This document shows, piece after piece, positions 1 to 64,000 of a stretch of DNA of 64,000 nucleotides. The stretch lies in IMG/VR virus record IMGVR_UViG_3300044614_000614, positions 1 through 64,000 of that record, one strand, 5' to 3'. Below the pieces are notes generated by a model. That model worked only from the letters and a program-made list of their open reading frames with translations, ran no database searches and was not told the origin of the DNA. Position numbers and translations under genes: made by a program. Source of the stretch: an uncultured virus (IMG/VR IMGVR_UViG_3300044614_000614). Its lineage: Duplodnaviria > Heunggongvirae > Uroviricota > Caudoviricetes. Numbering within the stretch: the first letter of the stretch is position 1; every line of letters starts with the position of its first letter.

Positions 1-831
1 TGATACCTTCTTGATGGTCGCGGCATTTTTTGTTGTTGAAATGCCCATGATAATATCGTTCTGATTTAATCCTGCCTTTGCAGCAGCACCATCAAGTTCC
101 AATTCACGAATTATAACAGACTGTTTATCGTCTGTCAAATCTGCTGATATGTTCAATACTCTCCAGCGCACTTCACCTAGAGTGTTAAAGTCATAAACGA
201 CCTTCTTCACAAGATTGGAAGGAACACAGAAGCCATATGATCCACCTTCCATTGCAAGCATCATATTACTCACACAGATGATCTGCCCGTTCTCATTGAA
301 GATTGGGCCGCCTGAATTGCCTTGAAATAGATTGGCGTCAATTTGATCTACAAACTTTGGATTTTGTCCGACACGGCGATGCTTACCTGAGATAATACCT
401 TCAGATACAGTCCATGTTAATCCCCAAGGATGACCGATGACCACAATCTTATCACCAGGCTTCATATAATTACTATTACCAAGAATGAGATTAACAGGGT
501 TCTCATTCTTCTCATAGAGTTCCCAATCTTTCAATTGAATGACTGCTATATCTGCAACAGGATCCGCGTAGACTACTTGAGCTTCATACTCTTTACCAGA
601 CTTGCTAGAGAACACAAAAATTTTGCCCTGACCGCCGATGACATGGTGGTTTGTAACAATCTGATTGTCTTCAAGAATAAAGCCAGTGCCTGATCCACCA
701 TTAGATGCATCTATTCTGTTCTGAATGAGAACAACACCATCAACGCTTATGTTGTATATCTCTTTCGCTGACATTTCATTGCAGCCTACTAGTGCTAATG
801 CTAAAAGACTGACTGCTAAAAACTTTTTCAT
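1..831 (-). CDS. HtrA/DegP-like trypsin serine protease lipoprotein with PDZ domain (runs off window)
   Basis: Manual translation from ATG at 831: MKKFLAVSLLALALVGC lipobox, TNHHV, DIAV, GNSGGP, then GAAAKAGL..ND PDZ-like segment. Confidence 0.88.
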   Translation of the reverse strand, partial: MKKFLAVSLLALALVGCNEMSAKEIYNISVDGVVLIQNRIDASNGGSGTGFILEDNQIVTNHHVIGGQGKIFVFSSKSGKEYEAQVVYADPVADIAVIQLKDWELYEKNENPVNLILGNSNYMKPGDKIVVIGHPWGLTWTVSEGIISGKHRRVGQNPKFVDQIDANLFQGNSGGPIFNENGQIICVSNMMLAMEGGSYGFCVPSNLVKKVVYDFNTLGEVRWRVLNISADLTDDKQSVIIRELELDGAAAKAGLNQNDIIMGISTTKNAATIKKVS

Positions 832-1415
832 TACTTTGTTCCTTTCTGTGGTGGAACCTCAGGTGTTATGATTTCAACATCAGGCACTTTTGGTTTATAT
901 GTGTCTCTTTGTGGAGACATGACTCTATCTATAATCTGGTTAATCATACCAGAGATACTGTCATCACCTGTTCCTTCGCCTTCACCAGGCGCAGCATTCT
1001 CAGGTGGTATACCATTGATACGGACTTCCTTGCCCTCTTCCATGGCCTGCTTTGCTTCTTCAAACTGTGCAGCACGATCATTGGAATACTTCACATAGAA
1101 AGTCTTTGGTGCATATCTTGGATAGTCATACTCATACCACTTTTTTGGTGTGGTAGGGAATATGCTGATATAGATTGCTCCATCGTCCGTGTTAGATGGA
1201 TTGACAATCACAACAGATGCAAGAAGTCCTTTGACAACTCTTGTATCTTCTGACGGCCATCCCTTGACGCCATCAAGTGAGAAGTAAATAGCATTTGCTA
1301 GAAGCACAAAGAATGCAATCGTGATGAACTTCAGTATCTTGCTGTTCCAGTAGAATGATGCAGCTAGTATTATAGCAACAAATAGCGCGATGAACAAGAG
1401 AATTGTTTGTGTCAT
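831..1415 (-). CDS. membrane protein with two N-terminal TM helices
   Basis: ORF track; coupled to both neighbours. Confidence 0.7.
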   Translation of the reverse strand: MTQTILLFIALFVAIILAASFYWNSKILKFITIAFFVLLANAIYFSLDGVKGWPSEDTRVVKGLLASVVIVNPSNTDDGAIYISIFPTTPKKWYEYDYPRYAPKTFYVKYSNDRAAQFEEAKQAMEEGKEVRINGIPPENAAPGEGEGTGDDSISGMINQIIDRVMSPQRDTYKPKVPDVEIITPEVPPQKGTK

Positions 1416-2053
1416 GGTGCTGTCTTTCCTGTTCTAACGGAAACATAATCATTCTTGAACCGAAGAATGTTCTTCTTGTTGTCCATCACAAAGCGAATAG
1501 CTGTCTTCTCTTGCCATACACTTTCCATTTTCATTTCAATGTGCTTAACAACAATGTACGTTGGATTGATTCTGACAATCTCAATCTTCACAGGTACTTC
1601 CATGAGAGTTCCTGCTGGCAGTCCTAAATTCTTTTCGCTGTCTAAGCATGAGTAGACATGAAGATTGACAATATACTCTCCGGGAAATGTACCGCGCAGA
1701 GTTACGAACTCTTTGTTGTCTGGATCAATGACAACTTCTTTGCCATCTATCTCGTAGATACTACGGCGCTTGCCCATATCATCACGCTCAAAGTACATCA
1801 AGCCTGCTTCAAGAAAGCGATATGATACGATATTGTTTTGAGGATCACGCACCCACAAGTCAACGTCACAGTCCAGTTCGTTTGGCCATTCTAGCGTGAT
1901 AACATAATCTGCATTCTTCTTGATACCTTCGTTTTGTTGCGTGACAGGTGCAATGAGAAGAGTTGTGAGAATGAATAGAACAACCGTGCCAGTCAGCAGA
2001 TTGATTAGCAGATCAATGTATGCTGTTCGGAAGTCAAACTTTTTATTCTTCAT
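1412..2053 (-). CDS. ExbD/TolR/MotB-like single-TM protein with periplasmic DxDLWV domain
   Basis: Asp at start of TM (AYIDLLINLL); DCDVDLWVRDP; directly downstream of ExbB-like gene. Confidence 0.55.
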   Translation of the reverse strand: MKNKKFDFRTAYIDLLINLLTGTVVLFILTTLLIAPVTQQNEGIKKNADYVITLEWPNELDCDVDLWVRDPQNNIVSYRFLEAGLMYFERDDMGKRRSIYEIDGKEVVIDPDNKEFVTLRGTFPGEYIVNLHVYSCLDSEKNLGLPAGTLMEVPVKIEIVRINPTYIVVKHIEMKMESVWQEKTAIRFVMDNKKNILRFKNDYVSVRTGKTAP

Positions 2054-2501
2054 GATCGTATGTTACCGCATATAGCAATGTCTTTGATATTAGACTTGCT
2101 AAGATACCAACTGCATTCGTGTACAGTGCGATGCCGAGACCAACAGACATATTAGCCAGCAGAGTTGCTAGACTTGTTGGATCACTAACAGATGCGGATG
2201 AAATACCTGAAGATAGAAGATAGATGAAGCCGACAACAGTACCTAACATACCAAGTGCAAGCATTTGCTCAGATAGAAACCAGCAAGCATCTACAATCTT
2301 GCTTGTATAGTCTTTGGTATACGCAACGTAGCCAATAAGTCCTGTTGTGATAACATAGAGAACAGCGAGGGCAGATGTAATCAATGTCACATCATCATAC
2401 CAGATTTTGGTAATGATGCCAGTGTGCCATGCCCAGAAAACACCAGACGCGACTGCTAGATTTGTGACCCACCAGATATAGAATGGCTTGAATAATTGCA
2501 T
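2043..2501 (-). CDS. MotA/TolQ/ExbB proton channel family protein
   Basis: LGMLGTVVG and GLGIALYTNAVG motifs, 4 TM segments. Confidence 0.8.
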   Translation of the reverse strand: MQLFKPFYIWWVTNLAVASGVFWAWHTGIITKIWYDDVTLITSALAVLYVITTGLIGYVAYTKDYTSKIVDACWFLSEQMLALGMLGTVVGFIYLLSSGISSASVSDPTSLATLLANMSVGLGIALYTNAVGILASLISKTLLYAVTYDHEE

Positions 2502-2534
2502 ACTGACCTCGCTATTTTTTAGTGTCAGTATTAT

Positions 2535-2789
2535 TTAGTCGTTCTTAGATACGAATGCGTTCAGCTTTTCAGCCATCTTGATGATAGCGTCTTCACTGAT
2601 CTTTGGTACTTCTGGAAAAGGTGGAAGATCAATCTTCGTATCACCAGAAGAGAGCTGAATAGATGCTTTCTCTCTTGCGAGACCCCAATCGTTTTCAAGA
2701 CGAATGCGATCATTCATAGCTTGCTCCGTTATGATGGATTGTGCCATCGCAAGCAGTTCTAAACGGATTTCGTAAGGGTTCTTTGACAT
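2535..2789 (-). CDS. conserved T4-like phage hypothetical protein
   Basis: MSKNPYEIRLELL...IIKMAEKLNAFV; AGGAG RBS. Confidence 0.7.
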   Translation of the reverse strand: MSKNPYEIRLELLAMAQSIITEQAMNDRIRLENDWGLAREKASIQLSSGDTKIDLPPFPEVPKISEDAIIKMAEKLNAFVSKND

Positions 2790-2820
2790 GATATTTCTCC
2801 TGTGTCATGTGTGTTAAGGT

Positions 2821-2906
2821 GCCGTGTTTAGGTTTGTTGCAACGGAGACACGGCGTTCCGTTTTGCCAGTTCATTGTACGATGCGCCTAAAACTGGCACT
2901 AGCGCA
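2821..2906 (-). ncRNA. two tandem H-type pseudoknots
   Basis: Stems TGCGC/GCGCA with TGCCAGTT/AACTGGCA, and AACGGA/TCCGTT with GCCGTGT/ACACGGC. Confidence 0.55.
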
Positions 2907-2912
2907 AAGTAT

Positions 2913-3080
2913 TGGTGGAGGGGTTCTGTTTCCACGCCCCCTCCGAGCGCATGTTAGGCAGCTAGTGCCATACGAGGTGCAAAGTTATCGTTTGCATTTA
3001 GAGTTTTGCGCTTGTACGTAGTCGCCTACGATTATCTCCAGTCAACTATTCTACACTCAGTCGATCCTAAATTCTGCCCC
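2913..3080 (-). ncRNA. ssrA: tmRNA coding piece (permuted two-piece type), tag ANDNFAPRMALAA*
   Basis: 5' GGGGCAGAATTTAGGATCGAC; tag frame 2995-2954; GGAAACAGAA 3' hairpin. Confidence 0.92.
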
Positions 3081-3081
3081 G

Positions 3082-3396
3082 TCATAAAGACTGCTTGTTT
3101 AACCGATGATGTTCTTTTTCAAACGTCTCTATATTATGACAGTTAGCACATAAAACGCGGCACTTCGCTATTTCCTCTGTCAACATATCAATACTCCATC
3201 TCGTCATATTCTTAGATGAGTAATCTTTATGTTTTGTCATAGGATCAATATGATCAAAGCACAGTGCTTTTGGGTGTTTGTCGTATCCACAAATCTCACA
3301 TCCTTTTTGGAGTTTGTAGTTATCAAGAAACTCTCTTCTTTCCTGTACTTTTTTCGCGTTATATCTGTTTCTATCTTCCTGTCTTTTAAACGGCAT
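3082..3396 (-). CDS. HNH endonuclease within the tmRNA intervening segment
   Basis: CEICG...FDHIDP...LCANCH. Confidence 0.85.
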   Translation of the reverse strand: MPFKRQEDRNRYNAKKVQERREFLDNYKLQKGCEICGYDKHPKALCFDHIDPMTKHKDYSSKNMTRWSIDMLTEEIAKCRVLCANCHNIETFEKEHHRLNKQSL

Positions 3397-3407
3397 CTCA
3401 GTCTTTA

Positions 3408-3470
3408 TGGTGGAGCAGGGGGGATTTGCACCCCCGTCCTCAGTGTTTTTCGTATTCCTTCAACGATAAT
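3408..3470 (-). ncRNA. ssrA: tmRNA acceptor piece (5' boundary approximate)
   Basis: GACGGGGGTGCAAATCCCCCCTGCTCCACCA; CTGCTCC pairs with GGGGCAG including G3:U70. Confidence 0.9.
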
Positions 3471-3594
3471 ATCTTTGGCCATTTCAGATGAGCCTCAGCG
3501 TATGCTGCGCCTCTGGTTTCAACATCACCAAGAATGGTAACCTTTACTCCCGTTTCTTCAATGACAAACTCTTTTACTTTATATAGTCTCATAT

Positions 3595-4248
3595 TTAGAC
3601 TTCCCAACCTCGCGATTGAGCATCACTCATATCATATACACCACCCTTTGCTGGCACCTGAATGAAACCTTCAGGCTTACCATCATCTCCTACAATAGCG
3701 GCTGTTAGATGGCCGCCGAACACGCAAGCAGTGTCCACATTTGTGCGATCTGCTACTTGTTCAATCTTACCTAGTCTTGGTGTATGCCCGTGATAGAAGT
3801 GCTTATCAAGCATTGCATGTTGATGCTGTTCATATCGTAACCACAAGAGCATTGCGTCTGTTTGCTCATTCATTGGAAATGCAGGATTAGCACCAGCATG
3901 AGCAACGATGATCGTGTCATCCTCATAGTACTTTGGTAGAGAACGCATCCATTCTAGCACATCTTCGGGCATTAGTAAAGCATTATAACTCACAAGTGTT
4001 TGAGCAGCATAAGTGAAATCACCAAACAGAAGCATATCTTCGTGATTGCCCATCAAAGCAATGCAACCTTCCTTTTCAAGGAGTCGAATTTGATCTACAA
4101 CTTTCTTGGAATCTGGTCCACGATCAACATAGTCACCAACAAAGATGATCTTATATTGATTACCATCAGCATGTTTATGGATCATATCCAACAATGCACA
4201 CAGTTCCACGTAACAACCGTGGATATCACCAATCACATAACGTTTCAT
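3595..4248 (-). CDS. Ser/Thr protein phosphatase-like metallophosphoesterase
   Basis: GDIHG, GDYVDRG, GNHE, HGHT. Confidence 0.9.
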   Translation of the reverse strand: MKRYVIGDIHGCYVELCALLDMIHKHADGNQYKIIFVGDYVDRGPDSKKVVDQIRLLEKEGCIALMGNHEDMLLFGDFTYAAQTLVSYNALLMPEDVLEWMRSLPKYYEDDTIIVAHAGANPAFPMNEQTDAMLLWLRYEQHQHAMLDKHFYHGHTPRLGKIEQVADRTNVDTACVFGGHLTAAIVGDDGKPEGFIQVPAKGGVYDMSDAQSRGWEV

Positions 4249-4297
4249 ATATCAATTCCTTATTATAACAATATCATATAGTATGGAAAAATTCTTG

Positions 4298-5155
4298 TCA
4301 AACGTCTTTTACACCATCATGAACTAAACGAGCATTCCAATGGTGAGTTTTAATTCTATTACCATCCCAATCTGTGCGTTCGCTGATATGTGATGGAAGA
4401 GGATCGACATGTAGTCTTGCACCTGGATGTAAAATGAATTCGTGTTCTTCAGGTATTGCACTGTGATGTGCTACATATGCACCATGAGAACCTTTAGGAA
4501 CATCTATATGAACTACGTGTTCTTCGGGCTCACCTTCTTTCCGAATAGGTTTAGCAAACTCTCTTGCAATCGCCGGCCTTAACGATGTACTTGTGAAAGC
4601 TGGCATTATCATTTTTATTGGACCTTCATCACCTTCTTTTCTGAAGGAATCAGGAGAAACTTTGAGACCAGAACTGACAGTCATGTCTTCACCTGTCTTA
4701 TGCTTAACTAAAGCTGATTTCAAATTTTCGATTATATCATGATGTTGAGTAGTCAGATCACTTGAGTCCCCTGTGTATAATGCCTTGTTTATTTTCTTAT
4801 ACATTATACCAGAATATTTTCTGATTGCATTTTTTTTGCTGCCTTCTGGATCATCAAGATCGGGTTCAAATCGTTTTGATTCTTTTAGCTTTCTACCAAA
4901 CTTATATCGTCTCGATAACTTTTCATGAAGACTTTGTGTCTCATCAGAGCGCGGCCCTTCATGTCTGGCTGCGCCCTGTCTAAATGCTTCGTCTAGTTTC
5001 TTGATCTTACCAATGAAGACTTTATGATAGATAGACTTTGCATCATCATCTTCGTCAAATTTACCGATCTTACCGATAAAGACTTTATGATAGTTCGTCT
5101 CCACTTCTTTCTTCTTTTCTTTTTGTTCGTTCAAGTATGATTTAAAGGTCAGCAT
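4298..5155 (-). CDS. VIP2/Alt-like ADP-ribosyltransferase domain protein
   Basis: YxxIN, FTSTS, EHEFIL; N-terminus MLTFKSYLNE. Confidence 0.8.
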   Translation of the reverse strand: MLTFKSYLNEQKEKKKEVETNYHKVFIGKIGKFDEDDDAKSIYHKVFIGKIKKLDEAFRQGAARHEGPRSDETQSLHEKLSRRYKFGRKLKESKRFEPDLDDPEGSKKNAIRKYSGIMYKKINKALYTGDSSDLTTQHHDIIENLKSALVKHKTGEDMTVSSGLKVSPDSFRKEGDEGPIKMIMPAFTSTSLRPAIAREFAKPIRKEGEPEEHVVHIDVPKGSHGAYVAHHSAIPEEHEFILHPGARLHVDPLPSHISERTDWDGNRIKTHHWNARLVHDGVKDV

Positions 5156-5363
5156 TTTTGTTTCTTCTTTTTCTTTTTGGTTTTTGATTCCATGTCGAGT
5201 AGCGACTTACTTTGCCTTCATCAGACACATTGATTATCTTTTCTGCATGCAGAAGACGAAGAGTTGTTACTGCACCCTCTTGAATACCTTGCACTCTGCT
5301 AATCCAGTGACATGCACCAAATGACAATATGACTGCCGCAATCATCCAATAATCAAGATACAT
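5142..5363 (-). CDS. small membrane protein
   Basis: ORF track; N-terminal TM, coupled to neighbours. Confidence 0.55.
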   Translation of the reverse strand: MYLDYWMIAAVILSFGACHWISRVQGIQEGAVTTLRLLHAEKIINVSDEGKVSRYSTWNQKPKRKRRNKNADL

Positions 5364-5569
5364 TATTCACCACCATTTCCATTACCACCATTACCACCTG
5401 AAGAACTTGGAGACTTTCTTTTGAATACCATCTTCTTTGGGCTACCATAATAATCATGTGCTGCATACACAGTCTTATCATTTTCTGTGATAGCAGCATT
5501 CATCTTCATCTCTATGTCTTTTTCTTTTTCAGCGTTCTTATCATCTAGATATTTGATGAAGTGTTTCAT
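5363..5569 (-). CDS. hypothetical protein
   Basis: ORF track, coupled to neighbours. Confidence 0.5.
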   Translation of the reverse strand: MKHFIKYLDDKNAEKEKDIEMKMNAAITENDKTVYAAHDYYGSPKKMVFKRKSPSSSGGNGGNGNGGE

Positions 5570-6375
5570 TTCTCTCCAACCTCTTGAACGCCGTCATGTA
5601 CAAGTCTTGCTCTCCAATGATACAGTTTTCCCATTCCGTTCCATGTATCAAAATCTTCAACTTCAGGAGTTGGATGTATCTCAAGCTTCGCATTTGGGTG
5701 CAATACGAATTCTTTTTCACCTTCATTGTCTGAATGATGATCAACATATGCACCATGTGATCCTTTGGGTACAGTGAAGTGTATCACATGCTTTTCTTTT
5801 TCATCAATATCTGTGCCAACAAAATTCTTTGCAACTTGCGAATGTAAAGATGTGCTTGTGAATGCAGGGTTTGTTACGCGCATGACATTATCATCATCAA
5901 CAGGTAGCTTTCTAGGATCATACTTGATACCTGAGTGTACAGGAATATCTTCTGGTGCTTTGTGTTTTGTTAAAGCTGACTTCAAATGTGGCACTACGTC
6001 TGCCGCATCAGGATCAGTAATCTCTTCACCTTTATACATTGGACCATTGATTCTACGATATGCACTTGTTGTATAATATCGTATTGCTCTTCTATGATTG
6101 TAATCACCACTGAAATCATAATGCTGTCTTAGCGCGATGCTTCTCTGTGAACTCTCAAGTCGACCAGCTGACGTAAGAAGGTCAGATTTTGTTGAGACTT
6201 TACTAAAGTCGTATGCTTCATCAAGATCGTCAAGCTTACCAACTTTACCAATGAAGACCTTGTGAAAAGTTGGCTTCTTGTTAGTATTTACTTCAAAATC
6301 TTTACCAATGTAAACCTTGTGATATACAGGTTCTTTTTCAGTCTTGTCTGCGACAAACTTCTTAAATGACTTCAT
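5566..6375 (-). CDS. VIP2/Alt-like ADP-ribosyltransferase domain protein (paralog of 4298-5155)
   Basis: YRRIN, FTSTS, EKEFVL; shares VPKGSHGAYV and ARLVHDGV with the paralog. Confidence 0.8.
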   Translation of the reverse strand: MKSFKKFVADKTEKEPVYHKVYIGKDFEVNTNKKPTFHKVFIGKVGKLDDLDEAYDFSKVSTKSDLLTSAGRLESSQRSIALRQHYDFSGDYNHRRAIRYYTTSAYRRINGPMYKGEEITDPDAADVVPHLKSALTKHKAPEDIPVHSGIKYDPRKLPVDDDNVMRVTNPAFTSTSLHSQVAKNFVGTDIDEKEKHVIHFTVPKGSHGAYVDHHSDNEGEKEFVLHPNAKLEIHPTPEVEDFDTWNGMGKLYHWRARLVHDGVQEVGEK

Positions 6376-6538
6376 TGTTCATTCCACTTTTTAGAATTTA
6401 AGATGAACTGTTCTTCTCGTACTCTTTTTTCTTTTGTTCGTAATATGCCCAAGTGCCAAACATGCCAACAGGCTTACGTTCTTCTTTAGTCAGACACTCT
6501 TTAATATACTTTAAACAATCTTCACTATAACTCACAAT

Positions 6539-7396
6539 TTACTCCGTAGTGAAACGTGCTGGTGATCTTTTCTTAGATGGTCTCAATTCAGTTTGGAATG
6601 GGAATTTTTCATCTGGATTATATTTGAGTTCACCACCAACTTTTTCTGATTTGTCCATACCTGGAAAACCAGTTGTGTTTGTACCTATTAGTCTAGCGGT
6701 TTTGCCGTTGTGATGCAAGACAGAATCTTGATCAAAGTGCTTTCCTGCTCTACGACCAAATGCTACAAGCTCTGCACCAGCTTCACGGCCGGCCGCGCGC
6801 GCATGAATAACGTGTGATGATTCTTTGTTACCTTCATATCTACCTTCAGTTTTTCTTACACCAAAGCCAGCTTCTCTTGCCATAGACATAAGTTCTTCAT
6901 TTCTTTTTGCAACTTGCTTCTTTGTTAGACCTGGTCTTTCAGTTGATATTGCAATGAAATGTCGCCCTTCTTTTTCAAGAGTTCTCATACGAGAAAGAGG
7001 ATTACCTTCTTCAAGATTTTCTGTATATCTCAGCATTTGTTTGGTTCTTTGGAAGTCTGTCATGTTATCAGTAGAAGACTGACCACCAGCATATTTCTTT
7101 TCAAGTCTTTCTTCACGATCATCTCGTTCTTTTGGTGTGAGCATTCTTGTGCTGTCTATATTACCCATTTCTTCGCGTGTATAAAATTTCTGTTCTTCTG
7201 GATCATAAAAACCTGCTCTACCTGGCAAAGGCTTGCCTGGCTCTTTCATATGTCTTTCGCGGATCTCAGCATGATCTTCACCACGCTTGCCACGTTTTAT
7301 TTGTACTTTGCCTTCTTCGTCCGTATGTTCAATTGCAGGTTGAACTCGTTCACGAAGAGATTTCCCTTCTGTTATAAACTCTAAAAATGTTTTCAT
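6539..7396 (-). CDS. putative head-packaged two-domain protein
   Basis: MKTFLEFITE N-terminus; internal LEE; C-domain with ISTER...DQDSVL. Confidence 0.6.
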   Translation of the reverse strand: MKTFLEFITEGKSLRERVQPAIEHTDEEGKVQIKRGKRGEDHAEIRERHMKEPGKPLPGRAGFYDPEEQKFYTREEMGNIDSTRMLTPKERDDREERLEKKYAGGQSSTDNMTDFQRTKQMLRYTENLEEGNPLSRMRTLEKEGRHFIAISTERPGLTKKQVAKRNEELMSMAREAGFGVRKTEGRYEGNKESSHVIHARAAGREAGAELVAFGRRAGKHFDQDSVLHHNGKTARLIGTNTTGFPGMDKSEKVGGELKYNPDEKFPFQTELRPSKKRSPARFTTE

Positions 7397-8109
7397 AGCC
7401 CCATTGCGTCCTTCTGAATTATGTATGACTTAACTAGTCCAGAACGAACGATATCTTCCTTCTGAAACTCAATATGCTGAAAAGTATTTATACGATTGGT
7501 AATTCTCATCAACTGAGTAACACCCTCTTTCTCATGGGGCTTATTTAAGTCTGTCTGTCTGAAATCACCACATACAAGCAATCTACTTTCGTCACCCATT
7601 CTTGTTAGAACCGTGTCACATTCTTGGAATGACAAGTTCTGACTTTCGTCTAGTATGACAATGCCATTGTTGAATGTCAGTCCGCGAAGATAAGAAGTGG
7701 TAGTGAAATGTACAATGCCTTTCATCTTGAGTATGTCATAACCATCGCCACGACCAAACAGACTGTCGCAGATTTCGCGGTATGGTTCTTCGTAAACTTG
7801 TATCTTTTCTTTCATTGATCCTGGTAAGAATCCCATATCTCTTGAGGGAACTACGGATCGTATTACGACTATCTTATTGTATACTGATTGTGAATTTAGT
7901 ATTTGATTTAATGCCAAGTATAGAGCGCAGAATGTTTTGCCTGTTCCAGCAAAACCGTGAAGCATCAGATGATATCCTTGTTGATAAGCTGTAAAGACTT
8001 TCTCCTGATTTGGTGTGAGCGGTTTTATGTGTCTAAGTTCAAAATGTGCTGCCTTCTTTTGTGCTTCTTGTTCTTTGTTTGCATTTCTATTCTTAGGCTT
8101 CTTGGACAT
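7393..8109 (-). CDS. phoH: PhoH family ATPase
   Basis: GFAGTGKT, MGFLPG, RGLTF, ILDESQN, GDFRQTD; start chosen at GGAG RBS. Confidence 0.95.
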   Translation of the reverse strand: MSKKPKNRNANKEQEAQKKAAHFELRHIKPLTPNQEKVFTAYQQGYHLMLHGFAGTGKTFCALYLALNQILNSQSVYNKIVVIRSVVPSRDMGFLPGSMKEKIQVYEEPYREICDSLFGRGDGYDILKMKGIVHFTTTSYLRGLTFNNGIVILDESQNLSFQECDTVLTRMGDESRLLVCGDFRQTDLNKPHEKEGVTQLMRITNRINTFQHIEFQKEDIVRSGLVKSYIIQKDAMGL

Positions 8110-8127
8110 GTTTACTCCTTTAAAAGC

Positions 8128-8164
8128 AAAAGAGGGCGCATCACCTACGTGACTACCCTCTTTT
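8128..8164 (-). terminator. hairpin with T-tract upstream of phoH
   Basis: AAAAGAGGG...CCCTCTTTT. Confidence 0.45.
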
Positions 8165-8189
8165 GAAACTCGTGTATTCTTCTTATATT

Positions 8190-8447
8190 TTACCACTCTC
8201 TCTTACGACTCCATCTACGATCAATAGCAGATGCCTGCGCGCCTGGGGCTGCTGCGACTTTACCTAGAACGTATTTTTGGAAATCAGATGGTGGTTTCGT
8301 AACACCGATTCCTACTGGATCAACAACATTCATGCGAAATGTCTGGTTGAATTTTGGATTAGCTTCTAGAAATGCCTTGAGTTGATCATAGGTCATTTCC
8401 AATTCAAACTCTTCTTCGGTTTCAGTATCTATAAATGAATAAATCAT
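8190..8447 (-). CDS. conserved phage hypothetical protein
   Basis: ORF track; CTAAATA late motif upstream. Confidence 0.65.
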   Translation of the reverse strand: MIYSFIDTETEEEFELEMTYDQLKAFLEANPKFNQTFRMNVVDPVGIGVTKPPSDFQKYVLGKVAAAPGAQASAIDRRWSRKREW

Positions 8448-8467
8448 GCTATTATTTAGTATCCTTT

Positions 8468-8806
8468 CTAGCTGCCCATTCCTCCAATTGTGTGATCAGT
8501 TCGCTCATATACCTGCGACCAGTCTGCACCATATGCAGGACATACTTCTATATATTTCGGCAGATTGTTTTGATCCTTCTCACCAAGTTCACCACACACG
8601 AACCAAGTGTCAGGCAGCTTCTCTGCATATATACGACGAATGATGACCTGTTGCTTTTCTAACAGGACCATTATCTCTTCAAGTTCATCTGCGGCATCAT
8701 TCATTAGTTCAGTAAATGGTATAGATGTTTCTGTTGGATGCCGCAGATTATCAATCAACTCTTTTAACTGATTGTGATCCATTCGGGCTTTTCGCGCTTC
8801 GTCCAT
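8468..8806 (-). CDS. hypothetical protein
   Basis: ORF track. Confidence 0.55.
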   Translation of the reverse strand: MDEARKARMDHNQLKELIDNLRHPTETSIPFTELMNDAADELEEIMVLLEKQQVIIRRIYAEKLPDTWFVCGELGEKDQNNLPKYIEVCPAYGADWSQVYERTDHTIGGMGS

Positions 8807-9303
8807 TTGTGCATTCTCTCTTTTGCAATACGATAATAGTTACGATAGGATTCTACGTGATCATTAGGCACTTTGTATTCATCAGGCATTGCGGGTGTTA
8901 CTGGAGTCAGATCACCTAACTTTATATAGCGAGGATACGAACAAAGATGGTCGCACATATCCATACACTTGTGTACTTTACCATAACGATGTTTATATTC
9001 CATACACAGTGCTAGAAAATGCCGATACAGCCATTTGTAGTTGTCGCTAGTCTCACGGCACCACACGGCTGACGGATGATTGATATGTGTGGCTGAATAT
9101 AGCACAGTCTCGCGCTCGTCAGGCAAACGCCAACGCTTTACATTGCGACCAGTCTTGGTCTTGTCAATGTATTGTGTGCCGTCAAGTAACCGATGAGCGG
9201 TGGACAGGAGTTGCGCTGTCTCCAAAATCATCTTCACCACATGCTTGTCCACCATCCACTCCGCTGCCTGAGTCGGATCGTTGCTGATTGCGAAAATATT
9301 CAT
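8764..9303 (-). CDS. pyrimidine dimer DNA glycosylase-like protein (DenV family)
   Basis: MNIF..DKHVVKMILETAQLL, THINHPSAVW, EYxxRYGKVH. Confidence 0.8.
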   Translation of the reverse strand: MNIFAISNDPTQAAEWMVDKHVVKMILETAQLLSTAHRLLDGTQYIDKTKTGRNVKRWRLPDERETVLYSATHINHPSAVWCRETSDNYKWLYRHFLALCMEYKHRYGKVHKCMDMCDHLCSYPRYIKLGDLTPVTPAMPDEYKVPNDHVESYRNYYRIAKERMHKWTKREKPEWITIS

Positions 9304-9468
9304 CTATTTCTTCGCTCCACTTTTTATTACGTTTATCAAGTTCATCTGCAAGCTGGCGCAGTTGATATGAGGAAATTGCGCCATGCTGACTAGGCCAATA
9401 ATAGCAGAAACCGTCTTCTAAACAAGCAAATTCATTGCGGGCTTCTGCCATTTTAATAATGTCACCCA

Positions 9469-9894
9469 TTACTTTACTTCAATGTCAGGCATAATAGCAG
9501 ACGGCTTGAAGACCACGCGATACTGATAGACACTCACGTTGGCATTTTCCAACTGTTCTACGAAGTAAGTCACGTTATCCGAAATGCCAAGAAAATGCTT
9601 CTTGTATTCCGTCGGACTCGTCTTACATGTCACTTCAAGTTGATTGTCCTGATTGTCCTTCTTGATAGAACACCGACCCTCAATAGTCAGCATATAGTTA
9701 TCGGTGATACCATTGTAGAAGATGATACGCCGATTAATCTCAAAATAGTCCGCAGCCTTAGAGATGTTCTGTGATGCCATTTCAGCATCCGTACATGCAC
9801 CAAGACCGAGAGCAACACCAACAATACCAAGAGTAGAAAGAACACGCTTCATCATTTCATTATTCCTCAATTGCATCAATACGAAAAAAGTCAC
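9469..9894 (-). CDS. lipoprotein
   Basis: LGLGAC lipobox; FEINRRIIFYNGIT; true start likely at MMKR. Confidence 0.7.
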   Translation of the reverse strand: MTFFVLMQLRNNEMMKRVLSTLGIVGVALGLGACTDAEMASQNISKAADYFEINRRIIFYNGITDNYMLTIEGRCSIKKDNQDNQLEVTCKTSPTEYKKHFLGISDNVTYFVEQLENANVSVYQYRVVFKPSAIMPDIEVK

Positions 9895-10064
9895 CAGGCT
9901 CTACACTCAGAGTCCTGTCTAGATCCTTGCTGCCGTCTGCATTCCAAGACCGAACACGGATCTTTTTAACACCAGCAGGAACACGCCACGAAGCAGAGTT
10001 CTTGCCAGATGCATTAGCAACACCGATAAAAGGCAGAGCAGCAAGCCCTGCAAGTAACCAACGT

Positions 10065-10457
10065 TTATTCATCATCTTCAACCTTTCCAAAATCAACACG
10101 CTCAGAGTAGTAACCGTTGGACTCACCCAACCAACGCAGGGTTACGGAACCCTTGATGGTCGCAAACTTGTAGAATGTCCAAGTGTAGGAATCTTGCCGT
10201 TCGTCTTCTTCCCAGGCATCTTGGGTTTCACCAGTCACTTCCTCGGCCTGCAAGATTGGCGAGCCTACAAGATCATTGAGGTCGCCATCAATGTCCTCGA
10301 TTCGCACATACTCACAACAATCCTGTGAATGATACATGATGTAGCGGTCACCATTGTCCATGGTGAACAGCAATTCGTCATCACCATTCTGTTGTAGATT
10401 GGTGATGGTGCGATGCATCAAAACAGAAACGTCAACTTCAGGATAATCGCGATACAT
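10065..10457 (-). CDS. conserved phage hypothetical protein
   Basis: HSQDCCE...SNGYYSE. Confidence 0.7.
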   Translation of the reverse strand: MYRDYPEVDVSVLMHRTITNLQQNGDDELLFTMDNGDRYIMYHSQDCCEYVRIEDIDGDLNDLVGSPILQAEEVTGETQDAWEEDERQDSYTWTFYKFATIKGSVTLRWLGESNGYYSERVDFGKVEDDE

Positions 10458-10673
10458 TACTTTACCTTCTCAATCTTGGCACCGCGAAAGAACATGCCGA
10501 TTACGATTACTGCAAGCCAATTCCAAAAACTATATTCAAGCATCTCGATATCACCGAACAACTGGTTCCAAGACCAGATTGTAGCAATCGGCCCAAAGAT
10601 GATGATAATCACACCAAGCCCAATCAAGCCAGCACCCGCCATAATCTTTTTACTACTAGTCATTTATATCTCC

Positions 10674-11126
10674 TTACCTAACAAGACTTGTAACGTCAAC
10701 ATTATCCATTGAATCCCACTCGGAGTCAATAGAAAAAGAACTGGAACTGAAATCTTTCTGAAGAGGCATCATGTCCAGTTCCTGTAGAAGCTTCTCTTCT
10801 ACAGAGACCTTAGGCTTCTTGACGACTGCGTTTTTGACCTTTGCAATCTTCTCTGGCTTGCTCTTGGACGCTTTAGGAGCAGCCTTGGCAGCTTTCTTAG
10901 CACCAGCCTTAGTCATTCCCTTATAGACATAGGACACGACCCTCCGACCATCCTTGTTGGTTTCAAACTGGTGACCGTCTCTCTTCAGAAAGCACACATA
11001 CTTGGACGTATATCCAGTTGTACCCACATACTGATCTACCTCAGAGGGCGTCACAATGATCTGTCGCTCGAAAAGTTCAAGTGCAACAAATTCAGGTCTC
11101 TTACCGTGCTTACTCGCTTGTGGCAT
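10674..11126 (-). CDS. hypothetical basic protein
   Basis: ORF track; Lys/Ala-rich middle; GGAG RBS. Confidence 0.6.
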   Translation of the reverse strand: MPQASKHGKRPEFVALELFERQIIVTPSEVDQYVGTTGYTSKYVCFLKRDGHQFETNKDGRRVVSYVYKGMTKAGAKKAAKAAPKASKSKPEKIAKVKNAVVKKPKVSVEEKLLQELDMMPLQKDFSSSSFSIDSEWDSMDNVDVTSLVR

Positions 11127-11498
11127 ACTTCATCTCTCCATTCTCGTTAAACGTGTAGCCATAATAGTGGTTCTGTATCTGATCGATGATGCTATCTACA
11201 TCACGTTCAGAGGCGCCGTACATCTGAGTGCAGACATACGAGTAAACATTTGCACGAGGAAGACCAAGTTCCATAGCAGTCCACACGTGCGATTCCATTT
11301 CCATCAACCAGTCCTTGACCTTAGCCATTCGACTTAATCTCCATCCATTCAACCAAAAGAGATACGGCTTCCTTGCGCGGGACATCAAATACCCGTTCGA
11401 TATAGGGCGCAGCACCAAACATGTTGGTGATACCTGATTGCCGCAGAGCTTCAAGATAGTCAAAAACTCGGATCTTGTCAACAGTCATGTATATCTCC

Positions 11499-11735
11499 TT
11501 AGTCGCAAGAGTTATAACGAGAAGTGTGAACAGTCAAATCGGAAGAGACACTAGCAGAACCCATGTAACCCCAACCCCACACACCTTCCCACCAATTAAC
11601 AAAGTCTTTTGCTTCCTTGAGAGAGCGGAAACCGCTGTATACAGAATTTGTCTTTCGACCATCATCATTTTCATTAATGAGAAGTTCAAGAGACTTGTCG
11701 AAGCTAGTGCTAGACTTGAAAGAACGAGCAACCAT
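11499..11735 (-). CDS. hypothetical early protein
   Basis: ORF track; GGAG RBS. Confidence 0.6.
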   Translation of the reverse strand: MVARSFKSSTSFDKSLELLINENDDGRKTNSVYSGFRSLKEAKDFVNWWEGVWGWGYMGSASVSSDLTVHTSRYNSCD

Positions 11736-11789
11736 TATGCGAACTCCGTGTTGACTATGAGAGTGTTATACAGGAAGTTAGGGCCGCTG

Positions 11790-12449
11790 TCAAGCGGCCT
11801 TAGGAAAATGCTTCTCGGCCTGAAGCCACACTTCATGTTCGTTGACTTCAGCAACGTCTACGCGCTCACAGTTGCGTGCCCAGACCCACACGACATCCTT
11901 GTGAGCATCGACCACTTTGCCGTTGGGAAGAGCTTTCTTGTACATGACATCAGAAGTTGCAATGCCAAGCTTGTTTTCAACAGAAGCGCGATAGCCCATG
12001 CCATAGCTAGCCTTGATCACGGCGATCACCTTGCCTTCAGTACCCTTGGCAGTCTTACCGCGAGTAACCTTTGCAACGCAACCCTTCTCAATCTGCTTTG
12101 CATTGTGCTTTGCGTCTTCAAGCATACGATCAAACTGCTTGCTTACGCGATAGTGGCGATACGCTTCCTTGACTTCAGGAGTGGCGTCCACAGTCGCAGA
12201 AACCTTGTCACCCCACATCCAGTTGTAGTCGCAAGTGTCGAGCCAAACGTCTACGGGCTTGGACTGTTCAGCGTCCCAGTAGACAGCGTACTTCTCAGAA
12301 CCCCAAATGTCAGACATGATACGAACAGAGCGTGTACCAGTCTCAAGAACACAACCGTGAGCGAGAGTTTCGGGATAAGCTTCAGCAACCTTGGTGTACT
12401 TTCCGTCGACCATTTCGTACTTCTCAGAAACCATGCGAGTGATAGCCAT
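11790..12449 (-). CDS. hypothetical early protein
   Basis: GAGGAG RBS; strong sigma70-like promoter upstream. Confidence 0.7.
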   Translation of the reverse strand: MAITRMVSEKYEMVDGKYTKVAEAYPETLAHGCVLETGTRSVRIMSDIWGSEKYAVYWDAEQSKPVDVWLDTCDYNWMWGDKVSATVDATPEVKEAYRHYRVSKQFDRMLEDAKHNAKQIEKGCVAKVTRGKTAKGTEGKVIAVIKASYGMGYRASVENKLGIATSDVMYKKALPNGKVVDAHKDVVWVWARNCERVDVAEVNEHEVWLQAEKHFPKAA

Positions 12450-12481
12450 TCAGTAGTCTCCTCTGTGTCGTTGTTGAGAAG

Positions 12482-12510
12482 AATATACTGCAAACGGAAA
12501 TCATTTGCAA
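12482..12510 (-). promoter_or_regulatory. sigma70-type early promoter
   Basis: TTGCAA-N17-TATATT. Confidence 0.7.
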
Positions 12511-12719
12511 GAGAAATCTTCAAAAAAGATGGTCGAGCTAAATCAAAGACTTAGCGTCTGGTATAGAAATCGTCTACGGCATCAGCCTCAGTTTCATGCT
12601 CTACCCATGCCTTTTTCCAGTTGCGGATCGGGCGCCTTTTCTGACCTTTTCTAAGATCAGAATATTCTTCATCGTCATAATCTTCATGATTTCCATACTG
12701 GTTCTTTTTGTACTTCATG

Positions 12720-13118
12720 CTAATAAGACCTTGCGAGGTTCAAACCTTTCTTGTTAAACTTGTCACGCCATTTAAGAAACGAAGAGCCGTGACCTATCCC
12801 TTCGTTATTGATGTATTGATAATGGTGCACCATTTCGTGCGCCAAGATTTCAATAAAAAACTTTTTTGATTTATATCGTTTGCTCATGAGCAACTTGCAG
12901 GTACCGTTTGATCGTCTTTCATCATAGTCATAGTATGCATAAGCACCACGGCGCCAGCGAATGTCGATTTCATTAATTTGTGGGAGGTTGTTTTCAAAGA
13001 GTTCGCGATTGAGGACTTTGAACCATTCTTGGCAGTCCTCAATCGTTGTTTCGTATATTGATTCACAGTCTTCGCTCATAATTTTTTCTAGCTTTGTTCT
13101 GCGCTTTCTTTTTGCCAT
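12720..13118 (-). CDS. SprT-like zinc metalloprotease
   Basis: LNRELF, LAHEMVH, GHGSSF. Confidence 0.8.
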   Translation of the reverse strand: MAKRKRRTKLEKIMSEDCESIYETTIEDCQEWFKVLNRELFENNLPQINEIDIRWRRGAYAYYDYDERRSNGTCKLLMSKRYKSKKFFIEILAHEMVHHYQYINNEGIGHGSSFLKWRDKFNKKGLNLARSY

Positions 13119-13152
13119 TTCGATCCTTGTGAAACAGCATAACAAAGATCAA

Positions 13153-13587
13153 TCAAATATCAGGTAGCATTCCAGGAAAAGCTTCTTGTACTATCTTATA
13201 TGTTAGTCCTTTTATTGGCAGCTTTTTCATTAGCATACCAGAAAGTATGTCAGCTTCTTTTGCTTCTAGTGCTTCTAACATTTGAATCAAAAGATACTTC
13301 TTTCTGTCTAAAGTCAAACCGCTTGCAACTCTTGGATTATCTTCTTCAAACAGATACACTCGACTTAGCTCTTGATGAATTGATGTATAGCTCAATCCAG
13401 GTGGATCATCAGACTTTTTATATTCGGGGATATCGTTAAAGACATATTTGATTTGTGGATGAAATGTGCCACGAAGCACAGCATCCAGTGCATAGCCACT
13501 ATTCTTTCTCAGAACATCTATCTTGGCTTCACGAGTGGGTGCATTGACGAAATCATCAAACACCTCATAAATATTTTTCTTACTCAT
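13153..13587 (-). CDS. conserved T4-like phage hypothetical protein
   Basis: QMLEAL...VQEAFP; downstream of rnh. Confidence 0.7.
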   Translation of the reverse strand: MSKKNIYEVFDDFVNAPTREAKIDVLRKNSGYALDAVLRGTFHPQIKYVFNDIPEYKKSDDPPGLSYTSIHQELSRVYLFEEDNPRVASGLTLDRKKYLLIQMLEALEAKEADILSGMLMKKLPIKGLTYKIVQEAFPGMLPDI

Positions 13588-14441
13588 TAAAACTCCTGTA
13601 TAACATCAAATAGGTTCTTCAGACCTTTTTCTGCGAAATAGTTGACCAGATTAGACCTGCTTGCCACTTTGATGTTATCATAACAGTCCACAATCTGACT
13701 CTTGATCGTCTCAGGAATATAGTCAAGATCAACCAGCATCTGATTTCTCTTGTAGTTTCGCAGCATGATTTCAGTGGTGCAAAACTCTTCAGGAGACTTG
13801 TTAAGCCATTCATTAAGCTTCTTTGTATTTATGACTTTTTGTCTTTCACCAAGAGCAAAGACATTATCTGCCGATAAAAAATTTGGTACACCATCACCAC
13901 GATCACCTCGAATGATATGCTCTTTAACATACTTGTATGGATCATCAGTCTCAACATAACGCTTGAGAATAGGATTGTACTGCTTCACATTGGCATACTT
14001 CTGAAGCTGAACGAAGTCTTTATCTGAAGATAGAATTAGCACCTCTTCATGTGGTGCTTTTCGTGCAGCCAGCACACCGATAACATCATCAGCTTCTGCA
14101 CCTTCAACATCAATTACCTTGTATGGAAAGTGTAGCTTCAACTCTTCACGGATTTTGTTGAGTGTTTCAAAGATCAAAGTCCAGTCAAAACCAGACTCTT
14201 CACGAGCCTTCTTTCTGTTTGCTTTATAAAGTGGAAAAACATCGCGGCGCCAAAATCTCTTGTTGTCACATGCGATGATGACTTCACCATACTTCTCTTT
14301 GAACTGAGTAATGTGTGAGCGAAGACTGTTGAGTACCATGTGCCGAATGAGATTTTCATCAAGCTTCATTTTTGGATTAGAGTTGATCTGCTGCATGAGA
14401 TTTGAGATCAACACCTGATTTAGGTCAATCAGAATTGCCAT
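13587..14441 (-). CDS. rnh: T4-type RNase H / 5'-3' exonuclease
   Basis: YKANRK, EADD, SSDKDF, GDRGDGVPN. Confidence 0.93.
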   Translation of the reverse strand: MAILIDLNQVLISNLMQQINSNPKMKLDENLIRHMVLNSLRSHITQFKEKYGEVIIACDNKRFWRRDVFPLYKANRKKAREESGFDWTLIFETLNKIREELKLHFPYKVIDVEGAEADDVIGVLAARKAPHEEVLILSSDKDFVQLQKYANVKQYNPILKRYVETDDPYKYVKEHIIRGDRGDGVPNFLSADNVFALGERQKVINTKKLNEWLNKSPEEFCTTEIMLRNYKRNQMLVDLDYIPETIKSQIVDCYDNIKVASRSNLVNYFAEKGLKNLFDVIQEF

Positions 14442-14478
14442 AATAACTTCCTTTGTAAACTATACTATTATATAGTTC

Positions 14479-14883
14479 TCATTCTGTTTTGTCGAGTACC
14501 TGATCTTTTTCGACCATGTTTTGCAGCACGATTTCTTGCATTTCAATTGGATCATCAATTACAATATTACCACTGTCATCCTTCTTCACAATCGAAACAT
14601 GCTTATCAATAAAGTCATGAAGTGTATGATCTACATTCATCGCGCGATAGATTGTTGATCGAATTGCATCTATAGAAAATGTGAAGTCACGTTCGAAGTG
14701 TTTACCGTCTTGATCAACACCGTAAGAGTCCAAAAGCACAACCAAGTTTTCAATAATGTCATTTACAACATCCTCAGCATAGTTTTGTCTGCCTCGCTCT
14801 CGGTGCTTTTCTATTTCATCTATGTTTGGAGGAACTTCACGAACGATCTTGTCCTTGGGGAATTGAAATACGTTGTCTGTCAT
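14479..14883 (-). CDS. hypothetical protein
   Basis: ORF track. Confidence 0.65.
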   Translation of the reverse strand: MTDNVFQFPKDKIVREVPPNIDEIEKHRERGRQNYAEDVVNDIIENLVVLLDSYGVDQDGKHFERDFTFSIDAIRSTIYRAMNVDHTLHDFIDKHVSIVKKDDSGNIVIDDPIEMQEIVLQNMVEKDQVLDKTE

Positions 14884-16031
14884 TTAATGATCCTTAGAAG
14901 AACTGTCTCATTATTTATGCGACCACTTGCTTCTTTGGACTTGCACTTGATTTCGTCCATGAACTTGCGAAGAACGACCTTACCACCATCAAGAAGCTTC
15001 TTCAACTGAATTTCAGGCTTGCGAAGTCTCTTGACGATGGAAGTCTTCTCATCGTAGCCAATTACCGTGCAGCCCTTGATGCCAAGTCCAGCAGGACCCA
15101 TAGCATTGTAAACAGATAGAGTTCGATATTTGGTATTGAACACCCAAAGCTGATTGCATCCAATGATCTGTTTCGGATCGACTGAAATAACATTGTGTGT
15201 TTCATCTTTTTCCTTATACTTGAGTTTAGCAACCTGAGCGGATGCAGGCTTGACCTTTTTCTTACGAGGCTTGCGTTCAACTTTTGCTACGACTGCACGA
15301 GTTTCAGCGGCAGACACAATAGACTTGATAAACTCTACATAAGCTTTCAGCTTCGGCTTAGTGTAGTGAGAGTATGCTTCACGCAAATCAGGCACCTTAC
15401 CCGAAAGAGCATCAAAGAGTTCAGAATAGAGAGGCTTGTAATAGTCTGCAATGTATTGTGCAACAGCAGGCTTCACATCATTCTGAGAGAGCCAATCGGA
15501 CGCCTTGAACTGAGTGCCATCACGATAGAACACATCAATCTGTTCTTCAATGTTGGCGATCAGGTCATTGGCGCGATTGGCTACACGCTCTTGAATAGAG
15601 ATTACTTGCTTTGCGACTTCTTCTTTTTTGGTGCCGACTTCTTCTTCGGCTTCGGCGCCACCTGTGTCTCTTCCTCGATCACTGGTGTTGGCTTCATCGG
15701 CAAGGGCACGGATTCGCGCTTCGTTTCGCTCTTTGATGCCATCTGGGAGGTTACCACCCAGTAACAATATGCGACAATTCCAACCATTAGTGCGGCAGCG
15801 ACTATCATCAATTCTGTTTGCATTTTTAATTAGATCCTTTTCTGTCTTATGAAATTCTTTCAAATATTCAATGACCCACTCTTTAGCCTGAGCGGAGTCG
15901 TAAAAGTAGTTATACCAATTGTAGGCTAAGATGATATCTGAATTCGAAACTTCGCCGCGCAGATCGGGTTCAGCGCCCATGTGCTTCTCATCTGCAAACT
16001 TACCGCGGATTGCTTTCGGTTTCTTGGACAT
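14880..16031 (-). CDS. conserved T4-like phage hypothetical protein
   Basis: NWYNY, LWVFNTKYR, LRKPE, GRIN. Confidence 0.75.
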   Translation of the reverse strand: MSKKPKAIRGKFADEKHMGAEPDLRGEVSNSDIILAYNWYNYFYDSAQAKEWVIEYLKEFHKTEKDLIKNANRIDDSRCRTNGWNCRILLLGGNLPDGIKERNEARIRALADEANTSDRGRDTGGAEAEEEVGTKKEEVAKQVISIQERVANRANDLIANIEEQIDVFYRDGTQFKASDWLSQNDVKPAVAQYIADYYKPLYSELFDALSGKVPDLREAYSHYTKPKLKAYVEFIKSIVSAAETRAVVAKVERKPRKKKVKPASAQVAKLKYKEKDETHNVISVDPKQIIGCNQLWVFNTKYRTLSVYNAMGPAGLGIKGCTVIGYDEKTSIVKRLRKPEIQLKKLLDGGKVVLRKFMDEIKCKSKEASGRINNETVLLRIIK

Positions 16032-16323
16032 ATTTTTCCTTTAACGAGTTGAAGTCCCAATCTTTGAAGTCTCGGATGACGCAAATCCCGTCTTCGAGAT
16101 ATGCGTATTGTAGCGCAATTTGCTCTGCGTTGTCAATAGCTTCAAATTCATCAAGGAAAACAACGGCTTGACCAAAGAAGTCAATCATTGATTGTGGGTC
16201 ACCTTGCCAATGTAGACTCTCATCTGAGAATTCACCATAAATTTCGTCTATGTTCTGACCATACGCAACCCTGTACTCTGGACCTTTAGTCTCTAAAATA
16301 TACACGCCATTATCTGCTGACAT
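16000..16323 (-). CDS. hypothetical protein
   Basis: ORF track (MSADNGVYIL). Confidence 0.6.
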   Translation of the reverse strand: MSADNGVYILETKGPEYRVAYGQNIDEIYGEFSDESLHWQGDPQSMIDFFGQAVVFLDEFEAIDNAEQIALQYAYLEDGICVIRDFKDWDFNSLKEKYVQETESNPR

Positions 16324-16556
16324 TATTCAATCTCATACTCATCAAATTTCTTTTCTTGCATAGTCTTTTGTTTCCAGTGTTTGCGAGGATTACCGCACAC
16401 ATAACAAGAGCAGGGCTTTCGCGTTTCGGCCATTCTCTTTTGATGCTGTTCCTTGTGTTCTTCACCTGAGAACCAATTTTTATACCAAAAAAACTTCTTG
16501 ACCTTATTCAGCATTCTATCATGATGATGCCTACGTTCAGCCCTGCCCTTAGACAT
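16323..16556 (-). CDS. small Cys-motif protein
   Basis: PCSCYVCGNPR. Confidence 0.6.
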   Translation of the reverse strand: MSKGRAERRHHHDRMLNKVKKFFWYKNWFSGEEHKEQHQKRMAETRKPCSCYVCGNPRKHWKQKTMQEKKFDEYEIE

Positions 16557-16654
16557 TAGTTCTTCCTTCTGTTGCGTGCCTTTCGCTTCTTTGAACCGAT
16601 CTTACGACGACCCTTTCGAGGTCTATTCTTATGTGGATGCGACATTCTCTACTC

Positions 16655-17578
16655 CTATATATCAAATCTGAATGTGTTCTTATAATGCTCAGTTTTCATT
16701 TTAGTTGAAAAGATTTGATGAAATTCTTCCATGAGTTCCGACCAACTATTCATGCATTCACCAATATCTATCTTACTATTTACCTGAGACATGTGCAACC
16801 ACAAAGCATTAACACGTGATTGTAAATTTCTGTCCCATTCAATCATCGTATTTGTTGGTGCTGAATTAAAATCAGGGAAAACAGGTAAACAGTTGCAGGC
16901 AATAATTTCATAATGACGCATACAATCCCATCCTGACTTCTTTGTTGTAAAAGCAAAGAGCGATTCTTGGTATTGTCTATAATAGTCTTCTTCTTCTTTG
17001 TATCGATAGTCTACATGAGTAGGCTCTAGACCGTTTATATAAGAATTTTGCCAGCGAGGATCAATGTTAGCTAACAACCTAGATTTTTGAATGTAGGGCT
17101 TGTTAAGCATTGGATGACAAGATGGAAATTTGAATGAGATAGGCAATGCGCTATCATTTACAAGTTCTCTTTTGAAGTATGTATAATATGGTGAGGTATA
17201 ACCGTAAATATCATCTTCACCATCAACAACATTCAATTTACTCTTATCGTATCCAATTTTAACTGCTTCATGAAGAAAATCTTGGCAACGTCTTCCGCTT
17301 GTCCAAATGATATAATCGAATAACTTCTCACGAATGTTATTCGTGATAGTCTCAGCATCTAAAAGAGTTATGTGCTGCTTTCGATCATGTGGAATTTGTC
17401 TGTATACTGTAAAGCCACCACCAGACAAAGGCATACTCTTTGGATAATCATCAAACAAATATTCTGGATGACGATTCGTAAAAAGTTTCAAATCGTCATC
17501 TAAGTAAAGCCAATGTGCTAGATGGTCTGCCAAATAATCTGGGCCGGCAGCAGCTTGGATGACTAAAATTCGTTTCAT
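16655..17578 (-). CDS. putative glycosyltransferase-like protein
   Basis: DGED, YFKRE, GWDCMRHYEI. Confidence 0.55.
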   Translation of the reverse strand: MKRILVIQAAAGPDYLADHLAHWLYLDDDLKLFTNRHPEYLFDDYPKSMPLSGGGFTVYRQIPHDRKQHITLLDAETITNNIREKLFDYIIWTSGRRCQDFLHEAVKIGYDKSKLNVVDGEDDIYGYTSPYYTYFKRELVNDSALPISFKFPSCHPMLNKPYIQKSRLLANIDPRWQNSYINGLEPTHVDYRYKEEEDYYRQYQESLFAFTTKKSGWDCMRHYEIIACNCLPVFPDFNSAPTNTMIEWDRNLQSRVNALWLHMSQVNSKIDIGECMNSWSELMEEFHQIFSTKMKTEHYKNTFRFDI

Positions 17579-17859
17579 TGTAGCTGAACCTCAATAATAG
17601 AATCAAGCCTGAAAGAACGCCATGCGCTATTATCTAAATCCCATACGGCGAGTACATCATCGTTCTGCTTTCGCGGCACATGTGCTTCTACCAACTTTAC
17701 TTCAGGAAGTAATGATGGCTTGAGAGTACAAGTCATCTCACGGTTTGAACCGTCAGCCTTTGTAAAAGTAATCTTTGCGACAAAAGACTGAAGTTCACTC
17801 TTCAATGTTTCTTTATCAAACATTGCCATATACCCTCTGAAGTTCCATGAATTCGTCAT
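17575..17859 (-). CDS. SH3/WYL-like beta-barrel protein
   Basis: FTKADGSNREMTCT...WDLDNSAWRSFR. Confidence 0.75.
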   Translation of the reverse strand: MTNSWNFRGYMAMFDKETLKSELQSFVAKITFTKADGSNREMTCTLKPSLLPEVKLVEAHVPRKQNDDVLAVWDLDNSAWRSFRLDSIIEVQLQ

Positions 17860-18106
17860 AGTCTCCCTTGGTCATGTAGTAGCCAAGAAGAACCTTCATA
17901 GCATCATGAACCTCAGCATTACGCTTGAAGTCTTCAATCTCAAAGTCCCTCAGATTGCCCATCTTGTGCTTCAACTCATGAAGCTCCTGACAGACAAATT
18001 CAAAGTCTTCCTTGAGAACCTGAGCAACAAGATTGCCAGCAGCTTCAAGGTCAATTTCCATATTCCGCTTCACACTCACGTTATACATTACTTTACCTTT
18101 CTCCAT
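17816..18106 (-). CDS. hypothetical protein
   Basis: ORF track. Confidence 0.55.
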   Translation of the reverse strand: MEKGKVMYNVSVKRNMEIDLEAAGNLVAQVLKEDFEFVCQELHELKHKMGNLRDFEIEDFKRNAEVHDAMKVLLGYYMTKGDYDEFMELQRVYGNV

Positions 18107-18328
18107 TTAATACCAAAACATAACTCTTGCATCTTGCGATGAAACCAGTTGGGTTCACTTCCTTTCACAGGACGAAATGTTGTGGACCACTGACCATTAC
18201 TAATTATAACACATTCCCACTCTGATACGGGTGGGCTGAGATTGATAGATATAGCACTTTCTGACACAATCATTTTCCATTCATCATCACCGAATGCATA
18301 TGTGTTTGCTTTTGTATCTGGAAATCTA

Positions 18329-18598
18329 TCACTGTCCATTACCATATCCGTGATTATCACACCAATCAGCAAAGTCTTCGTAACCACCAATGCGATTATC
18401 ATTAACGAAAATCTGCGGCACTGTCAAGGGTGGATTCAACGATGCAGGACTATCACCATAGATCAATGCTCTGAGATAGTCTCGCGTATAGTCTTCATCA
18501 AGCTTCTTCTCATCATACTTAAGATGCAGCTTGTTCATCAGTTCTTTAGCCTTAACGCACCAAGAACAGTTTGGTTTGGAATAGATTACGATGTTCAT
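18329..18598 (-). CDS. nrdC: glutaredoxin
   Basis: CSWC, TVPQIF, IGGY. Confidence 0.9.
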   Translation of the reverse strand: MNIVIYSKPNCSWCVKAKELMNKLHLKYDEKKLDEDYTRDYLRALIYGDSPASLNPPLTVPQIFVNDNRIGGYEDFADWCDNHGYGNGQ

Positions 18599-18791
18599 CA
18601 CCTTCTCCAAGTTTTGGTATCTTCAATCGCGTAGAAGAACATATAGATTATTCCGATGAAAACACTTGCAATAAAAGCAACCACAACATATCCAATAATT
18701 GAAGGCCACAATGTGCCTATCACATATAGAATTGCAATAATACCGACTGTCAATACAGTCTTGAACAAAGCTCTCTTAGTTACTTCGGTCA

Positions 18792-19454
18792 TTAGTCAAT
18801 CTCCACAATTAGGGGTTCATAGTTTTGATACCACGGCTGTTCATTCGGATAGCCGCGAGGATTGCACACAACTCTTGTATCACCAATCATATAATCACAT
18901 CGTTCATGCGTGTGCCCATGCACGATAAGCTTCGGCGGCTTCTTCATTTCAAGAATCTGGTGTGATAGTTCAGTAGCGAAAAAGTCGTTACCGCCAGACT
19001 CACGATACTTCGGATGCACTGACTGGAAAGACGGCAGATGATGCACAAGCCAGATATCGGCACCAGAGTTAAATAAAAAATGTTTATGAGTTTCATGAGC
19101 ATTCATATATCTATCGTAGTTCATACCCCTGATGTTCCGATAGTCCATCATATACTCTTTGAAGTCCCACCAACGAGTAGGAGAGATGTCAGTCCAAAGA
19201 GTAGCACCAGCAATCTTTACATCTCCATGATAGCATTCAGAAAAATGTAGATCGGCATTCTCAAAAGTGCCACCATAGAAATCATGATTGCCTGGAATTG
19301 AAAAGATGTTGCCTTTGAATAGCGAGTAGAAATACTCACGGGTTAGAAACTGCGGATGAGTATCACCAGCATTCAGATAGAATACATCAGGATCAGGCTC
19401 AAAGAACCACGGTTGAAACTCCATATGCAAATCTGAAAAGATTCCAAACTTCAT
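18792..19454 (-). CDS. calcineurin-like metallophosphoesterase
   Basis: SDLH, AGD, GNHD, HGHTH, CNPRGY. Confidence 0.88.
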   Translation of the reverse strand: MKFGIFSDLHMEFQPWFFEPDPDVFYLNAGDTHPQFLTREYFYSLFKGNIFSIPGNHDFYGGTFENADLHFSECYHGDVKIAGATLWTDISPTRWWDFKEYMMDYRNIRGMNYDRYMNAHETHKHFLFNSGADIWLVHHLPSFQSVHPKYRESGGNDFFATELSHQILEMKKPPKLIVHGHTHERCDYMIGDTRVVCNPRGYPNEQPWYQNYEPLIVEID

Positions 19455-19793
19455 TAGTATACGAATCTCCTACCCTGCCAACCACAACCAGGACAATAAA
19501 TGTTTTGCTGCGGCGGACTAGACATTAGCAAACTGTTTTCACCTGCAAGTTCATGCCCACAATGATCACATGCGAGAGCAATCCACTTTTCATGACGACC
19601 GAGTTTCTTATTCTTCTCAGACCACTCAGCATTATATTCACTTAGCGTTTTCACTCTACTTCCTCTTGCTTCACGACCGAGACATTATATCCACCGATCT
19701 TCTCGGCCCAAAGTATAGCAGCGTTTGAACTGTCTGTAAAGATTTCAGATTGATACCAATAAACACCAATGGCATAACGAATAGTAAACTTTT

Positions 19794-20108
19794 TCATTTA
19801 TAATATCCTTTACTTAGGAACCAACGATATGTATGTTCTACCTTGCGAAGAAACGGATGCTGACGAATCCACATGCCTGTATTTGGATCAAAGTGAGTAC
19901 GAAAGAACTCATCATGCTTCTTCATACCTGTTTCAATCTCAGGCCGAATTGCTTTTGATAGTTCATCAAACTCAGCATCCGACATGATAGGATTATCATC
20001 AAATTCATATGCATATGCAGCCAAGGTCAAGCGGATACGATTGCGCCGCTCAACCTCAACTTCACTTCCCCAATCAGACAACACGAACCTCATCAAAGTC
20101 TTCTTCAA
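19794..20108 (-). CDS. stand-alone NAD+-ligase domain Ia-like protein
   Basis: AYAYEFDDNPIMSDAEFDEL. Confidence 0.7.
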   Translation of the reverse strand: MKKTLMRFVLSDWGSEVEVERRNRIRLTLAAYAYEFDDNPIMSDAEFDELSKAIRPEIETGMKKHDEFFRTHFDPNTGMWIRQHPFLRKVEHTYRWFLSKGYYK

Positions 20109-20547
20109 CCGTCGGCTGTTGCAGAGTGTTTATCATCTGCTGAACAGCAAACTCAGGAATGGTCTTGCCAGGGCGAGAACCAAGCCGACGATACAGCTCT
20201 CCAGTTTCAGGAGTAGGAAAGAAGATTGCAATCTTGCGGTAAGTGTTAGGCACCGCAGCAAGCTTTCGTGCGCGCGACTTCTTGTTAAGATTGGTCTGAT
20301 CCCAGATTATGTTATAGCCATACATAACAGCATCCTTAACATGCGTCATCATGGCCTTGTTAGCATAATCAATGTTATCTTGAAACACATCATTGTAAGT
20401 TGCTCCACGCATAGATGCATAGATTTCCAGCAACCGATCTGTAGATGCAACATAATGCCCAGTCAGATCAGGAAAGTTCTTGGCGATCCAAGTAGACTTG
20501 CCGGAGCCAGGGACTCCGACAAGCATATACAGCGTAGGGTTAGACAT
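20074..20547 (-). CDS. polynucleotide kinase-like P-loop protein
   Basis: GVPGSGKST, STD, DQTN. Confidence 0.8.
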   Translation of the reverse strand: MSNPTLYMLVGVPGSGKSTWIAKNFPDLTGHYVASTDRLLEIYASMRGATYNDVFQDNIDYANKAMMTHVKDAVMYGYNIIWDQTNLNKKSRARKLAAVPNTYRKIAIFFPTPETGELYRRLGSRPGKTIPEFAVQQMINTLQQPTVEEDFDEVRVV

Positions 20548-21757
20548 AGTGCGCGTCCTTCAGAAAAGCTTCCTTGATCTTTGCATAGGAAGCGTTGGAA
20601 CCACAGTTCTTAAGTATCATAGCAACAACTGCTTCATAAGTCAAGCGTTCATCACATTCCTTGTCCCAGAACTGGAAAACAAGGCCGCGCAACATAGGAT
20701 CAAAAGTCGGCGCATAGTTGATTGCAAACGTCTTCCGATCCATCGTCTCACGGTTCTGCTTGACAGTCTGATAAACATGCCATGCAGCAAGACGCATCTG
20801 TTCCATCAGAACAATTTGGAACTTCTCAATCTTTTCTACATCTTCACGCGGAAGGACAGGAAGCATATCATCCAGTTCGCTCTTCAAGATCAGTTCTACA
20901 ACATCACGTTCCTGACCGAGCAGTGACTTGACCTTGTGAATACGGACATACCAGTCGGACTTGATCTTGACCATATGGCCATCATCAAAGCGAACAACCA
21001 CACCTTCAGCATCTTCCATTTCACGGATTATACCGATGAGAGTACCCATCTTTTGAATTTGTTCGTGTGACCATGCCTTTACAACTTCAATGCCATAACG
21101 CTCACCGATACGCTCTAATGTGCCATGCAGCATATAGCTACCAAACTTCATTTCACGCATTGCAGTCAGCACAAGACGATCCTCAGGATAGTCCAGCACA
21201 ATACGGTTCTTGTTTGAACACCACTCAAACACAGGAGTGAATCCATGTTCAAGATAGTGAGCAGCAAGTTCAGTATAGTCAGGGCGAGAGGCTACGAAAG
21301 CTTCTGCTTCCATAGAAGTATCAGTGATACCCATCTTGGTCATCCAACGAAGGTGCCCGTTGACAAAACAAGGAGATACCATAGAGCCGTCAAGCTTCTC
21401 AAGGATCACGTGCGGGCGAGACCAATCAATCTTGCCGATAGAAGTCTCATCACGCTCGTTCACATTGAAGAACTTGTGATACCGACGACCGATCAGATCG
21501 CCGTCCATGTCAAACACAAGACCACGACACTCACGACGAACAGCAGCGCCGTGCAACTGACCAGAATACTTTCCTGCATTTTGCCCAGAGATGTATACAT
21601 CACCAGTTACATGAACATCAGGAAAAGTATCATGACCAGCCACAACATAGTTGATGACCTGATAACCATCCTTCACAACATGGATGAACTCAGGAGAGTC
21701 CTTGATGTGCGGTAACACATCATCTATGTGGTATATTTTAGGAAAATCATATTGCAT
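20540..21757 (-). CDS. rnlA: RNA ligase 1
   Basis: RECRG, KFFN, EKLDGS, FE, EGVV, KIK. Confidence 0.92.
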   Translation of the reverse strand: MQYDFPKIYHIDDVLPHIKDSPEFIHVVKDGYQVINYVVAGHDTFPDVHVTGDVYISGQNAGKYSGQLHGAAVRRECRGLVFDMDGDLIGRRYHKFFNVNERDETSIGKIDWSRPHVILEKLDGSMVSPCFVNGHLRWMTKMGITDTSMEAEAFVASRPDYTELAAHYLEHGFTPVFEWCSNKNRIVLDYPEDRLVLTAMREMKFGSYMLHGTLERIGERYGIEVVKAWSHEQIQKMGTLIGIIREMEDAEGVVVRFDDGHMVKIKSDWYVRIHKVKSLLGQERDVVELILKSELDDMLPVLPREDVEKIEKFQIVLMEQMRLAAWHVYQTVKQNRETMDRKTFAINYAPTFDPMLRGLVFQFWDKECDERLTYEAVVAMILKNCGSNASYAKIKEAFLKDAHYV

Positions 21758-22206
21758 TAGAAATCTCCTGGTGCTACCTGAAGGACACGAACGCCTTCAG
21801 CACGGATTGCATTGACTACGCGAGTGCGGTCATCAAACCACAGAAACGGATTGCCGAACTCAGCACGGATCTGCTGAAGCAGTTCAACCTTGATGATATC
21901 ATCAGGCCGATGATCTTTCGCAGGTCTCATGTACAGCTTGGAGTACAGAACACCAAAATTCGTCATCTGCACTACAGTTTCCCGCCGCTGATCTTCGCTA
22001 CGACCTGAGCAAAGAAGCAGAGTATTACCAGCGGCTACAAGCATAGTAGAAAGATGTACAATGTCCTCATGCGGAGTATCATTCACGATACCAGCATTGA
22101 AAGCTTTCCAGTTCTTTGGCTTCGTTGCGACAAAGGCACGCCGATGCTCAATGTTCGCAAGAGTGCCATCAATGTCAAAAACGATAACCTTGGTCATTCT
22201 ACACAC
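21757..22206 (-). CDS. HAD 3'-phosphatase (PseT C-terminal domain-like)
   Basis: DIDGT, SGR, MR, K, FDDR, QVAPGDF. Confidence 0.88.
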   Translation of the reverse strand: MCRMTKVIVFDIDGTLANIEHRRAFVATKPKNWKAFNAGIVNDTPHEDIVHLSTMLVAAGNTLLLCSGRSEDQRRETVVQMTNFGVLYSKLYMRPAKDHRPDDIIKVELLQQIRAEFGNPFLWFDDRTRVVNAIRAEGVRVLQVAPGDF

Positions 22207-22388
22207 TCAATCCTATCTTCAGCTTGCATATACCAATCAGGAGCAGGTCCTGCTTTATTAGCAGAGTTCACCTTTTGAATACGCGACTTGGCTTCCTGAT
22301 ATGTATCGTAATCCTCATGCCAATACTCTTGGCCCCAACCGCGTTCAGATTCCACAAGAAAGATCCGATACTTCATTTTCTGTCCTTT

Positions 22389-22823
22389 CTATATCTTACG
22401 ACCAATTGTAGCAGGATCAGTTCCGTCAGTCAAGTATTGAATAGCACCCTTATTATAAGCTGGAGCAACGCGAGTTTTCTTACGTTCAATCTCTTTGATG
22501 GTTGCAACGGACTCTTCACGGTCGCGCTTCCACTTGTAGTCTTCAACAGACCGCTTGAAGCCATTGCCGACAGAGTTAGACAGTGGTGCTAATTCTCGCT
22601 TCGGCAATGGCTCAGGCAAATTAATTGGGCGTTCCTTAACAGAACCCTTGAGTACAGACTTGAAATATTCTTTACGTTCCTCACGTAGACGCAGTGTCTT
22701 AGCGGACGGCTTTTTACGATCAGATGAAGTCTTGATATATACAAGTGCCATTTTTTTATTATCGCCAGTCTTTGAAATTTCCAGCAGCTTCATTCTCATC
22801 ATAACCTGCTTTGTATGCAGCAA
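22389..22823 (-). CDS. conserved phage hypothetical protein
   Basis: APAYNKGAIQY; true start probably MALVY. Confidence 0.6.
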   Translation of the reverse strand: MLHTKQVMMRMKLLEISKTGDNKKMALVYIKTSSDRKKPSAKTLRLREERKEYFKSVLKGSVKERPINLPEPLPKRELAPLSNSVGNGFKRSVEDYKWKRDREESVATIKEIERKKTRVAPAYNKGAIQYLTDGTDPATIGRKI

Positions 22824-22986
22824 GTTCTTCAGTAGTCATATCTGCTGCATCTACACGAGGCGTACTATATGTATTGCCCACATAGTAGTGAGGTTCATAT
22901 CCACGTCGATAGTAACTGTCAGCACTACCACGATCAAACGGTCCACCATGACGCGCACTATACTTTTTCATGTGCATAAGTTCCAT
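22759..22986 (-). CDS. conserved hypothetical protein
   Basis: HGGPFDRGSADSYYRR. Confidence 0.65.
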   Translation of the reverse strand: MELMHMKKYSARHGGPFDRGSADSYYRRGYEPHYYVGNTYSTPRVDAADMTTEELAAYKAGYDENEAAGNFKDWR

Positions 22987-23057
22987 TAGTTATTCTATCG
23001 CTTCTAGAAGTATGATGAATATGATCCACATCACGATAACGTAGATCAAGAACCACA

Positions 23058-23327
23058 TTACATGCTCCAGTAAGTTTCAGAAGACGGATCACAGCACAGA
23101 GGAGTGTTCACACCCTGAGTGAATTCTTTTCCACTCATCATGTTGCGCTTCGTTTCTTTCTTCTCAATGTTTGCGTAGAAGTGATTGATTTCAGCGATAG
23201 CAAAGTCAGACTTGTTATCAAGACGAGCAAGAGCAATCTTGGCTCCACGCTCTGTCGGATAAACTTTGTAATTGAAGGAACCTCCAGCGAGACGAGTCGT
23301 TTCGGTGTTGTAGATCACGTAAGACAT
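23058..23327 (-). CDS. hypothetical early protein
   Basis: TPLCCDPSSETYWSM; own promoter. Confidence 0.65.
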   Translation of the reverse strand: MSYVIYNTETTRLAGGSFNYKVYPTERGAKIALARLDNKSDFAIAEINHFYANIEKKETKRNMMSGKEFTQGVNTPLCCDPSSETYWSM

Positions 23328-23356
23328 TCGAGAACCTCTTTCGTTGTTACAGAGAC

Positions 23357-23385
23357 ATTTATAAAGGATACGGAGAGAATGTCAA
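23357..23385 (-). promoter_or_regulatory. sigma70-type early promoter
   Basis: TTGACA...TATAAAT with TCCGTATCC spacer shared with 23605-23633. Confidence 0.6.
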
Positions 23386-23604
23386 CTCTTTTCTTCACTT
23401 TTCGATGTAGAATTCGTTATTTTCGTAGTCGAATTCAATGTTGAAGAGCTTACGAAGCGCAGTTTGCAACTTCAAAGCGATTACAGCTTGTGCGTGAGCA
23501 AGACGCTCGTTTTCAAAGATAGAATAGAGAGTTGCAGTAGCAAGCTTGTCATTGATGAAGAGAATGATCTTGTTAAACATGTGCATCTCCGTTGTTACAA
23601 AGAG

Positions 23605-23633
23605 AATATACTGGATACGGAAATAAATGTCAA
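23605..23633 (-). promoter_or_regulatory. sigma70-type early promoter
   Basis: TTGACA-N17-TATATT. Confidence 0.7.
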
Positions 23634-23958
23634 ACAAAAAATGGCAGAAAACTGAATTTCTGCCATTTACCATAGAATACAACTTCTAGTATTGTTTAGG
23701 ACTGCTTTTTCAATTCTAAGAATGTTCTCACAAAGCTATCATTAATCTCATATCCGTTCTTTTTCATCCAATGATACTCTTTTCCATACTCGGTACGAAA
23801 CATTCTAATCAATCCGGACTCTCTTGAGTCACCAAATCCGCTCATAGCCGCTATAAATGCTCTTCCCCATGCAATCATGGTAGGACTCCTTTCAGTCATG
23901 TTGTGATACACTAGTATATAGTATTTCACGTTGTGCAATGCAGCATGACAGATTGTCG

Positions 23959-24366
23959 CTACTCTTTGATGTGCGACCTGTGGACTTTGACCATGATCCA
24001 GTCATTGTAGTACCCATCAGATTCCAAAACGTTCTCATTCATCTGATGCCAAGCTTCCCAATAGTTCGCTGTACCTTTAGACTTGCAGAGTTTCAATATT
24101 TCTCTTTTGAATCTGTCTCGTCCCAGTTTCTCAACGTCTCCAAGAAGTGTGAGGTTTGAACCAAAGTATTCGCGCCAGTCACTTTCACTTTTGACTTTTT
24201 TCTTTCGCGTTTGCCCTTTAACTTTTTTGCTTCGGACTTTCGTGAAGTTCTTTTTACCAATATATTGTTTTCCATTTTCTAGATTGGTGATGCGATACAC
24301 AAAGGACACATAGCCTTCGATATCGTCATCACCAATTTCTTTGTCGTTGTAAAGCCACATGATCAT
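23959..24366 (-). CDS. GIY-YIG endonuclease
   Basis: FVYRITN..YIGKK..YFGS..REIL..YYN. Confidence 0.8.
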   Translation of the reverse strand: MIMWLYNDKEIGDDDIEGYVSFVYRITNLENGKQYIGKKNFTKVRSKKVKGQTRKKKVKSESDWREYFGSNLTLLGDVEKLGRDRFKREILKLCKSKGTANYWEAWHQMNENVLESDGYYNDWIMVKVHRSHIKE

Positions 24367-24386
24367 ACCCTTTTAGAGTATGTATG

Positions 24387-24818
24387 TTACCTTCCGCGAT
24401 CAGGTTGCCACTTACCGTGATGATCATACCAACCGTGTCTTGAGCCTTTGCCGTCCCAACCACCAAGATCAACTGCCGGCGCATCGATATTCACTGCACC
24501 TACGGCACCTGTCAAAGGTCGACCTACTTCGCATGTCACTTGAGGAAATGTTGGGCAGTTTGGTGATGAACAAACATATCCCATCACACCACTTAGACTT
24601 ATACCACACTTAGGACACTTCTCTTTTGCGCCAAATATATAATCATCAAGGCGCGGCTGCGGTTTAGGCAACTTATGAAGATCATCTTCAATCTTCTTGA
24701 TCTGCTCTTTACGCCACCGATCTTCAACAAGCTTCTTGCCTTCTTCAAGCCCAGCAGCAAAACCGTCCTTGAAGCCCTTTGCATAATCAGTCATACGTAC
24801 CTCCAAAACCAACACCAC
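24387..24818 (-). CDS. hypothetical protein with CxxC motif
   Basis: ORF track. Confidence 0.55.
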   Translation of the reverse strand: MVLVLEVRMTDYAKGFKDGFAAGLEEGKKLVEDRWRKEQIKKIEDDLHKLPKPQPRLDDYIFGAKEKCPKCGISLSGVMGYVCSSPNCPTFPQVTCEVGRPLTGAVGAVNIDAPAVDLGGWDGKGSRHGWYDHHGKWQPDRGR

Positions 24819-25116
24819 AATGTTTCAATCTTGCCGGTTGTGCATACCATAAGTCAAAGTCTATACCTGAGTATCCAACACCACTATGAACATACAGCGA
24901 TACATCATCTTCTTCATATGGTGTAAAGAACCATTTCAAAATCTTACTCATCTTCATTTTCCACTTCTACTTCATCTTCATCAAAACATTCTTCACCACA
25001 GAAGGAGCAGAAACGAGGCTGCCCCTGTGTTTCTTCATAGTCGTAAAGCACTTTGTATGATGACTCACAGTAGTTGCATTTTATCTTATCTACTTCTTTT
25101 GTCATTTTTGTTTCCT

Positions 25117-27051
25117 TTAGATTTCGCATCCTCCAGCGACACACGCGAGTTCTTGAGAACCAGTGGTGCTGTCACGCTTCTCATACTTAGCTAACATTGT
25201 CCAATCAATATCTTTTGGCATCTTAGCTGCAAGTGCTTCGTATTCTTCCTTCGTGCAGTCCTGATAAGGAGCTTGCTGATAAACGTGATCAGAGAATGGC
25301 AGGAATGAAACGCCTGACATTTCATCAAAGTGATTGTAGACCCATGCGCCAACTTCTGGCCACTCATCTTCCTTCACAGAGATAGTAACAGAAGGCTTAT
25401 GTTCGCAGAAATGACGTTGATAAACAAGCCATAGTTCAAGCTGTTCAATAGCAGTCATATCAGTGCGGAATACAGCATGATCAGGAGATTTCTGCGGGAA
25501 CGAGAACACATATGTATGCTCTGGCTTCATAACATCATCTTCACATGGGAAGCCCATGTCCTTCATCATAACTGCGAGAGGATCCTTCTTATCTGCACGA
25601 ACAGTTCTAATATAATAAGGAGAGTGACGAGCATGAATGCCACTTGCAGAGTCGACCAACTGTGATACCGTTCCACTAGGTTTGACGCAAGTAATAGCAG
25701 CGGAGACAGGAATATTAAGTTTAGCAGCCCATAGCTTATTAGTCTTGACAGCTTCTTCACGGAGACCCTCCAACATATCACCAATATTAAACAGTCCTGT
25801 AGCTTGTGTTGCACGACCGTTTGTGTATTCATTGTCCATGATACCAGTCAATGACACACCAAGAAGACGCTCTTCAGCACAGTTCTCAGACCACTTCTTG
25901 CTCAGGTATTTGAAGTTGGTAAGTGTGGATTGGAATGTACCAAGTATAGTTGCGAGTTTGACCTTGCGCTTGAGTGATTCGGGTGTATCATCTCCTCTGA
26001 CGACCACCTCTGTAAGATTACAGAACTCGCGTGAACGGAGAATGATTTCAGAACATGGGTTGGTGCCGAAATCGTGTTCAGGATCACGGCGTCCGAACTT
26101 CTCTGCTTGCTTCTTAGACGCAGTTCTACTAAAAATGCCGCGTTCGCCAGAGCGCGACTCATAGAGGGAAAGCCACTCACGCATGAAGAGGCCCACATCA
26201 GGCTTCTCTTTAGCAACGAAAGAGTTGTTAGCAAGAGCGCGTTGGACATTCTCTTTCCACCAGTCACCAGACTTTGCAACGCGCATTCTATCATCACTAA
26301 GGTCAGAAAGAGAAATAAGCGCGGATCTACGAACGCCGCCGACAACCACAATTTCAGCGATCTTACAAACGATATCATGTGCCTCCAATGTAGTTAAACG
26401 ACGACCGGCAGCCTTCTTGAATGATGCAACTACGAACTTGAATAGATCGGTCAGCGGCTGCGGGCCAGATGCACGACCACCAAATGTCTTGAGTGGTGCG
26501 CCAGCAGGGCGAACCTTTGATACATCCCAGCTTGGGACTTGACCAGCATACAAAAGATGCACCAGTTCCTTGAGAGCCTTTGCCCAACCAAGCTTTGAGT
26601 CTGCAACCTGAATAGTCGTGTCAGTTGGATACAGTTCGTCAGGAACAATAGGCAGTTGCTCTACATACTTTGATTCAACAGAGAAACCAACGCCAGTGCC
26701 ATTCATAAGAATGTAAAGAATTTCATCAAATGACCGAGGGCTATCAACAGCAACATACGAACAGTTATAGCCAGCAACGTTCTCACGCTTGAGAGCTTCA
26801 CCAGCAGTCATCAAGCAACGCATTGACGGCATGATTTCAAGATTAAGAACAGCTTCTTCTAGCTGCTTACGCTCTTCTGCGGTCACATTGTAACCAGTGG
26901 TTTCCTTGATATGTTCATCAAAGAAATTGAAATAACGGGCGACTGTTTCGTCCCAGTTCTCTCTACGATTTTCATCCCATAGCCAACGGGCATAACGAGA
27001 CTTATGAATGAACTCTTGATACAGAGACGGTAACATATTACTGCCTGACAT
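25117..27051 (-). CDS. nrdJ: class II (B12-dependent) ribonucleotide reductase
   Basis: YNC, GGVRRSA, TNPCSEI, KPSGT, C-terminal CVAGGC. Confidence 0.93.
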   Translation of the reverse strand: MSGSNMLPSLYQEFIHKSRYARWLWDENRRENWDETVARYFNFFDEHIKETTGYNVTAEERKQLEEAVLNLEIMPSMRCLMTAGEALKRENVAGYNCSYVAVDSPRSFDEILYILMNGTGVGFSVESKYVEQLPIVPDELYPTDTTIQVADSKLGWAKALKELVHLLYAGQVPSWDVSKVRPAGAPLKTFGGRASGPQPLTDLFKFVVASFKKAAGRRLTTLEAHDIVCKIAEIVVVGGVRRSALISLSDLSDDRMRVAKSGDWWKENVQRALANNSFVAKEKPDVGLFMREWLSLYESRSGERGIFSRTASKKQAEKFGRRDPEHDFGTNPCSEIILRSREFCNLTEVVVRGDDTPESLKRKVKLATILGTFQSTLTNFKYLSKKWSENCAEERLLGVSLTGIMDNEYTNGRATQATGLFNIGDMLEGLREEAVKTNKLWAAKLNIPVSAAITCVKPSGTVSQLVDSASGIHARHSPYYIRTVRADKKDPLAVMMKDMGFPCEDDVMKPEHTYVFSFPQKSPDHAVFRTDMTAIEQLELWLVYQRHFCEHKPSVTISVKEDEWPEVGAWVYNHFDEMSGVSFLPFSDHVYQQAPYQDCTKEEYEALAAKMPKDIDWTMLAKYEKRDSTTGSQELACVAGGCEI

Positions 27052-27072
27052 ACGAATACTCCTAAATTGTTT

Positions 27073-27729
27073 TTATTGTTCTAATACGGTCTTAAGTGAG
27101 GGGAATTGTTCAACGATAACATTCCAACATTGTTCTGCGATTAGACGATGTTCTTTCTGCGTTCCGTTGGCCATACGTAATTCACAGTAGTGGATCCATG
27201 AACGGAGTGATCCTGACATATACATGCGTGACATAGTGAGACCTTCAGGAAGAACAGAACGAGCAACTTCCTTTGCGATGCCATTTTCTATTGCCCATTT
27301 GTAAGCAGACTTTGCTAACTCTGTAACTTTATGTTGAGCAAGTCTAAACTCAATATCTAAATGACCGTCTTCATTTTCAATGCTGTTCTGACGATTCTTA
27401 GTATCTTGTAAACGAGCTTCACGCTGTTCAAACATACTATCAGTAACTTCTGCATAACGCTGGCTGAACTCTTGAAACGAGAACGAACGATGACGAAGGA
27501 TCTGCCTTGCAATATCGCGCGTGGTCTGGATCTCAAGCACAATGTTCACAGTTTCAAAGATTGACCAATGCTTATTCTTCACGCAATAGGTCAACAACTT
27601 CTCTGCCGTTTCATTATTCAACTGATTGCTAGGATTGGATACTCTAGCACAGTAAGCAATAAACTGTTCTGGAGTTTCCACTCCCTCAATCATCGGCTTT
27701 GTCATAGCCACAAGTTTCACACTACCCAT
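27073..27729 (-). CDS. thyX: flavin-dependent thymidylate synthase
   Basis: RHRSFSFQEFSQRY. Confidence 0.96.
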   Translation of the reverse strand: MGSVKLVAMTKPMIEGVETPEQFIAYCARVSNPSNQLNNETAEKLLTYCVKNKHWSIFETVNIVLEIQTTRDIARQILRHRSFSFQEFSQRYAEVTDSMFEQREARLQDTKNRQNSIENEDGHLDIEFRLAQHKVTELAKSAYKWAIENGIAKEVARSVLPEGLTMSRMYMSGSLRSWIHYCELRMANGTQKEHRLIAEQCWNVIVEQFPSLKTVLEQ

Positions 27730-28276
27730 TATATTTCATTCCTCTTGACCAATCATTACCGGGTTTGTCTTTGCTTCTCTTTCTTGCTCCTGAACTATGA
27801 GTCCACCAGCAAGTTCCAATCACATGTTTGCTACCGTGATTGTCGCTATTAGTATCTAGATAGCCAGCCTTCTTTGCTTTTGCCGCAAGACCTGCCTTCA
27901 TAGAGTTTGCTTTAGTGTCTGCTATACCAAGAAATGCAGGCTTGCCCGACTGTAATCTTTTCTGCATTGTCTTTTTGCTGACTTGTTTTCTGTCAATCCT
28001 CTGAAAGTTATGGACACCTTCGTCAATCAACTTCTTTTGAGTGATAGAGGCAAGTCTAGCAATCTCTTCACTATCATACTCATTCATACGGATCAATATC
28101 GCTTGAACAGCACCAATGTCACCTTGCGATCTATGTATCTCTAGATGTTCTTCGATAGAGACTAACTTGAGATTGGATAGATCATTGTTAGACCTATCGC
28201 CATCTATGTGATGTATCTCAAAACCATCGGGAATAGGGCCGTGAAATTTTTCCCAAAATCTACGATAGTGCATCAC
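27722..28276 (-). CDS. HNH homing endonuclease
   Basis: EIHHIDGDRSNN..NL..EH. Confidence 0.85.
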   Translation of the reverse strand: MMHYRRFWEKFHGPIPDGFEIHHIDGDRSNNDLSNLKLVSIEEHLEIHRSQGDIGAVQAILIRMNEYDSEEIARLASITQKKLIDEGVHNFQRIDRKQVSKKTMQKRLQSGKPAFLGIADTKANSMKAGLAAKAKKAGYLDTNSDNHGSKHVIGTCWWTHSSGARKRSKDKPGNDWSRGMKYNG

Positions 28277-28539
28277 ACTTCCTGATATGTCTTGATAAAG
28301 ATTTCATTCTTGCAAGGATAGAACTCACCGTTCACACCCTTGATGATCCAGTCGCTCTGACCACCTTCCATACGACCTTCTAGTGTGTCTATCCAAAGTG
28401 CAGGCGGGCTAGTGCTGAAACTAACGGTCGGACTGTTGATCCATTCTTCAATGTCTAATACAGACTTTGCATCTGTAATCTGCATTGCTTCTATTGTCAC
28501 AGGTCGCTTTCTAAACTTTCTTACTAAATTTTCTTCCAT
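28273..28539 (-). CDS. conserved phage hypothetical protein
   Basis: FRKRPVTIEA...GEFYPCK. Confidence 0.7.
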   Translation of the reverse strand: MEENLVRKFRKRPVTIEAMQITDAKSVLDIEEWINSPTVSFSTSPPALWIDTLEGRMEGGQSDWIIKGVNGEFYPCKNEIFIKTYQEV

Positions 28540-29528
28540 CTCTCAAACTCCAGTTTTGCCCTCAGATCACAGAACGTATTTCTATCTATAATACTCTGGA
28601 TTTCACTAGGTGTCGCTCCAGTCAAGATATAGTCGTTGATGTCTTTTGCTGCTATATCTTGAGGCCAAATAAAAATATTTTTATTGTGACTTATTGTCTT
28701 TGACATCTGTTTCACGATAGAAGAGTTGCGAGGTTCATTGTCGTGAATGAACACATAGTCATGATTACCTAGCAAAAGAGTAATATTATATAGTGATGCG
28801 TCCATAGTTGCAAGAGAGTTTTGTAAGAATAGACTGTCAATTGGACCCTCTACAACATAGATACGCTTAGACAAGTCTACACGATCAAGACCAAATACTT
28901 TTTTGTTATCATCACTCAGCTTGATTGTGATGTATCTGACTTTGCTATCACCCAATGCACGACCTTGAAAGCCAAGTAAAGTCTTCTCTTCATCATAGAA
29001 GGGAAAGATAATCCTTTGCTCATCATACAATGTCTTCTCATAGTCAGGAATAGTTTCCATGACATAGCTCTTGAAGTTAGATGCATAGTAGATATCGTTC
29101 AATCTATCACGCGGAATCATACGCTTCAGCAGATACTGCTTTGCTACATGATCTTCTGGTAGTGAATTGATTGTAGGAAGATCAATACGCTTTTTGAATA
29201 CTGGCTTGACCATAGCTTGCGAAAAGTCAGGCTTTGCTACATTACCAGAAGACTCATTCTTGTAGCGTTCCATCTGATACTCACGATACAGTGAGTTATC
29301 TATAAGCTTGAGGAAATTACCAAGAGATAGGCCTGTTCCACAATTATGACAAGTATAGAACACATCAGACTTGCGCCGATAGAAATAACCACGAGCCTTG
29401 ATCTTGTTCTTATGGGAATCACCACATACAGGACACCTAAAGTTCCACAAGTATTCAGATTTCTGCTTGAACCGTTCTAGCTTGGGAGAGACTAGAGAAA
29501 CGAACTTCTTATCGATGTATAAAGACAT
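28524..29528 (-). CDS. gp61: DNA primase
   Basis: CPVCGDS, CHNC, EGPIDS, DNE, KDIND. Confidence 0.95.
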   Translation of the reverse strand: MSLYIDKKFVSLVSPKLERFKQKSEYLWNFRCPVCGDSHKNKIKARGYFYRRKSDVFYTCHNCGTGLSLGNFLKLIDNSLYREYQMERYKNESSGNVAKPDFSQAMVKPVFKKRIDLPTINSLPEDHVAKQYLLKRMIPRDRLNDIYYASNFKSYVMETIPDYEKTLYDEQRIIFPFYDEEKTLLGFQGRALGDSKVRYITIKLSDDNKKVFGLDRVDLSKRIYVVEGPIDSLFLQNSLATMDASLYNITLLLGNHDYVFIHDNEPRNSSIVKQMSKTISHNKNIFIWPQDIAAKDINDYILTGATPSEIQSIIDRNTFCDLRAKLEFERWKKI

Positions 29529-29562
29529 AATGCCACCTAGATTTACAAATAGGTGGCATTAT
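29527..29562 (-). promoter_or_regulatory. 13-bp hairpin over the primase RBS/start, overlapping a TATAAT -10
   Basis: ATAATGCCACCTA / TAGGTGGCATTAT; TTGACT upstream. Confidence 0.55.
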
Positions 29563-29588
29563 AACAGATGGTAATAGAAAGTCAATTG

Positions 29589-30068
29589 TTAATTAAATAG
29601 CTTGGTAATGTTGATTGCATTGTTTGCGATCAAGAAAAGAAGGAATGAAATGATAGCCGCTATTCCGTATTTCCACATTTCAATTTGACCTAGACGACTA
29701 CCTAAACCTTTTTCACTTCCTTTTATCTCTTCACGCATCTTATGAAGTTCAGCTAAGATTGTTCTTTCTGTGTCTTCAATTTTATCCGTGAGTTCTTTGT
29801 TTACGGTATTAATGCGATTATACACATCTTTAATGTTACTATTGTGTTCTTGTCTACGCATTTCGAGTATGCCCTGCACTTCTGAGGTTATTCTTTCATG
29901 ACTTTCAATCCTCTGTTCTTGTAGAGCAATCATCTTGGTTAGATTAGTCGCAATTTCTTGAATCTTATCTATAGTCGTGTCGAACTTTTCAAGCAAAGCT
30001 GACATCGTGGTTACATCTTTTTTCAAAAGCTCAATATCAACTTTAATTTCTTGCTCAGACACGGCCAT
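29589..30068 (-). CDS. coiled-coil protein with C-terminal TM
   Basis: ORF track. Confidence 0.65.
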   Translation of the reverse strand: MAVSEQEIKVDIELLKKDVTTMSALLEKFDTTIDKIQEIATNLTKMIALQEQRIESHERITSEVQGILEMRRQEHNSNIKDVYNRINTVNKELTDKIEDTERTILAELHKMREEIKGSEKGLGSRLGQIEMWKYGIAAIISFLLFLIANNAINITKLFN

Positions 30069-30086
30069 TACCTCTTATTGTTTTGA

Positions 30087-30587
30087 TTATTTAGTAGTCT
30101 TCTTAGTTACTGTGATCTGCGCCTGAGGCAATGCAGTTCTATCTTGCTTTTCAATTGTACGAGAACCAAACCAGAAAGCAATGATAGTTGAGAAGAGTGC
30201 CATTGTCTCAACGTCCCATACGGCTCTCAGCATTTCTGGAACAGATTGACCAGTTGATAGCATCACATATGCTGCGGAAATTTTTACTGCAAGAAATGTA
30301 ATGAAGAATACGTATGTGACTACTGGGCGAACAGAAGCGCGTAGTGCGTTAATAAAGATTCCACCATCAAGAGACTTATCATGATCAAGAGCAGATTGTC
30401 GTGACTGAGCGTCACCCTTAACCATTTCAATGTTGTAAGTGAGATCGGCTTGGCGTTCGGCCGCATCAATCTTAATTTTTGAAAGTTCAAGTTCATACTT
30501 AATCTCCTGCTTACGCTCAAATATTCTTACAATAGAAGGTAGCAAACTACCTACGATACCTAGAAATGGTGATAATAGTGCTAACAT
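30087..30587 (-). CDS. 3TM holin-like protein
   Basis: ASVRPVVTY...AFWFGSR. Confidence 0.65.
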   Translation of the reverse strand: MLALLSPFLGIVGSLLPSIVRIFERKQEIKYELELSKIKIDAAERQADLTYNIEMVKGDAQSRQSALDHDKSLDGGIFINALRASVRPVVTYVFFITFLAVKISAAYVMLSTGQSVPEMLRAVWDVETMALFSTIIAFWFGSRTIEKQDRTALPQAQITVTKKTTK

Positions 30588-30590
30588 GGT

Positions 30591-31487
30591 TTACCTCTTT
30601 TTTGTTTTTCTTAAATAACTTTTGCCGTTCCATGTGAATTTAGAACCTTCAGGTGCAGCAGCAAATGCTTGGTCAAATGTTTGTTTTTTTGGAGCAAGAT
30701 TAGCCGGTCTTGCTTTTGGAATTGGTGGCTTGACATCTACTTTAGATGAAGCTTTCTGTGATTCCGCTGGAGCCAAAGTTTCTTTTTTCGCTGCTGGATA
30801 ACCTGATTGAGGCGCAACCAAAGAACCAACTTTTGGTTTTTCAACAGGTTCAATTTGTTTCTCTGTTGGACTTTGCTTTTGCATCATGTTCGCAAGTTTA
30901 AATTTTGTATCTGTTGCCATTCCTGCTTTGGCTGAACGAACATTAGGATAAGAAGAACTGCTGTATTCCTTTGTTGTTGAAGCTTTTTTCATATCATTGT
31001 CTTGAGCGCCACTATATGTTCCAAAAACTCTATCTTGAATTTTAGTAGAGTAATCAGGATGTGCAACATATGTTGCTTCAACTTTTTTAGGTTTATATGA
31101 TACTGGTGTGTCCGCCTTTTCTACACCAGTTTTCTTCGGTATAGCAGTTATCTTTTTGCCTGACTGATCATATCCAGCAGCAGCCAAAGCGGTATTAAAA
31201 TTGCCACTAGTATAAGCTTTATCTGGTTTAACTATTGGTTTATTAGAGATGCTTGATGGGTCAAGAGTTTGTCCGTTACCAAGATCATATCTTGAACCTG
31301 TAAAATCAACAGGTTCAAGTCTTTCGGACGGTTTAAACTTAGGTAATTCAGCAGGTTCTCGCGCCTGTATTTTTCTGGTAATTTCATTATTTTTAGAAAA
31401 ACTTTTCATACTTTTGCTAAATCCAGGATCAGATGCTACTAGATCACTGAAACTTTGTTCAATCATAAACTCTAAGAATGTTTTCAT
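30591..31487 (-). CDS. putative head-packaged protein
   Basis: MKTFLEFMIE; C-terminal FDQAFAAA..FTWNGKSY. Confidence 0.6.
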   Translation of the reverse strand: MKTFLEFMIEQSFSDLVASDPGFSKSMKSFSKNNEITRKIQAREPAELPKFKPSERLEPVDFTGSRYDLGNGQTLDPSSISNKPIVKPDKAYTSGNFNTALAAAGYDQSGKKITAIPKKTGVEKADTPVSYKPKKVEATYVAHPDYSTKIQDRVFGTYSGAQDNDMKKASTTKEYSSSSYPNVRSAKAGMATDTKFKLANMMQKQSPTEKQIEPVEKPKVGSLVAPQSGYPAAKKETLAPAESQKASSKVDVKPPIPKARPANLAPKKQTFDQAFAAAPEGSKFTWNGKSYLRKTKKR

Positions 31488-31519
31488 TTTTTGTTCCTAC
31501 TTTACAATTTGTACTGCGA

Positions 31520-33307
31520 CTATATTTTTTCGATGTCATGTGAAAAATAAGCATGATCACGAACATCTTCATTACTATCATTCATAGCTTGTTTGAAATG
31601 TTCCGATTTTGCGCTTGGATGTTGAAGAGCTTCTATTTTCACATTTGGGTTTTTTATTTTACTATTTGATAGTATCGATGTGATGTGATGACTTTTGATT
31701 CTATTAGAATCGCTTCTAAGTAATCTTCGCAGACCTTCTGAATTATCATGAGCATCTGAAACAAGATCATCAACATGTTTGTCCGTAAGATTTGGATGAT
31801 TTATCACAGCTTCAATAACTTTTGAGTTTCCATGTCTTAGACCTTTAGCAATATTATCGAATGAAGCATTTTTGTTACGCATTGCGTGTGGCGCATTATC
31901 TGTATCTAAAGCTTCATCAATATGTTTTGGTGTAATATCGCCAAGACTTAATGCAAACTTTCTTACCATATGATGTGGGTGTTCCATTGCAGACGATATC
32001 AAATGTTTAGGTAATCCTCTTGAAGCTGCTGCAATTGCAATGTCATGATGTGGACTTGATAATGCTTTTTCTAAATGATTTGATGTGACATGTTTACTGT
32101 GTGTTATAGCCGCCGCAGTTATATCAGGATCAGAATCTTCAAAAGATTTGTCTATCAAATGTGCTGGCAAATTTTCATTTGATGACGCGTGCCATCTAAC
32201 AAAATTAACAGGATGACTCATTCCTTTTTCTAATACAGAATGTTGTGCATTTGGATGAGAAAATGCCGCTGCTGCAACAAGATGACTTTTATGATTTGCT
32301 GCTTTTTCTAAATTTTCGGTAGTCACATTTGGATGTTTTATTGCTTGAATACTGACATTATAGTCTTTATCATCTAGTCCTTTATTGATATCATCTGGTG
32401 TAATTGAAGTGTTTTCTGGATGAAACGCGGCTGATCTTACCTCATAATCTGGATGTGACAACAATGTTTTTGTATCACCAATAGCATATCTTCCACCGTC
32501 ATGATATACCATCGGATTCTTTCGATATGAATGGCCTTCTTTGACAGGAAAATTAGTTTCTGACCAATTTCTTACCGTCTTGTCAAAAGATGAATCTGCA
32601 TCACCGTATGTTCTTGATTCTGGTCTAAGAATAGGTTTAGTATATCCACGAGATGTGCTGTGAAATGGTTTGAGAGCTATTCTTGCCAAGGGTCTTTCTA
32701 CTTCTGGATCATCAGAATGGTGCAAGTATGCTACGTGAGTACCTTGACTGACATCTGATTTGAGATAGTGTTTTTCGCAACCACCATCCATGTTCATGCA
32801 AGATGTCCACCCTTGATCAGTTGACATACCAGCAATATGATGAGGATGTCTTGATATTGTAACTTGAAGACCTTTTGATGCCTGTGTGGCACCTTTTCTT
32901 CTTGGATCATTTGTAAAAGCACTCATAACTTCAGGTGAAGCTTTTGTCTTGTTTAAAATCTTACCAATAGAAACATCACGACCATATTTGTCTTTTGCTG
33001 TGCCTTTTCTATAATCAGAGACAGAATAACCATGAGTTTTCAAATGATTTTCAACATCTGGATGCGGCCCTAGTTCAGGTTGACTTTCACTCTCTAATGG
33101 TATTGTAATTTTATGTTGACCAGGTGGAATCACATGTGAAGAAATATCTACAGCATTTGGATGTCCTTCAACATTCGCATTTGGAAATGCTTTAGTCCAA
33201 CCATTCACAGTTTTCTTTTGTCTTGAGTTCAGACCTTCAGACAAAAGACTTACATTGTATCCGTATCCGTGACGGGATTCAAAAATAAAACTTTTAAAAG
33301 TTTTCAT
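31520..33307 (-). CDS. putative head-packaged protein with HEAT/LRV-like repeats
   Basis: MKTFKSFIFE; WTSCM domain; ~24-aa HPN repeats. Confidence 0.65.
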   Translation of the reverse strand: MKTFKSFIFESRHGYGYNVSLLSEGLNSRQKKTVNGWTKAFPNANVEGHPNAVDISSHVIPPGQHKITIPLESESQPELGPHPDVENHLKTHGYSVSDYRKGTAKDKYGRDVSIGKILNKTKASPEVMSAFTNDPRRKGATQASKGLQVTISRHPHHIAGMSTDQGWTSCMNMDGGCEKHYLKSDVSQGTHVAYLHHSDDPEVERPLARIALKPFHSTSRGYTKPILRPESRTYGDADSSFDKTVRNWSETNFPVKEGHSYRKNPMVYHDGGRYAIGDTKTLLSHPDYEVRSAAFHPENTSITPDDINKGLDDKDYNVSIQAIKHPNVTTENLEKAANHKSHLVAAAAFSHPNAQHSVLEKGMSHPVNFVRWHASSNENLPAHLIDKSFEDSDPDITAAAITHSKHVTSNHLEKALSSPHHDIAIAAASRGLPKHLISSAMEHPHHMVRKFALSLGDITPKHIDEALDTDNAPHAMRNKNASFDNIAKGLRHGNSKVIEAVINHPNLTDKHVDDLVSDAHDNSEGLRRLLRSDSNRIKSHHITSILSNSKIKNPNVKIEALQHPSAKSEHFKQAMNDSNEDVRDHAYFSHDIEKI

Positions 33308-33594
33308 TATTTCTTACCTACGGGTGTTTGAGTTGTATTTGTTTTTTCTATTTCTTCACCATTCATTATTCTTGTAATCTTCTCTTGTCCACGAGTCCAT
33401 GCCGCAACACCAATGATAGCTGCCATAGCAAGATGATAGAAACCGCCTTCTTTCAACGTGATAGGATTCCATTGCTGTTGTGAGAAATACATGAATGCTG
33501 CTGGAAAAATGATGAAGTCAAAAATACATACTGCAAAATATTGCCATGCAATCGCAGGTCTCCAATAAGATTTTAACCAACTTTCTTCGTTCAT
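33307..33594 (-). CDS. holin-like membrane protein
   Basis: WRPAIAWQY...GVAAWTRGQEK; next to endolysin. Confidence 0.6.
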   Translation of the reverse strand: MNEESWLKSYWRPAIAWQYFAVCIFDFIIFPAAFMYFSQQQWNPITLKEGGFYHLAMAAIIGVAAWTRGQEKITRIMNGEEIEKTNTTQTPVGKK

Positions 33595-34112
33595 CTTAAC
33601 CTCGCAAACTGCCAGTGCATACCATCACAACGGCGCTCATCTAGTGTGTTACCGTTACCGTTCCAATCACCGCCCCATACTGCACCAGTTTTCTTCCATG
33701 CATCAAGCACTTCAGGAAATTGTGCAAAGCGAGGAGTGTTATCACCTAATCCATTGTTAGCAGGGTCAAGATCAATCGCACATCCCCATGAGTGCATTGA
33801 TAAGTTATTGCCACCACGCATCAATCGATAGTTATAACAACCAGCAAAGATTGATACACCCCAGTGATCAAGAGTTGCCTGCTTACCGCCTGCTGCATTG
33901 AGTAGATTGTTGAATGCTTCTTGGAAACCAACAAGACAGTTCTTGTTTACCTTAAACTGCGATACTGGTTTGCCAGCATATGTGATACGAAATGGCGGTT
34001 TGAAAGAAACAAGATATTCTGCTTCCCACTTTGCAGATGCTTGAGTTACATTCTTACCACGAGGATTACCATAGAATGAATCGCAGTCACGTTGTAATGG
34101 CCATGTTGTCAT
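33591..34112 (-). CDS. M15 family peptidase (endolysin)
   Basis: R..SMHSWGCAID..WGGDW..DGMHWQ. Confidence 0.88.
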   Translation of the reverse strand: MTTWPLQRDCDSFYGNPRGKNVTQASAKWEAEYLVSFKPPFRITYAGKPVSQFKVNKNCLVGFQEAFNNLLNAAGGKQATLDHWGVSIFAGCYNYRLMRGGNNLSMHSWGCAIDLDPANNGLGDNTPRFAQFPEVLDAWKKTGAVWGGDWNGNGNTLDERRCDGMHWQFARLR

Positions 34113-34122
34113 ATCATTATCC

Positions 34123-34878
34123 TTATTGTTTTCCATAACGAGCAAATGTCATTGCACCTGTTCGTTCGTCTTGCAAAATGATTGGTTTGTTCTTTGTCTT
34201 AGGATGATTGGCATACTCACGAATATCATGATAGTAATCATCTTCTTCCAAGTATTTGCGCCAGTGTGTACCTTTGCGCTTTTGTTCTTTGATCTTATGG
34301 AATCTATCTGACGATACTTCAAACGTATCCCATTTACCAAATGTGCCGCGCTTTGCTCTCTTTATCATTGGCATCATCTGTGCAGGTCTACCTGGTTCAC
34401 CTTGAGGACCAACACCAAGTCCTGCAATTTGACCTGAACCAGCAGTCATCTCTTCTTCAAGACCAACTGCTTTCTTAGCCAGTCCTACATAGTAAGGAAT
34501 TTTTGCTGCTTTTTCACCTGCACCGATTGCAGAACCTATAGCGCGGCCAACAACAGGTAATTCAGGAGCAAAAGCAAGAGCAGCATATCCTGCAATATCA
34601 CCTGCTGCCGCGGCTTGAGGATTTTTGATATCGTCTCTGGCAAGCTTTTCTTTTTCTTGTTCAAGTTCTTTATTATACGTTGTGCCTTTACCATATCCTA
34701 ATGCACTAGCAGTGTTCTTAGCTGCATATTGAGCAGCGGCGCTTGCATACTTTGCTCCACCAAAAGTGGCAGTATCAGCAGCATTTCTTCCAAAAGCATA
34801 AACTGAATCCGCAGACGGAAGATAATCCATTAGACCTTCGTCAACTTGTTCTTTACGTACTACTTTATATCTCTTCAT
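34123..34878 (-). CDS. hypothetical late/virion protein
   Basis: ORF track; VDE and LEE motifs. Confidence 0.6.
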   Translation of the reverse strand: MKRYKVVRKEQVDEGLMDYLPSADSVYAFGRNAADTATFGGAKYASAAAQYAAKNTASALGYGKGTTYNKELEQEKEKLARDDIKNPQAAAAGDIAGYAALAFAPELPVVGRAIGSAIGAGEKAAKIPYYVGLAKKAVGLEEEMTAGSGQIAGLGVGPQGEPGRPAQMMPMIKRAKRGTFGKWDTFEVSSDRFHKIKEQKRKGTHWRKYLEEDDYYHDIREYANHPKTKNKPIILQDERTGAMTFARYGKQ

Positions 34879-34946
34879 CTTTTCTCTTGACTGCCTCTTG
34901 ACACGACACTACCATGGCTATGTCCACCATGAAATGAATACTTTTA

Positions 34947-35333
34947 TTATAACTCTTGTAATCTTCTACCTACTATGATGTCTATTCCAATGTCTGATGA
35001 GTTCATATACTTTCCTTTGATTCCATTGATATGCTGGGGCATAAAATTCAGAAACAATAGAAACGTCTTTAGTATATGGAAGTCGTTATCATCAATCTTG
35101 TAAAACAGCATTCTCACAGCAGGTTCAACACCAAACACATTGGTAAGAACAATTATATGATTGAGTATCAATCTCTCTTTCAGTTCACCTGTACTCTTAT
35201 ATCTCTTGATAAGTCTCTTAACATACTTTAGTCTTTTGAAGTCTTCTTCGAATTCACTCATGATGCAATTTGGTTTATCATAAGACTTCATCGCATATAG
35301 CATAAAGTTGTCATCATTTAAGTTTTCAATCAT
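34947..35333 (-). CDS. conserved T4-like phage hypothetical protein
   Basis: EFEEDFKR..LKERLILNH. Confidence 0.75.
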   Translation of the reverse strand: MIENLNDDNFMLYAMKSYDKPNCIMSEFEEDFKRLKYVKRLIKRYKSTGELKERLILNHIIVLTNVFGVEPAVRMLFYKIDDNDFHILKTFLLFLNFMPQHINGIKGKYMNSSDIGIDIIVGRRLQEL

Positions 35334-36009
35334 TTTTTAACTTGGCTTGAATCCTCTTCATCATATTGACTTTAAGTTTTGCCTTATCATACTTCTTATC
35401 ATCTATGTACTCACCTGCTTTCTTGGCAGCAGAGCCATGCATCTTGACATATTTCCAATTACGATCATAATCGTTCTTGAAGTCTTTAGCTTCTTTTATA
35501 TAATTATTTGATTTATATGACTCGTATGAGTCTGAAGCATCTTGCTCTTCATCATAGTAAGAGTCATCACCATCTTCCATTTCACCTTCGATATCTCCCA
35601 TGATGTCATCAAGTTCTTCTTGGTTGACTATTTCGCAGAAGATATCAAATCCACCTTTATCATTCATTGAGTATTCAAAGTAAACGAAATATGGTGATCC
35701 TGTCTTCGTGACAACATCACCATTATTTCTCATGCCTATTCTTTCACCAAACTGATTGATTTCGAAAATCTCATGACCAGAATCTCCAGCAAGAAAGTTT
35801 GTTGCAGGAAGACCGATATGAAATGGTGCAAGAACTTTACGTACCATTTCTAGAGCATGATAAGGTGTTGCATATGGTCTAGCAGTGATAGCCGTCAAAT
35901 GAATATTGATGTTATCTCTAACAGGACCATTATCAACACCCACAAAGCCTTTCTCGGTCTGAGCATAAGGCATCATTTCTTCATTTAGTATTCTTCGAAA
36001 TCTTAACAT
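35326..36009 (-). CDS. hypothetical late protein
   Basis: ORF track. Confidence 0.65.
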   Translation of the reverse strand: MLRFRRILNEEMMPYAQTEKGFVGVDNGPVRDNINIHLTAITARPYATPYHALEMVRKVLAPFHIGLPATNFLAGDSGHEIFEINQFGERIGMRNNGDVVTKTGSPYFVYFEYSMNDKGGFDIFCEIVNQEELDDIMGDIEGEMEDGDDSYYDEEQDASDSYESYKSNNYIKEAKDFKNDYDRNWKYVKMHGSAAKKAGEYIDDKKYDKAKLKVNMMKRIQAKLKND

Positions 36010-36026
36010 GTCATTATGCCTTTATA

Positions 36027-36623
36027 TTAGGTGCCTGGGAAGTATCTATCGTCAGCAGAGTTATCAAGTGTGATTGAGCCCATTGAAACAAGAGTTTCAT
36101 AGTTTACACGACCTGCACGACCACCGAGTGTTACTGCAAATGTTGCTGGAACAATGTTTGCGCCGCCTGCAATTACTGTAGGTGCAACATTGAATCCTGC
36201 ACCACCATTTACAATAGTAATTGTGGCAATGGTATTCAGACGAGCATTTGATGAGAATGATTGTAATGTGTTCAATGAGTTTGCAATTGTATATCTAACA
36301 TTTATTGTTCCATCGCCGCCACCAGAAATTGTCAAGAAACCAGCAGAGTTATATCCTTCGCCGCCATTTGTAATAGAAATAGAAGTTACAGGACCTGTGC
36401 CGATCTTTTGTGATACCCAACCAGCATGTGCTGGATGATGACCATCTGCTTGTGCTTGTGTGTTTGCTTGTTCTGTTGCAGAAACACCCCATACAGCACC
36501 ATAGTACTTTGAGGTATTTGCTTTGTCGCCATTGATAGTAGAGTTTGATATTGAGTATGTGGTATTTGCATATACAGGTTTGTTATTACCTGATACGTAA
36601 TCTATATTTCCCCAAAGTGACAT
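36027..36623 (-). CDS. putative virion structural protein
   Basis: MSLWG..HAGWV..ETLV; NGGxGY/F repeats. Confidence 0.65.
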   Translation of the reverse strand: MSLWGNIDYVSGNNKPVYANTTYSISNSTINGDKANTSKYYGAVWGVSATEQANTQAQADGHHPAHAGWVSQKIGTGPVTSISITNGGEGYNSAGFLTISGGGDGTINVRYTIANSLNTLQSFSSNARLNTIATITIVNGGAGFNVAPTVIAGGANIVPATFAVTLGGRAGRVNYETLVSMGSITLDNSADDRYFPGT

Positions 36624-36626
36624 TGG

Positions 36627-37040
36627 TTACTTCTCCTTGTTTTCTTTTGTAATGTTTATTTCTTTGTTGGCAGGACTTTTATCTTTTGGAGATAAATCAA
36701 CGACATCAGATGGTTTTCCTGTGTCAGTCTTGCCTGTAGGCATCGTTTCTTCATCATAACGGCCTTTCATTCTTTGTTGACCAGCTTTTTGCCACGTTCT
36801 TTTGCTAGGTATTTTTTTCTGATAGAACACACTTCTTCTTCTTTTATGATATGTTCCACCAAGAACTTCATCAATTTGCTCTTCTTCTTTTACATGATAA
36901 TACTGATTAGAGCTTTGTGGATCTTCGCCGTGTGTACCTTTATGATGAGCCGGATCAAATGGACCTGGTTTCCCAATGAGTTCATCAAGCTTTTGCCTGC
37001 GAATTTCTTTGATCATTTCGGCAAGTTGCTTTCTGTTCAT
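36627..37040 (-). CDS. hypothetical late protein
   Basis: ORF track; IDE motif. Confidence 0.6.
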   Translation of the reverse strand: MNRKQLAEMIKEIRRQKLDELIGKPGPFDPAHHKGTHGEDPQSSNQYYHVKEEEQIDEVLGGTYHKRRRSVFYQKKIPSKRTWQKAGQQRMKGRYDEETMPTGKTDTGKPSDVVDLSPKDKSPANKEINITKENKEK

Positions 37041-37045
37041 GTGTA

Positions 37046-38332
37046 TTACTTCTTCTCTCTACGAGCTTGAAGAACAGCAGCAATAGCAGCCTTACGGCGT
37101 TCTTCAGAACTTCTGCCGGCTAGTTGCTTGCTCTTAGATGCGCGAAAATCTCTGATTGCATCACCGATGTCGGTCTTGCCGGTAATTTCTTCACCTAAAT
37201 CATCAACTTTCATACCAGTAACAGCTTTTTTATTAAGCAGGTTAGACCTTTCGCGCCAGCTATCGCTTTTTAGACCATGCTTTTCACGTTTTTCAATGTA
37301 CTTTTTATTTTTTCTTTTATCTTCTTTTGCCTTGGAATCATAGTCTTCTTTTAGTCTATCCATCTCAGATTTTTGTTTTAATTTTTTACCAATTTTATGT
37401 GTTGGTTTCCATTTACCATCTTCTGGATCTTTTGAATATCCTTCTCTTTCAGATTTTGGTGGTTTATCACCCCAATTTTCATCAAATTGTTCTTCTTTTA
37501 CATTACGTGGTAGAATTTTCTTTGGTTCCATATCAGGAATTTTTTTACGAGCAGAACGAACAGCATCTTCCATTTCCTTAGAACTCATACCTTTTTTATA
37601 AAGTGATGATGTAGCTCTTTCAATTCCTTTATTATATTTACTCAAGATAGCTCTTCTACCTGTCTCTGGCTTTCTGTAATATGTTCTATTGAATTCCTGA
37701 GCAGTATCAACATCTGAATCAGCCTTAGCGAGATAACCTGCATATGTTCCTGGAGATAGCTCATTAAGTTGTTCTTCTTTCATTGTGCTTGGTGAAACTG
37801 AAGAAGAGTTTTTACCAGTTCTTGTTACAACTGAATCACCTTGCTTTGCGATATTTTCAGCTCTACCCATGCCTGGAGCAAGATTATTTCTTTTACCTAC
37901 AAGATTTACAGTCTGTACTTTGTCTTTTGCATAATCAGGTGTACCTGTTGCATAGTCTGGTTTCTTTATGCCAATAGATGATGGTGAGGTTACATCTGCT
38001 TCTGACTTATCTTGCTCTTCTAGCTTACCGGCAGCGGCAAGCTTCTTATGATGACCAGCACGAGCAAGTTCTAAATCTCTACCTGTAAACTCTGGTTTAC
38101 CATCAAGACTAGCGAATTGTTGCTTTGTCATCTGAACTTTTTCATCAAGAAGAGCAGCGGTAATGTTCTGCTCAAGAATAGCAGTGTACTTTTCATGAAG
38201 CTCATGAGGTAGGTTATTGATAGACTGAATACCAAGTTCTTCGTTTAAGTTCTTGGTTACTGTGCGACGAATCTCATTTTCAAGCATGATCTTCTGTACT
38301 GATTCGATCAACGGATCTTTCTTATTAAGCAT
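37046..38332 (-). CDS. putative processed head protein
   Basis: Repeated LNE/LDE/LEE/LKE; LNELS motif. Confidence 0.6.
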   Translation of the reverse strand: MLNKKDPLIESVQKIMLENEIRRTVTKNLNEELGIQSINNLPHELHEKYTAILEQNITAALLDEKVQMTKQQFASLDGKPEFTGRDLELARAGHHKKLAAAGKLEEQDKSEADVTSPSSIGIKKPDYATGTPDYAKDKVQTVNLVGKRNNLAPGMGRAENIAKQGDSVVTRTGKNSSSVSPSTMKEEQLNELSPGTYAGYLAKADSDVDTAQEFNRTYYRKPETGRRAILSKYNKGIERATSSLYKKGMSSKEMEDAVRSARKKIPDMEPKKILPRNVKEEQFDENWGDKPPKSEREGYSKDPEDGKWKPTHKIGKKLKQKSEMDRLKEDYDSKAKEDKRKNKKYIEKREKHGLKSDSWRERSNLLNKKAVTGMKVDDLGEEITGKTDIGDAIRDFRASKSKQLAGRSSEERRKAAIAAVLQARREKK

Positions 38333-38372
38333 TGTTGTTATTCCTTTTTGGTTTATCTATATTTATTGAATT

Positions 38373-41288
38373 CTATTCTTCGCAATTCCATCTACGGAGT
38401 GCTCTGTTGATATCTGAATCTGGGTCTCTGGCTGTCTTAGCAGAAGTCAAACGCTTCTTCATGCCTTTCATACGGCGACAGAATGACAATCTGCGCTTCT
38501 TTCTTTTGCCTGTTGGTTTCTTTTCAGTTACTGCTGTCTGTAGTTTTGAACCAGGATTTTCACGGCGATATGCATTGACAGCAGCTTGACTTAGACCATC
38601 TGTCTTGTCTTTACGATTAACTTTCTGCCAGTCTTCATCAACTTCCATATGAGGTCTATACATACCAATACCAATTGGTTTTATGTCCATAATACCTTTA
38701 TCGAAGGACTCTCTAAGCTTTCTGATAGATTTTGTTCCAGAATGTTCACAACCACAACCAGCTTCTTGAAGTCTTTCACATGCTTCTAATAGCTTTGTTA
38801 GTGCAGCTTCACCATACTTTTCAAAGAACTTTCTTTGTGTATTTTCTTTAAGTGCCCACTTACGAATTGATGGTGCAGCTTCTGCAAGTGTGCTACCAAT
38901 CTGAGAGAATCCAGTAACAAGTGCTGGTGATGCTCTTAGTGAGAATGTAGGTCCAAGACCATCGTTCATAGATGCAAGATCAAATGCACCTTTTGGTAGA
39001 CCAGCATCTTCTTGTGCTAACTTCTTTCTTTTTCTTGCATCTGGTACTTCTGCATTAGGTTCTTGACCAGGTGTCATTGTCTTGTAGATCATCGCTAGTG
39101 AGTTTGAACCAACTTCTCTATTAGAAGGAATTTTAATATAATCTTCAAAGTTCTCATTGATATCTTCATTGACTGGAACACAATTAGGCACCATACGGTA
39201 CCCCTTCTTCTTCATACCTTCCATCTTGTATCCGTCCCAACAAGATCCTCTTTCTTCATTTACTGCTTTCCAACCACCACCTTTTGACTTATACCACTTT
39301 GATGCCCAACCGTTCGCATAGGCAGATGGATACACATCAAACTTTGATTTGGCCAATGACTTTGCTTTTGACCATAGTCCTGGATTAGTAGGGACATTTT
39401 TTTCTTCTAGATATCTCATTGTTTCTTCCTTAGTTAATTTGCCCTTACCAAAATTTGAAACATTGATAGGTTGACCTTTTCTTTCTGGATTTGGATCGTG
39501 TTTTCTTTTAGCTACAACAGCCGATGCTCTTTCTTTTTTCGAAAGCTGCGCTCTCTTCTTCTTTGACATACACTTTGGTTTTGGTTCACCTGGTTCTCTT
39601 GCACAAGGACCTATTGCTTCACCTTTACTATTAATTCTTTTCCAATCACCTTCTGGATGTGTTTTGCTGAACCACTTACGCAAGTCTTCACTAATGTTTC
39701 TTTGGAACTTACCGTTCTTTTGTGTGAAAATTTCTCTTTTACCACCAATGTTTCTACCGAACTGATTATTTCCATAATAAGACATACCGTAGCGTCTCGC
39801 TTGCATCAACTGTTCTGCTGGTGGTCTTAAATATGCTTTTGGTGATTCGACTGATCTGTCTGCTTGTGGACTCAATACTGTCTTTGGTGGTACAAACTTT
39901 GTGATACCTCTTTTCTGTGTCTCACTCTTTATCCACTGTTGACCTTCAGGAGTCTTTACTGGACCTTGAGCAAATTGAGATACCATGTTTCTTACACGAT
40001 CAAAGTGACCGTCAAGCTTTTCTTTTTCTTCTGGTGTTGCTTTGTTATAGTCTGCTGTATTATCAATCGTCGTAAATTTATTATCACCAAAAAGCTTTCT
40101 GAAAGTTTCTTTATTTTCTTGAGCGGCACTCCACTTCCATTGACGAATGTCTTTTGAACCATCTGGTATACCACTCTTGTCTGTGCCGTCAGGTACTTTT
40201 CTCTCACCTTTTTTACCTCTAGCTCTATTTCTTAGCTTTGAGACTTCATTGGATGTGTCTACGAAAACCATCATTGTTTCATAGCCAAGACCTTCAAGTC
40301 TGTCTTTGATTGACTGTATATGATCTACGCTTTCTGCTGTACCATTGATGATGTGTCCTTGACGACCGGCAAGTGTAGATCGTTCAGTTGCTTTTCTGAT
40401 CTCTCTGGCTCTACCTAAAAGCTTTTCTCTTTCATATTTTTCAGATTCAGGCATCTCAAAATCAAGACCGCCTCTTCTCATCAAGTGTTCTAGTGCTTTA
40501 TCAGAATTAATTTCTCTTAGACCATGACCTGTTAGTGATCTCTTCATAACAAAGTCTTTACCTGAACCTGGTCCACCAGCAAGAAACACAGCTTTCAACT
40601 TTGCGGGATCATTGATACCTTCAGCAAGTTGTTTGCCTTTATATTCTTCTTCCTCTTCATCATCCATCCAATCACGAAGTTGACCTTGCCACAAATTGTT
40701 GGTATGATTAGACTTCATTTTCTCGGTATCAGCAATATTTTGTATTAAATAATGTGAAGTCACTGTTGGTGAAGAATCACCGGTCACATATCCCATACCT
40801 CTGATTTCACCACCAGATGCATGATTGGCAGCGTGATCTTCTATCACATAACTCTTACTGAACATAGAAGGATTGGCTCTAGCAAACCAGCGCATGATCT
40901 TACCTGCTTCAGCGTTTGCTTCGTTTTCGATATCTGAACCTGTCTCACCTTCTTTGGCTATATCTTTTCCTAAACGACCATCTTCATTCTGCTTGTGGTG
41001 TACAAGTTCGTGAGCAACAGAACGGAATATATCCATTGGATGCCTGTTCATTGTGCAGATAGAGAGTTCATTTGAGACAGGACTATATGCAGCAAACGAG
41101 TTGTAATCGTCGCTTTCATCTTTATATCTGATGTTTGGGAGAGACTTTAGACCTAGCTTATCTGAAGCAAAAGAAACAAAAGAATCAAGCATGGGTGCTA
41201 GTTCTTTTCTTGTAACTTCTTCATTTAGAAGAGTTTTTTGACGGCCAGACTGTTTGACCTGTTCATATATTGATTTTAAATTTTTCAT
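38373..41288 (-). CDS. multidomain polyprotein-like head protein (HExxH, zeta-toxin-like P-loop, several small domains)
   Basis: HELVHH; GGPGSGK; modules bounded by (I/L/V)xE; TACTAAATA upstream. Confidence 0.7.
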   Translation of the reverse strand: MKNLKSIYEQVKQSGRQKTLLNEEVTRKELAPMLDSFVSFASDKLGLKSLPNIRYKDESDDYNSFAAYSPVSNELSICTMNRHPMDIFRSVAHELVHHKQNEDGRLGKDIAKEGETGSDIENEANAEAGKIMRWFARANPSMFSKSYVIEDHAANHASGGEIRGMGYVTGDSSPTVTSHYLIQNIADTEKMKSNHTNNLWQGQLRDWMDDEEEEEYKGKQLAEGINDPAKLKAVFLAGGPGSGKDFVMKRSLTGHGLREINSDKALEHLMRRGGLDFEMPESEKYEREKLLGRAREIRKATERSTLAGRQGHIINGTAESVDHIQSIKDRLEGLGYETMMVFVDTSNEVSKLRNRARGKKGERKVPDGTDKSGIPDGSKDIRQWKWSAAQENKETFRKLFGDNKFTTIDNTADYNKATPEEKEKLDGHFDRVRNMVSQFAQGPVKTPEGQQWIKSETQKRGITKFVPPKTVLSPQADRSVESPKAYLRPPAEQLMQARRYGMSYYGNNQFGRNIGGKREIFTQKNGKFQRNISEDLRKWFSKTHPEGDWKRINSKGEAIGPCAREPGEPKPKCMSKKKRAQLSKKERASAVVAKRKHDPNPERKGQPINVSNFGKGKLTKEETMRYLEEKNVPTNPGLWSKAKSLAKSKFDVYPSAYANGWASKWYKSKGGGWKAVNEERGSCWDGYKMEGMKKKGYRMVPNCVPVNEDINENFEDYIKIPSNREVGSNSLAMIYKTMTPGQEPNAEVPDARKRKKLAQEDAGLPKGAFDLASMNDGLGPTFSLRASPALVTGFSQIGSTLAEAAPSIRKWALKENTQRKFFEKYGEAALTKLLEACERLQEAGCGCEHSGTKSIRKLRESFDKGIMDIKPIGIGMYRPHMEVDEDWQKVNRKDKTDGLSQAAVNAYRRENPGSKLQTAVTEKKPTGKRKKRRLSFCRRMKGMKKRLTSAKTARDPDSDINRALRRWNCEE

Positions 41289-41467
41289 TTTCCCTCTATA
41301 GGAATATACAATTCTTATAGAGTATTTAGTATTTTACTGTTCTGATTCCATGGCTTTGTGCCAGTAACTATCTACTATTCTCTTACATTCATCGTCATCA
41401 TAACTCTCAGGTACTTTTACACCTTTCAGCTTGAACCAAATGACATTTGCTATTTCACGATAAAAAT

Positions 41468-41923
41468 TCATTTATAAAGTCTTTCTCTAGCTGCTCTTCT
41501 AACAACTCTTTTGATGCTTTCCATTATAGGTTTAGATTCAACACCATTGTAGTATTTTGATACTCTCATAAGCTCTAATATAGGTAGATTAACAACGATA
41601 GCAGATGTCTCTGCATTCTTATCTTTATTATAGTCAGCCAACCAACGATGATGACCATCAAGAATGTACCCATCATTTGATACTATGATAGGTTTGATAG
41701 AAGCTTTATTGTTTATCATCTCTGCTACCTTGTCTTTGTCGAACTCCATCTGTGTAGACTTCAACTCTTTTGTTGGTAGTTTCTGTTTCACATGATTGAT
41801 ATTCTTATCAGAGAGATACTTAAGATATTCATCTATCTTATGACTGTCTATTTGAGGCATTAGATTTCTGCTAAACGTCATGCCGATCTTAGGCACTTCT
41901 ATTTGTTCTTTGGTATATTTCAT
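41468..41923 (-). CDS. ParB/Srx-like domain protein
   Basis: PIIVS..ILDGHHRW. Confidence 0.8.
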   Translation of the reverse strand: MKYTKEQIEVPKIGMTFSRNLMPQIDSHKIDEYLKYLSDKNINHVKQKLPTKELKSTQMEFDKDKVAEMINNKASIKPIIVSNDGYILDGHHRWLADYNKDKNAETSAIVVNLPILELMRVSKYYNGVESKPIMESIKRVVRRAARERLYK

Positions 41924-42432
41924 TTGTCTATTATCTTCTTGGCTTGAATGAACAGATTTTGTAAATCAAATATCTTTTTGATATCATCTTTGTTTGATTT
42001 GTAGAATGTCATGACAATTTTCTTTTCAACTTCTCTTTTGCGTCTTGTATCACTTCTCTTTGATGATATGATTGACTTGTTCATCATGCTTTCTACATGT
42101 GATATGAGTCCTGCAACAGAACCTTTTGTGTTTTGTGTCACACCGTGTGATCTTTTCCAATCTCTGATATGATTTCTGTACGTTTCGTTTGTAGAAATCA
42201 TGTTCAATGTTCTTGATGATATGGTCTTGAAAAGTGCGTTCGCTTGTGATGTAATTTCAGTCAATTTTTTTCTTTCTTCATTACTCATTTTAGACATGAA
42301 ACCATCAGAGTGATTAGCAGCACCATCAATATAAGACTGTAGAATGGATAAGGACCTTCTTGTTCCTGCCAATCCGCCATTGATTACCTCGTCTTCGATG
42401 TTCTCTATTTTTATTTTTCTATCTGACATCAC
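41920..42432 (-). CDS. hypothetical protein
   Basis: ORF track. Confidence 0.55.
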   Translation of the reverse strand: MMSDRKIKIENIEDEVINGGLAGTRRSLSILQSYIDGAANHSDGFMSKMSNEERKKLTEITSQANALFKTISSRTLNMISTNETYRNHIRDWKRSHGVTQNTKGSVAGLISHVESMMNKSIISSKRSDTRRKREVEKKIVMTFYKSNKDDIKKIFDLQNLFIQAKKIIDK

Positions 42433-43607
42433 ACACGAAATCCTATTTTCTGTCTTGCTCTTTTTACAGAATTGCTAGTAGAAAAAACAACTCTGCTTAA
42501 CACTTTTCTTTTTTCTCTTCTGTCTTCTGCATTCTCAACAAGTTTCCATTCCATATCACCTGTCAGAGATACTCTAAATCTAACATAATAGACTTTAGTT
42601 TTGATTGCATCGGCAAAGATGTCTGTGAAGTTCAAAGCTTCTGCTGATAATCTTACCAGCGTTTCTTCACATCTCTGTCTGACTTCTTCTGAGTATTCAG
42701 CATTTTTCAACCATGAAAAATAAGAATCATACCCATTTTCTCTGAGCCACATTGCAGCTTCAATTGGACCTTGGTTCATTGAAGCTCGTTGAATGATCTT
42801 AAGAACTTTATATTGTGGTGTTCTACCCCATTTTCTGAAATAGAAATTTTGATCTGTCATGCCATTCTTTTCTATCGCATCAACTAGATCATCTGGTTTT
42901 TCTATGTTTGTGATTGTACCTGATTGCGTTGATATCTTATATTCAGAACTTGCATCTGTGATCTTATAATCAACAAGTGCTTCATCTGAAGTGCCTGCAA
43001 CTCTTACAGTGGCAGAGCTGGCATCAATAGGCAAAAGACCTCTGTTCACAACAGCCAGAGGTCCAAGAACTTCTGCAAAGTCATTATTGATAGACGATAT
43101 CGGTAGTGTTTGTCCTACGTATTTGAGAGTATTCTTCACTTTTGCTTTTGTCTCTTGTGAAGGATTTACAGCTTCTTCAGCAAGTACAAGCAATACTTCT
43201 TTCTGCATATCACTTAGTTTGTTTGTTGTGTTTATTGCGGTAACAACAGAAGTGTAGTAAGAACCAAATGATATATTCTTATCGACTATCTTGGTTATGT
43301 TTGAACCAAAAAAGTTTGATTTCAAACTTATACCACCGCCAGCACGATCTGGCTTAAGCATGATTTTTGTACCACCAACAGCAACATAACCTGTCGTTTT
43401 ATCTGGTACGTATTTTGCACCATATGACTTTAGATTTTCAGCAAGTTCAATAAGTACCTGTCTCTTATCTGATCTTGATTTTGTTGAGCCATAAAGAATG
43501 ATTGAACTAGAACTGACAATATCGTAGCCAATAACACCAATTGCCTTGATGTTAGCACGAAACTTCTGATCTGTCATTTTTGGTATGATTTGATTTATAT
43601 TAGCCAT
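42429..43607 (-). CDS. hypothetical protein, possibly degenerate PD-(D/E)xK fold
   Basis: DFAEVLG..LVDY..KIS; weak. Confidence 0.5.
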   Translation of the reverse strand: MANINQIIPKMTDQKFRANIKAIGVIGYDIVSSSSIILYGSTKSRSDKRQVLIELAENLKSYGAKYVPDKTTGYVAVGGTKIMLKPDRAGGGISLKSNFFGSNITKIVDKNISFGSYYTSVVTAINTTNKLSDMQKEVLLVLAEEAVNPSQETKAKVKNTLKYVGQTLPISSINNDFAEVLGPLAVVNRGLLPIDASSATVRVAGTSDEALVDYKITDASSEYKISTQSGTITNIEKPDDLVDAIEKNGMTDQNFYFRKWGRTPQYKVLKIIQRASMNQGPIEAAMWLRENGYDSYFSWLKNAEYSEEVRQRCEETLVRLSAEALNFTDIFADAIKTKVYYVRFRVSLTGDMEWKLVENAEDRREKRKVLSRVVFSTSNSVKRARQKIGFRV

Positions 43608-43805
43608 TCAAGTATTTATCTCTTCCTCACGTTCCCATTTACCAATAGGACATGATGAAGAAGGAAATCTTACTTTTGCTGTCATGAAACAACCACACTT
43701 ATTGCACTGCATAACACTCTTTCTGAGATGTTCACATTCGTTGCATATTGTAAGTCTTGTTTCTGACATCTCATTATTCTTTTTCAATATATCAATTAAG
43801 CTCAT
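43608..43805 (-). CDS. small Cys-rich protein
   Basis: CNEC..CNKCGC..CPIGKW. Confidence 0.7.
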   Translation of the reverse strand: MSLIDILKKNNEMSETRLTICNECEHLRKSVMQCNKCGCFMTAKVRFPSSSCPIGKWEREEEINT

Positions 43806-43821
43806 TTCATTTTCCTGTAAT

Positions 43822-43844
43822 AAAAAAGGGCGCCGAAGCGCCCC
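43822..43844 (-). terminator. intrinsic terminator with cUUCGg loop after dps
   Basis: GGGGCGCTTCGGCGCCCTTTTTT. Confidence 0.85.
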
Positions 43845-43864
43845 AGTATATATTTGATTTATGA

Positions 43865-44308
43865 TTAAGCTTTTTTACCAAGAGTTGCCTTAATCATCCA
43901 GTTCAACTTTTCATGTGCTGTTATACGATCTTGTAGATAGTTAGAAAGACCAAACTTCTTCTGACTTTCAGCCATATTGTATGCTTCAACTACAGTGTTC
44001 ATTAAATTTTCATTACACACTTGTAGATTTGATAACATCTTGTCTGCTGTAGGAATCTTCTCATCTTCCATGATAACAGACAACTCTTTCATCCTACCAA
44101 GAGTTGCAGGAGCAAATGCATCTAGCTGACGAATATGTTCTGCTAAAGGATCAACTGCACCTTCGTAGTCTTCATAAATGGTCGCAAAGAACTCGTGTAG
44201 CTGTGGAAAATCAGAACCTATGACGTTCCAGTGATAGCTCTGTGCTTTAAGCTTTGCTGCGAAAGTTGATGCTAAAACAACTTTCATCTTCTCTACTAGT
44301 TCATCCAT
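43865..44308 (-). CDS. dps: Dps ferritin-like protein
   Basis: HWNV..F..LH..D..AE; HEKLNWM. Confidence 0.92.
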   Translation of the reverse strand: MDELVEKMKVVLASTFAAKLKAQSYHWNVIGSDFPQLHEFFATIYEDYEGAVDPLAEHIRQLDAFAPATLGRMKELSVIMEDEKIPTADKMLSNLQVCNENLMNTVVEAYNMAESQKKFGLSNYLQDRITAHEKLNWMIKATLGKKA

Positions 44309-44339
44309 TTACTTCTCCTAATATTCATCTATATTTAGA

Positions 44340-44429
44340 TGGCGGAAGGTGAGGGATTCGAACCCTCGGACCGTTTTACCGGTCGCCTCGTTAGCAGTGA
44401 GGTGCCTTCGGCCTCTCGGCCAACCTTCC
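44340..44429 (-). tRNA. tRNA-Ser(GCT)
   Basis: Cloverleaf, long variable arm, CCA. Confidence 0.93.
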
Positions 44430-44714
44430 TTATTCACAAATAACCTTAATCTTTCTTACATAACGATCCCTATATGGATCCCAAATACGAACGCGCTTCT
44501 CATAGCAATATGGTTCAGGATCAACGTAGATATACTGACGCTCTACGACACGCTCACGATGGCGATGACCACCAATCGCTTCACCAATGATAAGTCCGCC
44601 TAATGCACCACCAAGAACACCGATAATAACTTCTTCTGAGTTATCTGCATTTGCTACTGGAATGGTTGCTGCAATCATAGCAATTGAAAGAACGGCTGCA
44701 ATTAAAGTCTTCAT
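44430..44714 (-). CDS. secreted glycine-zipper protein
   Basis: Signal peptide; GVLGGALGGLIIG. Confidence 0.65.
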   Translation of the reverse strand: MKTLIAAVLSIAMIAATIPVANADNSEEVIIGVLGGALGGLIIGEAIGGHRHRERVVERQYIYVDPEPYCYEKRVRIWDPYRDRYVRKIKVICE

Positions 44715-44726
44715 TTGTTTATTCCT

Positions 44727-45176
44727 TTATTCTACTATCTCTATATATGTATTATACTTACCATACTCATTTACGATGTGATACAGCCAGCGCGCATTCT
44801 GAGGACTAAGACGAACACAACCGTGTGATGCTGGATTACCAAGCTTCTTTACTTCTGTTGTTGCGTGAATTGCATAACCACCGTGAAAGAAGATAGAGTG
44901 AGGCATCGGCGCATTATCATACTTACGTGAGTAGTGCATCTTCTTTACAAGATACGGTTGATACACACCAGTAGGAGTGCGATAGCCCTTACGACCAGTA
45001 GAAACGTCCCACTCAAAATAATCAGTAGGAGTTTCTACATACATCTTCTGTTCTGACTTATCAATTCGAATAATCACTTGATGTTCACCAAGAGGTTCTG
45101 CACCAGCCTTAGCACCTGTAGCCAGCATAAAAATTGCAGCAGCCATCACAGCCAACATAACAAAAAACTTATTCAT
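44727..45176 (-). CDS. L,D-transpeptidase (YkuD family)
   Basis: Signal peptide; STG..TPTG; IH..SHGCVR. Confidence 0.9.
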   Translation of the reverse strand: MNKFFVMLAVMAAAIFMLATGAKAGAEPLGEHQVIIRIDKSEQKMYVETPTDYFEWDVSTGRKGYRTPTGVYQPYLVKKMHYSRKYDNAPMPHSIFFHGGYAIHATTEVKKLGNPASHGCVRLSPQNARWLYHIVNEYGKYNTYIEIVE

Positions 45177-45674
45177 TTATCCTACCTTCGCTTGCGGTAA
45201 ATGTTGAATTGCATCTTTGAAACGGTCAGCACAGTATGATGCTGCCCAAGCATTTGGCTTCACTAACGGTACCACATTACACATACCACGAATGTAACCA
45301 ACAGCTTCATTTATAACACAAGATGATCCGTGTTTCAAGTCAGGATTAATGTCCAGATGAATTTCAAAGTCACGATCACCAATAGCTTCTTCAAGATCCA
45401 GATAAAGCTGTGCAGTCTTCATTACTTCATTCATGAGACGCATACGTGGTTTGTCTTTCTGCTGGTCATAGTCACGCTCACGTACAACAGAACCAAATAC
45501 CTTACAACCATTTTTACCATTCTTATGAACAACAACAACGTTGATGTAGTCGGCATGCCAAACACCATCAATCTGAAAGCGTTCAGAGTCGCCACCAAGA
45601 TATATCTTTGTTTCGGGAGTTTGTTCAAGAATGAATGCACGAACTTCGTCTAAGTTCATATTTTTTCTGATCAT
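45177..45674 (-). CDS. YkuK-like RNase H-fold protein
   Basis: YLGGDS, EIHLDIN, KP..AAS..AD. Confidence 0.75.
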   Translation of the reverse strand: MIRKNMNLDEVRAFILEQTPETKIYLGGDSERFQIDGVWHADYINVVVVHKNGKNGCKVFGSVVRERDYDQQKDKPRMRLMNEVMKTAQLYLDLEEAIGDRDFEIHLDINPDLKHGSSCVINEAVGYIRGMCNVVPLVKPNAWAASYCADRFKDAIQHLPQAKVG

Positions 45675-45691
45675 TGTTAAGTTCCTATATT

Positions 45692-45773
45692 TGGTGCGAG
45701 TAGAGGGACTTGAACCCCCACGCCGAAGCACTAGTTCCTAAGACTAGCGTGTCTGCCATTTCACCATACTCGC
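45692..45773 (-). tRNA. tRNA-Leu(TAG)
   Basis: Cloverleaf, CCA. Confidence 0.92.
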
Positions 45774-45778
45774 ATTAA

Positions 45779-45853
45779 TGGTGCTTCTTCAAGGAATCGA
45801 ACCTTGTCATGTCGGTGTGTAAAACCGATGCCTTCCCATTTGGCGAAAGAAGC
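45779..45853 (-). tRNA. tRNA-Val(TAC)
   Basis: Cloverleaf, CCA. Confidence 0.9.
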
Positions 45854-45859
45854 TTAAAC

Positions 45860-45963
45860 TGGTGACCCGTTAGCAGCCGAACATATTGACCCGTTGGATA
45901 GAGTAATATGTGTCACTTACCCAGCCCCCATACGGTGAGCCGACTTCTATACCGCTACGGGTC
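45860..45963 (-). ncRNA. CCA-ended non-tRNA structured RNA
   Basis: GACCCGT/ACGGGTC + ACCA, extended stem, no cloverleaf. Confidence 0.6.
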
Positions 45964-46191
45964 AAGAGCGGTTTCTAAATTACATTCCAGCAGTTAGAGA
46001 TGTGATTGTTTCATTTGCCCACAGCCAAAATGCTGTACCAGCAGCGATGACTGCGCTAATACCCTTCTTTACGTCCCAGCCATTCTTCCATGTCTCCCAG
46101 ATAACCCAAGCGACAACTGCGACAAGAAGCAAAACTACGATTGTATTAAGCATATTATTACCTCATTCAGACCTTGATTGGTCATTGTTAT

Positions 46192-46668
46192 TTAGATATT
46201 ACACCATGCATTAACAAAATCAGTAAGTTCTTTCCATTGAGCTTCATCAAACATGAGCATATTTTTCTCACGATTCCATTTTTTGGTTATCGGCTTATTG
46301 CCATACTTAGCGACCATTGAGTAGACACGTGGTAAGATCACAAAAATGAATGTATGATCTTCATGTCGTTTCGACTCGACCTTTTCATATGGTATGCCAG
46401 CAATATATGCTCTAGCTAGATGCGTTGCTCTTGCTTCAAAACGAACAACCGTTTTACGGTGATGTTCTAAATTCCATCTTCTAGAATGGAGTTTTTGAAG
46501 CTCAGGGTGGTTCTTGTGCATTTCAGATTCCCAAACAGAAACAGATGGTGATAACTGATGCTTCTGTTTGTACCACTTAATTTGCTTAGTGAACTTTTGT
46601 TCTTCCTTGCGAATGATAGCAGGCTCAAGTGCAAGGTGTTTTGACTTAATCTTTAGTTCTACGCTCAT
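46192..46668 (-). CDS. conserved phage hypothetical protein behind an amber uORF
   Basis: LKIKSKHLA..HRKTVVR..RATHLARAY. Confidence 0.75.
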   Translation of the reverse strand: MSVELKIKSKHLALEPAIIRKEEQKFTKQIKWYKQKHQLSPSVSVWESEMHKNHPELQKLHSRRWNLEHHRKTVVRFEARATHLARAYIAGIPYEKVESKRHEDHTFIFVILPRVYSMVAKYGNKPITKKWNREKNMLMFDEAQWKELTDFVNAWCNI

Positions 46669-46672
46669 TTGA

Positions 46673-46715
46673 TTTTTCCTTTGTTAGAGTTATTGTAGTG
46701 CATCTAACAAGAAAA
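46673..46715 (-). promoter_or_regulatory. RBS-sequestering hairpin, overlapping TTGACT-N17-TACAAT
   Basis: TTTTCTTGTTAGA / TCTAACAAAGGAAAA. Confidence 0.55.
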
Positions 46716-46716
46716 G

Positions 46717-46758
46717 TCAAGGTGGCTTTTGTTTAACCTAGAAGAAGTGTTCCTTCAT
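46717..46758 (-). CDS. uORF MKEHFF(amber)VKQKPP*
   Basis: AGGAG RBS; ATG AAG GAA CAC TTC TTC TAG GTT AAA CAA AAG CCA CCT TGA. Confidence 0.6.
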
Positions 46759-46777
46759 TGTGTTACTCCTTTGTAAA

Positions 46778-46851
46778 TGGTGACGCTAGTAGGACTCAAA
46801 CCCACATTAGCCGTTTTAGAGACGGTTGCATAATCACTCTGCCATAGCGTC
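46778..46851 (-). tRNA. amber suppressor tRNA (CTA)
   Basis: Cloverleaf, loop CT-CTA-AA, CCA. Confidence 0.85.
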
Positions 46852-46858
46852 ATAAATT

Positions 46859-46932
46859 TGGAGCGGGTAGAGAGAATCGAACTCTCACTTCCACCATGGC
46901 AAGGTGGTTCGCTACCACTACAACATACCCGC
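46859..46932 (-). tRNA. tRNA-Gly(GCC)
   Basis: Cloverleaf, U73, CCA. Confidence 0.93.
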
Positions 46933-46940
46933 ATTTAATA

Positions 46941-47138
46941 AGGTGAGGTGGGACTCGGGTACACCCACAAGACACGGCACAGATACCTGCAATCGCGTCA
47001 GCCTAGATTTCCTTGGTAAGGAACTATACATCTTCGGATCTCTCCGCTCATGCACGGGCACCACACCATCTAGCCAAGTTAGTCAGTCTTTGCATCCGAC
47101 CATTTCCTTGCACTCGGCCAACTCCCGTCGGAGTCAGC
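46941..47138 (-). ncRNA. putative ~200-nt structured ncRNA
   Basis: GC-rich, multiple hairpins, ATAAATA upstream, no credible ORF. Confidence 0.5.
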
Positions 47139-47150
47139 ATTCTATTTATT

Positions 47151-47226
47151 TGGTGCGTCATGGTAGAATCGAACTACCTTTTCCGGCTTATGAGACCAGC
47201 GGGATGCCCATCACCCCCCAAGACGC
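47151..47226 (-). tRNA. tRNA-CAT (Met or Ile2)
   Basis: Cloverleaf, CCA. Confidence 0.82.
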
Positions 47227-47230
47227 AAAA

Positions 47231-47322
47231 TGAATAGCGAGTATTTCTACTCAGGTGTGGTAAGCCCTTCACTCCCCGACTTCAGGAGCCCACTGCCTAG
47301 ATCGATTGCGCTGTGCTATTCA
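47231..47322 (-). ncRNA. putative structured ncRNA
   Basis: Closed by TGAATAGC/GCTATTCA; internal hairpins. Confidence 0.45.
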
Positions 47323-47327
47323 TCTAA

Positions 47328-47403
47328 TGGTGCTGCCTCTCTGAATCGAACAGAGTCCCCACGCTCTTCAGGCGTATGTACGCACCAGCTATACCAAGGC
47401 AGC
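47328..47403 (-). tRNA. tRNA-Phe(GAA)
   Basis: Cloverleaf, CCA. Confidence 0.92.
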
Positions 47404-47604
47404 AGTTATTCTTTAGTCTTCCAGTATTCTGTCTCGTTGTATTCTTTCCACTTGAGACAGAATGCTTTACATAACTCTTTATCATGCTCTAAAAGCATTT
47501 TAGCAAACTCGTTTGGACCGTCTATACCGACAAGACCATGCAGATCATAGATGAAGTCCATTGTGAATTCATCTTCTTTGAAGCCTTCTTCAGGCCAAAA
47601 GAAG

Positions 47605-47754
47605 CTAGTCACGAAGCAACTGAGGAGCTGATTCCGTCAAGTTCTTCTTTTCGTATTCTGCAAGTTTAGCAGAGTATTGTTCGTTTGTCAACCCATGCCA
47701 ACCAATACACTTACCATTTGGGCTACGACCACAACCACATTCTTTATTACTCAT
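47605..47754 (-). CDS. small CDGSH-like Fe-S/Zn-finger protein
   Basis: Manual translation MSNKECGCGRSPNGKCIGWH; AGGAG RBS. Confidence 0.6.
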   Translation of the reverse strand: MSNKECGCGRSPNGKCIGWHGLTNEQYSAKLAEYEKKNLTESAPQLLRD

Positions 47755-47769
47755 TTGCTTCTCCTATTA

Positions 47770-47857
47770 TGGCGGAAGGTGTAGGATTCGAACCCACGGA
47801 ACCTTTCAGTCCTCTCGCTTTCAAGGCGAGTGCAATAGACCACTCTACCAACCTTCC
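47770..47857 (-). tRNA. tRNA-Ser(TGA)
   Basis: Cloverleaf, long variable arm, CCA. Confidence 0.93.
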
Positions 47858-47990
47858 AAATTCGATGCGATTTCTTAAAGTGGTTACGCCCTCCACTATT
47901 GTGTTAACGAGAGTTTCCAGTCAATTACAGTCTACTCACAACCCTCTAGCTCACATATTATATATTCATACATGAGATGTCAAGACAATT

Positions 47991-48362
47991 CTACTTTCTT
48001 AGAATTTGAACTTGAACGACACAGATACCACCACAACCAATCTTTCTTGCTGCGGCTCTTGATAGATCAAGATGTCTGCCCTTTATAAAAGGACCTCTGT
48101 CATTTATTCTAACAATGACTGATCTTCCCTTGTGTGTTACTCTCAGTTTAGTACCAAATGGTAGTGTCTTATGTGCTGCTGTTAATGCATTTGGATTAAA
48201 CTTTTCTCCACTAGCAGTAATCTTACTTCTGCTGCATTCGCCAGGTTTAACACAGTCATACCATGATGCTTTCATGGTGGTCTTCTTTGCTGCCTCTGCC
48301 GTAATTGACAGTGCAAAGGTAGTAAACAAAATCAATATAAAAGCTGTAAATACTTTTTTCAT
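47991..48362 (-). CDS. rlpA: RlpA-like lytic transglycosylase (DPBB)
   Basis: [29 protein letters not shown]. Confidence 0.92.
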
Positions 48363-48524
48363 AACATTTTCCTTATGAATGGAGAGCCTGCTTTTTTGGC
48401 TCAGGTTGAAATGACATTAAGCTGTATTGTATACCTTTCTCTTTCCGATGTTAACAATAGTTCTATTTAGTGTATCAGAATTGAGAGATAATAAATACTT
48501 TTATACTCATTTCAGGATAGAAAC

Positions 48525-49580
48525 ATGATCACACTTAAGCAATTCAGACGAAAGCCAATCAACAACGATCCGCGCGGTACACCAGTTCTCATTCAACATG
48601 GTATGCACTCTCTTGATGTTAAGCCAACACCTGAAGAAATTGCTGAAATCAAAAAGCAGTCACAATCAAAACCGGCTTCACAGAAAAAAAAAGTAAATGA
48701 AGCATACGCGGCACCAGATTGGAATCCTGAATATAACTTCAACAAAGATATGTATAGCGCAGAACCAGGTTTGGGTCATGCGTATCAGTTTGGTATGGCA
48801 AGAGAAATTGCAAGATTACCTGATCTATATGGCGCAAAACGTGAAATCAACGAAAGATTTAAACTTGAAAATCAACATATTTCACCAAACGTGAATCCTG
48901 CGTATCATGGTAGTTTTCATTATGAAGATCAAGAAAAAAACTTACTAAAAGAGTATGGACAGACAAAACAAAGTCTTCATCCTGAGATAGCCAGATATAC
49001 AGAAGACAGTAGTTATCTGAACAGAAATCTTTGGGAGAATTTTTTAAACACCGGCAGTGATTATGAAGATAACAGTCTTGGTGAACACAATCTAAAAAGT
49101 CTAGATGAAGCTCTACAATCTAGACAATTGCCAACAAAGCTTACTGTATTTGCAGGAGTTAAATACAATCCTGGTTTAGAAGCGGCAAAGAACGCTTACA
49201 ATAGACTTTATCATCCAGGTTATACATCATCATCTATTGAGCCTGGCACAGGATTAGAATTTTCTGCTAGAGTAAAAAGAGGTAGAGTAAAAGAAGATAA
49301 TTTTGGTGATGATCCTGGTGATAGACATATTTTGAAAATACATCTACCAGCAGGACATCCAGGTGAGTTTATCGGAACAAGATCACATTTTGATCATGAG
49401 AAAGAGTTCCTCATACCAAGACAGACCACATTTCAAATCATGCCTCATCCAACAATCGTAAGAGCAAACAGAGGCAAATTTGGTCCAAGGTTAGGTATAG
49501 ATCATATTCACTTATGGGACGCTCATCCTGTTCTTAATCCAAATCAATTAGAATTGCCATTTGGAACAAGACGCCGATAA
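48525..49580 (+). CDS. VIP2/Alt-like ADP-ribosyltransferase domain protein
   Basis: YT..LN, YTSSS, EKEFLIPR; ATAAATA upstream. Confidence 0.75.
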   Translation: MITLKQFRRKPINNDPRGTPVLIQHGMHSLDVKPTPEEIAEIKKQSQSKPASQKKKVNEAYAAPDWNPEYNFNKDMYSAEPGLGHAYQFGMAREIARLPDLYGAKREINERFKLENQHISPNVNPAYHGSFHYEDQEKNLLKEYGQTKQSLHPEIARYTEDSSYLNRNLWENFLNTGSDYEDNSLGEHNLKSLDEALQSRQLPTKLTVFAGVKYNPGLEAAKNAYNRLYHPGYTSSSIEPGTGLEFSARVKRGRVKEDNFGDDPGDRHILKIHLPAGHPGEFIGTRSHFDHEKEFLIPRQTTFQIMPHPTIVRANRGKFGPRLGIDHIHLWDAHPVLNPNQLELPFGTRRR

Positions 49581-49888
49581 CCATAATGGGCAATCTGGTA
49601 ATCATAGTGTAGTTCCCAGAAGTTAGCATACAGATCATGTAGATTGCGATCTGTTACACTACTCTTAAAGTTACCGTAGTCGATGTTTAGAATCCTTTGC
49701 TTGACAATATCAGCAAAGGATTCTTTATTAATGAAACAACGAAACTTGTAATCTGTGCCCTGATCCTGCTGAATAGGCACATTCAGAAACTCTAGATGCT
49801 CACGCTTTCTAGCACGAACACGAAGCATACTCTTGTCATTCCAATCTTCAACTGCACTCACAAAACCATCATTAAAACAAATCCACAT
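49544..49888 (-). CDS. conserved hypothetical protein
   Basis: GFVSAV..VRAR..DY.NFK. Confidence 0.65.
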   Translation of the reverse strand: MWICFNDGFVSAVEDWNDKSMLRVRARKREHLEFLNVPIQQDQGTDYKFRCFINKESFADIVKQRILNIDYGNFKSSVTDRNLHDLYANFWELHYDYQIAHYGYRRLVPNGNSN

Positions 49889-49897
49889 TATATAAGG

Positions 49898-50620
49898 TCA
49901 ACCTCCATAAGATTTAATTAAATTGTTCTTTCTCTGCATGAACGTCTTGTGCAAGCTCTGCCAATTCTGTAAGCCAGAGTTCTTGAATAAGCCATGAACG
50001 TGTTCATCATCCATGTTACGTACAGCATCAAGCCCCTTTTGTTCTGCATCAGGGTGGGCGTCAAATACTTTATTAAATACTTTACCTGATTCTTTATTAC
50101 CATCTCTGAATGTTTCTTTTTCTGAGATGTCTGCACTGTAGTCTTTTGGACCACCCTGCGCTCTATAATGAAATGAGCCTCCAGGATCAACATTGTAAAT
50201 CTTGCCAGTCTTTGGGTGAATTTGCATATTACCTTCACCATAATCAAGACCTGTACCAGTGATGTCCCAATTCTTTGTAAGCACAGCAGCATGATACATC
50301 TTACCGACATGTTCTGCTTGCTCAGGTGAAAGCTTGTTGAAGTCTTTATGACCCATTGGCTTCAGACCTTCTTGCCACTTTGTAACAACAGATGGCTTGC
50401 CGTCGATGACTTCGTGCTTAGGATCAAGTGTATTGATACCCATGTGATGATAGATAGCACTCGTTAATGCTTCGACTTTGGCATGTTCGCCGTCTTTGTA
50501 GTGCTTGACATAGAACTGATTGCCCTGTTCGTCAGTGGCTTTACCGCCCTTGTTAGAGCCGCCCTGAGTACCATAATCTACATTGTATGCTTCAGTCATA
50601 AACTGTTTGAATGTTTTCAT
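49898..50620 (-). CDS. HipA/PI3-4-kinase-like protein, putatively head-packaged
   Basis: GGSNKGG, YVK, E, NWD..GN, VDPG; MKTFKQFMTE. Confidence 0.65.
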   Translation of the reverse strand: MKTFKQFMTEAYNVDYGTQGGSNKGGKATDEQGNQFYVKHYKDGEHAKVEALTSAIYHHMGINTLDPKHEVIDGKPSVVTKWQEGLKPMGHKDFNKLSPEQAEHVGKMYHAAVLTKNWDITGTGLDYGEGNMQIHPKTGKIYNVDPGGSFHYRAQGGPKDYSADISEKETFRDGNKESGKVFNKVFDAHPDAEQKGLDAVRNMDDEHVHGLFKNSGLQNWQSLHKTFMQRKNNLIKSYGG

Positions 50621-50650
50621 GTGAAATATCTCCTTTGAGAGTATTTAGTA

Positions 50651-50744
50651 TGGAGCATCTGACAGGATTCGAACCTGTATCGGACATTTCTGTCCACGTC
50701 CAGTTACCTTACTCTCCGTTCGTAGCGGAGGGGGCTACAGATGC
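50651..50744 (-). tRNA. non-canonical tRNA-Arg(ACG) lacking a D-arm
   Basis: Acceptor, anticodon and T arms plus CCA; enlarged variable region. Confidence 0.7.
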
Positions 50745-50991
50745 ATTGATACCATATCTCTTAGCAACAGTACTAACAATGCTACTAAACTTTGAAGGAT
50801 ACAGAATATTGATTTCTGATTGATATGTGATGTTGTCTATTAGAATGTTCTCTATTGCGGCATCAAGTTCTTCTACAGTTGTATCTGACTTGATTAGAAT
50901 TTCATTTGCTAGACCAGAAGAACACTCAACGATACTGATAATCATTTCCTTACTCATTATGACGAAATTATAACACAAAAATGAAAGAATG

Positions 50992-51537
50992 TCAAGACTT
51001 CTGAGGATGACCCATTATGACTTTCTCATGAGAATGTGAGCCAATTTTTCTTCTATATCGTTCTTTATCTACGATACGAACTTTCTTTCCAAGAAGTTTC
51101 TCTGCTTCACTAGATGGAACGACAGGAGTTCCAATTTTTCGCATGATTGCTTCAGGTGCACCAGAGACTTCAGCCCATGATCTTTTCATCTTGTTATCTT
51201 CAGCAGCGGTCTTCATGAAATCGAGTTTGCCACGTTTGGTACCATCTGTACCAACTGCGATTGACTTTCTACCAAGTTGTTTCTTGTAAAGTGTTACCGC
51301 TGAAACTTTACCTTTTCTCACAACAACCTTCATTGCAGAGTTTGAGATATCATTATGTATCGACTTGGATTCATCTTCAGAACCAGATGGTATACCAGAA
51401 TATCCACCGATACCTGAATATGAATTTCTGAGAATGTCATGAATATCGTTTCGATACTGTTCTCTGTACTTCTCGTGTTCTGGATTGAGTCCAATTGAAA
51501 GTACGTGTTCTGTCATGAATTGTGAGAATGAAAGCAT
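50992..51537 (-). CDS. putative head-packaged protein
   Basis: MLSFSQFMTE; ATAAATA upstream. Confidence 0.65.
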   Translation of the reverse strand: MLSFSQFMTEHVLSIGLNPEHEKYREQYRNDIHDILRNSYSGIGGYSGIPSGSEDESKSIHNDISNSAMKVVVRKGKVSAVTLYKKQLGRKSIAVGTDGTKRGKLDFMKTAAEDNKMKRSWAEVSGAPEAIMRKIGTPVVPSSEAEKLLGKKVRIVDKERYRRKIGSHSHEKVIMGHPQKS

Positions 51538-51578
51538 AAGATAAACTCCTTTGATTTATTTATGCTCTTTCAAATGTT

Positions 51579-51653
51579 TGGAGGGGTAAACAGGAATTGA
51601 ACCTGTATTTGCGGATTTGCAGTCCGCTGCATAAGCCATTCTGCCATTACCCC
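51579..51653 (-). tRNA. tRNA-Cys(GCA)
   Basis: Cloverleaf, U73, CCA. Confidence 0.93.
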
Positions 51654-51685
51654 AATTTATAAATATTTATCAGAAAGGAAATTAC

Positions 51686-51952
51686 ATGCTCACATTCATG
51701 CAATTCGTACAGCTTCAAGAAGGTAAACTGAATTACACTAGAGTTAATTTGATAGATCATATCAAATCGAAAGGTTGGATTTCGGCAGGCAATAGCGGTG
51801 GAAATTCACCTCATGAAAAATTTATACATCCTGAATCCAAAATGCATTTATCGATACCAAGAAGCAGAACATTATCACCGGGTGTGATAAGCAGAACGCT
51901 CAAAGATGCTGTGAGACACGAAAAGGATGAAAACTTCAGAAAGGCTGCTTGA
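51686..51952 (+). CDS. hicA: HicA-family RNase with capsid-targeting-like N-terminus
   Basis: GW..G..HEKF.HP..IP..L.PG..LKDA; TATAAATA at 51658. Confidence 0.7.
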   Translation: MLTFMQFVQLQEGKLNYTRVNLIDHIKSKGWISAGNSGGNSPHEKFIHPESKMHLSIPRSRTLSPGVISRTLKDAVRHEKDENFRKAA

Positions 51953-51953
51953 T

Positions 51954-52027
51954 TGGCTGCTCATCATGGATTCGAACCACAATACCCTGAGTCAGAGTCA
52001 GGAGTCCTACCGTTAGACGAATGAGCA
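51954..52027 (-). tRNA. tRNA-Gln(CTG)
   Basis: Cloverleaf, CCA. Confidence 0.93.
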
Positions 52028-52032
52028 ACAAA

Positions 52033-52106
52033 TGGTACTGCCTAGTGGAATCGAACCACCGTATTGCGTTCCACAGACGCACGTTCTACCATTGAACTAA
52101 GACAGC
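52033..52106 (-). tRNA. tRNA-His(GTG), alphaproteobacterial type
   Basis: No encoded G-1; G1:U72, A73. Confidence 0.92.
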
Positions 52107-52115
52107 ATAATAAGT

Positions 52116-52242
52116 TGGAAACGATAGGAATCGAACCTATCAATACTCGCTTTCGCTATACAGTTATCGGCCGATTCCGTATAGTTACTCACTTTCTACA
52201 GCCACTTCCAGCAGCTTGCTGATGCCTTTCGCATTCGTTTCC
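52116..52242 (-). ncRNA. tRNA-like RNA (acceptor stem + T-arm, non-tRNA interior)
   Basis: GGAAACG/CGTTTCC; ATAGG-TTCGATT-CCTAT. Confidence 0.65.
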
Positions 52243-52248
52243 ATAAAT

Positions 52249-52325
52249 TGGTTGCGGGAGTGGGATTCGAACCGCACGATCTGCTGGTTATGAGCCAACC
52301 GAGATGACCGCTTCTCTATCCCGCA
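52249..52325 (-). tRNA. tRNA-Met(CAT), initiator-like
   Basis: GCGGG...CCCGCAACCA acceptor. Confidence 0.85.
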
Positions 52326-52329
52326 ATAT

Positions 52330-52413
52330 TAGCACTGCCAAGGGAATCGAACCCTTTACCTAGGACACTCCCGCTTGAAGGCAGGAAGGTGTATCCAACA
52401 CACTCCAGCAGTA
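52330..52413 (-). ncRNA. tRNA-like RNA with TCA in an irregular anticodon loop
   Basis: T-arm, long D-stem, CTTCAA loop, no CCA. Confidence 0.5.
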
Positions 52414-52419
52414 TCAAAT

Positions 52420-52494
52420 TGGCAGCGCATAAGGGAATTGAACCCTTCTCCCCGGATTGAAAGCCCAGTATTCTGACCACTAAACTAATGCGCC
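52420..52494 (-). tRNA. tRNA-Glu(TTC)
   Basis: Cloverleaf, CCA. Confidence 0.9.
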
Positions 52495-52500
52495 TTGAAT

Positions 52501-52584
52501 TGGAGGACTGGGTGGGACTCGAACCCACGGTGTTTGCATAGCGGATTAAAAGCCCGCGCCGTTCGCCACTACGGTAACCAGTCC
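52501..52584 (-). tRNA. tRNA-Lys(TTT), enlarged variable loop
   Basis: Cloverleaf, CCA. Confidence 0.85.
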
Positions 52585-52636
52585 GTTTGTTGTAGTGCAG
52601 CTACTTCTATGGGCTATATGCTATGCAAGCACGAAT

Positions 52637-52710
52637 TGGCTGGAAGACTAGGGATCGAACCTAGATTCGTGGTTTCAAAGACCACCGTCCTACCGTTAGA
52701 CGATCTTCCA
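52637..52710 (-). tRNA. tRNA-Gln(TTG)
   Basis: Cloverleaf, CCA. Confidence 0.93.
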
Positions 52711-52755
52711 ATAAACTAAATATCCTTGTCAATCACTCACATAATGGAGTATACT

Positions 52756-53040
52756 ATGGATATGTATCTAAGTCAAATCATTTATTTGCCCTTTTCTTGG
52801 GACACAACTGAAACTGTGCCTTGTCGTGGGCAAATTTTAGACATTCATCATTATCAAGCTTTATATTCTTTGCTTGGCACCCGTTGGGGTGGCGATGGGC
52901 AAAGTACATTCGCAATGCCTGACTTGCGCCCGTGGAATGATGTAGGCCCAGACTATGGTCATCGCACTCGTCGTGAGTGGCACGAAGATGAACTTGTACC
53001 ACATATGGCAATGAACGGGCTTTATCCTTCACACGGATAA
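52756..53040 (+). CDS. tail-collar domain protein
   Basis: CRGQIL..YQALYSLLGTRWGGDG..FAMPDLR; CTAAATA upstream. Confidence 0.8.
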   Translation: MDMYLSQIIYLPFSWDTTETVPCRGQILDIHHYQALYSLLGTRWGGDGQSTFAMPDLRPWNDVGPDYGHRTRREWHEDELVPHMAMNGLYPSHG

Positions 53041-53041
53041 T

Positions 53042-53116
53042 TGGTTGGCACAGAAGGTAACGATCCTTCCACCCCTGTCTTATCAGGACAGTGCTCTACC
53101 TCTGAGCTATGCGCCA
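53042..53116 (-). tRNA. tRNA-Ile(GAT)
   Basis: Cloverleaf, CCA. Confidence 0.9.
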
Positions 53117-53123
53117 ATGATTC

Positions 53124-53305
53124 GTTACACCTTACAGGTTTAGCCCTTTCGCGAACAGAGTCAGCAATCCTGTATTCGTAAGCTTTCCCTCATGTTGGGC
53201 TTACTAGGTCTCCCCTGACTTATCTAGAAAGTCGGGTAACTTTTATGTGGCGGCAATATTAACGACCTTTGCTCTTATAATCGGGACGGTCATGCGAGTG
53301 CCACA
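53124..53305 (-). ncRNA. two adjacent putative structured ncRNAs
   Basis: Closing stems GTTAC/GTAAC (53124-53240) and TGTGGC/GCCACA (53246-53305). Confidence 0.4.
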
Positions 53306-53310
53306 AAATT

Positions 53311-53393
53311 TGGTGGGCAGGTGCGGTTACGATCCACTCCCTTAAGGATGGGTTTTACAGACCCACTGCTAGAACCACTAGCTTTACCTACCC
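53311..53393 (-). tRNA. tRNA-Tyr(GTA)
   Basis: Cloverleaf, variable arm, CCA. Confidence 0.85.
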
Positions 53394-53399
53394 GTTATA

Positions 53400-53473
53400 T
53401 GGTGCCGCATGAGAGAATCGAACTCCCATCAGAGGATTACAAAGCCCCTGTACTGCCATTGTACTAATGCGGC
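53400..53473 (-). tRNA. tRNA-Thr(TGT)
   Basis: Cloverleaf, CCA. Confidence 0.9.
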
Positions 53474-53554
53474 GTTATTAAGTGTCGGCCTCACAGTTAT
53501 TCGGCCGACTGTCTGACATTCATGACGGATGTTAATGCGTAGTCAGATCATTGT

Positions 53555-53629
53555 TGGTGGAATGCTAGGGAATCGAACCCTATCGTCCGCCGTGCAAAGG
53601 CGGCATGCTCCCGTTATCATCAGCACCCC
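53555..53629 (-). tRNA. tRNA-Ala(TGC)
   Basis: G3:U70, CCA. Confidence 0.92.
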
Positions 53630-53634
53630 GTTAT

Positions 53635-53708
53635 TGGCACCAGTGCAAGGATTCGAACCCTGACAAGAGGTTTTGGAGACCGCTGTGCTACCGTTACACT
53701 ACACTGAT
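53635..53708 (-). tRNA. tRNA-Trp(CCA)
   Basis: Cloverleaf, G73, CCA. Confidence 0.9.
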
Positions 53709-53831
53709 TAGAATTAGTTGGAGTTTTTTAGAGAGTTCCCCATCCTCTATGCGTGACGATCACTCGTGTTACGGAGCCACATATCACGAATTGGCGAGGG
53801 TTCCTAAAGGAGTATACCCACAACTTATCAA

Positions 53832-53910
53832 TGGTCTGCGAGGAAGGATTCGAACCTTCGATCCCCTGACTCCAAATCAGGTAGGGACGGCCAGACTCCC
53901 CTACACGCAG
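53832..53910 (-). tRNA. tRNA-Pro(TGG)
   Basis: C1:G72, CCA. Confidence 0.92.
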
Positions 53911-53996
53911 TTGAATTGTGAATACCGTATGACTGACAGGATTTGTCTCCCTTTGTTTAGAGTCGTTATCTGCACGGTAATCAAGACAGAACGACT

Positions 53997-54605
53997 TTAG
54001 AATTTTCTACCTTTATTATAACCCAACTCAAGCCAAGAGTCAAGTTTTTCTTTCTTGATTTTTCTATTCTCTATTCCGTTTGTGATCCAACAAGTGCCAT
54101 ATTGCGAAGTTTCTTTGCCTTTCTTTAGGGACATTGCTTCACTGATCTTTTGCTTGTGATCTTCGGAAAGATTTTTGTTTTTCCATGTGTCATATTTCAC
54201 AAGTCCGGCATCATGACGATCTTTCAACATCTTAGATATATGAGGATTCTTACGACCTCTGAGACTTTTGGCAATCTTCTGCCCAATGACTGAATGATCT
54301 TTGCCGAGATTGTTTAGACCTGTTTTGTTGAGATAACCCCAACCGCCTTTACCACCTTCACAAAGATTGTAGTTGATTTCTGTATCAGGAACAACTAAGA
54401 TACTTTCCAACAGATTCATATGATCTTCATCTTTACAGATGTGTAGTATCTCTTTATGAAAGTTATCTACACCATATTTTTTGATGGCATATTTCAGTAG
54501 TTTGCCTGATCCAAGATAATCATCATTCAAATCTTTTGTTTGATGTTTGCCGATATAGAACTTGCCGTTCACAAGATTGGTTGTTTTGTAGATAGTATAG
54601 AACAT
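53997..54605 (-). CDS. Seg-like GIY-YIG homing endonuclease
   Basis: TIYKTTN..FYIGKH..YLGSG; NUMOD3-like SEDHKQKISEA. Confidence 0.88.
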   Translation of the reverse strand: MFYTIYKTTNLVNGKFYIGKHQTKDLNDDYLGSGKLLKYAIKKYGVDNFHKEILHICKDEDHMNLLESILVVPDTEINYNLCEGGKGGWGYLNKTGLNNLGKDHSVIGQKIAKSLRGRKNPHISKMLKDRHDAGLVKYDTWKNKNLSEDHKQKISEAMSLKKGKETSQYGTCWITNGIENRKIKKEKLDSWLELGYNKGRKF

Positions 54606-54612
54606 CAGGAAG

Positions 54613-54656
54613 CCTCAGGATACAATAGGGTTTACGATCTATTTAGTATCCTGAGG
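54613..54656 (-). promoter_or_regulatory. late promoter within an RBS-sequestering hairpin of the seg gene
   Basis: CCTCAGGATAC-TAAATA...GTATCCTGAGG. Confidence 0.7.
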
Positions 54657-54665
54657 ACTTCAATG

Positions 54666-54736
54666 CGACCTATGCGAGACTCAAACTCGCTACACCTCTT
54701 AGACAGAGAGGAGTGATATCCATTCACTAATAGGCC
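54666..54736 (-). tRNA. tRNA-Asp(GTC), CCA not encoded
   Basis: Cloverleaf, G73. Confidence 0.85.
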
Positions 54737-54742
54737 TTGAAT

Positions 54743-54817
54743 TGGAGAACCAGGTGAGAATTGAACTCACGACACGCGGGTTAAGAGGCCGCTACTCTAC
54801 CACTGAGTTACTGGTCC
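54743..54817 (-). tRNA. tRNA-Lys(CTT)
   Basis: Cloverleaf, CCA. Confidence 0.9.
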
Positions 54818-54823
54818 TTGAAT

Positions 54824-54899
54824 TGGCTGGATAGCTTGGATTCGAACCAAGGTCATCCTCGTTAACAGCGAGGCGCTCTACCGCTGGAGCTACTATCCA
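54824..54899 (-). tRNA. tRNA-Asn(GTT)
   Basis: Cloverleaf, CCA. Confidence 0.93.
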
Positions 54900-54901
54900 A
54901 T

Positions 54902-55041
54902 ATTCTACTTTCGTCAGTAGTCACATCATCATATGAGATTCGAACTCATGCCTGCGGATTTCGGCCGCCGTGCTTCCCCTACACCAATGAATGACTTGTC
55001 GCTGGTGGCCACCTGCTAGTGACTACTGACGAAAGTAGAAT
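54902..55041 (-). ncRNA. tRNA-like cloverleaf enclosed by a perfect 23-bp inverted repeat
   Basis: IR 54902-54924 / 55019-55041; D, GAA-loop and T arms inside. Confidence 0.7.
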
Positions 55042-55149
55042 GTGAGGCTGTGCTGAGTCACAGACCCTCACTGGATATTTCGCTACTCAGTGCGCCTTTG
55101 AGAAGAGCAAAGGTACTCATAGGAACTTAACAATGTCAATCAGCAGTAG

Positions 55150-55368
55150 TTACGTGCAAACATGCACGACAAAAAAACCTTTTACACCTTCGCTCTTCAG
55201 CTTGTTTATAAGCTGCTTCTTCGCTTCGGTATACGTGCCACGAATCCAGATTACGTCTTCCATAGACTTTGGATTTCGCGTTTCACTAAAAGCCCAACCG
55301 CCTATACCGCGGGGTTTGCGACCGTGAGCCAGTTCGAAGTCAGTCGTATCGAATTCGATCTTCAGCAT
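55150..55368 (-). CDS. hypothetical early protein
   Basis: HGRKPRGIGGWAF; GAGGAG RBS. Confidence 0.7.
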   Translation of the reverse strand: MLKIEFDTTDFELAHGRKPRGIGGWAFSETRNPKSMEDVIWIRGTYTEAKKQLINKLKSEGVKGFFVVHVCT

Positions 55369-55396
55369 TCAGCTTCTCCTCATCAGTTACAAAAAG

Positions 55397-55425
55397 AATA
55401 TATCACACTGATTCGGTCTTTGCAA
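55397..55425 (-). promoter_or_regulatory. sigma70-type early promoter
   Basis: TTGCAA-N17-TATATT. Confidence 0.65.
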
Positions 55426-55435
55426 GCACTTTTTT

Positions 55436-55471
55436 AAAAGAAAAACCCCGAAACTTTCGCTTCGGGGTTTT
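55436..55471 (-). terminator. intrinsic terminator of putative attenuator
   Basis: AAAACCCCGAAGCGAAAGTTTCGGGGTTTTTCTTTT. Confidence 0.85.
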
Positions 55472-55498
55472 AAAAACTAAGTCTTTACGATGACTTAA

Positions 55499-55579
55499 CT
55501 ACATAGAACCCCTCATCACACCTGCCCATGCTGGCTGGCGTGTCTCTTGATTAATCGTGAATGGGTAATAATGTTTCAT
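55499..55579 (-). CDS. putative attenuator leader peptide MKHYYPFTINQETRQPAWAGVMRGSM
   Basis: Manual translation; lies between promoters and terminator; last codons form the antiterminator arm. Confidence 0.65.
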   Translation of the reverse strand: MKHYYPFTINQETRQPAWAGVMRGSM

Positions 55580-55603
55580 TTTCGTCTTTCTTAAACTGTA
55601 TTC

Positions 55604-55644
55604 TATTTATACAACATCCTAGCAGGATTTTATTAGGTTGTCAA
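55604..55644 (-). promoter_or_regulatory. tandem sigma70-type and T4 late promoters for the leader
   Basis: TTGACA-N17-TAGGAT then TATAAATA (55611-55604). Confidence 0.7.
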
Positions 55645-55652
55645 CTTTTTTT

Positions 55653-55729
55653 TGGTGCGAAAGGTGGGACTCGAACCCACAGAACTCGGTTTTTGAGACC
55701 GATACGTATACCTATTCCGTCACTCTCGC
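55653..55729 (-). tRNA. tRNA-Leu(CAA), short variable loop
   Basis: Cloverleaf, CCA. Confidence 0.88.
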
Positions 55730-55905
55730 CCAGTATTGCCTGATTAGGCCTATGATAACAAGTGTAACAGCACCAATCATCAATGCACTATATGTGATAA
55801 CACCAGTGTTACTCAACAGCATATCTACAATCCACATGAAACCTACCCATGTAACACAGAAACATCCTCTATCAAACCATTCGTTCATTATATATCCTCA
55901 AAGGT

Positions 55906-55997
55906 TGGTCGGCGTGCTTGGATTCGAACCAAGTCAAGAACACTCATCTAGTGCTAAAGGGATTATAAGGCCCTCCCGTGTACCAACACCCACGCCG
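55906..55997 (-). tRNA. atypical tRNA-Ile(TAT) with long variable arm
   Basis: Loop CT-TAT-AA, minimal D-loop, CCA. Confidence 0.7.
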
Positions 55998-56156
55998 TTA
56001 TTTCTCTACGTATCGTTTTGTTTCATGACCACATTTAGAACAATGCAGCTTGCCGTCCCAGTCATCCCACAAAGAGGTTTCTTTATAGTGACCTTTTTCA
56101 CAAGACTTACAGCGTTTGCCGTCCATGTCAATGTGTGTCATCATCAACTCCGCATT

Positions 56157-56232
56157 TGGTGCGCCCGCTCAGATTCGAACTGAGGATCGGACGGTTATGA
56201 GCCGTCAGCATTAACCGCTATGCTACAGGCGC
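56157..56232 (-). tRNA. tRNA-CAT (likely Ile2)
   Basis: Cloverleaf, CCA. Confidence 0.88.
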
Positions 56233-56236
56233 GAAT

Positions 56237-56312
56237 TGGTGCCCCTTGACAGATTCGAACTGTCCCTTGAGCGATTTTAAGTCGCTTGCCTCTACCGCTG
56301 GGCTAAAGGGGC
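56237..56312 (-). tRNA. tRNA-Leu(TAA), short variable loop
   Basis: Cloverleaf, CCA. Confidence 0.88.
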
Positions 56313-56319
56313 GTATTGT

Positions 56320-56586
56320 TTAGTCCTTCATTGCGCCGAACATGAAGCCCTTGCGAGGATCACCCCACTCAGTCTCAGCACGAACACGAACATATCGTGC
56401 GCGAGTGTCGGCTGTATTAGGATTAGGCACAGTAACCCACGGGTTCTTACCCTTTAACCATGCCTTCTGCAAGAGTGTCCACTTATCAATAGCGGAACGT
56501 TCACGCTTGATAGCCTTTGACAGACTACGATTTGCTTCACGTTCACCCTTAGAGGTGTAAGCAGACTTAGACTTCGGTGCAGACAT
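56320..56586 (-). CDS. conserved hypothetical protein
   Basis: YTSKGER..AWLKGKN. Confidence 0.65.
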   Translation of the reverse strand: MSAPKSKSAYTSKGEREANRSLSKAIKRERSAIDKWTLLQKAWLKGKNPWVTVPNPNTADTRARYVRVRAETEWGDPRKGFMFGAMKD

Positions 56587-56608
56587 TTACTTTCTCCATT
56601 ACAAAAAT

Positions 56609-56691
56609 TGGCGACCACTGAGGGATTCGAACCCCCATTTTCAGCTCCAGTTACGTCTAGTCGGGTAGAAGCCGACCTCGGCTAAGTGGCC
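56609..56691 (-). tRNA. non-canonical tRNA-Arg(TCT) lacking a D-arm
   Basis: Same architecture as 50651-50744. Confidence 0.7.
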
Positions 56692-57437
56692 TTTTGAGTA
56701 TTTATTTATACAAATTCGTCAACAGGAAAACCCCTGATATATAGACCATCAAGAAATTTCTGACCTATCATGTGAGCATCATCGCTATTCACGAAGAACT
56801 GTTCCCAGATACAATCGTCATCTTCGAAACAATATAGCATGAACCCTGCGCGGTTGTCAACCATTTCAAAACTTACATCATACGACTTAACCATTGTTTA
56901 CATGCTCACCACAAAAATCATTCTTGTTCTTTTCAATAATCTTAGGATACCGAGTACACTTGCGATAGTTTATATGCCGATCATATTTGGCTTCCATAAG
57001 TTCAACTTCAAAACTAAGCATCATGAAGTCACCGAAGAACTTCTGCCAAAACGTCTTCTGTGACCAGATTTCATCAGCAGTCTTTGGCTTCTCAGCCTTA
57101 GGATATCTCTTGGCCCAGATACAGTTTTCACAACTAGAAGCAATCTTGCTCATGTCATTAACTCTCTCTTTTATGCACACATAATAGCATATCTGTTGCC
57201 ATCGTCAAGAGAATTCTGCATCAAATATGTCATTGATATCAATGAGAGATTTTGTGGTCATAAATCTTGGTGTCCAACCATCAAACGCACCACCCTTGTT
57301 CAGAAATTGAGTGTATTCTGAAGCTTCATCTTCAAAGAAAAACGCTTTGATGATCTGATCCGTATGAGTTTCATATACAAGCCAAGAATAGTCATTGTCA
57401 TCAAGTACAACTTCATAGTTCTTCATGTTTTCTCTCC

Positions 57438-58820
57438 TTAAACCTTGATACCTTTGAATTTGTCTCTCTTGTCGTTCGTCTTGTTAGGCATTTGAATTTG
57501 ACCGCTGTCTGCAATATCATTTTGTGCAGAAGCTTCAGCATCATACAGTTTCATTTTAGGTCTATCTACACCAATGACAAATCTCTTGTTAGTTGTCGGA
57601 TCATTGTATCGGTTCTTCAATTGCTTCACCATGATCTGACCTAAGTCTTCAAGTTGCTCAGTGCTGATCAACGCAAACATGAAATCGGCAGTCGCTGGCA
57701 GACCAAATGATTCCGATGTATCTTCAAGACCAACATCTGAATTTGAGTAGCCGCCTCTTGTAGTTTGTGTAGCAGATATAATTGGAACATCAAACTCGAC
57801 TGCAAGACCTCTTAGTTCTTCTGCAATTGCTTTGATGAACGTATAAGAATTAACATTAGGTCCAGCTTTCATTCTAGCAGAGGAACAAATGTTAAGATAG
57901 TCGATATAGATGATATCAGGTTCGAAGCTCTTCTTCAATCTCAGTTCATTTAGCAGAGTTCTGAAATGCTGAGACGAAGCAGATGCAGTAGGATACTCTT
58001 TGATGATCAACTTACCATTGGTCTTGTTCTTGAGAGATGCAACCTTTCTCTCATACAAATCTTTTGGCATCTTCTCTAGATCGTCAACTGCTGTGTTAAG
58101 AAGATTTGCATCAATACGTTCTGCAATTCTTTCTTCTGCCATTTCCATTGTGATGTACAAAACATTCTTACCAATTGTTAGATTGGCAGCAGCAAAGTGA
58201 CACATAGCAAGAGACTTACCGACACCAGTACCGGCAAGAATGATATTCAAAGTCTTCTTGGGCAAACCACCTTTGGTGATCTTGTTGAAGAACTCAAGAT
58301 CAAACGGAATACGTTCTTCTACTCTATGATAGAAATCATATCGCTTTTCTACATCTTGGAAGAAATCATGACCGATATTTGGGTCAAATGAAACTGAGAG
58401 TGCTTCGGTCAATACATGAGGAATAGATCCTTTACCAAGTGTCTTGTTTTGTCCATTCATGATTTCAATGGATAACATCATTGCTTGATAGATTGCCTTC
58501 TCTTGACAGAACGTCTCTGTCTTATCAATCAGCCATTCTTCAGATGTCTCTTCTTTGGATTCGTCAAAGGAAGTTAAGGCACTCTTACATGCCTTAACTT
58601 CTTCTTCGGTAATCTTAACTAGAGAATTGATTTCAATTTCTAGAGCATCAGCAGTAGGTCGTTTGTTATACTTCAGAATGAAGTCATTGATCTGTTCAAA
58701 AAGAACCTTGTCTTCATTCGAAAAGTACTCACTCTTGAGAAATGGTATTACTTTGCGGCAATAGTTTTCATTCCTCAACAAACTCTTCAATATCGTCTTT
58801 TCCAGACTTAGCTGCGACAT
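57438..58820 (-). CDS. gp41: replicative DNA helicase
   Basis: AGTGVGKS, IDYL, SESFGLPATAD, QLKNRY. Confidence 0.96.
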   Translation of the reverse strand: MSQLSLEKTILKSLLRNENYCRKVIPFLKSEYFSNEDKVLFEQINDFILKYNKRPTADALEIEINSLVKITEEEVKACKSALTSFDESKEETSEEWLIDKTETFCQEKAIYQAMMLSIEIMNGQNKTLGKGSIPHVLTEALSVSFDPNIGHDFFQDVEKRYDFYHRVEERIPFDLEFFNKITKGGLPKKTLNIILAGTGVGKSLAMCHFAAANLTIGKNVLYITMEMAEERIAERIDANLLNTAVDDLEKMPKDLYERKVASLKNKTNGKLIIKEYPTASASSQHFRTLLNELRLKKSFEPDIIYIDYLNICSSARMKAGPNVNSYTFIKAIAEELRGLAVEFDVPIISATQTTRGGYSNSDVGLEDTSESFGLPATADFMFALISTEQLEDLGQIMVKQLKNRYNDPTTNKRFVIGVDRPKMKLYDAEASAQNDIADSGQIQMPNKTNDKRDKFKGIKV

Positions 58821-59091
58821 GCTCAGAAACCTCCAAAATCATATGGTTCAAAATCAATCCTGCAAACTCTTCAAACTTTTTGCTTCGTCTGAGATTAGTC
58901 TCTGTATGATTACCCATATCAAGTAGATCATATGAGAATTGCAGAACCGCACTATCGTTTTCCAGTTCCTTAACTGATACTTGTACGTATCGAAGTATAA
59001 CGCCATTCCAAGGCTCAATCAAGATTTCAATAGGGACTGTATCATAGTCCTTCATATCATCACGGAACTTATAGTCTTGACCAATAATCAT
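58768..59091 (-). CDS. gp40-position conserved protein
   Basis: Synteny between uvsX and gp41. Confidence 0.55.
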
Positions 59092-60137
59092 TCGTCTTCT
59101 CCATCTGCAACATTAGACTTACCATACAAGAATTCATTCTTACATGCTTCATCAATTCGATCAAGAATGTCCTTCGTAAAATACTTCTCAGGATCATTTA
59201 GAATAGCAGATTCAAATGCTTTTGTTCCATCTGGCAATTCATATCGTGTAGATACCTTCTTGATGATGTCAAACTTCTCAGCAAGATCAAGAAGACCATA
59301 ATATGGATCAAGACCATCTGTATAGTCGAGTAGTGTCTCTACTTTCTTATTTTCAATAGTCAGTCGAGCCTTCTTTAGATTTGCGGTGATGATTGCACCA
59401 GTGATCTGATTATCCTTGTCCTTGTCTTTCTTCTTGGACAAGAACAGAATAGTAGATGCAGCATACTCAAGACCAGAACCACCACCCATCTTCTTTGTCG
59501 GCACATATGAACCAACAACATCGTAAACGTGATTGGTCACAATGAGAGGCACCTTAGCCTTACCAAGCTTCAAAGTGAGAACACGGAATGCACCACGCAC
59601 CAACTGAGCACGGGTCATGTCTCGTGTGTCTTTACCATCTGCAATGTCTTGCATTTCTTTATCGGTTGAAAGATTACCAAGTGAGTCGAGAACAAACATC
59701 ATTGGTGGACGATCTTTGCTTGTCTTGTCTTCAATGTACTTGTCGAGGATCTTTACTGCTTGGGTTCTGAACTCTTGGATAGTTGCGACTGGCACAACTG
59801 CAACTCGCTTTGTGTCAATGCCTCTATCTGTAAGCATTTGCTTAGATATAGCAGATTCGGATTCAAAGTAGAAGACGAATCCTGTTTCGTTTTCTCTGAG
59901 GAACTGTCTGACAATGTTGATTGCGTAAAAGGTCTTTCCTGTAGACGGTTCACCAGCGAGTGCTGTGACTTTGTTAGCAGGTAAACCCCCATAGATGCTA
60001 CCAGATAGCAGAGCGTTAAGACTATAGCTGCCAGTGCCAATAAAACCAGTAACATCACCAGCTTCGACTCCTTCATCCGCGATGCCAGCGTATTCATTAT
60101 CAATCTCCTTGAGTAAGGATGTAAACATATTTGACAT
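59088..60137 (-). CDS. uvsX: RecA-like recombinase
   Basis: [21 protein letters not shown]. Confidence 0.95.
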
Positions 60138-60187
60138 ATTGATTCTCCAATATTATGTTGATGTCACGATTCTCCGTGACGAGGTAT

Positions 60188-60655
60188 TTAGCAGCGAACG
60201 ATATCGTCTTCGCTGCATATCTCACCCATCTGAACTTCAATCGCAATGAGTGTTTCATTCAGGTGAGTATTAGCAATCTTATGAAGAGAAAGCTTTGGCA
60301 CATGAAATGATTCACCCTTCTTCACAGTAAAGATGCTACCATCAACAATGACTTTACCTTCACCCTGCACAATTGTCCAGTGTTCTGAGCGATGCTTATG
60401 ATACTGAAGTGAGATTGCTTGATCAGGTAAAATCTCAAGACGCTTGACCTTGTATCCCTGATCAACATCAAGTACCTGCCACTCACCCCACGGGCGTTTT
60501 ACTGATTCAACATAAGGCATTTTGCGTTCTGCTGCAATCTTTTCCATTATTTTATCAAAGTCTTTGTCTTTATATTCTCTACATCCTGGATCACACTCTT
60601 TGTATAATCCACATGGGCATCCACCACCGTGATCATATTTTGCCATTATATCCAC
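60188..60655 (-). CDS. cupin, mannose-6-phosphate isomerase type II C-terminal-like
   Basis: RPWG..SLQYHKHRSEHW..IEVQ..EDDIVR. Confidence 0.85.
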   Translation of the reverse strand: MDIMAKYDHGGGCPCGLYKECDPGCREYKDKDFDKIMEKIAAERKMPYVESVKRPWGEWQVLDVDQGYKVKRLEILPDQAISLQYHKHRSEHWTIVQGEGKVIVDGSIFTVKKGESFHVPKLSLHKIANTHLNETLIAIEVQMGEICSEDDIVRC

Positions 60656-61185
60656 CTCAATTTAGGTTCACCTTTATATTCATTATTGAAAACAAACCAT
60701 GCGAAGGCAAGCATCCCACCACCTCCATTAAATCCGACACGATTACCGAATACATACACATATTCTAAAACATTCAAAGAGAAAAGTCTATCTCGTCTTT
60801 CTTTGCCTTCAAGAAAACTTAGCTTGTTGAACATAGCAACTTTCTTCTCAGCCAAGTTTAAAGCATGAAGGGTGAACTTGGTTCCGATCTTGAAAGGGGG
60901 ATTGGTAATGATGTTGTCAGTTTTTCTATGACTATACATAAAATCAAAGTGTGCATCACCATATCCTCGGTCAATCAGATCCGTTGCGTATATATGATTG
61001 TATCCGTAACGCTGCAATCTCTTACAGATGGCACCATCACCACATGCTGGTTCCCAAATCTCACCAGAAAACTTTTCGCGGTCCAGAAGGGCATCAATAG
61101 CCCAATCTGGAGTCGCGTAGAAGTCATCTTTCTTCCGGTTAGGATTGCCTGAACCAGCAAGTCTTGTAAATTGTTCCAAACTCAT
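60646..61185 (-). CDS. DNA amino-methyltransferase
   Basis: DFYATP, EPACGDG, TNPPF. Confidence 0.85.
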   Translation of the reverse strand: MSLEQFTRLAGSGNPNRKKDDFYATPDWAIDALLDREKFSGEIWEPACGDGAICKRLQRYGYNHIYATDLIDRGYGDAHFDFMYSHRKTDNIITNPPFKIGTKFTLHALNLAEKKVAMFNKLSFLEGKERRDRLFSLNVLEYVYVFGNRVGFNGGGGMLAFAWFVFNNEYKGEPKLRWI

Positions 61186-63746
61186 GAGAAGAAATCTTCA
61201 AGTGAACTGACATGTTCTGTTTTCCAATTGATACTGTCGAGAATGATTTTGAGAGGTTCAAGAAATGATTTCTCAAATTGTAAATCATAGTCTACATACT
61301 TCTCTATATCAAGCTCTTTTGGCACAATCGTAGGAAACGAAATGACATTAGACTGAATTGTGTTTGGTTCTTTAAGATAAAGAAACTTGATCTTTTCACC
61401 TTCCATGATCATCGGATAATTCTTGTCTAGTTTCTTGCGCTTGATCAGATCATTATACATCAATGAACCACGAACGTGAATAGGTGTGCCTTTACCAAAG
61501 ATAGATTTAGCATCAGCGAACTTACCAAGTCCATTCACACCACGAGGAAATGCAATATCAGATATTGACTGTCGTCTAAACTCTTGTCGATAAGTTTCAA
61601 TCATATCAATCATATCATCTTCGGACTTGTTCAGTACAATATCAATAGCTTCCCACATGATCTTGCGGCAGTATGCTGGCGTTGAAGACTTGATCATCTC
61701 AAGACCCATCACCTTTACCTTAGGCTTTGCATACTCAACACCTTCGTTGTTATAGACATTCATGATGTAACGCTTCTTGGCTGTCCAGATACCTTTGTCA
61801 GCAAGAGCTTCACGCTTCATTTGCATCTTTTGTTCGTAGGCATTAACATACTCAGCAAGCTCAGAGTAAGCTTTGTCAATAAACGGTTGAATGCGATCTT
61901 CACATACCTTGTCCATGAACTTGATGATTTTCTTTGTGTCAGCAGTTGGGTTCTGCTCAACAATAGTCTTGCTGACCAATTTATCAAGTGACAGATAAAT
62001 GCTATCCGTATCTGATGCAATAACATAATCTTCTTTCTCCGTCTTGAGTAGCTTGTTCATATACTCATTTAGCTTATTCTCAATCCAGCGAATAGACAAC
62101 TGACCTGCTGTAGTAATAGCAGACGCTTGTCTCACATCAAAGAAACGAAAGAACTCATTACCTAAAGCACCATAAGCTGAGTTCAGAGAGACCTTCTTCG
62201 CAAGTTGTAGATTATTATACCTTGCAATGCGTTTCTCAATGTCATATCGTTTTGTGGAGTCGGTTTCTTTTTCAAGTTCTTTCTTAGCTTCGATAGCTTT
62301 CTTTTTATATGCGCTACGGTCATTGTACATTGTTTCCATAAGCTCAGGTAAAAAACCATGTCGTTCTTTTGTGAAAAACTGACCATTCGGAGTCAGTGTT
62401 ACATTAGCAGTCTTAAGCACACTAGTTTCAATCTTCTGCTCAAGAAGATTATCAACGTTTACTGTGTTTCGAGTGATAAACTCTCTTAGTGTTCCATCAT
62501 AATGCACCGGCTCAATGATGGTGTCAGGGCTAATGTTCCACTGCATAATGAGATGAGGGTACAGAGAATTGAGATCGAAGCTTGCGACCCACTTATGCAT
62601 ACCAATGAGAGGGTTTTTAACAAATGCACCTTCATACATACTGTCTTTCTGATGTGTGGTGTTCTGAGGAATAACGATCTTCTTCTTTCGAAGATGATTG
62701 AAGATGATGATATCCCACATGCGAACCTGAGTGAACGCATCTTCATAATTTGTTTTGGAGTCATATGCCAAGGTCAAAACAAGTTCAATCAGCTTCAACT
62801 TGTCATCAAGCTTATCGATGAGTTCAACGTCACGAATGTTATACTCAATGAATAGCTGAAAATTGTCACGATATAGTGAGTGAAGATTACCATACTCTTC
62901 ATATGAAAGCTTACGTTCACCCAATTCTACATTAGCAATCGCATCAAGTTTATATGACTCTTGCGACTTACCATTAGGAGCATAACGCTGATACAGATCA
63001 ATATAGTCAAGAGATGCTATACCCAAAATAGAGTATGTCTTAAATTGACGACCTGGACCAAAGTTAACTTGTCTCTCGTTGATAACACCCCAAGGAGAAA
63101 GTCTCTTTGCAGTTGCTTCACCACACAGTTTCGTAATACGGTTTACAAGATATGGAATATCGAAGAACTTGATATTCCAACCAGTGATGATATCGGGATA
63201 ATTCTTGTTATTAGACCAAACATCTAGAAACTTATAGATCAGATCAAATTCATCTCTACACTTCACATATGTAACGTCTTCGCGGTTGTTGATGAAATCA
63301 CCGCAACCGAAAACGTGAAAGCCAAGTTTTGTCTTGATGGTAATAGCAGTGATTGGTTCATTAGCAACATCAGGTTCTGGAAAGCCGTTCTCACTGCCCA
63401 CCTCAATATCGATGTTTGCTACGTTTATATCTGCAATGTCCCAATCGATATGTTCATCAAAGTTATCAGCAATGAACGAATATTCATAACGCTGATTACC
63501 GAAGATTTTAAAACCTTCTACACCCTCATATTGCTTGATGAAATCACGACAGTCACGAATGTTACCTGGCTTGATTTCAGAAACAAATTCACCATGAATA
63601 GTGTGAAACCCTGTATGGGTTTTTGAAGACACATACAGGGTTGGGTTATAATCGATTTTCTTTGTTATACGAAATCCGTTTTCGATGCCACGATACAGGA
63701 TACGTGAGCCGTATACCTGCACATTAGTATAGAATGAATTTGTCAT
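61182..63746 (-). CDS. gp43: family B DNA polymerase
   Basis: DIE, FDLNSLYP, NSAYG, SDTDS, KKRY. Confidence 0.97.
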   Translation of the reverse strand: MTNSFYTNVQVYGSRILYRGIENGFRITKKIDYNPTLYVSSKTHTGFHTIHGEFVSEIKPGNIRDCRDFIKQYEGVEGFKIFGNQRYEYSFIADNFDEHIDWDIADINVANIDIEVGSENGFPEPDVANEPITAITIKTKLGFHVFGCGDFINNREDVTYVKCRDEFDLIYKFLDVWSNNKNYPDIITGWNIKFFDIPYLVNRITKLCGEATAKRLSPWGVINERQVNFGPGRQFKTYSILGIASLDYIDLYQRYAPNGKSQESYKLDAIANVELGERKLSYEEYGNLHSLYRDNFQLFIEYNIRDVELIDKLDDKLKLIELVLTLAYDSKTNYEDAFTQVRMWDIIIFNHLRKKKIVIPQNTTHQKDSMYEGAFVKNPLIGMHKWVASFDLNSLYPHLIMQWNISPDTIIEPVHYDGTLREFITRNTVNVDNLLEQKIETSVLKTANVTLTPNGQFFTKERHGFLPELMETMYNDRSAYKKKAIEAKKELEKETDSTKRYDIEKRIARYNNLQLAKKVSLNSAYGALGNEFFRFFDVRQASAITTAGQLSIRWIENKLNEYMNKLLKTEKEDYVIASDTDSIYLSLDKLVSKTIVEQNPTADTKKIIKFMDKVCEDRIQPFIDKAYSELAEYVNAYEQKMQMKREALADKGIWTAKKRYIMNVYNNEGVEYAKPKVKVMGLEMIKSSTPAYCRKIMWEAIDIVLNKSEDDMIDMIETYRQEFRRQSISDIAFPRGVNGLGKFADAKSIFGKGTPIHVRGSLMYNDLIKRKKLDKNYPMIMEGEKIKFLYLKEPNTIQSNVISFPTIVPKELDIEKYVDYDLQFEKSFLEPLKIILDSINWKTEHVSSLEDFFS

Positions 63747-64000
63747 TATGCTCCAGGAAGAATGAGTTTACTCGAAGGTGCAATGATGCCACCAAAAATA
63801 GAATTGTACTGATTAAGGAAATCAGATACAGGGTTCATTATACAGAGAACATGTACCCTGTCAATCGTGAAGTCTTTATCTTCAGAGAATTCTGCCCATG
63901 GTGCAATACCAACATTTGGTGTGTTTGGATCGACCTTAGATGTGCCAAGTACCACAATGCGGACAGGATTCTTCATCACCAAATTGTCTCTGTCAAAGTG
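63746..64000 (-). CDS. conserved hypothetical protein (5' end outside window)
   Basis: NPVRI..YNSIFGGII. Confidence 0.6.
   Translation of the reverse strand, partial: HFDRDNLVMKNPVRIVVLGTSKVDPNTPNVGIAPWAEFSEDKDFTIDRVHVLCIMNPVSDFLNQYNSIFGGIIAPSSKLILPGA

Follow-up and report, generated by a model that had tools for sequence, protein, structure and literature searches.

A putative ribosome-dependent attenuator in the tRNA array of a T4-like phage and its relatives

The tRNA array and the leader element

The DNA analysed here, referred to as the window, covers the first 64 kb of a virus record that is 74,456 bases long and has an estimated completeness of 45%. The window belongs to a T4-like phage. 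Its gp41-type helicase (57438-58820) shares 60-64% identity with the homologues of cyanomyoviruses and of the Methylophilales phage Melnitz. ARAGORN identified 28 tRNA genes in the window, all on the minus strand, and the phage carries a near-complete tRNA set. The leader element that is the subject of this work is situated within this array. Four of the tRNA genes are located upstream of it and 24 downstream, close to the roughly 25 that had been predicted (Table 1).

There are a number of other genes and RNAs in the array. A gene for a SegE-like GIY-YIG homing endonuclease (53997-54605, minus strand) lies between tRNA blocks. A manA RNA (RF01745; 46940-47135, minus strand) was found with 58.5 bits, the gathering score being 55.2. 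A tRNA with a CUA anticodon (46778-46851, minus strand) is likely an amber suppressor. In addition, ARAGORN gives a two-base "anticodon" for one odd tRNA-like gene on the minus strand, and two more weak Rfam tRNA matches on that strand have no ARAGORN call.

Table 1. Positions of the leader element, its parts and its surroundings in the window
Feature	Position	Strand	Basis
Odd tRNA-like gene and weak Rfam tRNA matches, listed together	52332-52413, 50654-50744, 56612-56691	-	
tRNA-Leu(CAA), nearest upstream tRNA	55653..55729	-	ARAGORN and Rfam, 61.5 bits
Promoter P1, TTGACA-N17-TAGGAT, A-tract before it	55616..55644	-	Consensus scan, 10/12 matches
TATAAATA motif	55604..55611	-	Motif search
Leader ORF, 26 codons plus TAG	55499..55579	-	ORF translation
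Region 1 (CCCA), possible partner of region 2	55562..55565	-	Paired in MFE fold
Hairpin P inside the ORF, possible pause hairpin	55517..55542	-	Fold
Region 2 (GGGGTTCT), antiterminator 5' arm, codons just ahead of the stop	55505..55512	-	Sequence and fold
Antiterminator, region 2 with region 3, enclosing H	55464..55512	-	RNAalifold consensus
Inner hairpin H, 5' arm overlaps the stop codon	55476..55499	-	Fold
Intrinsic terminator, stem 55471-55442 with GAAA loop, U-tract 55441-55436	55436..55471	-	Terminator scan
Promoter-like site P2, TTGCAA-N17-TATATT	55397..55425	-	Consensus scan
72-aa ORF with strong ribosome-binding site, no known family	55150..55368	-	ORF and family search
Conserved non-coding stretch, shared motif and 23-bp stem enclosing a tRNA-like arm	54900..55149	-	Comparison and fold
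tRNA-Asn(GTT), first of the downstream tRNA block	54824..54899	-	ARAGORN

The original prediction, made from the letters of the window, was that a promoter, a short ORF, hairpins and a strong terminator form an attenuator that could switch on the tRNA array. All of these parts were found on the minus strand where they had been placed. The promoter, P1, matches 10 of the 12 consensus positions and has TG ahead of its -10. Relatives keep the TTGACA -35, together with TAGGAT or TAGAAT or with a -10 overlapping TATAAAT. A second promoter had been claimed at TATAAATA, which we take to be T4 late-promoter-like. The motif is in its place. It is not enriched in the window, where there are 4 matches as against 2.55 expected (28 of 100 shuffles reach 4), and it is replaced by TACTAAATA in 5 of 20 variants of the element. 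Thus, no conclusion was drawn on a late promoter.

The ORF has the predicted 26 codons and encodes the peptide that had been quoted. It is followed, ahead of the putatively regulated genes, by an intrinsic terminator with 13 pairs, 6 of them G-C, a loop of 4 and a T-rich tail. This is the only 13-pair match among nine terminator-like sites in 50000-60000, which agrees with the strong terminator of the prediction. The next strong minus-strand terminator is found only at 43844-43827, past the last tRNA, so read-through transcripts could cover the array.

With a strong promoter and a strong terminator of its own, the element could also be a self-contained small gene, a reading that we regard as unlikely. 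P1 would then give an abundant RNA of about 150 nt that codes for a micro-protein, works as a small RNA or does both, and the terminator would be an ordinary one. The long hairpin would only stabilise or process the RNA, and the downstream genes would use their own promoters. The site P2, directly behind the terminator, would suit such a gene, and a counterpart of P2 is present after the terminator in the relative L099. P2 is one of two downstream promoters in the original prediction, which gave them as a caveat that control may be partial. The other, at 54613-54656, is missing from the list of the scan; the caveat holds for the window. In the window and in L099, which have a promoter-like site behind the terminator, read-through could thus do no more than supplement the transcription of downstream genes. 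Against the small gene, a simple consensus scan found no promoter-like site after the terminator in the relatives L090, L167 and L189, in which the same scan also misses P1.

Conservation and competing hairpins

The element was found in 26 viral contigs and in metagenome contigs, with 20 distinct variants, and is thus conserved in related phages. Pattern scans that left both competing arms free gave 25 of the viral contigs, and a looser scan added L193. In the metagenome scan 18 of 19 loci were kept, some of which represent the same assemblies as the viral contigs; L156 was dropped as a chance match. The 20 distinct sequences were aligned from the ORF start to the terminator (alignment A1), with a mean column identity of 77%.

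The position of the element is also constant. It lies between tRNA-Leu(CAA) and tRNA-Asn(GTT) in all 19 loci examined. tRNA-Asn(GTT) is the first downstream tRNA in 19 of 19 oriented loci, at a distance of 326-556 nt, and tRNA-Leu(CAA) is the closest upstream tRNA in all 18 loci that have upstream sequence. The genes downstream are tRNAs in every relative examined, as the original prediction implies. Among close relatives (L090-L109, compared with the window), the flanking tRNA-Asn(GTT) and tRNA-Leu(CAA) genes are of several unrelated sequence types. It appears, therefore, that the element was retained while its neighbours were exchanged, and this suggests a cassette-like exchange of tRNA genes beside it.

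Other collections were searched as well. In cultured phage records the element was unmatched by megablast and blastn except for the tRNA-Leu part, and the elements of three subfamilies described below have no match there either. The element is present in 1 of 80 loci that neighbour the helicase gene (L047). Two matches in a scan of genome contigs were rejected as chance because their gaps are at the maximum length of the pattern and they have no profile match. In one metatranscriptome run, with a small word share, a single 151-nt contig from a close relative covers 55427-55577 with four other letters; it is as long as one read, gives neither ends nor strand, may derive from DNA and was given zero weight.

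The folds of the RNA were explored in the window and in the relatives. The segment 55430-55610 (181 nt) folds at -50.3 kcal/mol with a z of -5.25, a value that none of 200 shuffles matches. Region 2 (55512-55505) has its complement in region 3 (55471-55464), which forms the foot of the terminator 5' arm. In most relatives it is also the same sequence as region 4, the foot of the terminator 3' arm. From this complementarity and identity, regions 2 and 4 would compete for region 3. Region 2 is nearly invariant, though the search pattern left it free. When region 2 pairs with region 3 it encloses hairpin H, of which the stem is kept and the loop is variable in the main family, and the stop codon falls within this antiterminator hairpin. 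The antiterminator and the terminator are mutually exclusive, and the antiterminator arms are paired in the folds of all 26 distinct cores.

The energies of the two hairpins were compared. The terminator lies between -20 and -22.7 kcal/mol in each of the 20 variants, and over the 26 cores the range widens to -16.5 to -22.7 kcal/mol. The predicted pairing of 55512-55505 with 55471-55464 does exist in the window, where it is the weakest of the family at -14.1 to -15.5 kcal/mol; the antiterminator has -14 to -15.5 kcal/mol in the window and about -18 to -26 kcal/mol in relatives. The two global states are no more than 2.6 kcal/mol apart in 12 of the 20 variants.

Alignment A1 gives an RNAalifold consensus that consists of the antiterminator enclosing H and of hairpin P. 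The antiterminator helix is paired in 96.7% of cells and has two compensated pairs. Hairpin P is paired in 100% of cells and has one (CG in 10, UG in 5 and UA in 4). Together they are paired in 97.4% of cells with three compensated pairs, and slid controls pair at most 57%. They contain 12 double-changed cells, as against 4.5 (sd 1.7) in shuffles, and none of 500 shuffles reaches that number. A covarying antiterminator in the tRNA arrays of relatives, for which the original prediction had suggested looking, is thus present. For the terminator, covariation on A1 is not above that of shuffles (89.1% of cells paired, 63 of 500 shuffles as high), with five rows misaligned by one column. Region 1 is predicted to pair with region 2 in most MFE folds. 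This pairing has three invariant C-G pairs without covariation and a fourth pair in 7 of 19 rows, is 3-13 kcal/mol weaker than the antiterminator and is missing, with region 1 itself, in L193. The attenuator geometry of the trp/his type that had been recognised in the window is therefore real, conserved and backed by covariation.

A strong structure is also what would be seen in a leader RNA that binds a ligand, a protein or a tRNA (a riboswitch or a T-box-like RNA), with the ORF being incidental. The conserved stretches of the leader, which are kept at all three codon positions, would be consistent with this as well. Such an RNA appears very improbable here. A search of Rfam over 44000-58000 at E up to 1 found no family but tRNAs and manA, located elsewhere than the element, and in 55430-55650 there is no match to a T-box or other cis-regulatory family of Rfam at E up to 1. 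In addition, all 20 variants keep the ORF open and its indels preserve the frame, and in each subfamily the ORF has its end at a fixed point relative to region 2.

These subfamilies came from a looser pattern that fixes only three arm motifs. It found 46 viral loci: 25 of the main family, seven chance matches and 14 element-like loci. The last are the main-family variant L193 and 13 loci in four subfamilies (5, 3, 2 and 3 loci). Chance pattern matches were classed by eye and removed before counting (L093, L100, L102, L156, L164, L166, L172, L176, L179, L184 and L188). The profile of the main family matches 11 of the 14 element-like loci (not L183, L191 and L194) and none of 13 chance loci, which include the two from genome contigs.

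The four subfamilies keep the core of region 2, H, region 3 and terminator; the promoter, the leader ORF and the inner hairpin are particular to each. The sequences of H are unrelated across subfamilies, yet they fold in 26 of 26 distinct cores. The leaders are read as ORFs of about 25-41 codons, taken from the first start codon after the -10. These ORFs are unrelated between subfamilies, are present in 12 of 12 loci examined and have their ends +11 to +15 nt from where region 2 starts. The start codon is about 7 nt after the -10 in two subfamilies, so their mRNA may be leaderless. At the level of structure, the evidence for a trp-type attenuator geometry is good, and this geometry is shared by a family of elements.

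The genes around the subfamily elements vary. One subfamily has tRNAs 188-333 nt downstream in 4 of 5 loci. Another has a tRNA-Gln 252 nt downstream in one of its three loci, the other two being cut short. In 2 of 3 loci of the third, the element immediately follows a phage tmRNA gene and tRNAs are found about 0.8-0.9 kb downstream, and the fourth has no tRNA within 1.2 kb. One subfamily has no promoter between terminator and tRNAs that could be detected with a simple consensus scan. The phage tmRNA genes directly upstream of the element lie at 706-1089 in L191 and at 1309-1672 in L194.

The leader ORF, the ribosome and known attenuators

All 20 variants keep the leader frame open, and neither of the other two forward frames is open in any of them. 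Of the reverse frames, two are open in no variant and the third in 3 of the 20. There are two indels within the ORF, each of 3 nt. Outside it, indels of 1-2 nt prevail, and the 5' UTR and the loop of hairpin H contain some that are longer. A 1-nt insertion in the window creates a TAG one codon ahead of the TAA of relatives, and the stop position is thus kept. The start, ATGAAA, is invariant in A1 and has an A-rich stretch upstream; by inspection, the ribosome-binding site is weak. The element therefore has a short ORF right after its promoter that is conserved as an ORF. The window's leader is the sole variant that ends in TAG (55499-55501). Read-through of this codon would lengthen the ORF by 31 codons, past the terminator to a TGA.

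The peptide is a different matter from the frame. Variation is spread evenly over the codon, with 15, 13 and 12 of 28 columns variable at the first, second and third positions, and since the third shows no excess, the peptide does not appear to be under protein-like selection. It has no Pfam or PHROG match. Such a pattern would be expected of a leader in which translation, here predicted, matters more than the peptide, and is unlike that of a small protein kept by purifying selection. The missing third-position excess and the lack of a protein family count against the self-contained small gene. So does the comparison of subfamilies, whose leader peptides differ wholly where the core of competing arms and the stop position are kept.

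The original prediction also drew on the codons of the leader. Its counts of 17 amino acids and 21 distinct codons are correct. Twenty-one distinct codons is what chance would give (expected 19.4, sd 1.8; P = 0.28), and codon diversity does not exceed chance. Seventeen amino acids is mildly high (P = 0.04) and is reached by 3% of 473 real 26-codon windows. An argument had also been built on Leu, which is absent from the leader and has two tRNA genes upstream. Those two genes are there, and ARAGORN gives a third, Leu(TAG) at 45692-45773, downstream of the element. Because several relatives have Leu codons in their leaders and Leu(TAG) is downstream, the argument fails. An apparent link between Thr or Gly codons of the leaders and Thr or Gly tRNAs in the array is confounded by relatedness.

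No run of codons for one sensed amino acid is present in the leaders. Asn codons number at most two, in one subgroup. Since there is no single-codon run, the signal is most likely general ribosome lag, and with it translation capacity, rather than one amino acid. An attenuator of the same build could instead sense particular codons, either the invariant AAU (Asn) or the His, Tyr and Asn codons near the start. The tRNAs for these codons sit in the downstream block, so that particular phage tRNAs would be subject to feedback. AAU is unchanged in all 20 variants and the CAA that follows it in 19 of them, at each of the three codon positions, and one subgroup has two consecutive AAU codons. A ribosome stalled at these codons would leave region 2 free, and the first tRNA downstream is tRNA-Asn in 19 of 19 loci. 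Sensing of this kind seems quite improbable to us. Classical attenuators use codon runs, and here there are merely one or two such codons. Their conservation could reflect a constraint on the RNA, and the leaders of the other subfamilies are unrelated. With a near-full set of phage tRNAs, a match between leader codons and tRNAs says little.

The effect of a ribosome was modelled by masking roughly -15 to +13 nt about the A-site codon. The nascent RNA was represented by a transcript ending ahead of region 4. With no ribosome, or with the A site in about the first 17 codons, the probability of the antiterminator in this RNA is 0.70-1.00 in 20 of 20 variants. With the A site in the last 9-10 codons or at the stop, it is 0 in all 20. 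Counted from where region 2 starts, the stop begins at +11 to +15 nt, a position at which a terminating ribosome would cover the antiterminator 5' arm.

The full RNA behaves differently. At equilibrium the probability of the terminator is at least 0.94 in 19 of 20 variants, and masks on early codons rarely alter it. Equilibrium folding with ribosome masks was rejected as a test of the switch; it does not discriminate, the terminator winning nearly regardless. Since the terminator wins at equilibrium, any switch must be kinetic. The upper stem of the terminator stays free to nucleate. The expectation that a ribosome at the stop leads to termination and a lagging one to read-through is thus matched by the nascent-RNA folds of all 20 variants and is not supported by the equilibrium folds, in which the terminator prevails nearly wherever the mask is placed. 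The terminator being favoured at equilibrium would be in keeping with the self-contained small gene. The design of the element, with two arms that share one sequence, would fit a kinetic race between them.

Our preferred view, which we hold to be somewhat probable, is that transcription is attenuated here in a ribosome-dependent (leader-peptide) manner, with general ribosome lag as the signal. P1 would transcribe a short RNA that carries the 26-codon ORF. A ribosome that keeps pace with the RNA polymerase would be at the last 9-10 codons or the stop and would cover region 2. The terminator would then form and stop the transcript near 55436. With no ribosome, with a late one or with one stalled in roughly the first 17 codons, region 2 could pair with region 3 before region 4 is made. 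With the antiterminator formed, the polymerase would continue to the structured RNAs, to tRNA-Asn and to the further downstream tRNA genes. That a stall at almost any codon may turn on the tRNA array, as had been proposed, fits the geometry and the lack of codon runs. The trigger could conceivably be starvation or anticodon nucleases.

A broader role can be suggested tentatively, and we consider it rather doubtful. The element may be a codon-agnostic phage sensor of translation capacity that raises transcription of the tRNAs (and of the tmRNA region) only when ribosomes trail the polymerase. Host anticodon nucleases, starvation or a shortage of ribosomes could then act as triggers by slowing decoding. 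This would provide the phage with an inducible counter-defence and with a feedback loop on tRNA supply. The TAG stop of the window and the phage tRNA with the CUA anticodon could add a second, positive loop.

The element can be compared with a number of known systems. The trp, his, pheA, leu and thr systems are leader-peptide transcription attenuators of amino-acid operons (PMC1183508; PMC3082878). They share with the phage element a promoter-proximal short ORF followed by a terminator and an overlapping antiterminator. In both, a ribosome at the end of the ORF would mask the antiterminator 5' arm and a lagging ribosome would give read-through. Unlike these attenuators, the phage element has no regulatory codon run, precedes phage tRNAs and structured RNAs instead of biosynthetic enzymes and has a weak, unsupported pairing of segments 1 and 2. 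Its antiterminator is also predicted to form without translation, so an untranslated phage RNA should read through and not terminate. Because the codon run is missing, the element would be a variant that works like a leader-peptide attenuator and is placed outside the class of amino-acid operons.

Attenuators that sense other signals are also similar in part. The pyrBI-type coupling attenuator senses the distance from the polymerase to the leading ribosome and not a specific codon. In pyrBI, a close ribosome blocks the terminator. The phage element would have the opposite sign, as a close ribosome should favour its terminator. T-boxes bind tRNA directly and need no ORF. In T-box leaders the choice between terminator and antiterminator is likewise tied to the status of tRNA, upstream of genes of the translation apparatus, and the phage element differs in having no T-box match in Rfam. 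The mef/mel-type resistance attenuators respond to general ribosome stalling with a short ORF and a terminator/antiterminator pair, according to the part of the source available (PMC4335068). There, the stall is due to a drug-bound ribosome and a resistance protein is encoded downstream; the phage element has no drug link and is in a tRNA array.

The RNA terminated in an attenuator can have functions of its own. In Sinorhizobium, attenuator-derived RNAs and peptides (rnTrpL and peTrpL) can act in trans, as reported in the available portions of two papers (PMC6614838; PMC7968998). The terminated RNA and the peptide of the phage might do likewise, which would also suit the self-contained small gene; unlike in Sinorhizobium, no target or trans function can be proposed for the phage RNA.

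Phage tRNA arrays are now viewed as counter-measures against host defences that cleave tRNA, as far as the available text of two studies goes (PMC10264068; PMC11464382). The available portion of the main text of PMC10264068 does not mention attenuation, terminators, promoters or leaders. In the sources searched, some of them accessible in part, nothing was found on how expression of a phage tRNA array is controlled. In the open-access literature, no paper was found on leader-peptide attenuation in phages or ahead of tRNA genes. As far as this partly accessible literature shows, the element would be the first such attenuator described in a phage and upstream of tRNA genes. If it is an attenuator, it would offer a testable direct link between the state of translation and the supply of tRNA during infection. 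At about 150 nt the core is small, and it can be transferred into reporters.

Sequence between the terminator and the tRNA genes

In the window, P2 is followed by the 72-aa ORF, which is found only in window-like relatives, and by the conserved non-coding stretch. The latter (54900-55149) folds at -87.6 kcal/mol with a z of -3.4. It contains a weak Rfam tRNA match at 54926-54993 and no Rfam family otherwise. L099, L107, L167 and L189 possess different inserts in the same frame of this non-coding module. In L090, L167 and L189, the terminator is followed directly by the shared motif and by long-stem RNAs with tRNA-like inserts, and then by the tRNAs. A second small element is present in relatives at 10-60 nt past the terminator (for example, 3075-3120 in L099), and the window does not have it. 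It consists of a short motif that occurs twice around its own reverse complement, so that by inspection it could form either of two alternative hairpins. It is followed by an A-tract and the next promoter.
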